This document shows positions 1 through 64,000 of a stretch of 64,000 nt of DNA, in pieces. The translations under genes were made by a program, and so were the position numbers. The stretch comes from Phyllobates terribilis. Lineage: Eukaryota. Position 1 is the stretch's first letter; the number at the start of each line of letters is the position of its first letter. The stretch is taken from positions 480,252,001 to 480,316,000 of the forward strand of contig NW_027362761.1 in assembly GCF_046119375.1 (NCBI RefSeq), in the 5' to 3' direction. The notes beneath the pieces were generated by a model. It worked only from the letters and a program-made list of their open reading frames with translations. It ran no database searches and was not told where the DNA came from.

Positions 1-159
1 CTTACCAGCCGCCGTCTTTATCTTTTAATCGGCGCCGCTCCAGTCTGTCTCCAGCAGTTTGTGACCTGCCGGATCGCTCCAGCGTTTGCTGGATAAGCCT
101 TAAGTTACAACTCAATGTAAGTCTATGACAGCCATAACGAGGCATATACTGAAAATGCC

Positions 160-602
160 CAAACCCCATTTCAGAATACTAGTAGTATACTAAACAAAAA
201 TGACCTCCAGATTCCCTTTAAATAAAAAAAACAACAAAAAAACTGTACGTACGTTTGGCATCGGTGTACTCGGAATGACCTGGGGAATCATATTGCCAGG
301 TCAGTTTTACCTTATAGTAAACATGTTAGTTATAAAAAAAAAAAAAAACAATTGTGAAATTGCACTTTTGTTTACAATTTCAATGCACTTGGAATCCCCC
401 CCCCCCCCATTTTCGAGTACATTATATGGTAGAATAAATGGTGTCATTCATAAGTACAACCCACAAAAAACAAGCCCTCATATAGGATACTGTTGGAAAT
501 TAAAAAAAATTATGGCTCTTGGACAAAAGGGAGGAAAAAACTAAAAAAAAAAACAAACAAACAAAAAAAAAAACTGAAAATCGCCATATCATGAAAGTGT
601 TA
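160..602. mobile_element. Fragment of a TTAA-target (T2/Kolobok-like) non-autonomous element
   Basis: The 3' part (aaaattatggctcttgg...tcatgaaagtgttaa) resembles the reverse complement of the element starting at TTAACCCCTTC (51614). It ends at a TTAA. Confidence 0.4.
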
Positions 603-840
603 AATCATCAGCATGTCAATTTATGCTTCAGATTAAACCCTCTGTGATATACACATGTGGATTAAGCTGCAAGTTTGTGCCAAGCTTTTGTCTTTCAGTC
701 TTTTGTATTAGATCCATGGCAAAATCTGTAAAGGAAAAATTCTGTCACATTTAAATATAATCTTAGGCAAACTACTTAGAGACACAGACCCCGAATCATC
801 AACACCGGCGATTTATACACCAGTCTTTATAAGGCGATAT

Positions 841-3800
841 GCTGCCCCCGTCCAGTCGCTTCCATTCCACACAGAACAGCGGTGCCCCCCCCGTCCAGTC
901 GCTTCCATTCCACACAGAACAGCGGTGCCCCCCCGTCCAGTCGCTTCCATTCCACACAGAACAGCGGTGCCCCCCCCATCCAGTCGCTTCCATTCCACAC
1001 AGAACAGCGGTGCCCCCCCCATCCAGTCGCTTCCATTCCACACAGAACAGCGGTGCCCCCCCCATCCAGTCGCTTCCATTCCACAGAGAACAGCGGTGCC
1101 CCCCCGTCCAGTCGCTTCCATTCCACACAGAACAGCTGTGCCCCCCCCCGTCCAGTCGCTTCCATTCCACACAGAACAGCGGTGCCCCCCCCGTCCAGTC
1201 GCTTCCATTCCACACAGAACAGCGGTGCCCTCCCCATCCAGTCGCTTCCATTCCACACAGAACAGCTGTGCCCCCCCCCGTCCAGTCGCTTCCATTCCAC
1301 ACAGAACAGCGGTGCCCCCCCCCATCCAGTCGCTTCCATTCCACACAGAACAGCGGTGCCCCCCCCCGTCCAGTCGCTTCCATTCCACACAGAACAGCGG
1401 TGCCCCCCCCCATCCAGTCGCTTCCATTCCACACAGAACAGCGGTGCCCCCCCCATCCAGTCGCTTCCATTCCACACAGAACAGCGGTGCCCCCCCCCGT
1501 CCAGTCGCTTCCATTCCACACAGAACAGCGGTGCCCCCCCCCATCCAGTCGCTTCCATTCCACACAGAACAGCGGTGCCCCCCCCATCCAGTCGCTTCCA
1601 TTCCACACAGAACAGCGGTGCCCCCCCCCGTCCAGTCGCTTCCATTCCACACAGAACAGCGGTGCCCCCCCCCGTCCAGTCGCTTCCATTCCACACAGAA
1701 CAGCGGTGCCCCTCCCCATCCAGTCGCTTCCATTCCACACAGAACAGCGGTGCCCCCCCCATCCAGTCGCTTCCATTCCACAGAGAACAGCGGTGCCCCC
1801 CCCGTCCAGTCGCTTCCATTCCACACAGAACAGCTGTGCCCCCCCCGTCCAGTCGCTTCCATTCCACACAGAACAGCTGTGCCCCCCCGTCCAGTCGCTT
1901 CCATTCCACAAACAGCGGTGCCCCCCCCATCCAGTCGCTTCCATTCCACACAGAACAGCGGTGCCCCCCCCGTCCAGTCGCTTCCATTCCACACAGAACA
2001 GCTGTGCCCCCCCCGTCCAGTCGCTTCCATTCCACAAACAGCGGTGCCCCCCCCCCGTCCAGTCGCTTCCATTCCACAAACAGCGGTGCCCCCCCCCGTC
2101 CAGTCGCTTCCATTCCACACAGAACAGCTGTGCCCCCCCCGTCCAGTCGCTTCCATTCCACAAACAGCGGTGCCCCCCCCATCCAGTCGCTTCCATTCCA
2201 CACAGAACAGCTGTGCCCCCCCCCATCCAGTCGCTTCCATTCCACACAGAACAGCGGTGCCCCCCCCGTCCAGTCGCTTCCATTCCACAAACAGCGGTGC
2301 CCCCCCACATCCAGTCGCTTCCATTCCACACAGAACAGCGGTGCCCCCCCCATCCAGTCGCTTCCATTCCACACAGAACAGCGGTGCCCCCCCCATCCAG
2401 TCGCTTCCATTCCACACAGAACAGCGGTGCCCCCCGTCCACTCGCTTCCATTCCACACAGAACAGCAGTGCCCCCCCCCGTCCAGTCGCTTCCATTCCAC
2501 AAACAGCGGTGCCCCCCCCGTCCAGTCGCTTCCATTCCACACAGAACAGCTGTGCCCCCCCGTCCAGTCGCTTCCATTCCACACAGAACAGCGGTGCCCC
2601 CCCCCCGTCCAGTCGCTTCCATTCCACACAGAACAGCGGTGCCCCCCCAATCCAGTCGCTTCCATTCCACACAGAACAGCGGTGCCCCCCCAATCCAGTC
2701 GCTTCCATTCCACACAGAACAGCAGTGCCCCCCCCCCGTCGCTTCCATTCCACACAGAACAGCAGTGCCCCCCCCCCGTCGCTTCCATTCCACACAGAAC
2801 AGCGGTGCCCCCCCGTCGCTTCCATTCCACACAGAACAGCGGTGCCCCCCCGTCGCTTCCATTCCACACAGAACAGCGGTGCCCCCCCCGTCCAGTCGCT
2901 TCCATTTCACACAGAACAGCGGTGCCCCCCCCCGTCCAGTCGCTTCCATTCCACATAGAACAGCGGTGCCCCCCCCGTCCAGTCGCTTCCATTCCACATA
3001 GAACAGCGGTGCCCCCCCCATCCAGTCGCTTCCATTCCACACAGAACAGCGGTGCCCCCCCCATCCAGTCGCTTCCATTCCACACAGAACAGCGGTGCCC
3101 CCCCCCATCCAGTCGCTTCCATTCCACACAGAACAGCGGTGCCCCCCCCATCCAGTCGCTTCCATTCCACACAGAACAGCGGTGCCCCCCCCATCCAGTC
3201 GCTTCCATTCCACACAGAACAGCGGTGCCCCCCCCATCCAGTCGCTTCCATTCCACACAGAACAGCGGTGCCCCCCCCATCCAGTCGCTTCCATTCCACA
3301 CAGAACAGCGGTGCCCCCCCCATCCAGTCGCTTCCATTCCACACAGAACAGTGGTGCCCCCCCCATCCAGTCGCTTCCATTCCACACAGAACAGCTGTGC
3401 CCCCCCCGTCCAGTCGCTTCCATTCCACAAACAGCGGTGCCCCCCCCATCCAGTCGCTTCCATTCCACACAGAACAGCGGTGCCCCCCCATCCAGTCGCT
3501 TCCATTCCACACAGAACAGCGGTGCCCCCCCCATCCAGTCGCTTCCATTCCACACAGAACAGCCGTGCCCCCCCCATCCAGTCGCTTCCATTCCACACAG
3601 AACAGCCGTGCCCCCCCCATCCAGTCGCTTCCATTCCACACAGAACAGCGGTGCCCCCCCCATCCAGTCGCTTCCATTCCACACAGAACAGCGGTGCCCC
3701 CCCATCCAGTCGCTTCCATTCCACACAGAACAGCGGTGCCCCCCCCCATCCAGTCGCTTCCATTCCACACAGAACAGCGGTGCCCCCCCCCCATCCAGTC

Positions 3801-4305
3801 GCTTCCATTCCACAGAGAACAGCAGTGCCCCCCCCCGTCCAGTCGCTTCCATTCCACAGAGAACAGCAGTGCCCCCCCCGTCCAGTCGCTTCCATTCCAC
3901 ACAGAACAGCGGTGCCCCCCCATCCAGTCGCTTCCATTCCACACAGAACAGCGGTGCCCCCCCCCCATCCAGTCGCTTCCATTCCACACAGAACAGCGGT
4001 GCCCCCCCCATCCAGTCGCTTCCACTCCACAGAGAACAGCAGTGCCCCCCCCGTCCAGTCGCTTCCATTCCACACAGAACAGCGGTGCCCCCCCCATCCA
4101 GTCGCTTCCATTCCACAGAGAACAGCGGTGCCCCCCCCATCCAGTCGCTTCCATTCCACAGAGAACAGCGGTGCCCCCCCCGTCCAGTCGCTTCCATTCC
4201 ACAGAGAACAGCGGTGCCCCCCTGTCCAGTCGCTTCCATTCCACACAGAACAGCGGTGCCCCCCCCATCCGGTCGCTTCCATTCCACACAGAACAGCGGT
4301 GCCCC
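841..4305. repeat. Minisatellite, ~43-bp unit (cggtg-C6..10-[g/a]tccagtcgcttccattccacacagaacag), about 80 copies
   Basis: Tandem array seen directly. The unit has no stop codon on either strand, which explains the 400-1175 aa ORFs in all six frames. Confidence 0.99.
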
Positions 4306-4616
4306 TCTCACAAGCTCCTGCTCATTGTGTACTCAGGAAACGACACTACCACTCCCTGATACAGAGCAGATACAGCCTGGCAGTCCAGTATCTGCACACA
4401 CTGGGCTAGAAATAAAAGGGAGCACACAAATCTGATCCCCCCCCCCGAGTATCCTGACCTCAGAGCGCCGCACTCCCCGACTATCCTCTAGTGACCAGTG
4501 CCGTGGTGCACATAGAGCTTCCCACTCTATGAACACCCGGATGACAGAGCAGCCAGGTAAATAAGGTCATCAGCTGAGTGTCCAGTTATAGCCTTGGTAT
4601 ATATAGAGGGTCTCAC

Positions 4617-4790
4617 CCACCGTGCAGCAGGGGCTCCCGCCTGTCAGTCACTTCCTCCCCACAGATGTTACACTACACTCAACTCTGTGATTTCCTCCTC
4701 TACAGACGTGGCCGCCCCTCCTTCTACCGGTCACATGACCTGAAGGCTGGGCCCTGCCTATCTCACCTGAGTGCACCTGTCCTCAGCACA
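4617..4790 (-). promoter_or_regulatory. Candidate promoter/non-coding first exon of the next minus-strand gene (MARVELD2 expected by synteny)
   Basis: Minus-strand donor (GG|GTGAGA, GT at 4615-4616), GC box near 4710-4721, GGTCACATGACC at 4729-4740 and two CACCTG E-boxes (4764, 4774). The gene identity is only a synteny inference; no coding sequence is in the window. Confidence 0.25.
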
Positions 4791-4818
4791 CACACAAATG
4801 TATATATGCCGCAGTGTT

Positions 4819-4834
4819 ATAATAATAAATAGCC

Positions 4835-4876
<42 letters not shown>

Positions 4877-4893
4877 GCCTAATAATAATAATA
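4819..4893. repeat. (AAT)n microsatellite, interrupted
   Basis: Seen directly. Confidence 0.95.
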
Positions 4894-5154
4894 AATAGCT
4901 TAAATAGGTTCTATGAGTTTATGAGATTATATAATCAAATCTGCCAAAAGAGAAACTCCCATATAACAAAGAGTAAGAAAATAGAACAAATTAATAAAAT
5001 ATAAATTTTATTGAACACATATTAAGATAACATACATTAAAACAAAAGTAAAATACAAAAAGGAGAACACACTGCCAATGAACAAGTATTAATTTGTTCT
5101 ATTTTCTTACTCTTGTTTATATGGGAGTTTCTCTTTTGGCTGAAGTGTTACATA

Positions 5155-6731
5155 CACTGCTCAAAAAAATAAAGGGAACACTCAAATAACACATCCTAGA
5201 TCTGAATGAATGAAATATTCTCATTGAATACTTTGTTCTGTACAAAGCTGAATGTGGTGACAACAAAATCACACAAAAATCACCAATGGAAATCAAAATT
5301 ATTAACCAATGGAGGCCTGGATATGGAGTCACCCCCAAAATTAAAGTGGAAAAACACACTACAGGCTGATCCAACTTTGATGTAATGTCCTTAAAACAAG
5401 TCAAAATGAGGCTCAGTATTGTGTGTGGCCTCCACGTGCCTGTATGACCTCCCTACAACGCCTGGGCATGCTCCTGATGAGGTTGCGTATGGTCTCCTGT
5501 GGGATCTCCTCCAAGACCGAGACTAAAGCATCTGCCAACTCCTGGACAGTCTGTGGTGCAACGTGACGTTGGTGGATGGAGCGAGACATGATGTCCCAGA
5601 TGTGCTCAATCAGATTCAGGTCTGGCGAACGGACGGACCAGTCCAAAGCTTCAATGCCATCATCTTGCAGGAACTGCTGACACACTCCAGCCACATGAGG
5701 TCTGGCATTGTCCTGCATTAGGAGGAACCCAGGGCCAACCACACCATCAAAGGGTCTCACAAGGGGTCTGAGGATCTCATCTCGGTACTTAATGGCAGTC
5801 AGGCTACCTCTGGCAAGCACATGGAGGGCTGTGCGGCCCTCCAAAAGAAATGCCACCCCACACCATTACTGACGCACTGCCAAACCGGTCATGCTAAAGG
5901 ATGTTGCAGGTAGCAGATCGCTGTCCACTGCATCTCCAGACTCTGCCACGTCTGTCACATGTGCTCAGTGTGAACCTGCTTTCATCTGTTAAGAGCACAG
6001 GGCGCCAGTGGTGACTTTGCCAATCCTGGTGTTCTGTGGCAAATGCCAAGCATCCTGCACGGTGTTGGGCTGTGAGCACAACCCCCATCTGTGGACGTAG
6101 GGCCCTCATACCACCCTCATGGAGTCGTTTTCTAACCGTTTGTGCAGACACATGCACATTTGTGGCCTGCTGGAGGTCATTTTGCAGGGCTCTGGCCGTG
6201 CTCTTCCTGTTCCTCCTTGCACAAAGGCGGAGTAGCGGTCCTGCTGCTGGGTTGTTGCCCTCCTACGGCCCCCTCCACGTCTCCTGGTGTACTGGCCTGT
6301 CTCCTGGTAGCGCATCCAGCCTCTGGACACTACGCTGACAGACACAGCAAACCTTCTTACCACAGCTCGCATTGATGTGCCATCCTGGATGAGCTGCACT
6401 ACCTGAGCAACTTCTGTGTGTTGTAGAGTCCGTCTCATGCTACCACGAGTGTGAAAGCACAAGCAACATTCAAAAGTGACCAAAACATCAGCCAGAAAGC
6501 ATTGGTACTGAGATGTGGTCTGTGGTCCCCACCTGCAGAACCATTCCTTTGAGTGTGTCTTGATAGTTGCCAATAATTTCCATCTATTGTCTATTCCATT
6601 TGCACAACAGCATGTGAAATTGATTGTCAATCAGTGTTGCTTCCTAAGTAGACAGTTTGATTTCACAGAAGTTTGATTTATTTGGAGTTATATTCTGTTG
6701 TTTAAGTGTTCCCTTTATTTTTTGAGCAGTG
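5155..6731 (-). mobile_element. Full-length Tc1/mariner DNA transposon (DD34E), degenerate transposase
   Basis: TIR CACTGCTCAAAAAAATAAAGGGAACACT at both ends and TA duplications at 5153-54 and 6732-33. Frameshifted transposase pieces include TDESRF and QDNARPH-(34 aa)-E. Confidence 0.95.
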
Positions 6732-6969
6732 TATAACTAGTGTATACATCGTATATACCACAGTGTTATATATAGCTATTGTATATGCCGTATATACCGC
6801 AGTGTTATATATAACTAGTGTATACATCACATATACCGCAATGCTATATATAATTAGTGAATACATCATATATACAGCAGTGTTATACATAACTAGTATA
6901 TACGTTGTATGTACTGAAGCGTTATATATAACTAGTGTATATGCCGTATATACCACAGTGTTATATATA
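6732..6969. repeat. AT-rich 39-bp tandem repeat, about 6 copies
   Basis: Units start at about 6740, 6779, 6818, 6857, 6896 and 6935, giving a 13-aa periodicity in the spurious ORFs. Confidence 0.85.
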
Positions 6970-7204
6970 CAGTGGGTACGGAAAGTACTCAGACTCCTTT
7001 AAATTGTTCACTCTTTGTTTCATTGCAGCCATTTGGTAAATTCTAAAAAGTTTTTTTTTTCTCATTAAAGTACACTCTACACCCCATCTTGACTGAAAAA
7101 AACAGAAATGTAGAAATTTTTGCAAATTTATTAAAAAAGAAAAACTAAAATATCACATGGTCATAAATATTCAGACCCTTTGCTCAGACACACATATTTA
7201 AGTC
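6970..7204 (+). mobile_element. Isolated left IR/DR end of a Tc1 element (same family as 39633-41288)
   Basis: TA|CAGTGGGTACGGAAAGTA... closely matches 39633-39870, then is truncated. Confidence 0.85.
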
Positions 7205-8056
7205 CCTTAGTCTAGTCTAGTTTGCCTGTGTTCCTGTGACCGCTTCGGCGGTGTCTGTATCCTGAAACTGCATCGACTGTGCCTGCCACCCTGGGGACTG
7301 AATACCCATGCCAGAGCCCTGAACCTGAAACTGCGTAGGCGGTATCTGTACCCCATGGTCGCATTGGCGGTACCTGCTTTCTATCCTGCAACCAGTGTGT
7401 CAGAACCTATCTCAAGTGGCCGTCCTGTTGGCACAGTGTGAACCTGTCCCGGTGTCCGTCCTGTCTGCACAGTGTGAATCTTTCCCAGTGGTCGCCCCGT
7501 CTGAACCTGTCCCAGTGGCCGTCTTGTCTGCACAGTGTGAACCTGTCCTGGTGGCCGTCCTGTCTACACAGTGTGAACCTGTCCCAGTGGTCGTCCCGTC
7601 TGAACCTGTCTCAGTGGCCGTCCTGTCTGCACAGTGTGAACCTGTCCTGGTGGCTGTAATGTCTACACAGTGTGAATCTTTCCCAGTGGTCGTCCAGTCT
7701 GAACCTGTCCCAGTGGCCGTCCTGTCTGCACAGTGTGAACCTGTCCCGGTGGCCGTCCTGTCTACACAGTGTGAATCTTTCCCAGTGGTCATCCCGTCTG
7801 AACAGTGTGAACCTGCCCCAGTGGCCGTCCTGTCCTATTGAGAATCTGAAGTAACGTCTCTGCCCTTTGGGGTCAGTTGCTACTGCTGGACGTGGCCTGG
7901 AGTGGTACCTAGCAGCTACCTGCCGCAGAAGTCTGACCTCGCCACTAGAGGCTTCAGCGAACACCAAGGTAGCTGCATAGTTATGCCCCTCCAGGGTAAG
8001 TCCGGTCTGTGGTACAGTGGGTCCACGAACCACATACGCCACTTAGGAGCGTAACA
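7205..8056 (+). mobile_element. Probable 5'-truncated LTR remnant containing 36/27-bp tandem repeats (7395-7845)
   Basis: The internal tandem array (tctgcacagtgtgaacctgtcccagtggccgtcctg) is certain. The LTR call rests only on the ...cgtaaCA end and LTR-like composition. Confidence 0.4.
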
Positions 8057-11000
8057 CAAGATACTAAATACAAGGTGCAACAATAAATAGGATTACAACC
8101 AATCAAGTATGAAGGATAATGCACAAAAAAAATGGCCAATAATGACAAATATCAACATATAAGTATTAGTTTAAAGTGTCAGATAACATATAAAATATAT
8201 CAAAAATACTCAATTGATGTTATAAATAGCTGCATAAATAAAATGCCACTAATCCTGGTGAAATATAACCATATAAATGTAACTAAGATGGATACCAGAA
8301 GGACAATGTATATTTAGTATAAAACCCTGATAAGGAATACGAGTCATCTTAGAGAGACATCATCCTAATAGGTAATGATGAAAAAAAACAAGGAGACATG
8401 CATACAAATAATGGTATACCCTATTAGGATGGTTTCACTATAAAGAAACTTTTAGGATATCCCACTCTAAATCCAGATTTTAAAAGGGGCTACTGGACAG
8501 CCCCTTGTTAATTGCTCTTGTATTCTGCACAACAAAAAAATAAATACATTTATGTTTACTTTCCGGACTGGTGCCACTCCTTCACCCTCCCAGAAGTCAC
8601 GTTACATAAGCAGTGCCATGTGATCTTGGGGAGACACCGCGGGGAGTAATGTGAATTTTTGGCCAGTTGGTAACCCAGATGGATATATATTATTTTTTAA
8701 CATCATATGAAGGTTACAGCTAATATAATACATTCATGCAGCCTTGCTCTCCTTACTGTATCATTGTGCGTAAAAGTGAAAATGAAAGAAGTAGTTGGCA
8801 TACATTATGGGTATACATTGGCTCTTCCGGACATATTCATTGTCATGTCCTTCGGGCTGTACGGAGTTAGACATACACTGGCATACATTTGAGGAATCCC
8901 TGGTTTCCGTTGTTCACATGTAGATCTCAAAATGATATTTGAACAGTATTTTACCATTTATAGCTAGCTGTACTGACGCAGTTCCGCACATGCACAGGTG
9001 CCATGATGTCACTGAGGGTCATCCGCTTTCTCACAGTAGGTATGTACCAGTTCTCTGCTGGAACTGCATGTGGATGATGCCGTAAGACTTATCCATGTCA
9101 ATCGATGACTAGCAAGGACTCAGCAGGGCACTATGATGGTCTTGATATGCCCAACAGACACTTTGAGTCCTCAATAGAATACCACACACAATTAGGCAAA
9201 TTAACTTTTAATATAGAACAAACCAATTTCATAAAAACAAGGCTCAAAGAAAGCCTAAGGCATCATTCAGACGACTAGTTTTCATGGATAGAACACGCAC
9301 CTATTATATTCGGTGGGCCTGTTTACATGATTAAGATTATGTTTCTGAGGGCCATAAAAGCTGCATCGCGTGTTAGCTGAAGAAATGGTGTGGATTAGAA
9401 ATCTGCTGCAGATTTTCCTTGAAGATTATAGAAAAAGGTTGTGCAGAGAAATCAAAGCAAAAAGAAAAGGATTTTTATTTAATGTAAAATATACTTTTAT
9501 TGAAGAATATATAAAACATATTTAAAAATATCAACCAGCCAACAGGCGGCACCATATAACAGCATTGGGGAAACAAGATTGCTAGTAATCCTAACTAAAA
9601 TGAGCACTTATAGTATTCCATATGACAGCATCATATATAAAATAGAGATTTTACAAGGATGACCAAAGTAAAAAAAATCTGAGAATAGTGAATTAACCCT
9701 GCTGGAATGTGGTGCCTGATTGCCGACACACACACAACACATGTTTTTGCTAACTATTGCTATTAAAAAAAAATTCTAGTTCTAGTAGCTAACAGATATT
9801 TCAGGTTTGTATTTCCTTTCCTTACACATTTTTTTTAAAGATACTTTCAATCTAGCGGTTCAGAGCCAGCAAAGAGCAGGTGAGTGCACTTTAGACTATG
9901 TTCACACTTCCAACAAAGCCTCTAAACATAGGCTCAAGAGCAAGTTCCCTTATTTTCACTGGAAGAAAAAATTAGCAGGATTCACTATTTTTTTTCAGTT
10001 AGAATAAGACATTCTAATGGAAACCCAACAGCCCTAATTCTAGTCAATGGGGCCCATCTGGTGCCATTGGTGTTCATTATGGCATGGATCTGTTTCTTTT
10101 ATCAGATGGTACTCCAAATGCTTGTGTGAACCCAGCTTTGCATTTTTATTTTATATTTTAATACCGCACTTAATGTCTAAAAGGGGGTTTAACTCTTCAC
10201 GCTCAACTTTTGTACAATATGAAAGTTTTGCCAGTCCTTTAATATTGATGACCCATCCTAAAGACACCCGGCACCCCCACCAATTAGATGTTAGCACCTC
10301 TGGCGGCTCCATAAACTGTTTAGTGGCTGTTTCGGTTCCTACAAATTAGCTCATAGTGAAAATAATTTTATTTCTGGAAATCACATCATTCTGGTTTGAT
10401 ATTATAGCTTATCCCCATGTAAGTGACTGAGACTAGGATGCAGCACCAAGCATAGATAACTCAAGGATTGGTTGGGGGTCAGACAATCCTGCAGCCAGGG
10501 CATTTGCCCCTTAAGAACAGAGCGGTGGCTGTGCATTTTCTATGGCGCTACCAGAAAAAGCTTTGTATTTGGCTATTTTCAACAGTCGTACAGGGAATGG
10601 AGTGGCAGAGCGGTTATACAACTATCAGTTGAGCTAGACATTTCACAGTCCCTTGGGATTAGGGGATTACCTTCAAGGTAATTGTACACAACGCCTTTTA
10701 GATGTGGTTGAACACGCGAGATTTTGAATAGTAAGAACATTAATGACACTTTTTTATCCTGTAGCGTCATTTTTCGTAGTTTTTTTGGTCGTATCAAGAG
10801 CACTTGCTTTGTTGTCACTGACAGCTGGCGGGTTTTTTTTAGCAATTTTTTTTCAATAAGTCTTCTTTTTTACTGGTGTTTTCCAATCTTTCTCTAAAGT
10901 CAACAATGAAGTAAACACTCATGATTTCTGAAGCAAAAATGATGGCAGAACGATCAAAAAGACACCCAGGGGTCTTTTCAGACTTCCATTGACTTCTATA

Positions 11001-11462
11001 ATAACATATAGGGCGTCTTCAGACAGGAAAATGCCTGAAGAGAGGTGAGGTCACTTCTTTTAGCCACTCGGCATCTTTTGAAACCTAAAGCAGTTATAAA
11101 AAAGAAAAAAAATCCTGAACATGTGAACAGCAAGTAGTTTTTACACATTCTTTTGAATGTTTTCTGAGCGCTTTCAGGTGGGTTTCAGAGAGGGCTCGGG
11201 TAAAACATGTAATTACTTACCGGTAATGTGTTTTTTCGGAGTCCATGACAGCACCCAACGAGAGAGGGATCCGCCATCCAAGGACAGGGAACCAATAGGC
11301 TTAAAAGGGGTGGTTCCTCTCCCCACGTCAGATGGTTACAGAGTCTGAAAATCTGGATCTCCGGATATCGTTAGATCACCACAACCCAGAGCACCCCGTG
11401 TAAAACACCGACAGGAGAAGCAGAAAAAAGTGACAAACCCTCAACAATGGGAGGGAATAGGA

Positions 11463-11547
11463 GGGTGCCGTCATGGACTCCGAAAAAACACATTACCGGT
11501 AAGTAATTACATGTTTATCGGTCGTCCATGACAGCACCCAAAGAGAG
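11463..11547 (-). repeat. DIRS internal complementary region (ICR)
   Basis: 11463-11516 is the reverse complement of the right terminus 11203-11256. 11514-11547 matches the reverse complement of the left terminus 16490-16523 (4 mismatches in 34). The two halves overlap on TTT. Confidence 0.9.
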
Positions 11548-11559
11548 AATTACAGAGAA

Positions 11560-12400
11560 GCGTAGAATTAGGGAGGGACCACAGCCTGCAGAACTCTACT
11601 CCCAAAGGTGATATCAGCACCAGAAAGATCCAATCTATAGTGCTTATAAAAAGTAGTAGGCGAAGACCACGTTGCCGCTCTACAAATTTGGTCGATAGAC
11701 ACACTTGACCTTTATGCCCAGGTAGTAGCAACGGCCTTCGTGGAATGAGCTCTGAGATTCTTCTCCACCTCTCTGTCGCTTGCGGAATAGGCCATACTAA
11801 TAGCCTCGCTGACCCACCGGGCTAGCGTGGTTTAGAGGCCTTATATCTCATCATCTGTCCCTGAAAGCAGACAAAAAGGGATCTATCCTTCCTCCAGGAA
11901 CTAGTGGATCCTAGGTACCTCTCTAAACAGCGTTTAACATCTAAGGAATGTAATTTTTGCTCTTTATCGTTAGTGGGGCTACTATAAAAAGTGGGTAGGA
12001 CAATTTCTTGTGATCGGTGAAACATACAGACTACTTTCGGGAGGTATGCCGGGTCAGGTTTTAAGATTATCCTATCATCCTGAAACAGTGTAAAAGGAGG
12101 GTCTGCTGAGAGGGCCTGAATGTCTCCTATTCGCCGAGCGGAGGTCAAGGCTACCAAGAGAACCGTTTTAAGGGAAAGGACTTTAATAGGAACCTCCTGC
12201 AAGGGTTCAAAGGGAGGGGCTGTTAAGGCCGAGAGTACTAGATTAAGATCCCAAGGGGCTGAGCTAATGGACCAAACAGGTTTGGATCTGGCGTATGCCT
12301 TTATGAACTGCAAAACCCAAACGTCCCTTGCTAGGTTAAAGTTATAGAGAGCTCCAAGGGCCGATATCTGGACTTTGAGGGTACTAGCAGAGTCCCATCT
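11560..12400 (-). pseudogene. DIRS tyrosine recombinase (YR) remnant
   Basis: ORF 11822-12313 (KTVLLVALTSARRIGDIQALS) plus downstream AHSTKAVATTWA* and TFIKHYRLD. The HxxR arginine is replaced by K and there is a premature stop. Boundaries are approximate. Confidence 0.85.
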
Positions 12401-12699
12401 CCACCCCCTTCTGTAGAAACTCCAAAACTAAATTAATCGGGACTTCCTCCTTCGGATCTGCCCCGGATACTGACAGGAATTTTTTCCAAGTCCTATGATA
12501 AATCCGGGAAGTTACAGGCTTTCTGGATTTAAGGAGAGTAGAAGATACCTCAGCCGAGAACCCTCTACTCCTCAGCATCTCCTTTTCAAATTCCAGGCAG
12601 TCAGATGCAATCTGCGGGTGATGGACTGGTACCTGGGAGAGGAGGTCTGGAAGATCCGGTAGAACCCGGAGACGGACATCTGCTGGAGCCAAAAAAACC

Positions 12700-14130
12700 A
12701 TGGTCTTCTTGGCCAAAATGGGGCTATCAATATTACCCGAGCCCTGTCTTCTCAAATTTTGCGAAGAACTGTCGGTATCAGAATTAGAGGAGGAAAGGCA
12801 TAACCCAGCCTGAATCTCCAGTTGATCAGAAGGGAATCTACAGCAAGAGGATGATCTTTGGGATTCAGGGAGCAAAAGAGATCCACCTTCCGGTTGGACC
12901 TGGTTGCAAAGATCAATGGAGGGGACTCCCCACATGAGCATAATTTGGTGGAATACTGCCTGATTCAAGACACATTCGCCCTGGTGAAGGTGTACTCGGC
13001 TGAGGAAATCCATTTTGCTGTTGTCTTCCCTTCTCATTTGTACTGCAGAGATAGAGGCTAAATGTGTCTCTGTCAGGAGAAAAATACGTTCTGTTATCCT
13101 CATCAGTGTCCTGGACTAAGTACCTCCTTGGAGATTTATATATGCTACCGATACTTGGTTGTCGGACAGAATTTTGACGTGTTGGCCCTGCAATGCCGAC
13201 AGAAACCCCTCTATAGCTTTCTCCACAGGTACCAACTCCTTCACATTGGAGGAACTGGTTTTTAAAAGGACCTGACCAACTCCCCTCAAGTATGTGCCGA
13301 TCTAAGTGGGCCCCCCCATCCCGAAGGACTGGCATCAGTTGTGACTATCCTTGTAGCTGGGGACCAACAGGAAACTCCTGTGGACAGTACTACACCGTCC
13401 AACCACCAGCGGAAAGACTCCAGCGTAGCTGGTTGCAGAGTCAGTTTGCTCTCTAGATTTTGGCGTAGGAATTCCAGATTCTCTAGAATGTCCCACTGTA
13501 TAGTCCTGGTATGACCTGGGCCCAACGGACTCCTGGTATGCATGCCGTGAGAGACCCTAGGAGTGACATGGCCCGCCTCAGAGTCATAGTTGGAGAGTCT
13601 ATGGCTTTTAATACTAACGTCTGAATTCTCATCACTTTGTCTGGTGGAAGGCGACACTCCTGAGTGACTGAGTCTAGTGTAAGACCTAGAAAGATCTGAG
13701 ACGTCGATGGAGTTAATCTTGATTTGTCCATGTTGACAAGCCATCCCAAATTTTGCAGCATTTCAAGGATTTGTTGAATCTGTTCTAAACAATGCTGAGT
13801 CGATATTCCGACAATTAAAAAATCGTCCAGATGTGGCACAATCAAAACTTTCTTCTCCCGAAGATGAGCTGATACCTCCGAGATTACCTTGGTGAAGATT
13901 TGAGGGGCGATCGCTATGCCAAATGGAAGAGCCTGATACTGAAAATGTCTGACTTTTGAATCCACCTGAACCGCTACCCAAAGGAATTGTTGGGACTGGA
14001 CGCATATGGGAATATGGTAATATGCGTCTTTTAAGTCCAGGACTGTCATGTGGCAGCCTGGAAAGAACAATTTTATTGCAGACCCAATTGACTCCATTTT
14101 GAAAGTAGGAACCTCCAAGATAGCTGTTCA
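12700..14130 (-). pseudogene. DIRS RT / RNase H / methyltransferase-like ORF remnant
   Basis: RT ORF 13483-14118, RNase H motif TTDASPSGWG near 13310-13340, and the MT-like IDL... and LGYAFPPLI motifs at about 12780-12920. Several frameshifts; boundaries are approximate. Confidence 0.85.
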
Positions 14131-14699
14131 GGTCTTTTAGGTTTAGGATAGTTCTGAAAGAACCCTCTGGTTTCCTTATCAGGAAGAGGGGAGAGTAATA
14201 CCCTCTCACCTCCTCCCGGGTCGGAACCCGAACTAGAACTGCCTTGTCTAGGAGACTTTGGATTTCGGTCTCCAGCGCCCGCTACTCGTCTTGCGATGCT
14301 CTGGGGGGCGTAACGAGAAATCCGGCTGGTGGAAGATCTGGAAACCACAGCTTCAGCCCTGCCTTTTTGAGTTCTGGGATCCAGTTGCTTGAAGAAATCC
14401 ATACCCAGGCTGGGAAGAAGTGATAGAGATGACTCCCCACCTGGGAAAAGCGTCACTTGGATGCCTTCTTGGTGACACGGAAAGATCCCTTAAGCATGAA
14501 TCCTCTTCCTCCCTTTCTCTGGTCAGACAAATTAGATTGGTCTTTCTTCGGGGAATATTTTCTCGAGTATCTTCTGGTCCGAAAGAGCTTCCTGAATGAG
14601 GAATAAGAAACATCAGGGAATTTTTTCTTTATATCCCCTTTCTCCGAGATATCGTCGATGGCTGCTCCGAATAAATATTCCCCTTCGCAGGGGAGGAGG

Positions 14700-15950
14700 T
14701 TTAACTTATTCTTTGTTTGTAGGTCTCCCGGTCAATTTTTTAACAACGCTCTCCTGGCCGCATTGGAAGAGGCTGCAGATCTTGCTGAAAAAAATGGCGG
14801 AATCCGAGGCGGCCGCCAGAAACGCTGCAGCCCCTTGTATGACAGGGACTGAGGCCAAGATATCCTCCCTAGGAACTCTGTTTTTTAGCTGGTCAACAAG
14901 CTGATCTAGCCAAACCATTAGGGATCTGGTAGTATAGATGGCCACAATACCTGGTCTCAGTCCTCCTGCTGATGACTCCCAGGTATTTTTGAGGAACTGG
15001 TCAGCTTTTTTGTCTAATGGGTCCTTCAGCGTACCCATATCTTCAAAAAGGTAGCGCATATCTTTTAGAAGTTTTTGCAACTGCGACATCTAATTTCGGA
15101 GCTTTATCCCAAGAGAAGCAAGAAGCTTCCTCAATGGGATATTTGCGTTTCATAAAGGTCGTTGGAGCGCCTTTCCTATCTGGCTTCTTCCACTCTCTGG
15201 TTATGAGAGCCTGGATTCTTTCATCCAAGGGAAAGGGGTGTAGTTTTTTCTGCCCCAACCCCCTGAACATTAAATCCAATTTAGAAGGTTGTGTCTTCTC
15301 TTCTTCAATCCCCATTGTAAAAAAGATGGCCTTGATAAGGTTACCCACTTCCTCCACTGGAAAACAGTAGCATTTACTGGAATCTTCATCTGAAGAGGAT
15401 GCCGAGGATTAACCCGAGGACCCACACTCTCCTTCTGATCTATCTGAATCCTCTAACGGCTGGTGGGACACTTTAGAAGAAGATGGCTGATTCCCCTGAG
15501 AAAAAGTCTTAAAGGTATTTTTTACTTCAGACCTAATTAGGGACTGCAGGCTGGAAGGAAAACCTGGCGACTCTTCCGCAACGGTCTGTTCTATACAGGC
15601 TCTGCATAATTTGACAGGGGACAGGGAGAACACACTCACAAAGCCTACATTGGAAATGTCTAGATTTAGCCGATGATTTCCCAGACTATTTCTGAGTCTA
15701 AGGACCCAAAAAAAAAAAGCAGGGAAAAACAAATTAATAAAATGACATTCTCTGAGTTCTCTCACCCATCAGATGTGAAGAGGTACCGGAGCTGGAGGAG
15801 GACCCTTGTCCTGGGACAAATCCCCTCTGGGAGGTCTTGCAGGAAGAATGACTGCCACTTCGGTGTGTCTTCTTCTGGGACTCCGTCTCTACTGGAGCCT
15901 CCATGCCACTCATGGCTGCTGAAAAGGAGCGCCGTCGACTGGAGCAATAA
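14700..15950 (-). pseudogene. DIRS gag-like ORF1 remnant
   Basis: ORF pieces 15409-15765, 15043-15357 (REWKKPD, WDKAPKLDVAV) and 14706-15089, plus a CxxC...CxxC motif (CRLC...LCRAC) split by a frameshift. Confidence 0.7.
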
Positions 15951-16863
15951 TACAGCAGCAGTTGGATGGATAACTAAGGCAAAGCTCCATTCTCTCTTCT
16001 GGCCTTTTATCAGGAAGTGCTCCCTGCAGCCCGCCTCCCAGCTTGAACCCGGAAGTCCGGGTGAGTCACCTGACTGGAGTACTAGTCATTGGGGCCGCCC
16101 CCTAACGTGCGCATGCCCAGGGACGACGCCGCGCGTGACGTCGCGGGTCCGCCCCCGGAAGTCCGGTGCACTCGTCATCTGACCTGCCTCCTCCGGCTGG
16201 CCAGGCGTGTGCACAGCCCCGGAGACCGGGTGGACGCCCACCACAGCATGGCGCCGCCCGCCGGGTAACTTCACCAAGAGGGACCGACAGCCGCAACCCT
16301 GGTGTCTGGAGTCACGGGGCCCGATTCGGCCTACCCTGCGCCCGCACCCAGCAGGTACATTCAAAGGGGAGAAAAAAAAACAAAATCTTCTGGAACCACC
16401 GTTCCTGAGGACAGAGAATCAACTGACGTGGGGAGAGGAACCGCCCCTTTTAAGCCTGACGGTTCCCTGTCCTTGGAGGGCGGATCCCTCTCTCGTTGGG
16501 TGCTGTCATGGACCACTAATAAAAAGAAGTCTTGTGCACATACACTTCAGTATCTGCATGTGGTCAAGCTGCTGGTATCTAGAAAGGCCAGGCTGCTTAA
16601 TACTTGTACAGATCCACTTCTCTCTCCACTACTTCACAGTTCAATTCTACATATTTTAATATTTTCTCTTTGGTAAAATTAAATTGAAATAATTTAAAAA
16701 TGAAAATCAAAAACATTTTATTTACATGAATAGTTTAGCACAGAACTTTACATAAACTACAGTTCACATTCTAGGTATGCTGGCACAAAGGAAACCCGAA
16801 CCGAGGTTTGTAATGTCACAGCAGAGGCTCAAATAGGAGAAGGTACAATGGAAACGTGACAAG

Positions 16864-16869
16864 TTTATT
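16864..16869 (-). terminator. Candidate RAD17 poly(A) signal AATAAA (a second one at 16717-16722)
   Basis: TTTATT on the + strand about 160 and 310 nt downstream of the RAD17 stop. Usage is not verifiable here. Confidence 0.5.
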
Positions 16870-17030
16870 CTCTTTTGTAATAGCTTCTGTTTGAGAGAAC
16901 TATAAAATAAATGCATAGACTATTGGGAAGATTATTTACAAAGCAAATTTGCATGAACATAAATTTTTAAATAAGTCCAGATAGAATACACTAGATAGCA
17001 GCCAAATGTAAACCCTATACATGGCGTGTA

Positions 17031-17292
17031 TCAGTCACTGTCAAACTCCTCTATCCTCATCTCTTCATCTTCCATAATGGCCTGAGCAGTCATAGGTTGA
17101 GGTTGACTATTTGGAAGATCAGTTTCTCCTCCTTGACTGGAAGACAGTACTGAACTACCTGACCTTTCCTGAGTCTTGGGTCTGATTTCACTTCCCCTTT
17201 CTTTTGTAGCTTGTCCATTAGGGGGGTCTTCATCACAGCTATCACCATCTGGTACTCCGGAATCCTTGTCAGTCAGTGCTTCAAGCCTCATC
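17031..17292 (-). CDS. RAD17: RAD17 coding exon 16 (last; [11 protein letters not shown]...IEEFDSD*)
   Basis: Acceptor AG at 17293-94; similar to the human C-terminus RLKMEALTD...IIEDYESD. Confidence 0.95.
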
Positions 17293-20200
17293 CTAGACCA
17301 AAATTATACACAAGTCATGACTGGGATAATATAAAACTTAATATTTACAGATAGCACTGCTACAGAGACATTTAAAGGGTTATTCCCAAAATCACAATGT
17401 GGTTGTATAATAATGTACACATATTTTATTAATTTGTGCCAATATAACTCTTTTTTTGCACATATCAGCCCCAGAATGATGCCCCTCCTTGTTCTATTTA
17501 CCCTCCAGTTACTAAAGGAACCTTCCTGTAGTAATTCCAATGCTCCTTGTTGATCATGTGCAGTGCAGTCTCTATCAGCTGGCCTCCAGCATGGCTCTGC
17601 CTCTATCTGACAGAGTGTAATCTACCTTAAGAATACACTTTGCCTCTGTGCACAGCCTACTTCTGTATAGTACCCTGCATGGCCGATTTCATCTTTTGCT
17701 AACCACATCAGTATTGCCATCAGCGTGGTTTTATATCATTGTTAGTTGGTTTCTAGCAGAGCTCAACTCTCCTGCACTCCTCCACATCAGGGCTTGTAAT
17801 AACTACTAGGCAGTGCAGAGCTGTGTTTGTTAACTGCTGCTGACAGATCATTGATGTGAAATTGCAAATGCTGCTATGTTCTTGTAAATGGAAGACGATA
17901 ATCCTCTGCCATATGCATCAACAGAGCTTTATTTGCAGCTTCACATTACTGATCCTCCTACTTATTATTGGAGGTGTAAGGGAACATAGCTGTCATTCAG
18001 GCCAACAAACTCATATCATCTCATTTATTGCAACACTTTTGATAAAACTTGGGACAACCTGATGCACAAATACTCTACACAGCATTCTCTGAAGTCTCTC
18101 ATGCCCTGTGCCAGGTATGACACAAACTTCACTTTTACTGTGTTTATTTGAGAGTAAGGTCAGATATGGCATTCACAGCAGCCAACATCAATTTAAGCTT
18201 ACTTCTGGCTTAAAACCCAGCACCTACAAGGGGTTGTTGTTTACTTCCATCTTCACCTGAAAGCTTCTCTTCAAATATAAAAAGTACATTGTTCGTGGCC
18301 TAAGTAGCTTAATGGTTAAGAGTTATGATAAAAATCAACCCAATTAAAACTGGGGCCGGGGAGGGACACTGAGCGATAAATAGCAGTAACCCTCTTCACA
18401 TTTCCGGAAACAATGAGCTTGGCCACATTCACCTGCTTGTGATTTTTGGTGTGGATTCGGCATTGAAAATCTGTTACTACTCATATTACAACATGTGGTT
18501 CGGGGTGGTGAGGGGGGGGGGTTTCAAAACAGTCTCAGAAACAATGATTGATATCTGAATCTACTCGATTTATTGAATTACGGAAACTCGGCTTAAGAAA
18601 AACTTAAACCAACACTGCCTAATGCCAAAGACAACACACTGGCAGATATTGCACATCAGAAATGCTAATTCAGCATGACAAGCTCTGTGATACCTTCTAA
18701 AATTTGTCTTCAATGGAAGCCTGCCAACATCCTGGATATATGCAATTTGTGCTGCAGAAAGAAAAGAAATTACCTACATCAATACCCCAAAATGTAGCCA
18801 GGATCACCATTTGCAAGTGTTGATTGACAGGTAACAACAACTTTTAATGCAGAGTATTAATAACCACAAACAAAACGGGGATATGTGTTGAGGACAGGGA
18901 TGTATAACAGGAAGAGGCAATGGTCGTGGAATAACCTTGTAGTTTACCTTGGTTTCTTAGAGGGTTTGTGAGCTTTGCCAGGTATGGCACCACCTGGGTC
19001 TGAAGGCACATTGGTGAGGAACAGAAACTTGAGAAAAGTTCTCTTGCTGCAAGTGTATTTTCCTGATACTGGAAGTGAAATTAAATAGTAAAATGAAGAG
19101 AAAGGAATGTGGAGATCCAAGAGATACAGTTTGGTTGAAAGAACAAGTAAAAATATGCTTATACAATAAGTATCAAATTACCCAGAACAGAAATACAACA
19201 TAGTTGGAAGACAATACTCAAGTTGTTAAACCAGTTTTTAGAAACTGCCTTACTACCTTTATAAAGAATCTTTACTTTCAAGTGTATTTTCAGAATAAGC
19301 TGTACATTTACATGAAAAATAATACTATATCTGGCCATTGTAAGTTTTGTATCCTGCATTTTCACCAGTTTTCACCTTTGCAGGTTCTCTCTCTAGTTTA
19401 CAAGTAACTCTGAGTTGGGGGTAGATTCACTGATATGACTTCTTCTATACACAGCACAGCAAGGAAGACTTTCTGCTCTTCATTCCTTTTTAGCACACAC
19501 AGATTACACAGCAGTACTGAACAGCTCTATTCTTATTTTTTTTTTAATTTCGCAGGAAAAATTGTAGTTTTCACTAGTATCATTTTTGGGCACATTCAAC
19601 GTATTATTCACTTTTTATGCAATCATTTTTTTGGCAAGGATGAATAAAATACAATAAATCTGGATGGTTGATATAATTACGATGATAAAGAATTTATATA
19701 TTTATTTTTATATTTTACTAATTATGTTTGCAAGGGGTTGAAGTTATGTTTTATATAGAAACCATTTTTTATTATTAAGAATGGGATTGACTTTTTTCCC
19801 CCCACAATTAGACTTTGATCGCATAGATAATACACTGTACAAATTAAGTTGTATGGTGTGTTATCTAACATGCCAGTGTTGAACTGACAGGTAGCCCATC
19901 ACATCTCACCCCCATTGGGATCTGATAGTCTGCTGTATGTAGTAGACAGAGGCCATTGCTATTCCTCCAGCTACCATTGCAACCCCTAGGCACCCCCACA
20001 ATCGCACTATGGGGGTGCCGATGAATTAATAAAGAGAGCGATCTGTCACCGTCAAAGTCTTTTCTTGTGCAGACAGTATGAACACTGCATGTAAAGAGTT
20101 AAACAGGGAGGATAGCACATAGATGTGATCTTGGTTGCTGCAGTAGGAACCCAGCTGTATGCAACAGCTGACTCCCGCTGCGAACGACACATGCACAGCC

Positions 20201-20301
20201 CCTGTGCCTGTTCCATCCCCGTGCCATACATGTATGGCATGGTGCGGCAAGTAACACTTCACCATGACTTATATGTACGGCAAAGTGTGCAAAGAGGTTA
20301 A

Positions 20302-20332
<31 letters not shown>

Positions 20333-23300
20333 TGTATGTATGTATGTATGTATGTATGTATGTATGTATGTATGTATGTATAAGAATAAAACACGTTGAA
20401 CCTTTTTATTTACGAGAAGCCATTGTGGCTTATGTAGAGGTCGGAATCCAACTCCTGATTGACAACTTGCAAAAGCCCTGGAACTGTTGGCATGTATTAT
20501 ACCTCTGCTCGCCACTGAAGAGCCATAAACATTCAGCGTAGATCGAAACTGGAGGGAATAAAAAGATGGAAACAAACATATAAAGATATAACTCACATAC
20601 AAGATATATGATGAGATATGCGTGACAATTGCAATCCTGAACAAGGACAAAGATATGGAGGTACCTGACAAATTACTACATTTTTTAATCCAACAGCATT
20701 ATGATGGTATAAAACAAGTCTAGTAGTTATTGGGCGCTTACCACATAGAGAGCCATTCTCACCTGCGTGGTATCTGGTTTTGTAGCTCTGATACACTTAC
20801 TTCTGTAGCGCTGACGTCCCTGCCCTCTGCTAGGCAGGGACGCTGCTCCCCTCACCGCTCTGCTCCGTGCCCGGCGTCCTCTCCCCGCTCTGCTGTCAGC
20901 GCGCGCTCCTTCCCGGCGTCCTCCTCCCGCTCTGCTCTCAGCGCGCACTCCTTCCCGGCCCCTGTGCTTAGGGCGCGCGCGCTCCCCTCCTCTTAAAGGG
21001 GCCGCGCGCGCCGTCCTAAGGAGTCCTCGGCCAATGGCCGGAGGACTTCATCATATATAAGGCACCTCCTCCAAAATGGAGGTGCCCGAGCAATGTTGTT
21101 TGCACCTGTGTCTCACCTGTGCTTCAGCCCTCAGGTCCCGCTGCCAGTTACCTGCCAGTTTCCTGCCAGTTACCTGCCTGATTCCTGCCTGAATACTTGT
21201 TACCTGTCTGCCAGTCTGAGGTCCGACGGTCTGCCTTACTACTCCTGTCAGTCTGTCTAAAGGACCAGCCTGCCCGCTCACCTGGGAGCGCACATCAGCT
21301 ACCTGCCTGCTTTCCTGAGGTCCGACGGTCTGCCTTACAACTCCGGTCAGTCTGTCTATGGACCAGCTTGCCCGCTCACCTGGGAGCGCTTCTCCGTTAC
21401 CTGCCTGCTTGCCTACCTGGAGGCTCCGCCGTCACGTGCTGTGACCACCAGCTATTCCAGACTCTTGCCCGCTCACCTGGGAGCGCTTCTCCGTTACCTG
21501 CCTGCTTGCCTGCCCAGAGGCTCCGTTGTCACGTGTTGTGACCATCAGCTACTTCAGACTCTTGTCCGCTCACCTGGGAGCGCTTCTCCATTACCTGCCT
21601 GCTTGCCAGCCCGGAGGTTCCGCCGTCACGTGCCGTGACCACCTGCTATTCCAGAGACTCTCGCTTGCTCACCTGGGAGCACACATCTACCATCTGCCTG
21701 CTAGCCTACCCGGAGGCTCTGCCATCACAGGTCGTACCTACCCTTTACCCAGAGACTGCCCTGATCACTTGCCGTATCTCCCTGTCCGTTCATCCAGAGA
21801 CTGCCACCCGCTCCCTTACAAGGGCCGCCCCCTTGTATAGTAGCTCAGAGGTTCCGCCTCCCAGACCCGTTACAGTTTGCTCGGGCCATGGAACCCGGTG
21901 GCACCCAAGCTCCCTCGCTCTCGGACCTCTGTCTTGAACTGTCCCGTCAGAGGTCCCAACAGGAGGCCATCCTGGGTCACCTGCGGAATGTTAATACTCG
22001 CCTGAACACTCTGCCTGATCCACCAACAACCTCCGCCAGTGCCATATCTTGCAATCCGGCAGCTCCGCTGCCCACTAATACCATGGTATCCTACCCCGGA
22101 CCCCGGCTTTCTGCACCTCCTCGCTTAGGAGGCGACTCCGTCCAGGCTCGGGGCTTCTTAAATCAGTGCACCCTGCATTTTGAACTTTTGTCCTACCAGT
22201 TTAACTCCGACCGGGCCAAAATTGCCTTCATCATGTCCCATCTCACCGGGGAGGCCCTGGCCTGGCTAAATCCTCTATGGGAGAGAGGAGACCCCCTGGT
22301 GTCCAACTTGCCTGCTTTTCTCACGGCTTTCCGGAAAGTCTTCGACGAACCCGGACGGAAGACCTCATCTGCATCATCGTTGCTACGCCTCCGTCAGGGG
22401 AGTCTCACCGTGGGCCAATATGCCATACGGTTCCGTACCCTTGCCTCGGAGCTGACCTGGGATAACGACGCTCTGGTTTCCGTCTTCTGGGAGGGTCTGT
22501 CCGGCCGTATTAAAGATGAACTTGCCGGTCGGGACACTCCTACCACTCTCGATGACTTAATAACTCTTGCCACCCGGATTGACCTACGGTTCCAGGAGCG
22601 TGCCAGAGAGGTCACCCGTGAGAGGAGGTTACCACGTCTAGCTCCTACTTTTCAGAAACCCGTCACTCCTTCTGTCTCTAACCAGGTACACCCTCCTGAG
22701 CCTATGCAGGTCGACCAGACCAAGATGGTCAAGACCCGTCAGGACTTACGCCGTGCCGAGGGGACCTGCTTCTACTGTGGCAGTAAGGAGCACCAGATCC
22801 GTGCCTGCCCGGAAAGGTCGGGAAACGCCTGTGTCTAGGTTCGCTCAGAGAGGTCCACCTAGACAAGAATAAATCCTCTCCATCCCTGCTGTTGTCAGTT
22901 TCAATCGTCTACGGGGAGAACCGTTATTTCGAACTAGCCCAACTGGACTCTGGAGCAGCCGGGAATCTTATTTCACAGTCCCTGGTAGAGAAATACCGCA
23001 TCCCCACCAAACCTCTGGCTGTACCCTTGTCTGTGGCTACCGTGGATGGGGGGCTCTTACCACGCCCCATCCAACTCATCACCGAATCCATTACTCTGCA
23101 GGTGGGAATGCTGCATTCTGAGAGTATCTCCTTTCATGTTCTGCCTGGACTCTCTCACGCCCTCTTGCTAGGTCTGCCTTGGCTCCAGAGACATGCACCC
23201 GTGCTTGACTGGCAAACCGGAGAAGTCCTTCGCTGGGGACAAGACTGTCATAAGACCTGCCTGGTTCCCGTCCATCCCGTCCGTCCCTCTCCTACCCCAG

Positions 23301-26300
23301 CTAATCTACCTGGACTTCCAATTCCTTATTGGTCTTAAGCTGATGTCTTTAATAAAAAGGAGGCAGAGACATTACCCCCTCATAGACCATACGACTGTCC
23401 CATCGACCTGTTACCCGGTACTACTCCTCCCCGTGGGCGTATTTATCCTTTATCCGCTGCTGAGACCCGGTCGATGTCCGAATATATTGAGGAGAATCTG
23501 GCCAGGGGATTCATCCGGAAATCTACCTCCCCGGCGGGAGCAGGCTTCTTTTTCGTTAAAAAGAAGGACGGCTCTCTCCGTCCCTGTATAGACTATAGAG
23601 GCCTAAACCAGATCACGGTGAAGAATAAGTACCCCCTCCCGCTCATTCCAGAATTATTTGATCGTCTGAGGGGGGCTAGAATCTTCACCAAACTAGACCT
23701 CCGTGGGGCGTACAACCTGGTTCGTATCCGTCAAGGGGATGAATGGAAGACGGCATTCAACACCCGGGACGGCCACTATGAATACCTGGTAATGCCCTTT
23801 GGTCTCTGTAACGCTCCTGCCGTTTTTCAAGAGTTGGTCAATGACATCTTCCGGGACCTTCTCTACTCCTGCGTAGTGGTGTACCTGGACGACATCTTGG
23901 TCTTCTCTCCGGATCTCCAGACTCACCGGAGGGACGTTCGTCAGGTCCTGCTCAGGCTCAGGCAGAATTACCTCTTCACTAAATACGAGAAGTGCCTCTT
24001 TGAGCAGACCTCGCTTCCGTTTTTGGGCTACATTATTTCTCAGACCGGCCTACGAATGGATCCAGAGAAACTATCTGCCATCGAGAAATGGCCTCGACCG
24101 GAGGGGCTGAAGGCCATTCAGCGGTTCCTGGGCTTCGCCAACTACTACCGCCTCTTCATACCACACTTCTCTTCCCGGACTGCCCCAATTTCCGCGCTCA
24201 CCCGTAAGGGTACTAATCCCAAAGAGTGGCCGCCCGAAGCAGAAGAAGCCTTTCTTTCCTTAAAACAGGCCTTCTCTGCATCGCCCGGACGGCAACAAGC
24301 AGTTCTTCCTGGAAGTGGACGCCTCCTCCTCTGGAGCTGGAGCGGTACTTACTCAAAAATCTTCTTCCGGGAGGATGGTAACTTGCGGCTTCTTCTCTAA
24401 ACTCTTCTCCTCCTCAGAGCGCAATTATTCCATAGGAGATCGAGAGTTATTGGCCATCAAACTGGCATTGGAGGAGTGGCGTTACCTGCTTGAGGGGGCT
24501 CTTCACCCGGTAATAATTTACACTGACCACAAGAACTTGGCTTATCTCCAGCATGCCCAGAGACTTAACCCGCGCCAAGCCCGGTGGTCCTTGTTTTTTG
24601 CTCGTTTTGATTTTGTCCTTCATTTTCGCCCGGCTGACAAAAACGTCAAGGCGGACGCCTTGTCTCGATCCTTTCTGGTATCTGATCTCGAGGAAGATCC
24701 GAAACACATCATCGATCCCGCCAGAGTAATGCAGGTGGCTCCCGTGAGTCTAAATCTTCTTCCTCCCGGAAAGACGTTCGTATCAGTACCTGATCGGGAG
24801 AAGATCCTTCACTGGGGTCACTCGTCTAAACTGGCTGGCCACGCTGGTCAGAAGAAGACCCTCCAGCTTATTTCCCGGCACTACTGGTGGCCTACCCTGC
24901 ACAAGGATGTAATAGACTTTGTTTCTGCCTGTGTGTCCTGCGCCCGCAACAAGGTTCCGAGACATCTGCCAGCCGGTCGCCTCCTTCCGCTCCCAGTACC
25001 TGCTGCCCCCTGGCAGCATATTGCAATGGACTTCATAACTGACCTCCCACTCTCTGCCGGTTGTACGGTCATTTGGGTGGTCGCTGACCGCTTCTCCAAG
25101 ATGGCTCATTTCGTTCCCCTGCCAGGCCTCCCGTCTGCACCCGAGCTAGCTAGAGACTTTATTCGTCACATCTTCCGTTTTCATGGCCTGCCCCTCCACA
25201 TCGTGTCGGATCGTGGGGTACAGTTCACCTCACGCTTCTGGAGAGCCACTTGTAAACTACTAGACGTCTCCCTGGACTTCTCTTCCGCTTACCACCCACA
25301 GTCCAATGGTCAAGTGGAGCGGATCAATCAGAACCTGACCAGTTACCTCCGGCACTTCGTTAATGCCCACCATTCTGACTGGGTGGATCTCCTACCATGG
25401 GCCGAGTTCTCTTACAATAATCACGAGAGCGAATCCTCCTCCAAATCCCCGTTTTTTGTAGTCTTTGGTCAGCATCCTCGGATTCCTTTTCCTGTCTCCA
25501 CCTCGGTGGACAACCCGGCTGCGGAATCTCTCGTTAGCAAATTTTCCTCCATTTGGGAGAGTACCCGATCCGCACTCCTTCAGTCTTCCGAGCGTATGAA
25601 AAGACACGCTGACAAAAAACGTCTGGACCCTCCTCAATTCCGTCCTGGGGATAAAGTCTGGCTCTCGTCCAAATATGTCCGGCTCAAGATCCCTTCCTAT
25701 AAGTTAGGGCCTCGGTTCATCGGCCCACTGGAGGTCATCAGTCAGATCAACCCGGTGGCCTATAAATTGAAACTCCCGGCCAACTTACGGATCCCTAACT
25801 CCTTCCATGTAGCTCTCCTCAAACCTGTGGTACTTAACTCTTTTTCCAAGTCTACAGGTACGCCTCCTGCTCCGGTTTCTGCTGAGGACGAGTTTGAGGT
25901 AGAGAACATTCTTGCCACCAAAAGGGTAAGAGGAAAGACCTTTTTTCTGGTAGATTGGAAGGGGTTTGGTCCTGAGGAGAGAACGTGGGAGCCCCGGGAG
26001 AACATCCATGCCCCTCTCATCCTAGCTAAATTTCTGTCTGGCCTAAAAAAGGGGGGGCCTAAAGGGGGGGGTACTGTAGCGCTGGCGTCCCTGCCCTCTG
26101 CTAGGCAGGGACGCTGCTCCCCTCACCGCTCTGCTCCGTGCCCGGCGTCCTCTCCCCGCTCTGCTGTCAGCGCGCGCTCCTTCCCGGCGTCCTCCTCCCG
26201 CTCTGCTCTCAGCGCGCGCTCCTTCCCGGCCCCTGTGCTTAGGGCGCGCGCGCTCCCCTCCTCTTAAAGGGGCCGCGCGCGCCGTCCTAAGGAGTCCCCG

Positions 26301-29300
26301 GCCAATGGCCGGAGGACTTCATCATATAGAGGGCACCTCCTCCAAAATGGAGGTGCCCGAGCAATGTTGTTTGCACCTGTGTCTCACCTGTGCTTCAGCC
26401 CTCAGGTCCCGCTGCCAGTTACCTGCCAGTTTCCTGCCAGTTACCTGCCTGATTCCTGCCTGAATACTTGTTACCTGTCTGCCAGTCTGAGGTCCGACGG
26501 TCTGCCTTACTACTCCTGTCAGTCTGTCTAAAGGACCAGCCTGCCCGCTCACCTGGGAGCGCACATCAGCTACCTGCCTGCTTTCCTGAGGTCCGACGGT
26601 CTGCCTTACAACTCCGGTCAGTCTGTCTATGGACCAGCTTGCCCGCTCACCTGGGAGCGCTTCTCCGTTACCTGCCTGCTTGCCTACCTGGAGGCTCCGC
26701 CGTCACGTGCTGTGACCACCAGCTATTCCAGACTCTTGCCCGCTCACCTGGGAGCGCTTCTCCGTTACCTGCCTGCTTGCCTGCCCGGAGGCTCCGTTGT
26801 CACGTGCTGTGACCATCAGCTACTTCAGACTCTTGTCCGCTCACCTGGGAGCGCTTCTCCATTACCTGCCTGCTTGCCAGCCAGGAGGTTCCGCCGTCAC
26901 GTGCCGTGACCACCTGCTATTCCAGAGACTCTCGCTTGCTCACCTGGGAGCACACATCTACCATCTGCCTGCTAGCCTACCCGGAGGCTCTGCCATCACA
27001 GGTCGTACCTACCCTTTACCCAGAGACTGCCCTGATCACTTGCCGTATCTCCCTGTCCGTTCATCCAGAGACTGCCACCCGCTCCCTTACAAGGGCCGCC
27101 CCCTTGTATAGTAGCTCAGAGGTTCCGCCTCCCAGACCCGTTACAACTTCAATAGTGTTAATCTGCAAAGCCGGACACAGAGCGCAGGCAAGTATCACAA
27201 TTGCAAAATCAGACACAGCCCACCCATGTCATTCAAAAGACCCCAGACCACGCCAACATCATGTGCTATTTTGGACTTTCTTATACGGCGAACCTGGTAG
27301 TATCCCAGCAAAGATCACTATGGATGTCCCTAAATATGAACAATACGTGTTCAACCAGACAGAACATATGTTATTAGCACAGGTGATGACTGTAACACTC
27401 CTTACATTCCAGTCACCAGTGAGACCATCAGCAGCACTGAGATACTCGCTGGCTCGTACAACATCATCAATATCCGAGAAGAAATCTAAGTAGTTTTGGT
27501 GAAGGTATAAGTTAAATAATTCACTTCGCATATGTGACTTCTCTACAACGGCCTGTAGGGAAGAAACAAGAAAAACATTAAAGAACTAATAACAAAAACA
27601 CTAAAAACTAGACTGTCAGCAAGAAAAGAGTAACAGACTTGTGTGATTCAGGGTCCAGGGATGGAGAATGGACAAGGCAAATCACAAAATATTCACCTGC
27701 ATCTTCATCCTTGTGACCCAGTCCTAAATGGCCCCTCTAAACTGTACCGAAAATCTACCTGCTCTTCACAATACTCCCTAAGTTATTGCAGAAGTCCTTT
27801 CAGACAATGCATTTTTATGGTGGTATAACTCATGTAGGTAACAACTGGCCATTGGTAGAATCAGCTCTGACCAGAGTAATGACGATCCATGTACACCACA
27901 ATGTGGGATGTGTTGGGTTAAGTGAGGAATAGGAAATTAAAGCAAAGTTCTGCTAATCCCCTCTGTAAAACATGAACCATCTTTACCTTTAAACAGAACA
28001 CAGTCCATAACCATTTTAGTTTACAAAGAGTCATACATAATAGCATCCATACTGATAAAAAAAAATGTCTCACCTCTGGAAGAACCAGCAGCAGGTCTCT
28101 GTCATGTTGTGATAAATGTGCAGGCAATTTATAGCAGTCCAAGTCAGATTCTGGAGCCTCCCCTGGAAATACATGTGATAGAGTATATCACCAAATAAAG
28201 TCTCCATTCCTAATTCTCTAGTGCTGTGTACAGTTCATGGACTGGGACCATTTATACACGCATGTACTGATGTTACAAACATCATGGTAATGTGTCTATG
28301 CAGATGATTTTCCTCCTATATGAAGATATTGCAGCCAAACTATAGAGCTTGTAATGTCCGCTGGGCAAAGGTCTAAAATCCTGACGAGGCCCTCAAGCAC
28401 ATGGGTCCTTTTACAGGACGGATTTTTTTTTTGACTGTCACAAGCACAAATAATGATTGCAAGTAGGGGAAATCGCACATTCGACTATTCGTTGGTTTGT
28501 TCTCACTGTTATAATCGGCAGCATATGTGCTTCTGACCAGTGATAACTTTGAGTAGTCAGATGAAAATCAAGCATTTGCTCACTTGTCAGCTGATTGATG
28601 GGTTCATTTATATTGGGCAATGATTAAAAAGAACAAACTTTTGTTCTCCTGATCATTGGCCCTTTAAAACAAAGCCTTCAGTCCATAAGGTTACTGAATT
28701 TATTACAATATCAGTAAATTAACAATAAAACAACAAAAATAATCTTAATTCGCATGTCACACAATGGACTCACATCTCAGTCCTGGCTTATGTTATTGAT
28801 ATTGCTTATCTATATATCTATCTATCAAACAAAAGAATAGCAGCACAGTCTTCAGTCAGTGGTGAAATCCCTTCCATGAACACAGTTAAGAAGGAGCTCT
28901 GGCTATACATAAAAAGATAAGGAAAATAGAGGCAGCGCTCAAGGGGCCCTAGTGAAGAAAACGTGGAGTGTCATTCACCCACCTAGGTGCAAATACAAAA
29001 TATACACATGAAAAACTAACAAAGTATATTAATTGCAGCATTAGGGAAAGATTTAACAGTAAAATGCCTTGAATAATTCTTACTTTTACAGTGAAGTATT
29101 TTCCCCAATGCTCGGAACAAGAAAAGAGAAGCATCTTTGCCTCCGATGGCTTGAATTTCATCAGCTTTGTCTCCAACATTAGACCATTTTTTTTTATTCT
29201 GTGATTTGGATGATGTTTTTGACATCTTTGAGGGTTTTCCTTTCTTCTTAGACCAGAATTCACTTGTCAAGGAAGAATCTGTAATCAATGGAGAAATAGG

Positions 29301-32300
29301 AATAGTAGTTTCAGGCTACGATTACTGGTAACAGGCTTACTCCTGTGTGAGACATGTAATGACAATCTACTCTCCTCACTGATCTCACTGCAGAGCTGTG
29401 TGTGATTATAAAATGCAGTCAGTATAGCAGAGCCGAGTGTCATTACCAACACTTCTTCAGCTTTTTTCTCATGACAGCAATTGTGTGAGAGTGGCAGTAC
29501 AACAGAACAGAGCATTGTTTCATAAACACTTCTAGCAGCTCTTCTCTCAGTGGTGTTAGCTCTGATGTACTGCCCCTCCCCTCACACTGGCTGCTCTGAG
29601 AAGAAAGTTGAAGAAGCGTTTGTAATTACACTTACCTCTGCTCTACTCCCAGCACTTTGTAATCACACAGCTCTACAGTGAAATCAATGAGGCGAGAAGG
29701 CTGTCTGTCATGACACAGGAGCAAGCCTGTTCGGGGTAACCCTTGACTCTGATCTCTCCTTCAAACCTCATATCCAAGCCCTTTCCACTTCCTGCCGACT
29801 CAAACTCAAAAATATCTCCCGGATCCGCACATTCCTCATCCATGAATCTTTAAAAACTCTAGTGCACGCCCTCATCATCTCCCGCCTTGACTACTGCAAC
29901 CTAATGCTCTGTGGCCTCCCTTCCAATACTCGCACACCCCTCCAATCTATCCTAAACTCTGCTGCCCGACTAATCCACCGGTCCCCTCGCTATGGCCTCT
30001 TCTCTCTGTCAATCCCTTCACTGGCATGCAAAGCCATCCACAACCTGTCTCCTCCATATATCTGTGACCTAGTCTCCCGATACTTACCTGCACACAACCT
30101 ACGATCCTCACAAGATCGCCTTCTCTACTCCCCTCTTATCTCCTCCTCCCACAATCGCATACAAGATTTCTCCCGTGCTTCCCCCCTACTCTTGAATTCT
30201 CTACCCCAATATATCAGACTCTCGCCTACCGTGGAAACCTTCAAAAGGAACCTGAAGACCCACCTCTTCCGACAAGCCTACAGACTGCAGTAACCCTCGC
30301 TCCACGACCAGCTCTACCCTCACCTACTGTATCCTCACCCATCCCTTGTAGACTGTGAGCCCTCGCAGGCAGGGTCCTCTCTCCTCCTGTACCAGTCGCT
30401 GACTCGTTTTTGTTCAAATTATTGTACTTGTTATTTGCCATGTATACCCCTTTTAAACATGTAAAGCGCCATGGAATTAATGGCGCTATAGTAATAAATA
30501 ATAATATAAATAATAATAATATTGTGGGGGTGTGTTCTCCGCCCCTCCCGCATGACACCTCCTGCTTATGATTGGTCAATTTCATGCAAGGGAAGTAGTA
30601 CAAGTTCCAATAGTAAGGTGTTAATTTCACATCCACGTCATGGATTAGTTGGTCTTATCATAAGTTATAACCAAAACTTTACAAGGTAATATCTCTGCAA
30701 CAGAGAGGAGAAATTATAAAACAAAAATTACATTTTATTCAGCTCTGCAGCCACTATTCCAAGATGTTTCCAGTTTAACATGCTCAAACTGGTGAAAGGT
30801 CCTCTTTAAGTCACAAGTTCAGTCTTACCTTTAAGTGCTGAGAACTGAAGACTATTAATAGCGCTTCTAATATCCCCCGAACATCCAGAGCACAAGAGCT
30901 CCAGAGCTTCCTTATCAGGAATAATGAATTTTCCTCCGCTCTGAAACAGAGGACAGCACGGTGCACATCACAATGCAGCTTTGTAGCGCATATACTTCGA
31001 GATCCATGATATTATGAAGCTCCATAAAGACCATTTTATTTAAGATCACACATTTACTAAGAGAAATTTCAAGGATAACAATGTAATATGTTCAATGTAG
31101 AGAAAAAAAATCTGTTTTGTTTCCCTCTTCTAAACTGCTGCCACCGCTTTGTTAGCACTCTAAAGAGCTTAATTTCATCCCTGTAGCTGGGAAAAGTCTT
31201 TTTGTCTAGCAACATATGCAAATCGGCTTGAGTAGTCCAGTGGGCGGGTCTGGCCCATACTTCACGCCTTTTAAGAGCCAATCAGGCTCCTTTACAACTA
31301 ATTGATATATAAAGCGGAAGCAGCAAACCGTGGTTGTTGTGTGCGTGCTTTCAGGATTTCAATGAATGTTCAATTAAGCATAGCATTTCACAGGACATTT
31401 GTAGGATTATTGTTGTATAGCGAAAGGATTAATTTCCTGTTTCTACTGCTGCAAGAGTTACACGAGATATCAATCTATCCATGCTATCTGTTATGATTTT
31501 TAACTATTGCTGATATATTGCTCGTTTATACGTACCTTTTAAAAATTCAATAAAGGTGTGAAATATAAATGGTTTATGAGAAGGTGTCTAAACCATGCAC
31601 ATACTGACCGTAGTAGCTTCAGTAGCTGCAATCCGGCTCAGCACTTTCATCATGCTGGTGGGGGCAACAGGATTGAAGCTGCAAGAGAACAGGAGTACTT
31701 AGTACACATGTATTTTATAATAAATTGTATGATTGGTTTTCAGTGAAACCTCTTGGTGACAGAAAATTATCCGATTATTTGGGTGGCTTACTCATAGCAG
31801 AGGGCTGGTATACATAATATATAGTGGAACTGAAAATCTGTCACAAAAAAATCTAGTCTGGATAAGGCCCCTTTCAAATTGCATTATTCCCCACTCTCCG
31901 TGGTGGGCCTGTCGGTGCTTAAACCCCCCACCCCACCTCCACCCCCATGCGCAAAATGGAATTCTTGCGTATACGCCGACGGGGCTATTGGCTATAAAGG
32001 TGTAGACAGGGTCAATGTGTGCTGTGTCGTGCATCATTTTCGGGCATATATACGCCTACTGGAGGCGAACACTCAGACGTACACTGTGTACACTGAGTGT
32101 CACCTCCAGTAGGTGTATACACCCAAAAATTATGCAAAACAGAGCTCACTTTCTGACTCCGACAGCACCTTTGTAGTCAAAGGCCCCGTCGGCGCATCCA
32201 GTTTTGTGGTGGGATTCAGAAGTAAGCCCCACTGAGATTACGGCGCATGAGGAAGAATGCAATGTGAAAGAGCCCAAGTGGAAAAAAAGACATACATGAG

Positions 32301-35300
32301 CTTCTCACAAAATTAGAATACAGTATAATCAAATAGTTAATTTATTTCAGTTCTTCAATACAAAAAGTGAAACTCATTATATAGTCATTACAAACAGAGT
32401 GATCTATTTCAAGTGTTTATTTCTGTTAATGCTGATGATTATGGCTTACAGCCAATGAAAACACAAAAGTCATTATCTCAGTAAATTAGAATACTTTATA
32501 ACAACAGCTTGAAAAATGATTTTAAAATCCGAAGTGTTGTCCTACTGAAATGTCTGTTCAGTAAATGCTCTCAATACTTGGTCTGGGGTCCTTCTGCATT
32601 AATTACTGCATCAATGCGGTGTGGCATGGGGGTGATCAGCCTGTGGCGCTGCGGAGGTGTTATGGAAGCCCAGGTTGCTTTGATAGCAGCCTTCAGCTCA
32701 TCTGCATTGTTGGGTCTGGTGTCTCATCTTCCTCTTGAGAATACCCTATAGATTCTCTATGGGGTTAAGGTCAGGCGAGTTTGCTGGCCAATCAAGCACA
32801 GTGATACTGTTGTTTATAAACCAGGAATTGGTACTTTTGGCAGTGTGGACAGGTGCAAAGTCCTTCTGGAGAATGAAATTTCCATCTCCAAAAATCTTGT
32901 CGACAGAGGGCAGCATGAAGAGGTCTAAAATTTCCTGGTAGATGGCTGATCTGACTTTGGTCTTGATAAAACACAGTGGACCTACACCCGCAGATGACAT
33001 GGCTCCCCAAACCATTACTGATTGTGGAAACTTCACACTAGACCTCAAGCAGCTTGGATTGTGGCCTCTCCACTCTTCCTCCAGACTCTGGGACCTCGAT
33101 TTCCAAATGAAATGCAAAATTTACTTTCATCTGAAAACAACACCTTGGACCACTGAGCAACAGTCCAAGACTTTTTCTCCTTGGCCCAGCTATGACGCTT
33201 CTGGCTTTGTCTATTGGTCATGAGTGGCTTGACACAAGGAATGTGACACTTGTAGCCCATGTCCTGGATACGTCTGTGTGTGGTGGCTCTTGAAGCAATG
33301 TCTCCAGCAGTAATTCACTCATTGTGAATCTCACCCAAATGTTAACAATCCTTTCAAGGCTGCGGTTATCCCGGTTGCTTGTGCACCTTTTTCTACCACA
33401 CTTTTTCCTTCCACTCAACTTTCCATTAATATGCTTGGATACAGCACTCTGAACAGCCAGCTTCTTTAGCAATGACCTTTTGTGGCTTACCCTCCTTGTG
33501 GAGTGGGTCAATGACCACCTTCTGGACATCTGTCAAGTCTGCATTCTTCCCCATGATTGTGGAGCCTACTGAAACAGACTAAGGACCTTTGTAAACGCTT
33601 CAAAAGCCTTTGCAGGTGTTTTTTTGTTAATTATTCTAATTAACTGAGATAATGACTTTTGTGTTTTCATTGGCTGTAAGCCATAATCATCAACATTAAC
33701 AGAAATAAACACTTGAAATAGATCACTCTGTTTGTAAAGACTTTATATACGAGTTTCACTTTTTGTATTGAAGAACTGAAATAAATTAACTTTTTGATGA
33801 TATTCTAATTTTGTGAAAAGCACCTGTAGGTCTATCCAGTTCAATCTTGATCAATTAAAAATTATTGCTACACTATTAATAATGCCACTAGTTTTAGAAA
33901 AGCATCCAGCCCTTTTACAAAAGCTGATATATCGTCCACCATGTTGTGATCGGGCATTCCACAGTCTGACTGCTCCAACTGTAAAGAATCCTTTCCTATT
34001 TAGCTGGCGGAATCACCTTTCCTCTACATGTAGTGAATGTTCCCTGGTCTTTTGTAAGGTCCTTGGAAGGAATAAATCATGTGCCTGTCCTTTGTATTAA
34101 CCACACATATATTTATACATATAAATGGGGTCACCGCTGAGGAATCTTTTTTTCTAAGCTGAATAAGCCCAACTTTTCCAACCAATCGTTTTCCAATCTA
34201 GTTGTCCGCTTTGGAACTGACTAACTGCCCAATATCTATTTTAAAATGTGGAGCCTAAAACTGTATCCCATATTCTAGATATGACCTCACAAGTGATTTA
34301 TAAAAGGGGTGATCATACATTTGTATCACAGGATTTTCTCTTTTTACGCACCCTAAAATCTAGTTTGCTTTTTCAGCTGCTGCCTGACATTGAGTGCTGC
34401 TTAGCTTACCAGAAACCTGAATACCCAACATCCTTTTGTTCTGTAATCCAGAGTATATTTCCACTGAATGTATATGCAGCAACAGGATTACCCCAGTCTA
34501 GGTGCATTATTCTACATTTATCAACATTAAACCTCATCTGTCATGTGTTTGCCCACGCAGGCATCTTATCTAGATCGTTCTGTAATATTCTATAATCTAG
34601 CTCAGTTTTTATCATTCTACATATTGTGTCATTAGCAAATTTAACATTTTATTCTCCATCCCATCCACAATGTCATTAATAAAAAGAATTGGTCATAACA
34701 CAGATCCTTGTGCCCCCACTGCTAACTAGACAATTTAGAGAACGTATCACTTACAATGACTTTTTTACTGTCCCTTAACAATTTTTTTTTTACTTCTCTG
34801 CATATAGTACTCCCTAGTCCTCGCTTCTGACATAAGAGCAGCAGTAAAAGATATCAGACTGACCAGTTGTATCTGACTGCCGCTGATTGGCTGCAGCGGT
34901 CACAGCGCATACAGTGGCATGTAAACGTTTCGGCACCCCTGGTATAAATTACTGTTACCGTGCCACTGTTATACATGCCACTGTAGTGTCACATGAGCTC
35001 TGAGATATAGTGCCAACATCTCTGGAATGGCACTGGTCCAGGAAATATGTGATTTTTTGGGTTTCTGGGGCCACTTTAGCATTTAAGAAGGGGTTGTCCA
35101 GTAGCGGATACACCCCCTTAAAATATGGCAATATTTTGGATTGTGATAAATTGACAGGTCAGAATAAAGAAGGCCTTCACCTTATATTGCAAACACACAA
35201 GTCATCCTGGATTTCTTTTGGGAACAGTCTTCTTTGATGGCTGTCACCACTCAGACTGTCTGATATTATGAACACTAGGGGGCAGCGACCAGTCTTTACA

Positions 35301-38300
35301 AATTTCCTGTAGTGGAATGAGAAAAAAAATGAGTATAACTCAGCAAGGTACATGAACATACAGCAAAAGAGCACACAGTTTATATTCTAACTTACCTGAG
35401 AATATCATGTAGACTTGCAGGGTCCCTATAAAATTGGTTGGGCATATCCTGAAACAAAGTGAAAAAAATAAAATGCATTGATATTTGCCTAATTGTATAT
35501 AATGAATATACATTTGGTGAGTATTACCACTAGAGGACATATATTCACTAATGGACACCATTAACAGAGCATGAGGATTTGTACTTCCATTGCTGGTTTA
35601 CTTTGGAGTAAAAAAAAAAAAAAAAAAAATGAAAATAAAATAGATGAAATAAGTTTCAATGTACAATTTCAAAATCTTCACTCCCCACTAGTGATGAGCG
35701 AGTGTGCTCGTTTAACCCCTTTACCGAGCACGCTCGGGTGCTTCCCGAGTATCTTCGGTGTGCTTGTAGATGTTTCAGTCCCTGCTTCTGCATGATTTAC
35801 AGCTGTAAGACATCCTAAACACATTCCGGGATTGCCTGTTTGTTAGGGAATCCTCACATGTGTAAAGGCTGTGTCAGCCATAAATCATGCAGAAGAAAGG
35901 ACTGAAACATAATATACGAGCACGCCGAAGATGCTCGGGAAGCACTCGAGCGTGCTCGGTGAAAGGGTTAAACGAGTATGTTCGCTCATCACTACTCACC
36001 ACCTAAAATGCAATTTACAAATTGCTCCTGGATTAAGACTTTTCACATGTGGCTGCCAGGAATGCATGCTGGATGTGAGGTTTGCCTTTGTTAGATCTTG
36101 TGTAATGGCACAGCTTCATTCCTGTACAGATTTCCTTTTGCACAGGCCTTGAGGGATCTCACCTCTCCAGTTCTGCTTGACACTAATGTCAAAGTGCATG
36201 AAACTCCCCTTTCTCTACATAGATACTCATCTTGTGTATTCACAGAAATATTCCCTGCTCACGGACATGTGAATTTCTTGCAATATACAGCCTCCTTGTC
36301 CTCCCAAATGCTATCCTTAGCACAGAGAAGGGATAAGGAGAGCAAACAAAGTAGACTTAACCCAGGAGCAGAAAATACGCCACCATCAGATATGTGAAGG
36401 AGTCAATTCTGTAGCAGCAAAATGGTCGTAAACTTTAATAAAAACTATTTAAAAAGTTTCTTAATCTTGCAATTATGAATCAAATGGACAATAATAAAAT
36501 TTACCGAAATTGAGTCCATACCCTTTAAGTTTCTCCAGTATGGTGTTATTTTACTTTTATTTCTAACCTGTATGCAAAGTTTGATTACGTCACTCGCAAT
36601 TAACAATTTGTAGACAAATTTATTTCCCTTCTATACGTAGGCAAACTTTGGTGATGAGCAGTTTATTTCAACTTTATTTTAGGACTTACATCAACGATGA
36701 TGAGTTTTCTGTCAGTACAGGGCAACTCTCCCATCATCTGAAGTTTGTTATATTTGTTAGCCCTTAAAAGAAAATCCTGAAAAAGAGCGGACTGTGACTG
36801 ACTGGTGAACATCTGAAATCCCATATCTAGAGGAGAAAATGGAAACAGACAAACATTTATGTTACAAGCCATACAGGAAATTTGATTAAGGACTATGCAA
36901 AAGGAACCTATGGAGGTAAAGGATCTTTAGTAAGTTGGACACAAAATCCTTATTGATGAACAGCATCTGAACATCATAGTATAATAATTTTTTATATCAA
37001 CCCCATAATTAGAACCCCTAAAAATAGAAAATGATAACTGAAATGTACTGTTAACACTGATGCACTGCTGAACTGGCTGTCAATCTAAGTGATGGAGCAT
37101 GGTTACAGCCACTGCCCTCAGTATAGTAAGTGATGACTGTAGTCACGCCTACATGACTGAAAGCCGGCGGCTGCTCCCTGGAGAAAAAAAGTTAATTTTC
37201 TCCAGGGTTCCGCACTGAGCACTTCGGCACCCGGGAAAAAATGAACTTTTCAGGTGCACATTAAATATATCCACAGGTGCGTATCTTATTAACTCAGATG
37301 TTGTCAAAAAAACTATCAGAAGCTTCCAAACACATGACATCATCATATGGGCAGTCCAGAATTGTTTAAAGGCATAGTAATCTTAGTGTATGTAAACTTT
37401 TGACTTTGCAATAAGTAATAAAAATGCCTTAAAACATTCTCTCTCTCTCATTATTCTGGGATTTGGCAAATATTAAAAATTATGGTAATCCTAATTGACC
37501 TAAAACGGGAAAGGTTTATTCTGATTTCGTGTCAGATATTGAGAAAAACATGGAGATGTGTCTTTTTATATCGTGTATGTAAACTTCTGATTTCAATTGT
37601 GTATATACAAATGTCTAAAGTCCATAACTCTAAACAGGCAAGAGAGCAGCTTCCATAAATGTACAGGAAACAGAATACAATAATCTGCAATCAGAAATAC
37701 AGATTATAAAAAAAAAAATCACAATCTGGCTTCAATTAGTTTAAAAAAATGTATGTGACACATTCCCTTCAAGAAAAATAAATAAAAATATTCCTAAAAA
37801 AAAGTATTGGATATTTTAAGAAATGTTTACTAGGTTAGAGTAGAGTAGGGCCCGGCCAAAAGAGTCTCCTTGTAATGGTGGCAGGCTTAAAACAAAATCT
37901 TTTGGCCAAAACAAAAGCTGCTGGCTATGTACGTGATATGGTTCGATGGGAACTGTTAATGTGTGACTGGGGAGGACGGGGTACAGAGGTAGAGTTTTTC
38001 CAGTGGGCGGCGGGACTGTGGAAAGTTTGAGGGGTGAAGGCGGAGCTGGGGTGGAGCCTCGGCGGAGTCTCAAGGGTTTGCCAGTGTTGGGGCCCCCCGT
38101 GTATTCCTGGTCACTGCCCTGTTCACTACTACTGGAGCTCAGCAGCTCTCAGTGCTCATCACTTGATGAACTGAGCCATATACATATGGAAGCTACTGTG
38201 TTGAGTACCGTGGTGGATTAGCTGCAGCGCTACAGAATGGCAAATTTATTTGAATGGAATTGAATTCTATTTTACTTTTACAAAAATCCATTTTCTTCAA

Positions 38301-41300
38301 ATACAGATTTTTTGTAATTCGTTCCACGTGAATTCAGCAAACTTGCGTCCAGCTGAGGCTGCCATTTTATTGAACCTTAAAGGGTCATCAAAAAGGCCAT
38401 TTTACTGTTTGGAGGGCTATGTGGGTGACATTATACTGTATATAAGCAATTATACAGTGAGAATGTTTTTGCAGGGACCATAATACTGTATAGAGGGCTG
38501 TGTGGGGGTCACTATGCTGTTTGGAGGGCTAGTGGGCGCCATTATATAGTGTGGATGGTTATGTTTGGGCCATCATACTGAGTGGATGAGCGTGGAGGCC
38601 ACTATACTGTATGGAGGGCTGTCTGGCGATCACAGTTGGGGCATCATACTGTGTTGGGGTCACCATACTTTGCCAGGGGAGGGTTACAGTAGGGTCATCA
38701 TACAGTGTGTGTGGAGGGCAATGTGGAAGAATTCACTGTGGAGGCATCATACTGTGTTTCAGGGGGGCACTATAGTTGGAATCATACTATGGGGCAATGA
38801 AAGGGCAATCTAGGGGTTTCAATAGGAGGAAGATCACTTTGTAAGGGCTGAAAAGTTGTAAGATATGTTCTTCTGTGACCCCACAGAACATTACGTTTTT
38901 TTGGGGGGGACAATTATAACTTTGGCTATGGGGCCCCATGATTTCGGTGTACGCCCCGGCGGACACTCAGACAGCGCACACTAGGTCTGGGTGTCCGCCT
39001 CCATTAGGCGTATTTGCCCGAAAATTATGCAACATTATAATCTACGGCTCCATTGGGGCACAAGCCTGAATCCCATTTTGCAGTGGGGTTCGAACGTAAG
39101 CCCCGACGGGGCCCCCGAGCGTGTGACAAAATTCAATGTCAAAGCACCCTAATGTGAGACCTAGTGGCCAGTAAGAAAACTGCATAATGTTTTTAATCCA
39201 AACCCTGATATGAAAAAATAAACTTAAAAAAAAAAAACTCAACTAGCTATAAGCAGCCTGGCCATGTAACCAATGCGGTGTATAACTAAACCTGGCACAA
39301 CACTGATTTCGACAGTTTTCACACTATCAGACCCATTTTTCCCTCTATGTGGAGCTGTGATGGCAATATTACAAAAAAATTAATTTCGTATAGTTTTTTT
39401 TCTTCTTTTAAATATATCTTTAATTACCTCGGTCAAAAATGACTGGTGGCTCATCCTGTTTAAATTCTTGCATTAAAGGGTTGATCCACTCCTGGACTTG
39501 GATGCTCATCTCTTTGGCAAGCACTAGGATGGTTGCAGTCTTTCCGCAACCAGGAGGGCCAGTCAGCAACAAAATAGACCCACCCTGTGAAAACATGCAG
39601 ACATGTTAGCGATAAAGAAAAGGTGATGAATACACTGGGTACGGAAAGTATTCAGACGCCTTTAAATTTTTCACTCTTTGTTTCATTGCAGCCATTTGGT
39701 AAATTCTAAAAAGTTCATTTTTTTTCTCATTAAAGTAGACTGTGAAACCCATCTTGAATGAAAAAAAACAGACATGTAGAAATTTTTGCAAATTTATTAA
39801 AAAAAGAAAAACTGAAATATCACATGGTCATAAGTATTCAGACCCTTTGCTCAGACACTCATATTTAAGTCACATGCTGTCCATTTCCTTGTGATCCTCC
39901 TTGAGATGGTTCTACTCCTTCATTGGAGTCCAGCTGTGTTTAATTAAACTAATAGGACTTGATTTGGAAAGGCACACACCTGTCTATATAAGACCTCACA
40001 GCTCACAGTGCATGTCAGACCAAATGAGAATCATGAGCTCAAAAGGAACTGCCCAAGGAGCTCAGAGACAGAATTGTGGTAAGGCACAGATCTGGTCAAG
40101 GTTACAAAAGAATTTCTGTATTACACAAGGTTCTTAAGAGCACAGTGGCCTCCATAATCCTTAAATGGAAGAAGTTTGGGACCACCAGAAGTCTTCCTAG
40201 ACCTGGCCATCCAGCCAAACTGACCAATCGTGGGAGAAGAGCCTTGGTGAGAGAGGTAAAGAAGAACCCCAAGATCACTGTGGCAGAGCTCCAGAGACAG
40301 TTTCTCCCATCTCTAGGGAGATGGGAGAAAGTTCCACAAAGTCAACTACAGTATCACTGCAGCCCTCCACCAGTCGGGCCTTTATGGCAGAGTGGCCCAA
40401 CAGAAGCCTCTCCTCAGTGCAAGACATATGAAAGACTGCAGAGAGTTTGCTCAAAAACACATGAAGAACTCCCAGACTATGAGAAATAAGATTATCTGGT
40501 CTGATGAGACGAAGATAGAACTTTCTGGTAATAATTCTAAGCGGTATGTGTGGAGAAAACCAGGCACTGCTCATCACCTGCCTAATACAATCCCAACAGT
40601 GAAACATGGTGGTGGCAGCATCATGCTATGGGGGTGTTTTTCAGCTGCAGGGACAGGACGACTGATTGCAATTGAAGGAAACATGAATGTGGCCAAGTAC
40701 AGAGATATCCTGGATGAAAACCTCTTCCAGAGTGCTCTGGACCTCAGGACTTGGCCGAAGGTTCACCTTCCAACAAGGCAATGACCCTAAGCACACAGCT
40801 AAAATAACAAAGGAGTGGCTTCAGAACAACTCTGTGACCATTCTTGACTGGCCAAGCCAGAGCCCTGACCTAAACCCAATTGAGCATCTCTGGAGAGACC
40901 TGAAAATGGCTGTCCACCAACGTTCACCATCCAACCTGACAGAACTGGAAAGGATCTGCAAGGAACAATGGCAGAGGATCCCCAAATCCAGATGTGAAAA
41001 ACTTGTTGCATCATTCCCAAGAAGACTCATGGCTGTACTAGCTCAAAAGGGTGCTGCTACTCAATACTGAGCAAAGGGTCTGAATACTTATGACCATGTG
41101 ATATTTCAGTTTTTCTTTTTTAATAAATTTGCAAACATTTCTACATTTCTGGGTTTTTTCAGTCAAGGTGGGGTGCAGAGTGCACTTTAATGTGAAATAA
41201 AAATTAACTTTTAAGAATTTACCAAATGGCTGCAATGAAACAAAGTGTGAAAAATTTAAAGGGGTCTGAATACTTTCCGTACCCACTGTATCTGACCTCT

Positions 41301-44300
41301 GGGGGCTCCAATGATCCCTAGAATGGGGGTCCTGAGCAGTTGTGCTGTGAGGAGGAATTCAAATGGAGGGGCATGACAAATGCTTAACTCCTGCTCCATC
41401 CACAGCCCTCCTCAAAGTAGACCCCCATTCTAATGATCTGTAGTGTTGAGCCACCCCCGTAGTGTTCGAGTTCGGTTCGGTTCGTCGAACACCCGTGTGT
41501 TCGCCGAACTGTTCGTCGAACTGTTCGTCGAACACCTTCGAACACCGTTAAAACCAATGGCAGGCAAACAAAAACACATAGAAACACATAGAAAACACCT
41601 TCAAAAGGTGTCCAAAAGCTGACAAACTGCTCAGAAGACACAACTAACACATGGAAAAGTGACAAGTACATATAGTCATGCGAAAAGAAAAGAGGTGGAG
41701 GAGTAAAAGGAGGGGGAGACACAGATATAGGCATGTCATGCCCTTCTAAAATCCAAAAAGTGAGAAGCCGAGACGGCCAGTCCGCTCCTGCCCGTGCCAC
41801 CTCCGTGTCGCCGGGTTTGTGCCAGAGCCGCGGTGAACCCTGACGGCCAGCCCCCCTCTCCCAATACTGGTGCCTGTCCGCTGGTGGGTCGAGAGAGCCC
41901 CCCTGTGGTGGAGGCAGCTCTAAGCTTTTTAATTTAAATTGTCCCTCTAATTTGAATGAATACACTTTAAATCCATTTACAAGGATCTATTGGAGGGCAA
42001 GTCTCATGCCAGCAGCCGCGTAATTCCAGCTCCAGTAGCGTCCACTAAAGCTGCTGCAGTTAAAAAGCTTTTATAAGGATCGAGCTCGGCTGTCCACCGC
42101 AAGGCATCCTAGTGCCAGTCCCAGCCCCTATGCCTTGGGGTGCCTCCTGATGCTCTTCACTGAGTATCCCGTGGTCCCGAAGCATTTCCTTTGAAAAAAT
42201 TAAGTGTCCAAACTACAGGTGGTGTAGCTTGCTTAACAGCCGGGATAATCCGCTGACTAGCAGACACTGCTACTAGGCACAAAGTATTTCCTGGGCTAGA
42301 TGCAGTTAAAAATTTGTAAGTAGATACTCTCGTTGGATGCTGAGAAAGCATTCCATAGAGTCTCCTGGCACGCCATATATGATTATCTTAAAAAGCTTGG
42401 GGTAGGGGTCTAGGGGACCCTTTTATAGCCAAAATCACGGCCCTGTATCACAATACGTCACCTAGGCTGAAGATAAATGGAACTGTAGCACCGAGGGCTC
42501 GGTTGCTACAGACGTATTGCACCTCACCCAGAGGTGTGATATCTCACTCTCAGATAAGGATGGAGTGTGGATCAGGACCCGACACCTGCATGCATTACAC
42601 CACATTGCCGTGGGGCAGGGCGACCAATATGCCCCTGAGATGGGCACGACAGTCCCTGTCCCTGGCTGGAGTGGGGGGAGGGAACACTGAGGAAGGGGAA
42701 CCCTGCAGTGCAGGAGCAGGGAGGAAGCAGTTCCTGGGTGCATTGAGAAGGGAGTATAAAAGGTGGGCACCATCTTAGTTCAGTGCAGAGAAGTCTGAGC
42801 AGAAGTGGCAGGGAGCAGGGGCTCTGCATGAGCTCTGCTCCGGAGGCGGGCCTAGTAACAGAGGCCCAGGCCTGCAAGAGGGAGAAGGAAGGAAGAGGAG
42901 CGGAGAAGGCTCCAGGAACGAGGAATGAAGGGATCCCAGGGGTGCGGACGGGCGAGTCGCCACCGCACGCCCGAATCCACCTGCGTGGAGGGGTCAGGCC
43001 AAAGGGGGAGACTGGTCCCCGAACTAGTGGAGGCAGGAAACGACCCTCAGCTAGAAACCGGAGGCTCTGACATTTTATGTGGCGCAGCCCCTTGCTCCAC
43101 CCGCTAGGAAGGCACCACATAGGGTCAGGGAAACTGGCGCCAAGTTTACCAAGAGGAGGCCCGAGGCAGCCGGACAGAAGTGTTGGTAAGAAAGGCCAGA
43201 CAAAGGACACACAAAGGGGGTCCTGTGAAGCACTCCAAAGTTATCTGGGAGTTGTCTGAGCCCCTCACCTGGTGAGCACAGTACGACGTGGGCAGCCGTT
43301 ACCTGCAGACGTGGTCTGGATAATAAGAACTGTGAGTAAAGGCCCTGAACTGCATCACTGACTCCGTGTCGTTACTGCTGCTGCCCTGCACCATCACCCC
43401 CATCCTCCGCATACACTGCCCTGAGGCTATACTCCTCCCGTGGGGAGTTATGCTACGCTCTGCTGCACCCACAACACCAGCCTTAGCGGTCTGCCCTGTA
43501 GCGGCGGTTCACTCTGACCGCAATCCACGGGTGGCGTAGTCGGACATTTAAACATCAAAACCACATAAATAGTTCCGCCACTGGTTTGACCGCCCTGAGC
43601 CACGGAACCGGATCGCCGCCACGAAGACTACAACCACCAGCATCCACCAAAAAGGGTCCGGCTCCAGGTGTCCCAAGGCCCAGGGGGTGCGTCAGAACAT
43701 TTTCATCACCTTTCACAATCACCAATGGGACAAGGCAGGGATGTCCTCTGTCCCCTCTCTTATACATCCTAGTGACGGAGCACCTGCTCTCATCAATTCG
43801 CCATAACCCCAATATTAGGTGGATTGAGGTGGGAGGCACCGAGTACAAGTGCTCTCTATTTGCTGATGATGTCCTAGTATATATCACTCAATCACATATA
43901 TCCATCCCTGCTGTTATGGAGGAAATAGATCACTTTGTTACATGGTAAAATTTTAAAATCAATGCAGCGAAGTCTGAGGCCCTCGATGTCTCCCTCCCTA
44001 AATCCATATAGGATTCCATCCAGTCCAACTTTCCCTTTGCCTGGCCCTCACAGGGTATCAAATACTTAGGAATTCCTATTCATAGAGACCTCTCCCATCT
44101 ATGTTATCTTAATTTTGGGCCCTTTATTGAACAATTCCATACAGACCACGGTTGGCAAGTTAGAACTGTAAGATTCACTACGTGAACCACTGGTGTTTTG
44201 TGGAAAAGCACATGTACACCGCGTTCCAAATTATTATGCAAAAAGTGTTTAGGAGTGATAAGGGAAGAATTTGTTTGTTTGTCAGTTAAACTCATTGATG

Positions 44301-47300
44301 GTGGTGTGTGTCAGGGCTCTTTATATCACTGTAAGCAATTGCAGACACCTGTGCTAATTAGTTTGGCAGGTGTGTCCAATGAAAGGCAAGACTACTTAAG
44401 AAGGCTCTCTCACATTATTAAGCAGCCTACATTTTCTGCCAAAATGGGAAAGAAAAAGGATGTGTCGGCTGCTGAGAAGCAACAAATTGTGGAGTGTTTA
44501 GGTCAAGGCATGACTACAATCAACATTGTGCGATGATCAGGATGAAGTGTCTTGGCAATCAAGAAGTATGTAGCTGATTCACAGTACACACGTGTGCGTG
44601 CTGATAAGGGCAAATTGAGGACTCTTTCCTACAGGCAATTACGTCAGGTTGAAAGAGCAGCGGCAAAAAAGCCTTGTCATAGCAGCAGACAAGTTTTTGA
44701 AGCTGCTTGTGCCTCCAACGTCCCCCGAACAACAAGATGCAGGGTCCTTCAGAGGTTTGCAGCTGTGCATACGCCATCCTGTCGACCTCCTCTATCCACT
44801 TCACACAAGCAGAAACGGCTCCAGTGGGCCAAACATTACATGAAGACTGATTTCAAAACTGTTTTGTTCACGGATGAGTGCCGTGCAGCGCTCGATGGTC
44901 CAGATGAATGGAGTGGAGGATGGCTGGTTGATGGACACCCCACGCAAACACGGCTACAGCGCCAACAAGGAGGAGGTGGAGTAATGTTTTGGGCTGGAAT
45001 CATGGGGAGAGAGATTGTCGGCCCCTTTAGGATCCCTGAAGGCGCTAAAGATGAACTCCATAATGTATGTGGATTTTCTCAAACAGCACTTCCTGCCATG
45101 GTTCAAGAAGAAGAACCGTGTATTTCACAGCAAGATCATTTTTCTGCATGATAATGCACCATCTCATGCTGCACATAAAACATCTGCATCTCTGGCTGAT
45201 ATGGGCATAAAAGGGGACAAACTTATGGTGTGACCCCCATGCTCCCCTGACCTCTACCCCATTCAGAACCTTTGGAGCATCATTAAAAGGAGTGTCTATG
45301 ATGGCGGGAGGCAGTTCACATCTAAGCAACAGCTCTGGGAGGGTATTCTGTCCTCATGCAAAACAATTGAAGCAGAAACCATCCAAAACCTGACAAATTC
45401 AATGGACGAGAGAGTTCAGAAGCTCCTTTCGAACAAGGGGTCCTATGTGAAAATGTAACATCACCTAGAATAAAGTTTTGAGTTGAAAACTGTTTGATTT
45501 CAGTTTCTAACAACCTGCTAATGCTTATAATTTCAAAAATGACCATTTTTTTGGTCTTTATTAAAATGAAAAGGTTGATCGAAAAGTTTGGGGGATCTAA
45601 GAGTGTGGCAGCCCAGTAGTCATGATTACTTCGAATTCTGACAATATGAGGGTCATGCTGCAGGTAGTGCAGCAAGAAGGCACTTATGTGTCTTGCGCAT
45701 CTCGGAGCCCCAAAATTATTTTCCGGGCTAGATGCAGCTAAAAATTATTTTTAATTTTAAATCTGGTGAAGCTTATTATAGATGGCCTAATAGGATCAGT
45801 GCTGCACAATGTTACAAAGCCCAAATTATTTTCCAGTCAAGATACAGATAAACATGATTAGTAATTTGAAAGCTTAAAACGGTTGGTAGGGTGATTTTAA
45901 CCAATTATCAAGCTTTTACTCTCCCCAGGATGACACAGGGGTAGAAAAGTCGTTTCGGATCCATGATTTGTTCATCTTTATGAACGTGAGTCTGTCTACA
46001 TTATCAGTGGAGAGCCGCGTGCGCTTATCTGTCAGCACACCACCAGCAGCGCTGAACACACGTTCAGACAGAACGCTGGCTGCGGGGCATGACAAGATCT
46101 CCAAGGCGTAAGTGGCTAGCTCCGGCCATTTATCCAGATTGGAAGCACAAAAAGAGCAAGGGTCCAGTGACACAGTCATGGCTTCAATGTTTACTTGGAG
46201 ATACTCCTGTACCATCGTCTCTAGGCGTTGACTATGTGTCAGACTTCTTGTCTCCTGTGGCCTTGCAAAGGATGGGCTAAAAAAGTGGTGAAATGATTCC
46301 GCAAAATTGATGTTACCAGCAGATACTGTGGTTCTGTTACGGTTTGAGTGCTGAACACTTGACGGTCCCACGGTTGGCAAGTTGGAACTGTGAGATTCAC
46401 TACGTGCACCACTGGTATTTTGTGGAAAAGCACATGTAAGATTCTGCAACAGTCTCTGCTGATACTCCTGCATGCGTGCATCCCTTTCTATGGCAGGAAT
46501 AATTTCTGCAAATTTACTTTTTTACCGGGGATCTAACAGTGTGGCAACCCAGTAGTCAGGATTATTTCTAATTCTCACAATTCGAGGGTCATGTTGCAGG
46601 TAGTGCAGCAAGAAGGCACTCATGTGTGTTGCGCATCCAGGAGCACCAAGTCCCTGTTGTGTTGGTGGCGAGGTAACAATCATGCTTCCTTCCTCTGTCC
46701 TCTCCCCCCAACCTCGCACAACAGAAATGTGATCAAGGTCTCCCTCATCTGATGAGTCTTCCATCAGTTCGTCCTCCACTTCTTCCTGGGCTCCTGCACC
46801 TTCCTCACTAGTTTGGCTGCTACCATGCGCCCTGGTAAAATCATCTCCCCCACCCTCACATGCCTGCCGCCTTGGTGCTGCCGACCGTCTGGACCTTGCA
46901 GATGTTAGCCCTTCCGCATACAACTCCTCCTCCTCTACTTCCTCCACCTCATCTTGTGCCACCACCTGACTCCGAATTCTGTTTAACATGTGCTCCAGCA
47001 TGTAAATCACCGGAATAGTCATGCGGATAATGGCATCGTCAGCACTAAACATCTTCGTCGCCATTTCAAAACTGTGCAGAAGGGTGCATAGGTCCCTGAT
47101 CTGAGACCAGTCCTCCAGCGTGATTTGCCCCACCTCTGAATCTCGTTGGCCCAGGCTATACGTCAGAACGTATTGCACCAGGGCTTGTCGGTGCTGCCAC
47201 AGTCGCTGCAACATGTGCAGAGTTGAATTCCACCGGGTAGGCACATCGCATTTTAGCCGGTGAAGTGGCAGGCCCAACGACTTCTGTAGAGATGTAAGTC

Positions 47301-50300
47301 GCTGAGCTGCGGGATGCGAACGGCGGAAGTGAGCACACAGCGACCGTGCCCTCTGCAGAAGGCCATCTAGTCTGGGATAGTGGGCTAAAAATTGCTGGAC
47401 AACCAGGTTCAACACGTGAGCCATACAAGGCACGTGTGTGACATTGCCCCGGCGAAGGGCCGCACCCAGGTTTGCAGCATTGTCGCACACGGCCTTCCCT
47501 GGTTTCAGGTCCAGTGGAGACAACCATTCATGAAATTGGTTCTCCAGAGCTGACCACAACTCCTCAGCTGTGTGACTCACATTTCCCAGACATTTCAATG
47601 TAAAAACCGCCTGATGACGTTGAGCCCTACTGCCAGCATAGTAAGGAGGTGTGCAGGATCCCTTCTGCGCAGTTAGAAAGCTTGTGGCATGACCAGACAG
47701 GCTTTGGGTGCAGGTGGAAGACCGAGAGGAGGTTGAGGAGGCAGAAGCAGTGGAGGAACTTTGACATAAAGAGGATTGACGCACAACTCGTGGGGACGGC
47801 AAGACTTGGACAGCAGCCCCTTGTCCTGCTGTCACCATAGTTACCCAGTGCCCAGTCAGCGACATGTAACGCCCCTGTCCATGCCTACTCGTCCAAGTGT
47901 CTGTGGTGAAATGCACCCTGTCACACACAGAGTTTCTCAAAGAAGCGGTGATGTTGTGTGCGACATGCTGGTGGAGCGCAGGCACACCTTTCTTTGAGAA
48001 GTAGTGCCGACTGGGCATCTGGTACTGGGGCACTGCGACGGACATAAGGTCTCGAAAATCCTCTGTGTCCACCAGGCGGAAAGGCAGCATTTCTGTAGCC
48101 AAGAGCTTGCAGATGGTGAAATTCAACCTCTTAGCTTTCTCATGGCTAGGAGGAAATGGTCTTTTACTTGTCCACATCTGAGGGACCGAGGGCTGGCTAT
48201 TGTGCTTAGACGGGGTTGATAAGGGTGTCCCCGGCAAACTGCCGGTCTGTGAGGAAGATGCAGGCGTACATGTTAGGTTGCCTTGATCCAAAGGTGGTGC
48301 TATCGATGTCGGACAGCGCTCAAGACCAGCTGGTGTTACCACCTCCAAAGAAAATGATGACCTGCCAATCACGCTGGCTGTTGCGGGTAAAGAGGTGGCA
48401 GGTCTGCGCCCCAAAACAGGTGTGACTGCTGTCCCCCCAGTCACAGAGGATGAAGAGGCCGCGGATGCACAAGATATGGCAGACGGTGGTTGGCCCGGCC
48501 GGCTAGGCCGCATTGTAGCACACTGAGCTTCCCACTGCAACTTATGCTTCATGTCCATGTGCCGGTTCATGCATGAAGTACTCAAACTATGTATTTTTTG
48601 GCCTCTACTTAGCTTTTGCTGACAAATGTTACAGATAACACGAGTTGGGTCATCTTTATCGATCTGAAAAAATGCCCAGGCTATGCAAGGCTTAGCACCC
48701 ATGCGACCTGAAGAGCCACCACGACTTGTGGTGAGAGGCAGAGTTGTGTTTGAGGATGCAGTTGTTGACGTGCTTCCAGTACTACGTCTCTGTCCAGGAA
48801 GGCGCAACCTGACCTCGTCGTCACTAGCATCTTCCTCCACCTCCTCTGCTGACCTCATCTCTTGGCTGACTGTGGGTTGACAGTAAGTGGGATCTCCGAC
48901 CTCATCATCATCACCCTGTGCGTTATCACACCCGTCGTCCTCAGAGCCAACCTGTTCCTGCCCTGACAAAAAACTAAAGTTGTCGCTCCAATCAGGTATT
49001 TGAGTCTCATCATCGTCTTCCTGATTGTCTCCACCAACAGGAGTTACAGTTTGGGAATGAGGGTCTACATTATGGTCAGAACCTTCTGCGTCTGGTCCTG
49101 GATCCGACTCCTAAAGATTCTGGGCATCAGTGCAGATCATTTCCTCGTCTGGATTCACAGAAGCGCTGGAGTCGACCTCTGATTCCCAGGCTATAGTATG
49201 AGTAAACAGCTCTGCAGACTCAACCATCTGTTCTACCTCATACTCAGACGGGCAGCTGGAGATTTGGGAGCTGTGAGGAAGCAAGTGCGATTTGGGTGAC
49301 ACCTTTGAGGACTGGAGTATTTGTGATGTTGAAGTTGATGTGGAGGAGAGCCCACTTAAAGGAGCACTTGATATCCGTTGAAGCACCTGCTGTTTTTGTG
49401 CCTCATCTGGAATTTGTAGCGATTGGCGTGGCCGTAAGAAAGGGATCTTATCACATTGTCCGCTAAAAGAAGTAGACATTTTAGTTTGGCTGGAAGATGG
49501 TCTTTCTTCTGCACCTACCCCACGGACACAACCTTTTTTCCCCTTCCCAACACGCCTATTCCCCTTTCCACCAGCAGCAGGCCTTTTTCCACTCATTTTG
49601 GTGGTTAACTAATTCACAACTCTGGAGTTGTTTGCACAAAAAAACAATGGATGGTAACCGAGCAGAGCTGAGTGGCCAAACTGTGGTATTAGGCCAAAAC
49701 TATTGGCTGGGTTAGATGCAGAAAAAAATATTTTTAATTTGCAACCTGATGGAGGTCAGTATAGATGGACTAATAGACCAAGTCCCACACACCGCTAGAA
49801 GCCCAAATATTTTTTCAGAGCTAGATGCAGAAAATTTTTTTATTCAATTTGCAACCTGATGGAGGTCAGTATAGATGGACTAATAGACCAAGTCCCACAC
49901 ACTGCTAGAAGCCCAAATATTTTTTCAGAGCTAGATGCAGAAAATTTTTTTATTCAATTTGCAACCTGATGGAGGTCAGTATAGATGGACTAATAGACCA
50001 AGTCCCACACACTGCTAGAAGCCCAAATATTTTTTCAGAGCTAGATGCAGAAAAAAATTATTTTTAATTTGCAACCTGATGGAGGTCAGTATAGATGGAC
50101 TAATAGAACAAGTCCCACACGCTGCTAGAAGCCCAAATATTTTTTCAGAGATAAATGAAGAAAAAAATTATTTTTAATTTGCAACCTGATGGAGGTCAGT
50201 ATAGATGGACTAATAGACCAAGTCCCACACACTGCTAGAAGCCCAAATATTTTTTCAGAGCTAGATGCAGAAAAAAATTATATTCAATTTGCAACCTGAT

Positions 50301-53300
50301 GGAGGTCAGTATAGATGGACTAATAGAATGATGCTATGCCCAAAAGATTTTACTTCACTAGGTGCAGTAAAAAAATTGGTATTCTATACACAGGTGGTAT
50401 ATCTTGCAACACAGATAGGCTACTCCACTGACTAACACACTCTGCAATAGGCCAAAAAGGATTAGCTTTGCTAGATTCAGCCAAATGCTGTGAAAAAAAC
50501 TTGCACAGCACTGGCACAGACCTGCCTGGCAAGAACTGATAGGAACTCATGTAACCTAGTCCTGAAAAGGACTCCAATTACAATTAGTCTTTACTCCCAC
50601 AATCTATCTACTTAAGAGCACAGACCTGCTTGATAAAAGTCGTAGGAAATGCTGTAACCTAGTCCTTAAAAGGACTGCAATCACAACTATTCCCTACTCC
50701 CAAGCTATCTGTATATTTGTGCGAAAATTGGCTTGAAATTAACAAGGTATAGCGCACACAGCAACAGCGGTGCCGTCTAACACGCAGCTGCAGCAGTGAG
50801 AAAATGGTGGCGACGGGGAAAATGGCTTGGTCTTATAGGGCAAGGACATGTGACATACACTGCCAATCACACATGCCCTTGCTTGTGTGAAAAAAAGCAC
50901 TTTGCTCCGTGTGTGCGCTGCTGATAGGCTGACAGACTGCACCTCCCCACTGCAAATGCGGGAAAGAGAAAAAAAAATGGAGATCTTCATTGTTCCTGCA
51001 GAGATCCATCCCCTGCCCCTCCCCCCGCCCCGCTGTACACTCAAACTGCGTATTAACATTAATTTTCATCATTACTGAGAAAAAATCCAGTTATGATTTT
51101 GGTGCACGAACAGTTATCGAACATAACCTCGAACAGCCGAATTTTTCTCAAATTGTTCGTGTTCGCCGACCGGCTCGAACACCGCCCAAAACAGCTCGAA
51201 TTTGAGATTGGCGAACAGTTCGAGTAGAACAACGCTCATCTCTAATGATCTGCCATCAGTCATTTATTTCCCCCCTTTTAAACAAGTAATGAATGTCAAC
51301 TATGGAAAACCAGTTCACGTTAATACAGTTTGGACAAAATGTATGGTTTAAGGAATGAGGATAAGCATAAAGAAAGATTTTTCATCACAAAACAATGTAA
51401 AATAAGCAGACTAACTTGTTTTTTGTCAGCGTTCGCTCTTAGCCAAGTTTCAACTTCCTCCACTTTCTTCTTATGTACAGCAAGCTCTGTCTGCAAAAAG
51501 TGCAGAGTGCTTTCGTGAAAAACACAGATGTTGCCCATATAATTTAAGAATAGCAGTACTTATTGGGAACATTCTTGAGCATGAAAGGGATTTTCGCCTT
51601 TTCGTATGCCTTATTAACCCCTTCACCACCTTGGGTTTACCAGGTTGTTTTTTTGCTCCCCTTCTTCACAGAGCCATAACTTTTTTATTTTTCCGTCAGT
51701 ACGGCCATGTGAGGGCTTGTTTTTTGAGGGATGAGTTGTACTTTTGAACAACAGCATTGATTTTACCATATAGTGTACTGGAAAACAGGAAAAAAAAATC
51801 CAAGTGTGGTGAATTTGCAAAAAAAGTGCTATTCCACTTTTCCAATTCCAATTTTTTTTTACCATGTTCACTATATGCTAAAAGTGACCTGCAGTAATGA
51901 TTCTCCAGGTCATTACGAGTTTGCAGATATCAAACATGTATAGGTTCTTTTTTATTCAAGTGATGAAAAAAAATTCCAAAGTTTATTAAAAAAAATGGCG
52001 CCATTTTCAGGATTTGGGGCCAGCTAAGGGCTTATTTTTTGCAGGCCGAGCGGACGTTTTTATTGATACCTTTTTGGGATAGATATGATGTTTTCATCGC
52101 CTGTTATTGCAATATTGCGGTGACAAAAAAAAAATGTAATTCTGGGGTTTTAATTTTTTTCTCGTTACGCCGTTTACCGATCGAATTCTTTTTATATATT
52201 GATAGATCGGGCGATTCTGAACACGGATATACAAAATGCGTATTTTGGATTTTTTTAAATTGTTTTATTATGAATGGGGCGAAAGGGGGGTGATTTGAAC
52301 TTTATTTGTTTTATTTTAATATTTTTAAAAACTTTTTTTTTTTTTTTTACTTTTCATTGAATTCAATAGTCTCCATGGGAGACTAGAAGCTGCGATCATC
52401 CGATCGCTTGTGTTACACATAGCAAGGCTTCAGGGCTACAGGGTAGCGCTCTTAGCAGTTTGGCAATGACAACCGCAGGGGTCTCCTGCAGACCCCGGGG
52501 TTGTCATGCCAACCCATCGGCGGCCTGCGATCAGGTGACAGGCTCGCCGATGGGCGGGTCTTATGACACGCTTCCGGCACAATTATGTTAAATGCCGCTG
52601 TCAGAGATTGACAGCGGCATTTAACATGTTAACAGCCACGAGTGTATCGCAATTCTACCCGTGGCTGTTAAGGGCACATGACAGCTGATTAAATCAGCTG
52701 TCGTGTGCCTGAAAAGGTGCGGGCTCAACAATGGAGGTTAAAGGGACTCTGTCAGTCGTTTTTTGCTATGTCATCTGAGAGCAGCATGATGTAGGGACTG
52801 AGGCCCTGATCACAGTAATCTGCAACTTATAAAGGCCCCGTCACACATAGCGACGCTACAGCGATCCTGACAACGATACGACCTGTCAGGGATCGTTGCT
52901 GCGTCGCTATGTGATCGCTGGTGAGCTGTCAAACAGGCAGGCTCACCAGCGATCAGGGGAGCAGCGACATCGTGGAAAGAATCTTTCCACAATGTCCTGC
53001 TCCTGGTTACCAGCCTGCTGAAGCAGGAGCAGGCTGGTAACCATGATAAACAGCGCGTTACTAGGGGCACACGCGCACCTAGTAACCCGTTGTTTATCAT
53101 GGTTACCACTCTGCTACGGTGAGCGGGAGGTTACCGCTCACCGTAGCAGAGTGGTAACCATGATAAACAGCGGGTTACTAGGTGCGCGTGTGCCCCTAGT
53201 AACGCACTGTTTATCATGGTTACCAGCCTGATCGCTGGTCCTGCTGGTCACACACAGCGATGTGTGCTGACCAGCGGGAGGGCAAAGACCAAAAAATTGT

Positions 53301-56246
53301 CCAGGACATTTTGCAGCGATCAGCGACCTCACAGCAGGGGCCTGATCGCTGCAAAGTGTCACACATAGCGACATCGCTGGTGAGGTCGCTGTTGCGTCAC
53401 CAAAACCGTGACTCAGCAGCGATCTCGCTATGTGAGACGGGGGCTTTAGGCTGTTTTGCTGATTCAATAAAATCAGTGCTTTAATCAGCAGGAGATTATC
53501 ACTATAGGACTAGGTGTCTTCTGCCTCCTAGTCAACTGCTCTGTTTTCTGCAGCCCCACCACTGATTGGCAGATCTCTGTGTACACTGGCAGCTTTCTGT
53601 TACTATACAATCAGTGGTGTGGGCAGAGTTATAAAGAGCTCAGCATTCGGAGCACGGCTAGATCTGCAGCAGAAAAAACAGGTACTGTATCAAAAAGAAA
53701 GCAAGCAGACCAGCAAGTGACACATCAGACTGCTCTTAGATTACATATTAAAAACCTGCTGACGGATTCCCTTTAAAGGTATACACATTGGAGTAGTGGG
53801 CTCCATTTGGACCCTCCTGTTAGACTACCGAGCCCTTATAATAACAGCCCATCCATGCATTATATGGCCAGCCATTATTCAAAAAAGCTGCCACTTAATA
53901 TTAAATAGTGGCCACTGCAAGGAAAATGTTAGGCCAGACATTGAGAAAACAAGTGATCATAAGCAGTTAAAGGGTTATTCCCATCTCCGTCTTTCATGGC
54001 TGGTATGGGAACAATTGGTCCTAGGTGTTGGCCACCAACAGCAGGGTTATGGACACACCATAATGTAAGCTACGCTTGTACAGCAGCCCATGAGTTATGC
54101 CAACAGTTCACATTGCTATGTTATATCCATAAGCCCCACCTCGGCCATGAAAGACTGAGATGGGAATAACACATTAATGAGAGAGTCCTTAAAACCGCAT
54201 CAGATGTTATTTAAAATAGCTTGTTTTTATGAGGACAAACCTGTAGTCAATTTTCAGGATTCGGTCAGAACCCTATAATACACATGATTTCCTATTCATT
54301 ATCAAGCACAGAAATATTATGGGTTAAAACTGGAATTAAAAAGTGAGATCTTTCCAAATAAAAAAAAAGTCACTGCTTGGGATGAGCTCTAAGAAAAACA
54401 TTACAAAACGGTCTTCATCTTTTCCGAGTGACCTACCTGAACACTGGGCCGGTACTTATCAATCCACGGGTCATTCTGAGACTGGCCTGACGTCGCTGCG
54501 ACTCCATCTTTACCATGACTGGCAGAGAACGGATTTGCTCTTTTTTTGTTGTGAGATTTGTTCTCTAACGTGGACTCATCATTCTTGCTAACACCTCGCT
54601 TAGAGGTCACAAAAACTTGTGAGGTGACTTTATCTGAGCTGCCAAAGAAATCTTCAAAGGACGGTTCTACCCAGTCAGTGATCTGGAAACAAGTCACATC
54701 AGAAATGGACGCATGTAATATTACATCATTATATTGTAGTGCTGTCATTTATAGAGATAATTCTACTAAAGGACGGAAGCGCTAAGAAAAATATACCTGG
54801 AATATTTCAGGAGGATTCAATCATGTAAATTGCATTCAGCACCTTCGATCACCAGAGACGCACTCAACTGTTTCATTCGTTGTACAGTTTTATCAGATTG
54901 TGAGTGGATTTTAAAAAGTGTATGGTATTTCTGTGCAAATCTGAAAATATCAGATATTTCCTCCACTTCACATTGATGACAACACTCCTCTGGTGAGATG
55001 ATAAGCATCTAACATCCGACGTAACAAATACACGAGTCTCTCCAAAGCCAACTGCGAATATCAGCAGGAAACAGATCAGTATTGCACCGTATAGAACCCA
55101 AAATGTTAGGTAGCAAATCTGTCCAATCATACTAATTCTGGGGCTGCTTGGGTTACCAGAGAAGTGGCGTTAGAGGTGAATAGACTTAGGCTACGTGCAC
55201 ACAACGTCTTTTAAACTTTTGCAAACCTGCAAAGTTTTTCAAGCAGAAGCAGCAGGCAACTCTGCCATATTTTTTTTTTTTTGAATAGCCTTTTCTGACA
55301 TTTTTCGGACGTTTCCTTAAAGAAGTTGTCCACTACTTTGACAACCTCTTGTGATACCCCACGCTTGGCCCTGATAAAATAAAAGAGATTATACTCACCT
55401 CCCATGCTGGCGCCGTTCCCGTGGTGTCAGCACTCGCAGTCCCGGGGCTCTTGTGCTGTTTTTGTGATGCGTGACCCCGGCACCCTATCAGCGCTGGCAT
55501 CACTGGCCCCGTCTCCTATCAAATTGAACATGAAGAGGACGTGACAGCAGCCGCCGCCTGGACTTCCTCTTGATGTTCGATTTGTCCGAAGGCAGACAGT
55601 GACACCAGCGCTGATTAGGTGCCAGGGTCACGTGTGACAACAACTGCACGAGAGCCCCGGGACACCGCTACAACGGCGCCAGAACGAGAGGTGAGTATAA
55701 GCTTATTTATTTTATCGAAGTCAAAGTTTTGATCAAAAAAGGGTTGTCCTAGTAGTGGGCAACCCAGTTAACCTTTTTTTTTGGTAGTTTTGGCAGCTGG
55801 CAGTTAGAAAGCACTAGCGTTTTTGAGCAAAAAACGCCTGGGTGTTTCAAGCTTTCCTATTAACAAGTATAGGGCATAGAATGGTCTGCTCACTTTTAAC
55901 CAGGTGGTGGTTTTAAAAAACCTGAAGTAGTTAAAAGACATTCAAAAGCCTGAACTTACGCACAGCGGTTCGTTTTTTCACAAAAAAAAATGCATATGGT
56001 CATTCTTTTGAGCATTTTATGATAGATGTTTCAGGTGAAATCCGCCTGATGTGCACATACAGAGATTTATGACGGTAACCCCATCTACCTAAGGAGAGGT
56101 GAACAGAGCCAATCACAACCGGAGAGAAGTTCAAGGCGCTTGTAAGATACAGAATTTAAATGCAATCTAAAAATTCATATAACATTAGTAAGCAGACGCA
56201 TTACCTTAGCAGAAGTGACTTTTCTTCTGTAAGATGTCTTTGACAT
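17031..56246 (-). CDS. RAD17: Cell-cycle checkpoint clamp-loader subunit RAD17, complete 16-exon CDS (678 aa)
   Basis: Manually spliced exons total 2037 nt with GT-AG and matching phases. The product matches vertebrate RAD17 throughout: [34 protein letters not shown], Walker [60 protein letters not shown]. Confidence 0.97.
18694..18751 (-). CDS. RAD17: RAD17 coding exon 15 ([19 protein letters not shown])
   Basis: 58 nt with AG/GT flanks; resembles human AQISFIQDIGRLPLKRHFG. Confidence 0.93.
18948..19068 (-). CDS. RAD17: RAD17 coding exon 14 ([12 protein letters not shown]...LRNQ)
   Basis: 121 nt with AG/GT flanks; resembles human YRENCLAAKALF...MRNQ. Confidence 0.93.
20303..20380. repeat. 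(TATG)n microsatellite
   Basis: Seen directly, about 20 nt into the intron after RAD17 coding exon 13. Confidence 0.98.
20402..20548 (-). CDS. RAD17: RAD17 coding exon 13 ([16 protein letters not shown]...[10 protein letters not shown])
   Basis: 147 nt, acceptor AG at 20549-50, donor GTTCAA. Confidence 0.93.
20804..21874 (+). repeat. 5' LTR (CCAAT near 21031, TATATAA at 21054-21060, internal ~98-bp repeats)
   Basis: Direct repeat of 26075-27145, with about 8 substitutions counted by eye. Confidence 0.97.
21888..22838 (+). CDS. Retrotransposon Gag (316 aa; sushi/PEG10-like, CCHC knuckle [14 protein letters not shown])
   Basis: Intact ORF immediately after the [11 protein letters not shown] and [17 protein letters not shown] are typical of this gag family. 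Confidence 0.92.
   Translation: MEPGGTQAPSLSDLCLELSRQRSQQEAILGHLRNVNTRLNTLPDPPTTSASAISCNPAAPLPTNTMVSYPGPRLSAPPRLGGDSVQARGFLNQCTLHFELLSYQFNSDRAKIAFIMSHLTGEALAWLNPLWERGDPLVSNLPAFLTAFRKVFDEPGRKTSSASSLLRLRQGSLTVGQYAIRFRTLASELTWDNDALVSVFWEGLSGRIKDELAGRDTPTTLDDLITLATRIDLRFQERAREVTRERRLPRLAPTFQKPVTPSVSNQVHPPEPMQVDQTKMVKTRQDLRRAEGTCFYCGSKEHQIRACPERSGNACV
22820..26267 (+). pseudogene. Pol (protease DSG, RT YLDD, RNase H, integrase, C-terminal chromodomain) with two lesions
   Basis: Lies in the -1 frame relative to gag. It has an in-frame TAA at 23336-38 and a frameshifting deletion near 24280. Chromodomain [34 protein letters not shown] is present. Confidence 0.93.
26075..27145 (+). repeat. 3' LTR
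   Basis: Preceded by polypurine tract aaggggggggtac and followed by the TSD. Confidence 0.97.
27406..27552 (-). CDS. RAD17: RAD17 coding exon 12 ([21 protein letters not shown]...GDWN)
   Basis: 147 nt with AG/GT flanks. Confidence 0.95.
28074..28162 (-). CDS. RAD17: RAD17 coding exon 11 ([30 protein letters not shown])
   Basis: 89 nt with AG/GT flanks; phase is consistent. Confidence 0.92.
29084..29278 (-). CDS. RAD17: RAD17 coding exon 10 (DSSLTSEF...[20 protein letters not shown])
   Basis: 195 nt with AG/GT flanks. Confidence 0.95.
29722..30520 (+). mobile_element. 5'-truncated L2-clade LINE (RT C-terminus, 3' UTR, (AAT)n tail)
   Basis: [10 protein letters not shown] and [12 protein letters not shown] motifs; the tail tgtaaagcgccatgg...ggcgctata is followed by AAT repeats. 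Confidence 0.88.
30829..30940 (-). CDS. RAD17: RAD17 coding exon 9 ([37 protein letters not shown])
   Basis: 112 nt with AG/GT flanks. Confidence 0.95.
31609..31678 (-). CDS. RAD17: RAD17 coding exon 8 ([24 protein letters not shown])
   Basis: 70 nt with AG/GT flanks. Confidence 0.94.
31866..32274. mobile_element. PIF/Harbinger-like MITE
   Basis: Terminal inverted repeats ggcccctttca(a)attgc / gcaatgtgaaagagcc; TAA on the left flank. Confidence 0.55.
32295..33826 (-). mobile_element. Tc1 (IR/DR-type, DD34E) transposon, degenerate
   Basis: Long inverted ends (~230 bp) with TA flanks. Transposase fragments [16 protein letters not shown] and SPDLNPIEN. Confidence 0.9.
33880..34830 (-). mobile_element. 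CR1-clade LINE fragment
   Basis: Minus-strand remnants resembling QGSVLGP...FINDI and [15 protein letters not shown]. Boundaries are approximate. Confidence 0.7.
35181..35306 (-). CDS. RAD17: RAD17 coding exon 7 ([22 protein letters not shown]...CNI)
   Basis: 126 nt with AG/GT flanks. Confidence 0.95.
35396..35448 (-). CDS. RAD17: RAD17 coding exon 6 ([17 protein letters not shown])
   Basis: 53 nt with AG/GT flanks; the human equivalent is DLPNQFYRDSHTLHEVL. Confidence 0.94.
35689..35994. mobile_element. hAT-family palindromic MITE
   Basis: TIR TAGTGATGAGCG at both ends; 8-bp TSD ctccccac/ctcaccac (7/8 match). Confidence 0.85.
36690..36826 (-). CDS. RAD17: RAD17 coding exon 5 ([31 protein letters not shown]...IIVD)
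   Basis: 137 nt with AG/GT flanks. Confidence 0.95.
37245..37611 (+). mobile_element. Right IR/DR end of a Sleeping Beauty-like Tc1 element
   Basis: Two DR cores gtgtatgtaaactt (about 37387 and 37573), ending tttcaattgtg|TA. Confidence 0.65.
38400..38820. repeat. Degenerate short-unit tandem repeat (ggggcatcatactgtgtggaggg-like)
   Basis: Recurring catcatactgt / tatactgt motifs. Confidence 0.5.
39428..39584 (-). CDS. RAD17: RAD17 coding exon 4 ([20 protein letters not shown]...; Walker A)
   Basis: 157 nt with AG/GT flanks. Not in the supplied ORF track; found by manual translation. Confidence 0.96.
39633..41288 (+). mobile_element. Full-length Tc1 (IR/DR-type, DD34E) transposon, frameshifted transposase
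   Basis: TIR CA(C/G)TGGGTACGGAAAGTATTCAGA with TA flanks. Motifs [18 protein letters not shown] and [11 protein letters not shown]. Confidence 0.95.
41948..42212 (+). pseudogene. 18S rRNA gene fragment (~265 bp, 530-loop region into V4)
   Basis: Colinear match to the recalled vertebrate 18S sequence: ATTGGAGGGCAAGTCT..GCCAGCAGCCGCG-TAATTCCAGCTCC..GCTGCAGTTAAAAAGCT..GATGCTCTT.ACTGAGT..CCCGAAGC.TTT.CTTTGAAAAAATTA. About 85-90% identity by eye in the first 120 nt. Confidence 0.9.
42320..44145 (+). mobile_element. Internal L1/Tx1-type RT fragment, split by a solo LTR
   Basis: SLDAEKAF...LKINGT | [21 protein letters not shown]...LFADD. The reading frame rejoins perfectly when 42484-43698 is removed. 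No poly(A) tail and no 5' end. Confidence 0.88.
42484..43694. mobile_element. Solo LTR (1211 bp)
   Basis: TGTAGCACC...GGTGCGTCA termini with a 4-bp TSD GAAC (42480-83, 43695-98). Confidence 0.8.
44217..45575 (+). mobile_element. Tc1-superfamily DD37E (TRT-like) transposon, right end missing
   Basis: TA|CACCGCGTTCCAAATTATTATGCAAA left end. Transposase [12 protein letters not shown]..., FTDECR, and HDNAPSH with 37 residues to the E position (here Q). Confidence 0.8.
45916..49596 (-). pseudogene. hAT transposase (zf-BED, DDE, dimerization domain), one ~1226-codon frame broken by two stops
   Basis: ORFs 49111-49596, 46522-48969 and 45916-46473 are in the same frame, with stops at 49111-13 and 46522-24. 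Motifs: BED CNIC...[38 protein letters not shown]. Confidence 0.92.
49713..50326. repeat. 110-bp tandem repeat (~5.6 copies) upstream of the hAT transposase
   Basis: gcccaaatat recurs at 49801, 49911, 50021, 50131 and 50241. Confidence 0.95.
51416..51490 (-). CDS. RAD17: RAD17 coding exon 3 ([25 protein letters not shown])
   Basis: 75 nt with AG/GT flanks. Confidence 0.95.
51618..52737. mobile_element. TTAA-target (T2/Kolobok-like) non-autonomous element
   Basis: Begins TTAA|CCCCTTC and ends GGAGG|TTAA; the TIR match is weak. Confidence 0.5.
52742..53772. mobile_element. TTAA-target MITE with a nested Harbinger-like palindromic MITE (52833-53445)
   Basis: Outer TIR agggactctgtca / tgacggattccct with TTAA flanks. 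Inner TIR aggccccgtcacacatagcga. Confidence 0.7.
54437..54682 (-). CDS. RAD17: RAD17 coding exon 2 ([13 protein letters not shown]...[13 protein letters not shown])
   Basis: 246 nt with AG/GT flanks. Confidence 0.95.
55189..56062. mobile_element. Harbinger-like MITE with a nested TTAA-type element (~55318-55772)
   Basis: TTA|GGCTACGTGCACAC left end and a degenerate ...gtgcacatac right end. Confidence 0.45.
56205..56246 (-). CDS. RAD17: RAD17 coding exon 1 CDS part ([14 protein letters not shown]); the exon probably extends to the acceptor at 56309-10
   Basis: Matches the recalled long human isoform start MSKTFLRPKVSSTK; donor AAG|GTAATG. Confidence 0.85.
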
Positions 56247-56891
56247 TATAAAGTTGTAAAATTCCCATCAGCTCAGCAATGCATGATATGTGGGGACCAG
56301 GTCTTGCACTAAAAAAAAGGAAATTAGAAATTCATGTATAAATATGTTATGCAAAAATAAAAACTATGACATTCATGGGATATATCAGTATAAACAAGTT
56401 ATCGCCGATGCACTGTATACCTAATAACTGTACGAACGGTGCAACTTAAGTCCATGGGCAAAATCAGATGATTGTGGCGGCATATTATGCATACTCAAGT
56501 CTACGACACTAAAGATAGAGCACTATACTGTGCTTGACTCTGTTCAGTGTCAGTTGTGACTGGATTGCATAACCTTGAATATGTTCACGGTCATAGATGT
56601 GAATGGATCGGCGGGAAATATGAGTAACTCTCTACTCCACTCATTCCCATTTTGCTGCAGTCTTGCAGCCAGGAGAAAATCAGGGGACAAATGCTCTTTA
56701 TTATGGCAATTGGGAGGAGTCCAAACACGTGGTCTAGTGATAAGTGATAATGTGTTTAGCCTGGAATATCTCTTATATTTTACAAGAAAGCAAAAACTAA
56801 GCTTACAAGAACAGTAACAATGAACACCCTAAATTTAAAAAAATACAAACATTCTTAGAAATTTGTACGGCTTGGAAGTACTATATTGTAA

Positions 56892-57262
56892 GGTGGTGTG
56901 CACACAGTGCGTTTTTTTATGCGTTTTGGATGCGGCAATTCCGTGCAGAATTGGCCTCAAAAACGCATTGCAATCCTTATCCCATGATTTCTAACGAAAT
57001 TTAGGCAGATCTGTGCACATGATCAGGATTTTTCCCGACTGAATTTCATGCACGTAAAAAGAAGCAGCATGTACATTCTTTTTGCGTTTTTCCTATACAA
57101 TGCATTGGAAAAAACGCATGGCAAATCCGCAGGCAAAAACGCATGAAAATGCATCGAAAACGTGCAGAATTTCCGCAGTGTTTTTGCTGCCAAGAGGTGC
57201 AGAACCTTGCAGAAACGCTGCAGAAATTTCTGCAAGCAATTCCTGATCGTTCGCACATAACC
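56892..57262. mobile_element. Harbinger-like MITE
   Basis: TAA flanks at 56889-91 and 57263-65; imperfect GG-starting TIRs. Confidence 0.6.
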
Positions 57263-57290
57263 TAAATCTGAACAAGGGGAGACAGACATA

Positions 57291-59360
57291 CAGGTGCATC
57301 TCAGTAAATTAGAATATCATCAAAAAGTTAATTTATTTCAGTTCTTCAATACAAAAAGTGAAACTCATTATATAGAGTCATTACAAACAGAGTGATCTAT
57401 TTCAAGTGTTTATTTCTGTTAATGTTGATAATTATGGTTTACAGCCAATGAAAACACAAAAGTCATTATCTCAGTGAATTAAAATAATTAACAAAAAACA
57501 CCTGCAAAGACTTCTTAAGTGTTTAAAAAGGTCCCTTAGTCTGTGTCAGTAGGCTCCACAATCATGGGGAAGACTGCTGACTTGACAGATGTCCAGAAGG
57601 CAGTCACTGACACACTCCACAAGGTCCCAGAGTTCCAGTTTTCATTTGGAAATCAAGGTCCCAGAGTCTGGAGGAAGAGAGGAGAGGCCACAATCCAAGC
57701 TGCTTGAGGTCTAGTGTGAAGTTTCCACAATCAGTGATGGTTTGGGGAGCCATGTCATCTGCTGGTGTAGGTTCACTGTTTTATCAAGACCAAAGTCAGA
57801 TCAGCCATCTACCAGGAAATTTTAGACCTCTTCATGCTTCCCTCTGTCGACAAGCTTTTTGGAGATGGAAATGTAATTCTCCAGCAGGACTTGGCACCTG
57901 TCCACACTGCCAAAAGTACCAATACCTGGTTTAAAAACAACAGTATCACTGTGCTTGATTGGCCAGCAAACTTGCCTGACCTTAACCCCATAGAGAATCT
58001 ATGGGGTATTGTCAAGAGGAAGATGAGCAACACGAGACCCAACAATGCAGATGAGCTGAAGGCTGCTATCAAAGCAACCTGGGCTTCCATAAGGCTGCGT
58101 GCCCACTATGCGTTTTTCAAGCGTTTATGCTGTGGAATTTCCGCAGTGAAATCGCTTAAAGGCTTGGTAATACGTGCTCCATGGTTCCCAATGATAATCC
58201 GCATGTGCTGTGGATCCGCTGCTGCGGATTATCATTGCGGAAAAATCCGCAGCATGTCCATTAATTTTGTGGACACGCAGCGTAATTGCCGCCATTGACT
58301 TGCATTGAATCGCTTAATATCCGCATGACTACATGTGCACATGCGGATATTAAGCGATTCAATGTGCGGATGGTACCTGGGTCTGGAGAAGAGGAGACTC
58401 TCCTCCAGACCCGGGTACCATAGTACCTATAGTTAAAAAAGAATTGAAAATAAAAAAATATACATTATACTCACCTTCCGATGTCCCCCGGTCTCCTCTG
58501 TGGTGCGTCCTGGCTCCCCGGTGGCTCGCGATGGTGTAAAAGGACTTTCCATGACGTCATTTAGTCATGTGACAGGTCACGCGACAGCTGACGTCAGCGG
58601 TCGCGTGACCTGTCACATAACTAAATGACGTCATGGAAGGTCCTTTTACACCACAGCGAGCCGTACAAGAGACCGGACGCACCGGAGAGAAGACCACGGG
58701 CCATCAGAAGGTAAGTATAATGTTTGTTTTTTTACCATTTTTATTCTTTTTTTAACTATTAACTTGGTCACACTATATAAATCCATGCCGGTTGCATGGA
58801 TTTATATAGTGTGACCAAGTTGTCAAGCACTTTCCAAGTGATGCTAAAAATAGCTTGGAAAAGCGCTTGATAACCCGCATGCAAAAACGCTTGACAAACG
58901 CTTGTACCTGGCAGGAAAAACGCATGTGAAATCCGCATGTGATTTTCCTGCCAGGGAGATGCAGAAAAAAATATGCAGCATTCCTTCATCATGGGCACTT
59001 AGCCTAACACCTCAGCAGTGCCGCAGGCTGATCGCCTCCATGCCACGCCGCATTGATGCAGTAATTGATGCAAAAGGAGCCCCGACCAAGTATGGAGTGC
59101 ATTTATTGAACATACATTTCAGTAGGCCAACATTTTGGATTTTAAAAACATTTTTCAAGCTGTTATAAAGTATTCTAGTTTACTGACATAATGACTTTTG
59201 TGTTTTCATTGGCTGTAAGCCATAATCATCAACATTAACAGAAATAAACACTTGAAATAGATCACTCTGTTTGTAATGACTTAATAGGAGTTTCACTTTC
59301 TGTATTGAAGTGCAATAAATTAACTTTTTGATGATATTCTAATTTAATGAGATGCACCTG
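57291..59360 (+). mobile_element. Tc1 (same family as 32295-33826, opposite orientation), internally deleted and interrupted by a MITE
   Basis: TA|CAGGTGCATCTCA...TGAGATGCACCTG|TA. The transposase reads WASI|TPQQCRRLIASMPRR across the insertion. Confidence 0.9.
58093..59004. mobile_element. PIF/Harbinger-type MITE nested in the Tc1
   Basis: TAA TSD (58090-92, 59005-07) and TIR GGCTGCGTGCCCA / TGGGCACTTAGCC. Removing it restores the Tc1 frame. Confidence 0.85.
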
Positions 59361-59439
59361 TAAATCTGCTTGACGCTGCCCTGTGTGAACCTATTTTCCC
59401 AGCTGAGACACTGACTGTTGGTTTGTTAAAACTTTTTGA

Positions 59440-59597
59440 CAGTGAGGGTGATTAATGAGGAGTTCTCCTTCAACTGAAGTCTTCAAACAGAGGCTGGTCA
59501 GACATCTGTCTGAGATAGTTTAGAGAATCCTGTATTGAGAAGGTAGTTGGACATGATGATCCTGTAGGTTCCTTCCAACTCTAACATTCTATGTTTC
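59440..59597 (+). mobile_element. CR1 LINE 3' end
   Basis: gatgatcctgtaggttccttccaactctaacattctatg is a typical CR1 3' terminus. Confidence 0.7.
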
Positions 59598-61511
59598 TAG
59601 GATAATCAGTATCTGATCAGTGGAAATCCAACTGCTGGGAACTCACAAGGAAGAGGCTTCAACAGTTTTTCCAAAGCACAGTATAGCTGCCTCCTGATGC
59701 TGTGCAGAGAATGAGGCCACGTTGTATTTTCTATACATCACCCGATTGTGAGCAGGAACCAAATCCACTTTACCAAAAGCTGTTCTGAAAGCAGCGGTGC
59801 CTTATTCTGGGGATTGTTGATGGTTCCAGAAGTCAGAACCTCTTACTGGTCAGATAGAGATTTTATATGCAATCTGTCAGCAAAAACTTAGGGTCCGTTT
59901 ACAAGAACTGACCTGCGTCACAATACAATCGCCATTTAGTCAACCTTTACTGATTGATGGTCATTTAATAGCCGGTTTGCACAGGCAGACTGAAGTAAAT
60001 GATGTGCAATTAGCAATCTGTGATAAGTCGTTCAGTGCACGTGAGCTGCCATGATTCTCGGCCGGGCGAGTCCAGATTACACAGGTGGATGCATCGCCGA
60101 GAAAGATGATCTTTTGCGCTGGGCAAAAGATAGTTTCATCTGACGAACAAGCATTCATTAGGTGATCGCAGCCTGTTATTAAGGAAATAATATAATAAAA
60201 AAAGCGCTTTTATGAACGTTACTTCACGAATATCTGTCAGTGTAAATGCAGCTTTAGGCTGAATTGAGACAAAAAAAGATTCTGCACCTAAAATCTGCTG
60301 CTAATTTCACTACGATACTTGTGAACTGAGTTTTAAAACCTCACATTGACACATAGTGGAAATATTCATTCCAAAAGAAAGAGAAGGTGGCAGATTATCA
60401 TTGTGGATTTCACTCCTTTCATGTAGAATTCATGGAAAATCCGCAGCACAATCCACATGAGAAGTTTGCTATAGAATTGTAGACTTGTGTCAGAAAAATT
60501 CTACCACTTCTGGACTTCACCTCAGACATCCATGTTAATTCTCATCCATAAAAAAACGGACTGATTTCCACCAGTGTTTTGGATCAGATTTTCATTAGAG
60601 GTTGTAAAAAAGAAAAAAAAAACAAAAAAAACAGATGAAGATTTCTCAAGCCTCTCCTATGAAACAGTCAACGAAAAGCAGACAGCACTAGTCTGGTCAC
60701 CAGCCAGGATGGCATCCACGCTCTGTGTGAGACCTGCATTTTATAGTTTGATCTGTGACTCCGATCAAAATCGGACAGGTGCTAATTTTTTCTTGTTGCA
60801 GACACTCTGTTTGCAAAAATCCACGGACGTGTGATGATGTGAACAGTTCTACAGATTAGAAAAACACAGATAGAACACGTATGTGAAAAACAGACGTCTG
60901 AATGAGGCCTTAGATTATTTTTGCACATCTTGGCTTTCTGCAGATGTCCACAGCAGGATGAGCCCCTTTGTCAGTTTTTGTTACGTGGCAGACTTTTTTT
61001 TTTTGTGCCACTGTTCACCGCAAAAATTTTCCATGAAACTATCCGTTCCATCCGCCATGTGTGACCGGGCTTTATAACGGCCCTAGACGTCTGTTGACCG
61101 ATTCCTCTGGTTTCTGCGGCCTCCACGGACAATGTTTGGCTACAGATACGGCAGGTTTCCTCCATAGTCTGCGGAGATTCCATTGTAGCCCATCAGATAG
61201 ATGATTTCTTCAAGATCAGCAGCACCAGACGTGAATCCTTGATGCTCGCCTCCGCCATGACAATAAGACATGTTCCATGATGCTGAAGTTGGTTTCTTAT
61301 GCAGCAACTTTTTTTTCCCCCCTCTTTTTTACAGGTTAAACAATGAAAATAAAAAAATCCCAATAATAAAATACAATGCAGCGAGGTTCCCTGATGTGAA
61401 TACACTTAAAAACAGCTACAAAAATGATAAAACTGGCACAAAAATGGGCATGGAAGGGCATTAAATTACTTTGGGCCACTGAGCTCACACCACCATTACA
61501 TAGGTAGTGAT

Positions 61512-61811
61512 TAGTGTTAAGCGAGTATGTTCTGTTAACCCTTTCGCAGAGTATGCTCGGGCCGAGCTCCGAGTATTTACAGCTGCTCGGTGATATGTTT
61601 GAATCACTCCCGTGTGCATGATTTGCAACTATTTGACAGTTTTATTACATGTGAGGAATGCTTATTTCTTACACCTTCCTCACATGTAATAAAGCTGTCA
61701 AACTGTTGCAAATCATGCACACGGGAGCAATTCAAACATATCACCGAGCAGCTGTAAATACTCGGAGCTCTGCCGAGCATACTCGGAACAGAACATACTC
61801 GCTCAACACTA
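61512..61811. mobile_element. hAT-family palindromic MITE
   Basis: TIR TAGTGTT(A/G)AGCG with an exact 8-bp TSD GTAGTGAT (61504-11, 61812-19). Confidence 0.9.
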
Positions 61812-62121
61812 GTAGTGATGCCCCATATCAAATTCCAATTACTCCATCCTGGCCCAAATGTGTTCTGGGTAGCAGACCTGGCATAAAAGTGAGAAAATAG
61901 CCAATTTTCACAGATTTAAATAAGTAACTGGTGTTTTTTAAAGTGTTAAATGACCTTGGGCCGCTGGTCTTATAACACCAGCACAAAACAGGAAGATCCA
62001 CATCAATATCAGTTTTCTTTCAGGCTGGCTGTAGTGGTTACTGATCAAAAAAAGCTGGCATCAAAGTTGGCAAATTGCAACTTTGTACTGATGTGAATAA
62101 ATTATTTGTTTTAAGAGTTAA

Positions 62122-62429
62122 AGGGGTTGTTCCGTCTTAAGCTAAAAGTCTGCAGTCTCTCTGTGACTGCAGACTTGTGAATCCTTACATTGCACGCACT
62201 GCTCATTGTGAGGATTCTCCAGTGCAGACGCCAGGAGCAGCGGGCGTGTAACCGCAAGTATGTGATCTGCATATTTTAAGCCACATTCTGACTAGACGTG
62301 TCTGGCCTCGTTCAATTCACTTGCATTGAGTCCTCACAATGAGCAGTGCGTTCGATGTAAGGATTCACAAGTCTGCAGTCACATACATAGAAAGACTGCA
62401 GACTTTTAGCTTAAGACGGAACAACCCCT
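62122..62429. mobile_element. TTAA-target palindromic MITE
   Basis: Long near-perfect inverted arms (aggggttgttccgtcttaagctaaaagtctgcagtc); TTAA at 62118-21 and 62430-33. Confidence 0.85.
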
Positions 62430-63143
62430 TTAACTCGTAAAACAAATAAGTGACGTGAAACCCCATCCACAATCCATCAATCGGGGAGAGCGCGGCATTG
62501 GGTCCCGCCTGCATGAATCCAGAACTTGACTTGACCTCAGCGGATGCCAGAGGAGGCTGCAACCGGAGGTCACATGATGCCTGTGAGCGATAGCGCCGCA
62601 CATAGGCAACAGTATGTATATACAAAAACACTTGTTTACAAGGGTTAAAGCGACAGGGCAGTATAGTATGCAGTGGACAACCTCTTTAACCCTTTCAATA
62701 ACGCCCTTCTGTGCCCACTTTGATGCTTATTTTTGTGGCAGTTCTATTATTTTTGTAGCTGTTTTTAACTGTATTCACATCAGGGATATCTCTGCATTGT
62801 ATTCTATTATTGTGATTTTTTACTTTTGTTTTTAAATCTGTAAAAAAACTGCTGAATAAAAAAGCAGCTCCAGCATCGTCCATGCTCCTAACATGTAATG
62901 TCTGCAAGCGGGGCAGCGGTGATGGGGTCACCTCAGGTGTAATCAGTCCCACCAATAACCAGACAGCGCTCTTCTTCTTAGCTCAGTGCATGTGTATGAG
63001 GGAGTGATGGGACTTGTAGTTCCACAGGTGTACACCAATATAACTGTTGAGCAGGCAGTGTATATAGGCGTAATGTCACCTCCTCCTCCTCCTCCTCCTC
63101 CAGCCCCGGCTGGTACACTGCAGACACAACTCCCGGTACTCAC

Positions 63144-63524
63144 CTCTGAACACAACAACGCCGCCTCCTGCTCAGTGCAGTAGCGGTAAACCGTCAGTAA
63201 CTGCTCACACCGCGAGCGCCCAACATCAACGTCACCGGCGCAGACAGAGCGCAGCTGATGGTGGTGAAGCCAGCGGCGCCATATTTGATGTGGGCATAAA
63301 TTTGCATAAATAATTCCTCTGTATAATCCTTATCGTAAATATTGTGATGTGGTAATTATGACGCTAGTGTGTTACTAATATCTTTTTAAGTGTACAGTAA
63401 TGATATACAGGCTGATGATGCTGGCCTCAGCTGTGACGTCTGTCGCCCCGCCTCCCGTATGTGTGAAGATACAGCGTGCGTTACCGGTGCTACACGTGAC
63501 CGAGCGAGATCATCGTGTGTGACC
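63144..63524. promoter_or_regulatory. Bidirectional RAD17/AK6(TAF9) promoter with a putative non-coding RAD17 first exon (~63144-63290, minus)
   Basis: CpG-rich. Minus-strand donor AG|GTGAGT (GT at 63142-43), YY1-like GCGGCGCCATATTT at 63273-86, octamer ATTTGCAT at 63300-07, CRE-like TGACGTC at 63434, CACGTGAC at 63493. Confidence 0.7.
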
Positions 63525-63552
63525 ATGAGGCGTCCCAATATCCTGCTGACGG
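63525..63552 (+). CDS. AK6: Adenylate kinase 6 (AK6/CINAP) first coding exon, MRRPNILLT(G)
   Basis: ACCATG start, 28 nt, then G|GTGAGT. Matches the recalled human MLLPNILLTG (start of the P-loop) and the known head-to-head synteny with RAD17. Confidence 0.8.
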
Positions 63553-63558
63553 GTGAGT

Positions 63559-64000
63559 GCTGCTGCCAAGAGAGCAGAGTGCACCCATATACTGCCCAGT
63601 ACCCAACCTACTGCTGCCAGGAGAGCAGAGTGCACCCATATACTGCCCAGTACCCAACCTACTGCTGCCAGGAGAGCAGAGTGCACCCATATACTGCCCA
63701 GTACCCAACCTACTGCTGCCAGGAGAGGAGAGCGCACTCATATACTGCCCAGTACCCAACCTACTGCTGCCAGGAGAGCAGAGTGCACCCATATACTGCC
63801 CAGTACCCAACCTACTGCTGCCAGGAGAGGAGAGCGCACCCATATACTGCCCAGTACCCAACCTACTGCTGCCAGGAGAGCAGAGTGCACCCATATACTG
63901 CCCAGTACCCAACCTACTACTGCCAGGAGAGCAGAGTGCACCCATATACTGCCCAGTACCCAACCTACTGCTGCCAGGAGAGCAGAGTGCACTCATATAC
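63559..64000. repeat. 51-bp minisatellite in AK6 intron 1 (runs off the window)
   Basis: Unit ctactgctgccaggagagcagagtgcacccatatactgcccagtacccaac, at least 8 copies. Confidence 0.97.

What the first reader, a model, noticed from the sequence alone, without database searches (positions are those of the whole stretch)
21084..21886. Self-priming primer-binding site in the LTR retrotransposon (no tRNA PBS)
Seen: after the 5' LTR there is no TGG-type tRNA PBS. Instead, TTGCTCGGGC (21877-21886, 2 nt from the LTR end) is the exact reverse complement of GCCCGAGCAA at 21084-21093, which lies 24-33 nt downstream of TATATAA (21054-60), where the transcript should start. A 9-bp hairpin GGCACCTCC/GGAGGTGCC (21061-21086) overlaps this site. 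Established: fission-yeast Tf1 primes reverse transcription with the first ~11 nt of its own mRNA, and this was proposed for the Tf1/sushi group. Inference: this frog element self-primes across an ~790-nt loop made of the repeat-rich R/U5.
Basis: partly seen in the sequence, partly recalled or inferred. Interest (0 to 1): 0.7.

Follow-up and report, generated by a model that had tools for sequence, protein, structure and literature searches.

The report
Self-priming frog chromovirus retrotransposon
A very abundant frog jumping gene has no tRNA landing site; the ten bases where its DNA copying should start pair with the predicted first ten bases of its own RNA, and related families keep that pairing with different letters, so it likely primes itself, a trick already known from yeast Tf1 and already proposed for this group.

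Summary
The element is a young Ty3/gypsy chromovirus: LTRs 20804-21874 and 26075-27145, TSD ACTTC, at least 13,381 copies of its LTR-PBS junction. The 10-mer after the 5' LTR complements 21084-21093, 30 nt after TATATAAG. In 41 chromovirus loci whose LTR end was fixed from the 3' LTR, 37 pair at 9-10 of 10 (25 perfectly, 7 letter versions); control 10-mers 0 and 3 of 41. In ten representatives of seven families, 7 of 10 positions covary, with TATA-like boxes at -27 to -32. Tf1-type self-priming is likely. It is known (Tf1) and proposed in print for Tf1/sushi elements, and the scan noted it before in this genome. The start site and the cut were not observed. The 9-bp hairpin is confined to this lineage (weak in its sister) and overlaps a YY1-like motif. 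Tf1's two flanking helices are not above chance in this family. New here: about 0.4% of copies carry ACC right after the PBS, arising at least 19 times. That fits write-back from primers starting 2-3 nt upstream, but a local fold-back explains it too. New member of a known kind.

The parts
20799..20803 (+). Left target-site duplication ACTTC
20804..21874 (+). 5' LTR, 1071 bp, TG...CA
   Evidence: 8 differences to the 3' LTR
21031..21035 (+). CCAAT box (motif name recalled)
   Evidence: sequence
21054..21061 (+). TATA box TATATAAG, -30 to the predicted +1; two of the 8 LTR differences fall in it in the 3' LTR
21061..21086 (+). 9-bp inverted repeat, lineage-specific; covers the first 3 nt of the primer when U3 is in the RNA
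21073..21081 (+). YY1-like motif AANATGG(AG) across the hairpin loop and right arm; the N varies (A, T, C) between lineages
   Evidence: consensus AANATGGCG from PMC1088961
21084..21093 (+). Predicted self-primer GCCCGAGCAA = predicted first 10 nt of the RNA
21141..21728 (+). Tandem repeats in R/U5 (11, 99 and 97 nt units); +1 to LTR end varies 684-997 nt among copies
21850..21856 (+). U5 stretch GGTTCCG that could pair with TGGAACC at the gag start (21889-21895); not above chance in this family
21875..21876 (+). 2-nt spacer GT between LTR and PBS (G plus one base in all families examined)
21877..21886 (+). Primer-binding site TTGCTCGGGC
21887..21889 (+). C right after the PBS (14 of 16 representatives) and site of the recurrent CAT-to-ACC change in other copies
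21888..22838 (+). gag (Retrotrans_gag, Ty3_capsid, DUF4939, CCHC knuckle)
22820..22865 (+). Predicted -1 frameshift signal: GGGAAAC (22820-26) followed by a stem-loop (22832-65, -17.4 kcal/mol)
22787..26267 (+). pol (PR, RT, RNase H, IN, SH3, chromodomain at about 25893-26033); broken in this copy by an in-frame stop at 23336-38 and a frameshift near 24264-24400
26061..26071 (+). Polypurine tract
26075..27145 (+). 3' LTR, second copy of the primer 10-mer at 26355-26364
27146..27150 (+). Right target-site duplication ACTTC

Best explanation
This is a Ty3/gypsy chromovirus whose PBS pairs with a 10-nt stretch of its own LTR, and it likely primes reverse transcription Tf1-style with the predicted first 10 nt of its own RNA. 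Shown: the complementarity, its covariation across families, and the TATA-like box about 30 nt upstream. Inferred: (1) Pol II starts at G21084 (pyrimidine at -1, G at +1). (2) Those 10 nt pair with the PBS across the roughly 780-nt R/U5 loop, in cis or from the partner RNA in the particle. (3) The element's RNase H cuts after about nt 10, by analogy with Tf1's cut between nt 11 and 12. (4) RT extends the freed end over the 2-nt spacer and U5/R. (5) Plus-strand strong-stop DNA copies the primer back, which would regenerate the PBS and keep the pair matched; the C after the PBS may be the copy of the cap. This copy is itself broken in pol, so the mechanism is a family property.
For: Complementarity beyond chance: 2 of 20,000 shuffles near the TATA. 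Family copies: primer unchanged in 35 of 35 loci, PBS in 32 of 35; two of the 35 are the window itself. Stepwise compensation within the lineage, sites placed by homology and not by pairing: GCCCGAGCAA, GCCCGTGCAA and GCCTGTGCAA, each with its matching PBS; 12 of 23 placed loci perfect, 22 of 23 at 9 or more. Blind test: 41 of 81 loci had an LTR end defined by the 3' LTR; 25 of 41 pair 10/10 and 37 of 41 at 9 or more; control 10-mers reach 9 in 0 of 41 and 3 of 41, and 10 in none. Ten representatives of seven families (RT 56-90% identical to the window): positions 3-8 and 10 covary; 89 of 90 pairs in nine distinct versions, reached by 1 of 362,880 label permutations, a test that ignores relatedness. 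Best TATA-like 8-mer at -27 to -32 and pyrimidine/G at -1/+1 in 16 of 16 representatives. All 10 pairs are in the MFE and centroid of the 843-nt predicted leader, mean pair probability 0.78, falling to 0.24 or less if the RNA starts 10 or more nt upstream. Literature.
Against: No start site, cleavage product or cDNA was observed. The leader as a whole is not more stable than shuffles (z +1.59), and the helix is in the MFE of only 9 of 16 representatives. The two flanking helices that Tf1 needs are not above chance in this family: U5:leader 189 of 1000 shuffles as good, primer-adjacent:U5 689 of 1000. Four of 41 loci fail (6-8 pairs; they look truncated, decayed or mis-bounded), and 40 of 81 loci could not be scored. 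No poly(A) hexamer was found in this family's R/U5, so R is undefined. The ACC junction class has a second explanation.
Confidence: 0.88

Rival explanations
1. The primer is the same 10-mer, but it is cut out of the inside of a longer RNA that starts further upstream.
For: No TSS data. About 0.4% of copies carry PBS extensions that match positions -1 to -3 or -4, so some primers may be longer at the 5' end.
Against: TATA-like box at -27 to -32 and pyrimidine/G at -1/+1 in 16 of 16 representatives. Pairing stops exactly at +1 in 13,381 of 13,537 junctions. An upstream start lowers the predicted pairing to 0.24 or less.
Confidence: 0.06
2. A host tRNA 3' end, tRNA half or other small RNA primes, and the LTR match is incidental.
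For: The host tRNA set was barely sampled, essentially tRNA-Lys(UUU) only; best identity to any held tRNA is 7 of 10 for this primer and up to 8 of 10 for others.
Against: No TGG after the LTR in 16 of 16 representatives. Nine PBS versions each track their own LTR letters. A plant-like chromovirus on a small contig, run through the same LTR test, shows a TGG-type PBS and only 6 nt of self-match (L185).
Confidence: 0.03
3. The duplex is a structural element (packaging, dimerisation or control of gag translation at the adjacent AUG), and priming happens some other way.
For: The gag AUG is 1 nt behind the PBS. A U5:AUG-region helix is well above chance in four other families (7 of 16 representatives, at most 13 of 1000 shuffles).
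Against: The fixed geometry (CA, 2-nt spacer, 10 bp, 5' end at TATA+30) is that of a primer site, and no other primer site is seen.
Confidence: 0.03
4. On the ACC junction class only: it comes from a local fold-back of the nascent minus strand (GG-AAC-CC clamp copying CCGGTG just downstream), not from copying a primer that began upstream.
For: ACC creates a perfect 6-bp DNA hairpin (-8.4 versus -3.8 kcal/mol) and needs no indel. RTs, including Tf1 RT, extend 2-nt clamps in vitro (PMC3035444, passages). The one matching case in the sister family (L357, GC inserted) is also compatible with dinucleotide slippage.
Against: The AC insertion (6 loci, 3 independent sites by flank and position) and ACCT (1 locus) fit the upstream letters and give only weak hairpins, -4.3 and -5.5.
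Confidence: 0.45
5. On the 9-bp hairpin only: it is a by-product of two DNA promoter sites (a C-rich Sp/KLF-like box and a YY1-like site), not an RNA gate that masks the 3'-LTR copy of the primer.
For: The loop letters AA-ATGG are kept while only the N varies (AAAATGG 79, AATATGG 8, AACATGG 8 of 98 matches to a pattern that itself required ATGR; some loci counted twice). The sister family reads AAACATGGCGG, matching AANATGGCG. Five families self-pair without the hairpin.
Against: One compensatory change between the two sister lineages (CCTCC/GGAGG versus CCGCC/GGCGG). The hairpin is predicted to block PBS pairing for RNAs that include U3.
Confidence: 0.55

Closest known systems
Tf1/Tf2 of Schizosaccharomyces pombe (and Tj1, Tosmo1-3, Tcry1)
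   Same: Chromodomain Ty3/gypsy element; PBS complementary to the 5' end of its own RNA; no tRNA PBS (PMC7175516, bioRxiv 2022.12.06.519325, PMC4600332; passages).
   Different: 10 bp rather than 11; 2-nt spacer; CCHC knuckle and predicted -1 frameshift, which the fission-yeast elements lack; loop of about 780 nt of tandem repeats; the two flanking 'pretzel' helices are not above chance in this family; nothing shown by experiment.
Vertebrate Tf1/sushi group = GyDB V-clade (Sushi-ichi, Amn-ichi/-ni/-san; Amn-san in Xenopus tropicalis)
   Same: RT groups with Xenopus and fish chromovirus proteins (99/98 support); domain set and -1 frameshift match the group description; self-priming is stated as a common feature of the group (the source, Butler et al. 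2001, was not held).
   Different: No named reference sequence (Sushi-ichi, Amn-san) was in my tree, so the family name is open. The seven-family covariation table and the junction-variant count were not in the passages I read.
Plant Tcn1-clade chromoviruses (REXdb, PMC6317226)
   Same: Meets the paper's self-primer rule: at least 10 bp, starting 0-5 bp after the 5' LTR.
   Different: Animal host, different clade.

Membership tests
Ty3/gypsy chromovirus | gag-PR-RT-RH-IN order | tested here: met
   Pfam
Ty3/gypsy chromovirus | Chromodomain at the C-terminus of IN | tested here: met
   PF00385 E 2.8e-11
Ty3/gypsy chromovirus | TG...CA LTRs, 5-bp TSD, PPT | tested here: met
Tf1/sushi group (V-clade) | RT phylogeny with vertebrate/fungal chromoviruses | tested here: inconclusive
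   Groups with Xenopus and fish chromovirus RTs (99/98) away from a plant-like element, but no named Tf1, Sushi-ichi or Amn-san reference was in the tree, and the root is at the midpoint
Tf1/sushi group (V-clade) | No tRNA-type PBS; at least 10 bp complementary to the 5' LTR, starting 0-5 bp after it | tested here: met
   rule
Tf1/sushi group (V-clade) | -1 frameshift at gag-pol and CCHC in Gag (non-fission-yeast members) | tested here: met
   pol is in the -1 frame, GGGAAAC plus stem-loop (predicted signal), knuckle CFYC-4-H-4-C; zf-CCHC scored just under its cut-off
Tf1-type self-priming | Self-primer is at the 5' end of the RNA | tested here: inconclusive
   Promoter geometry fits in 16 of 16 representatives; no read-level TSS data
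Tf1-type self-priming | Three-duplex 'pretzel' (two helices flanking the PBS) | tested here: inconclusive
   Not above shuffles in this family; U5:leader helix strong in four other families, primer-adjacent helix in one; a partner elsewhere in R/U5 is not excluded
Tf1-type self-priming | RNase H cleavage releases the primer | not testable with these tools
   needs biochemistry
tRNA-primed LTR element | TGG-starting PBS complementary to a tRNA 3' end | tested here: not met
   0 of 16 representatives
Half-tRNA-primed element | PBS complementary to an internal tRNA stretch | tested here: inconclusive
   only tRNA-Lys(UUU) and one other gene call were held; best 7 of 10

The most novel reading that the evidence does not exclude
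The genome's 13,500 junction copies are a fossil 5'-RACE of a vertebrate self-primer: RT writes the capped primer back into the PBS every cycle, leaving a C for the cap and ACC or AC when transcription began 2-3 nt early, while a TATA box plus a YY1-like site pins the start and a U3 hairpin masks the decoy copy in the 3' LTR. That would be in-vivo evidence of tRNA-free priming in an animal, across a loop that can be 170-1000 nt long and without Tf1's full pretzel.
Probability: 0.35. Interest if true: 0.6.

Novelty: new member of a known kind. Interest (0 to 1): 0.36.

Why it matters
In the passages I read, self-priming is shown by experiment only for yeast Tf1 and inferred elsewhere. Here it has strong comparative support in a vertebrate family with over 13,000 junction copies, plus a countable genomic trace that may record the primer's 5' end. 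Elements that need no tRNA would escape the 3' tRNA-fragment targeting described for tRNA-primed elements (PMC7472051, seen only as a search listing), which may bear on their expansion in a 10.6-Gb genome (inference). The kind itself is known, so the surprise is modest.

Tried and rejected
Sequencing runs: no RNA holder listed on record; four contig-only runs were laid and say nothing on the start site. Host tRNAs: the Rfam search returned 63 scored matches; the 13 loci scanned were all tRNA-Lys(UUU). BEL/Pao elements as tRNA-primed negative controls: 9 of 20 gave an LTR pair, none showed TGG directly after the called LTR end, so they are not such controls; longest self-match 0-11 nt, the 11 at a probably mis-called end. 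A PBS left on 3' LTR ends (retained primer): L144 looked like one but is its TSD plus chance. C-to-A right after the PBS as a 1-nt extension: 0.265% of copies against a 0.21% background, rejected. Replicating the junction test: family F2 gave 0 variants (its canonical count was not taken) and F7 gave 3, one compatible but also explained by slippage. The reciprocal control (changes on the LTR side or in the spacer) was not run. One search used a pattern that required a GC end and is biased; the counts come, but the LTR ends of four representatives (L172, L173, L176, L181) rest on that pattern. Papers not held: PMC109269, PMC1369541, PMC1563812, PMC6388632, PMID 11428463; what they say is taken second-hand. 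Figure 4D of the S. osmophilus preprint and the REXdb supplements were not seen and may bear on primer length, spacer and pretzel geometry. Searches listed no paper whose title or abstract start concerns self-priming in frog chromoviruses or junction variants as a primer record; most subscription papers are outside the library.

Full report
Observation. All coordinates check out. The 5' LTR is 20804-21874 and the 3' LTR 26075-27145 (8 differences in 1071), with ACTTC on both sides. After TTACA come GT, then TTGCTCGGGC, then C and the gag ATG. The 10-mer is the exact complement of 21084-21093, whose first base is 30 nt after the start of TATATAAG. In 20,000 LTR shuffles such a match arose 106 times anywhere and twice near the TATA. 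The 9-bp inverted repeat is there as described.

The element. Pfam gives gag (Retrotrans_gag, Ty3_capsid, DUF4939, a weak CCHC), protease, RT, RNase H, integrase, SH3 and a chromodomain. pol is in the -1 frame behind GGGAAAC and a stem-loop. This copy has an in-frame stop and a frameshift in pol. The closest named RT proteins are from poison frogs (97-99% identity), then other frogs and fish. In an RT tree of 37 rows it groups with Xenopus and fish chromoviruses (99/98); five of 23 loci were dropped for a missing or short RT, and no named reference was included. The exact LTR-end/PBS junction occurs 13,381 times followed by C and 156 times followed by another base.

Conservation and covariation. 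Among 35 close loci (two are the window) the primer is unchanged in 35 and the PBS in 32, while the distance from +1 to the LTR end runs from 684 to 997 nt. In 28 more distant loci of the lineage, placed by homology alone, 23 could be scored: 12 pair perfectly and 22 at 9 or more of 10, in three versions that differ stepwise on both sides. I fetched 80 loci of 10 kb from three Pfam hit lists and added the window. In 41 of these 81 the LTR end could be set from the 3' LTR; 31 lacked a usable 3' LTR end, 6 had no shared ACA and 3 no gag. Of the 41, 25 pair 10/10 (seven versions) and 37 pair at least 9/10; the 10-mer 30 nt further on reached 9 in 0 of 41 and the 10-mer behind the 3' LTR in 3 of 41. 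Some of these loci are near-duplicates, so 41 overstates independence. Across ten representatives of seven families, positions 1, 2 and 9 are fixed and the other seven change on both sides; only the true assignment among 362,880 permutations reached 89 of 90 pairs. In 16 of 16 representatives the best TATA-like 8-mer within 120 nt lies at -27 to -32 (scores 6-8 of 8 against a recalled consensus), -1 is a pyrimidine and +1 is G.

RNA structure. The predicted 843-nt leader has all ten pairs in its MFE and centroid, mean probability 0.78, but it is not more stable than shuffles overall, and the helix is in the MFE of 9 of 16 representatives. Tf1 needs two further helices (bioRxiv 2022.12.06.519325, passage). 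A U5:leader helix at the gag start is strong in four families (7 of 16 representatives, at most 13 of 1000 shuffles) but not in this one (189 of 1000); the primer-adjacent helix passes in one family only. So the central duplex is firm and the pretzel is not shown here.

The hairpin. It is strong in this lineage (0 of 500 shuffles in 5 of 5 representatives), weak in the sister family (24-36 of 500) and absent or borderline in five others, so priming does not generally need it. With +1 at 21084 it is not in the 5' end of the RNA; it can form only in the 3'-LTR copy or in read-through RNA, where it lowers predicted PBS pairing to 0.24 or less. Its loop and right arm also read AANATGG, a YY1-like motif (consensus in PMC1088961, passage), with only the N varying. 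YY1 sets the start of human L1 (PMC11602158, search listing only). A promoter reading and an RNA-gate reading both remain open.

Junction variants. An earlier scan note suggested write-back of the primer into the PBS. I tested a separate prediction on 100 of the 156 non-C junctions: 36 read ACC in place of CAT, 6 have AC inserted, 2 read ACT, and 1 each read ACCT, ACAC and ATC. ACCT is the complement of positions -1 to -4 of the LTR. On a tree of 129 copies with the junction left out, this label (46 rows) needs 25 changes, at least 19 forced by well-supported branches, so it recurs, although it is more clustered than shuffled labels. ACC is about 0.4% of copies against 0.028% for any adjacent triple change, none of which recurred (22 in 78,001 site-copies, 77 rows after dropping duplicates and long branches). 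Against the write-back reading: ACC also perfects a local 6-bp hairpin, and RTs extend 2-nt clamps in vitro (PMC3035444, passages). The insertion and ACCT classes favour the upstream template but are few, and two other families gave no clear replicate. The base after the PBS is C in 14 of 16 representatives although -1 is never G; copying of the cap would explain this (inference).

tRNA rival. No representative has TGG after the LTR. The host tRNAs recovered were essentially tRNA-Lys(UUU) only, best match 7 of 10, so half-tRNA priming is not excluded by search; it is made unlikely by nine PBS versions that each track their own LTR. A plant-like chromovirus on a small contig shows the expected TGG-type PBS and no self-match.

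Prior knowledge. Tf1 primes with its first 11 bases after an RNase H cut (PMC7175516, passage). Self-priming is called a common feature of the Tf1/sushi group, vertebrates included (passages). The vertebrate V-clade includes Xenopus Amn-san, the most abundant frog LTR element (PMC2774666 and PMC4131045, passages; the latter has no occurrence of 'PBS' or 'priming'). PMC3601003 and PMC2864245 were read as passages. The original Levin and Butler papers were not held. The scan has noted the same signature in this genome and in others.

Verdict. A real, well-supported self-priming signature in a new member of a known group. Confidence 0.88, interest 0.36; the junction record is the part worth a follow-up.

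Noticed in passing
L248, L249, L250 (G000 BEL/Pao elements; also L238, L241, L253): BEL/Pao copies lack a TGG PBS; in 3 of 8 tested, the complement of 11 PBS bases is split (5+6) across a 190-194 nt GT...AG gap inside the LTR, as earlier scan notes describe for other genomes. No chance control was run.
   Followed up: partly
G000 small contigs (e.g. C4154, C4590, C5587; L066-L067, L096-L125, L184-L185): The top Retrotrans_gag and SH3_Tf2-1 hits lie on small high-numbered contigs (the two sized ones are about 60 kb) and look like plant elements; one has a tRNA-iMet-type PBS (label recalled). Possible plant contamination in the assembly.
   Followed up: partly
window 26325-26332 versus 21054-21061: Two of the 8 LTR differences fall in the TATA box of the 3' LTR (TATAGAGG versus TATATAAG).
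   Followed up: no
L146-L164, L172-L173: A 14-19 bp U5:gag-start helix with different letters in four families, resembling the retroviral U5:AUG duplex (comparison recalled).
   Followed up: partly
G000:C4:752-753 Mb and C5:164 Mb: Dense clusters of sister-family chromovirus copies, apparently tandem or segmental arrays.
   Followed up: no
window 845-4305 and 63560-64000: Tandem arrays of 43 bp (81 copies) and 51 bp; the first gives stop-free frames on both strands.
   Followed up: no
window 46522-49110, minus strand: 862-codon open frame with a BED zinc finger, probably a hAT-type transposase or ZBED gene.
   Followed up: no
window 32288-33833: Long inverted repeats (over 200 bp, about 93%) around 1.1 kb, probably a Tc1-like DNA transposon remnant.
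   Followed up: no
G000:C1:817 Mb and C11:574-575 Mb: Large tandem clusters of tRNA-Lys(UUU) genes, about 1,050-bp period on C1.
   Followed up: no
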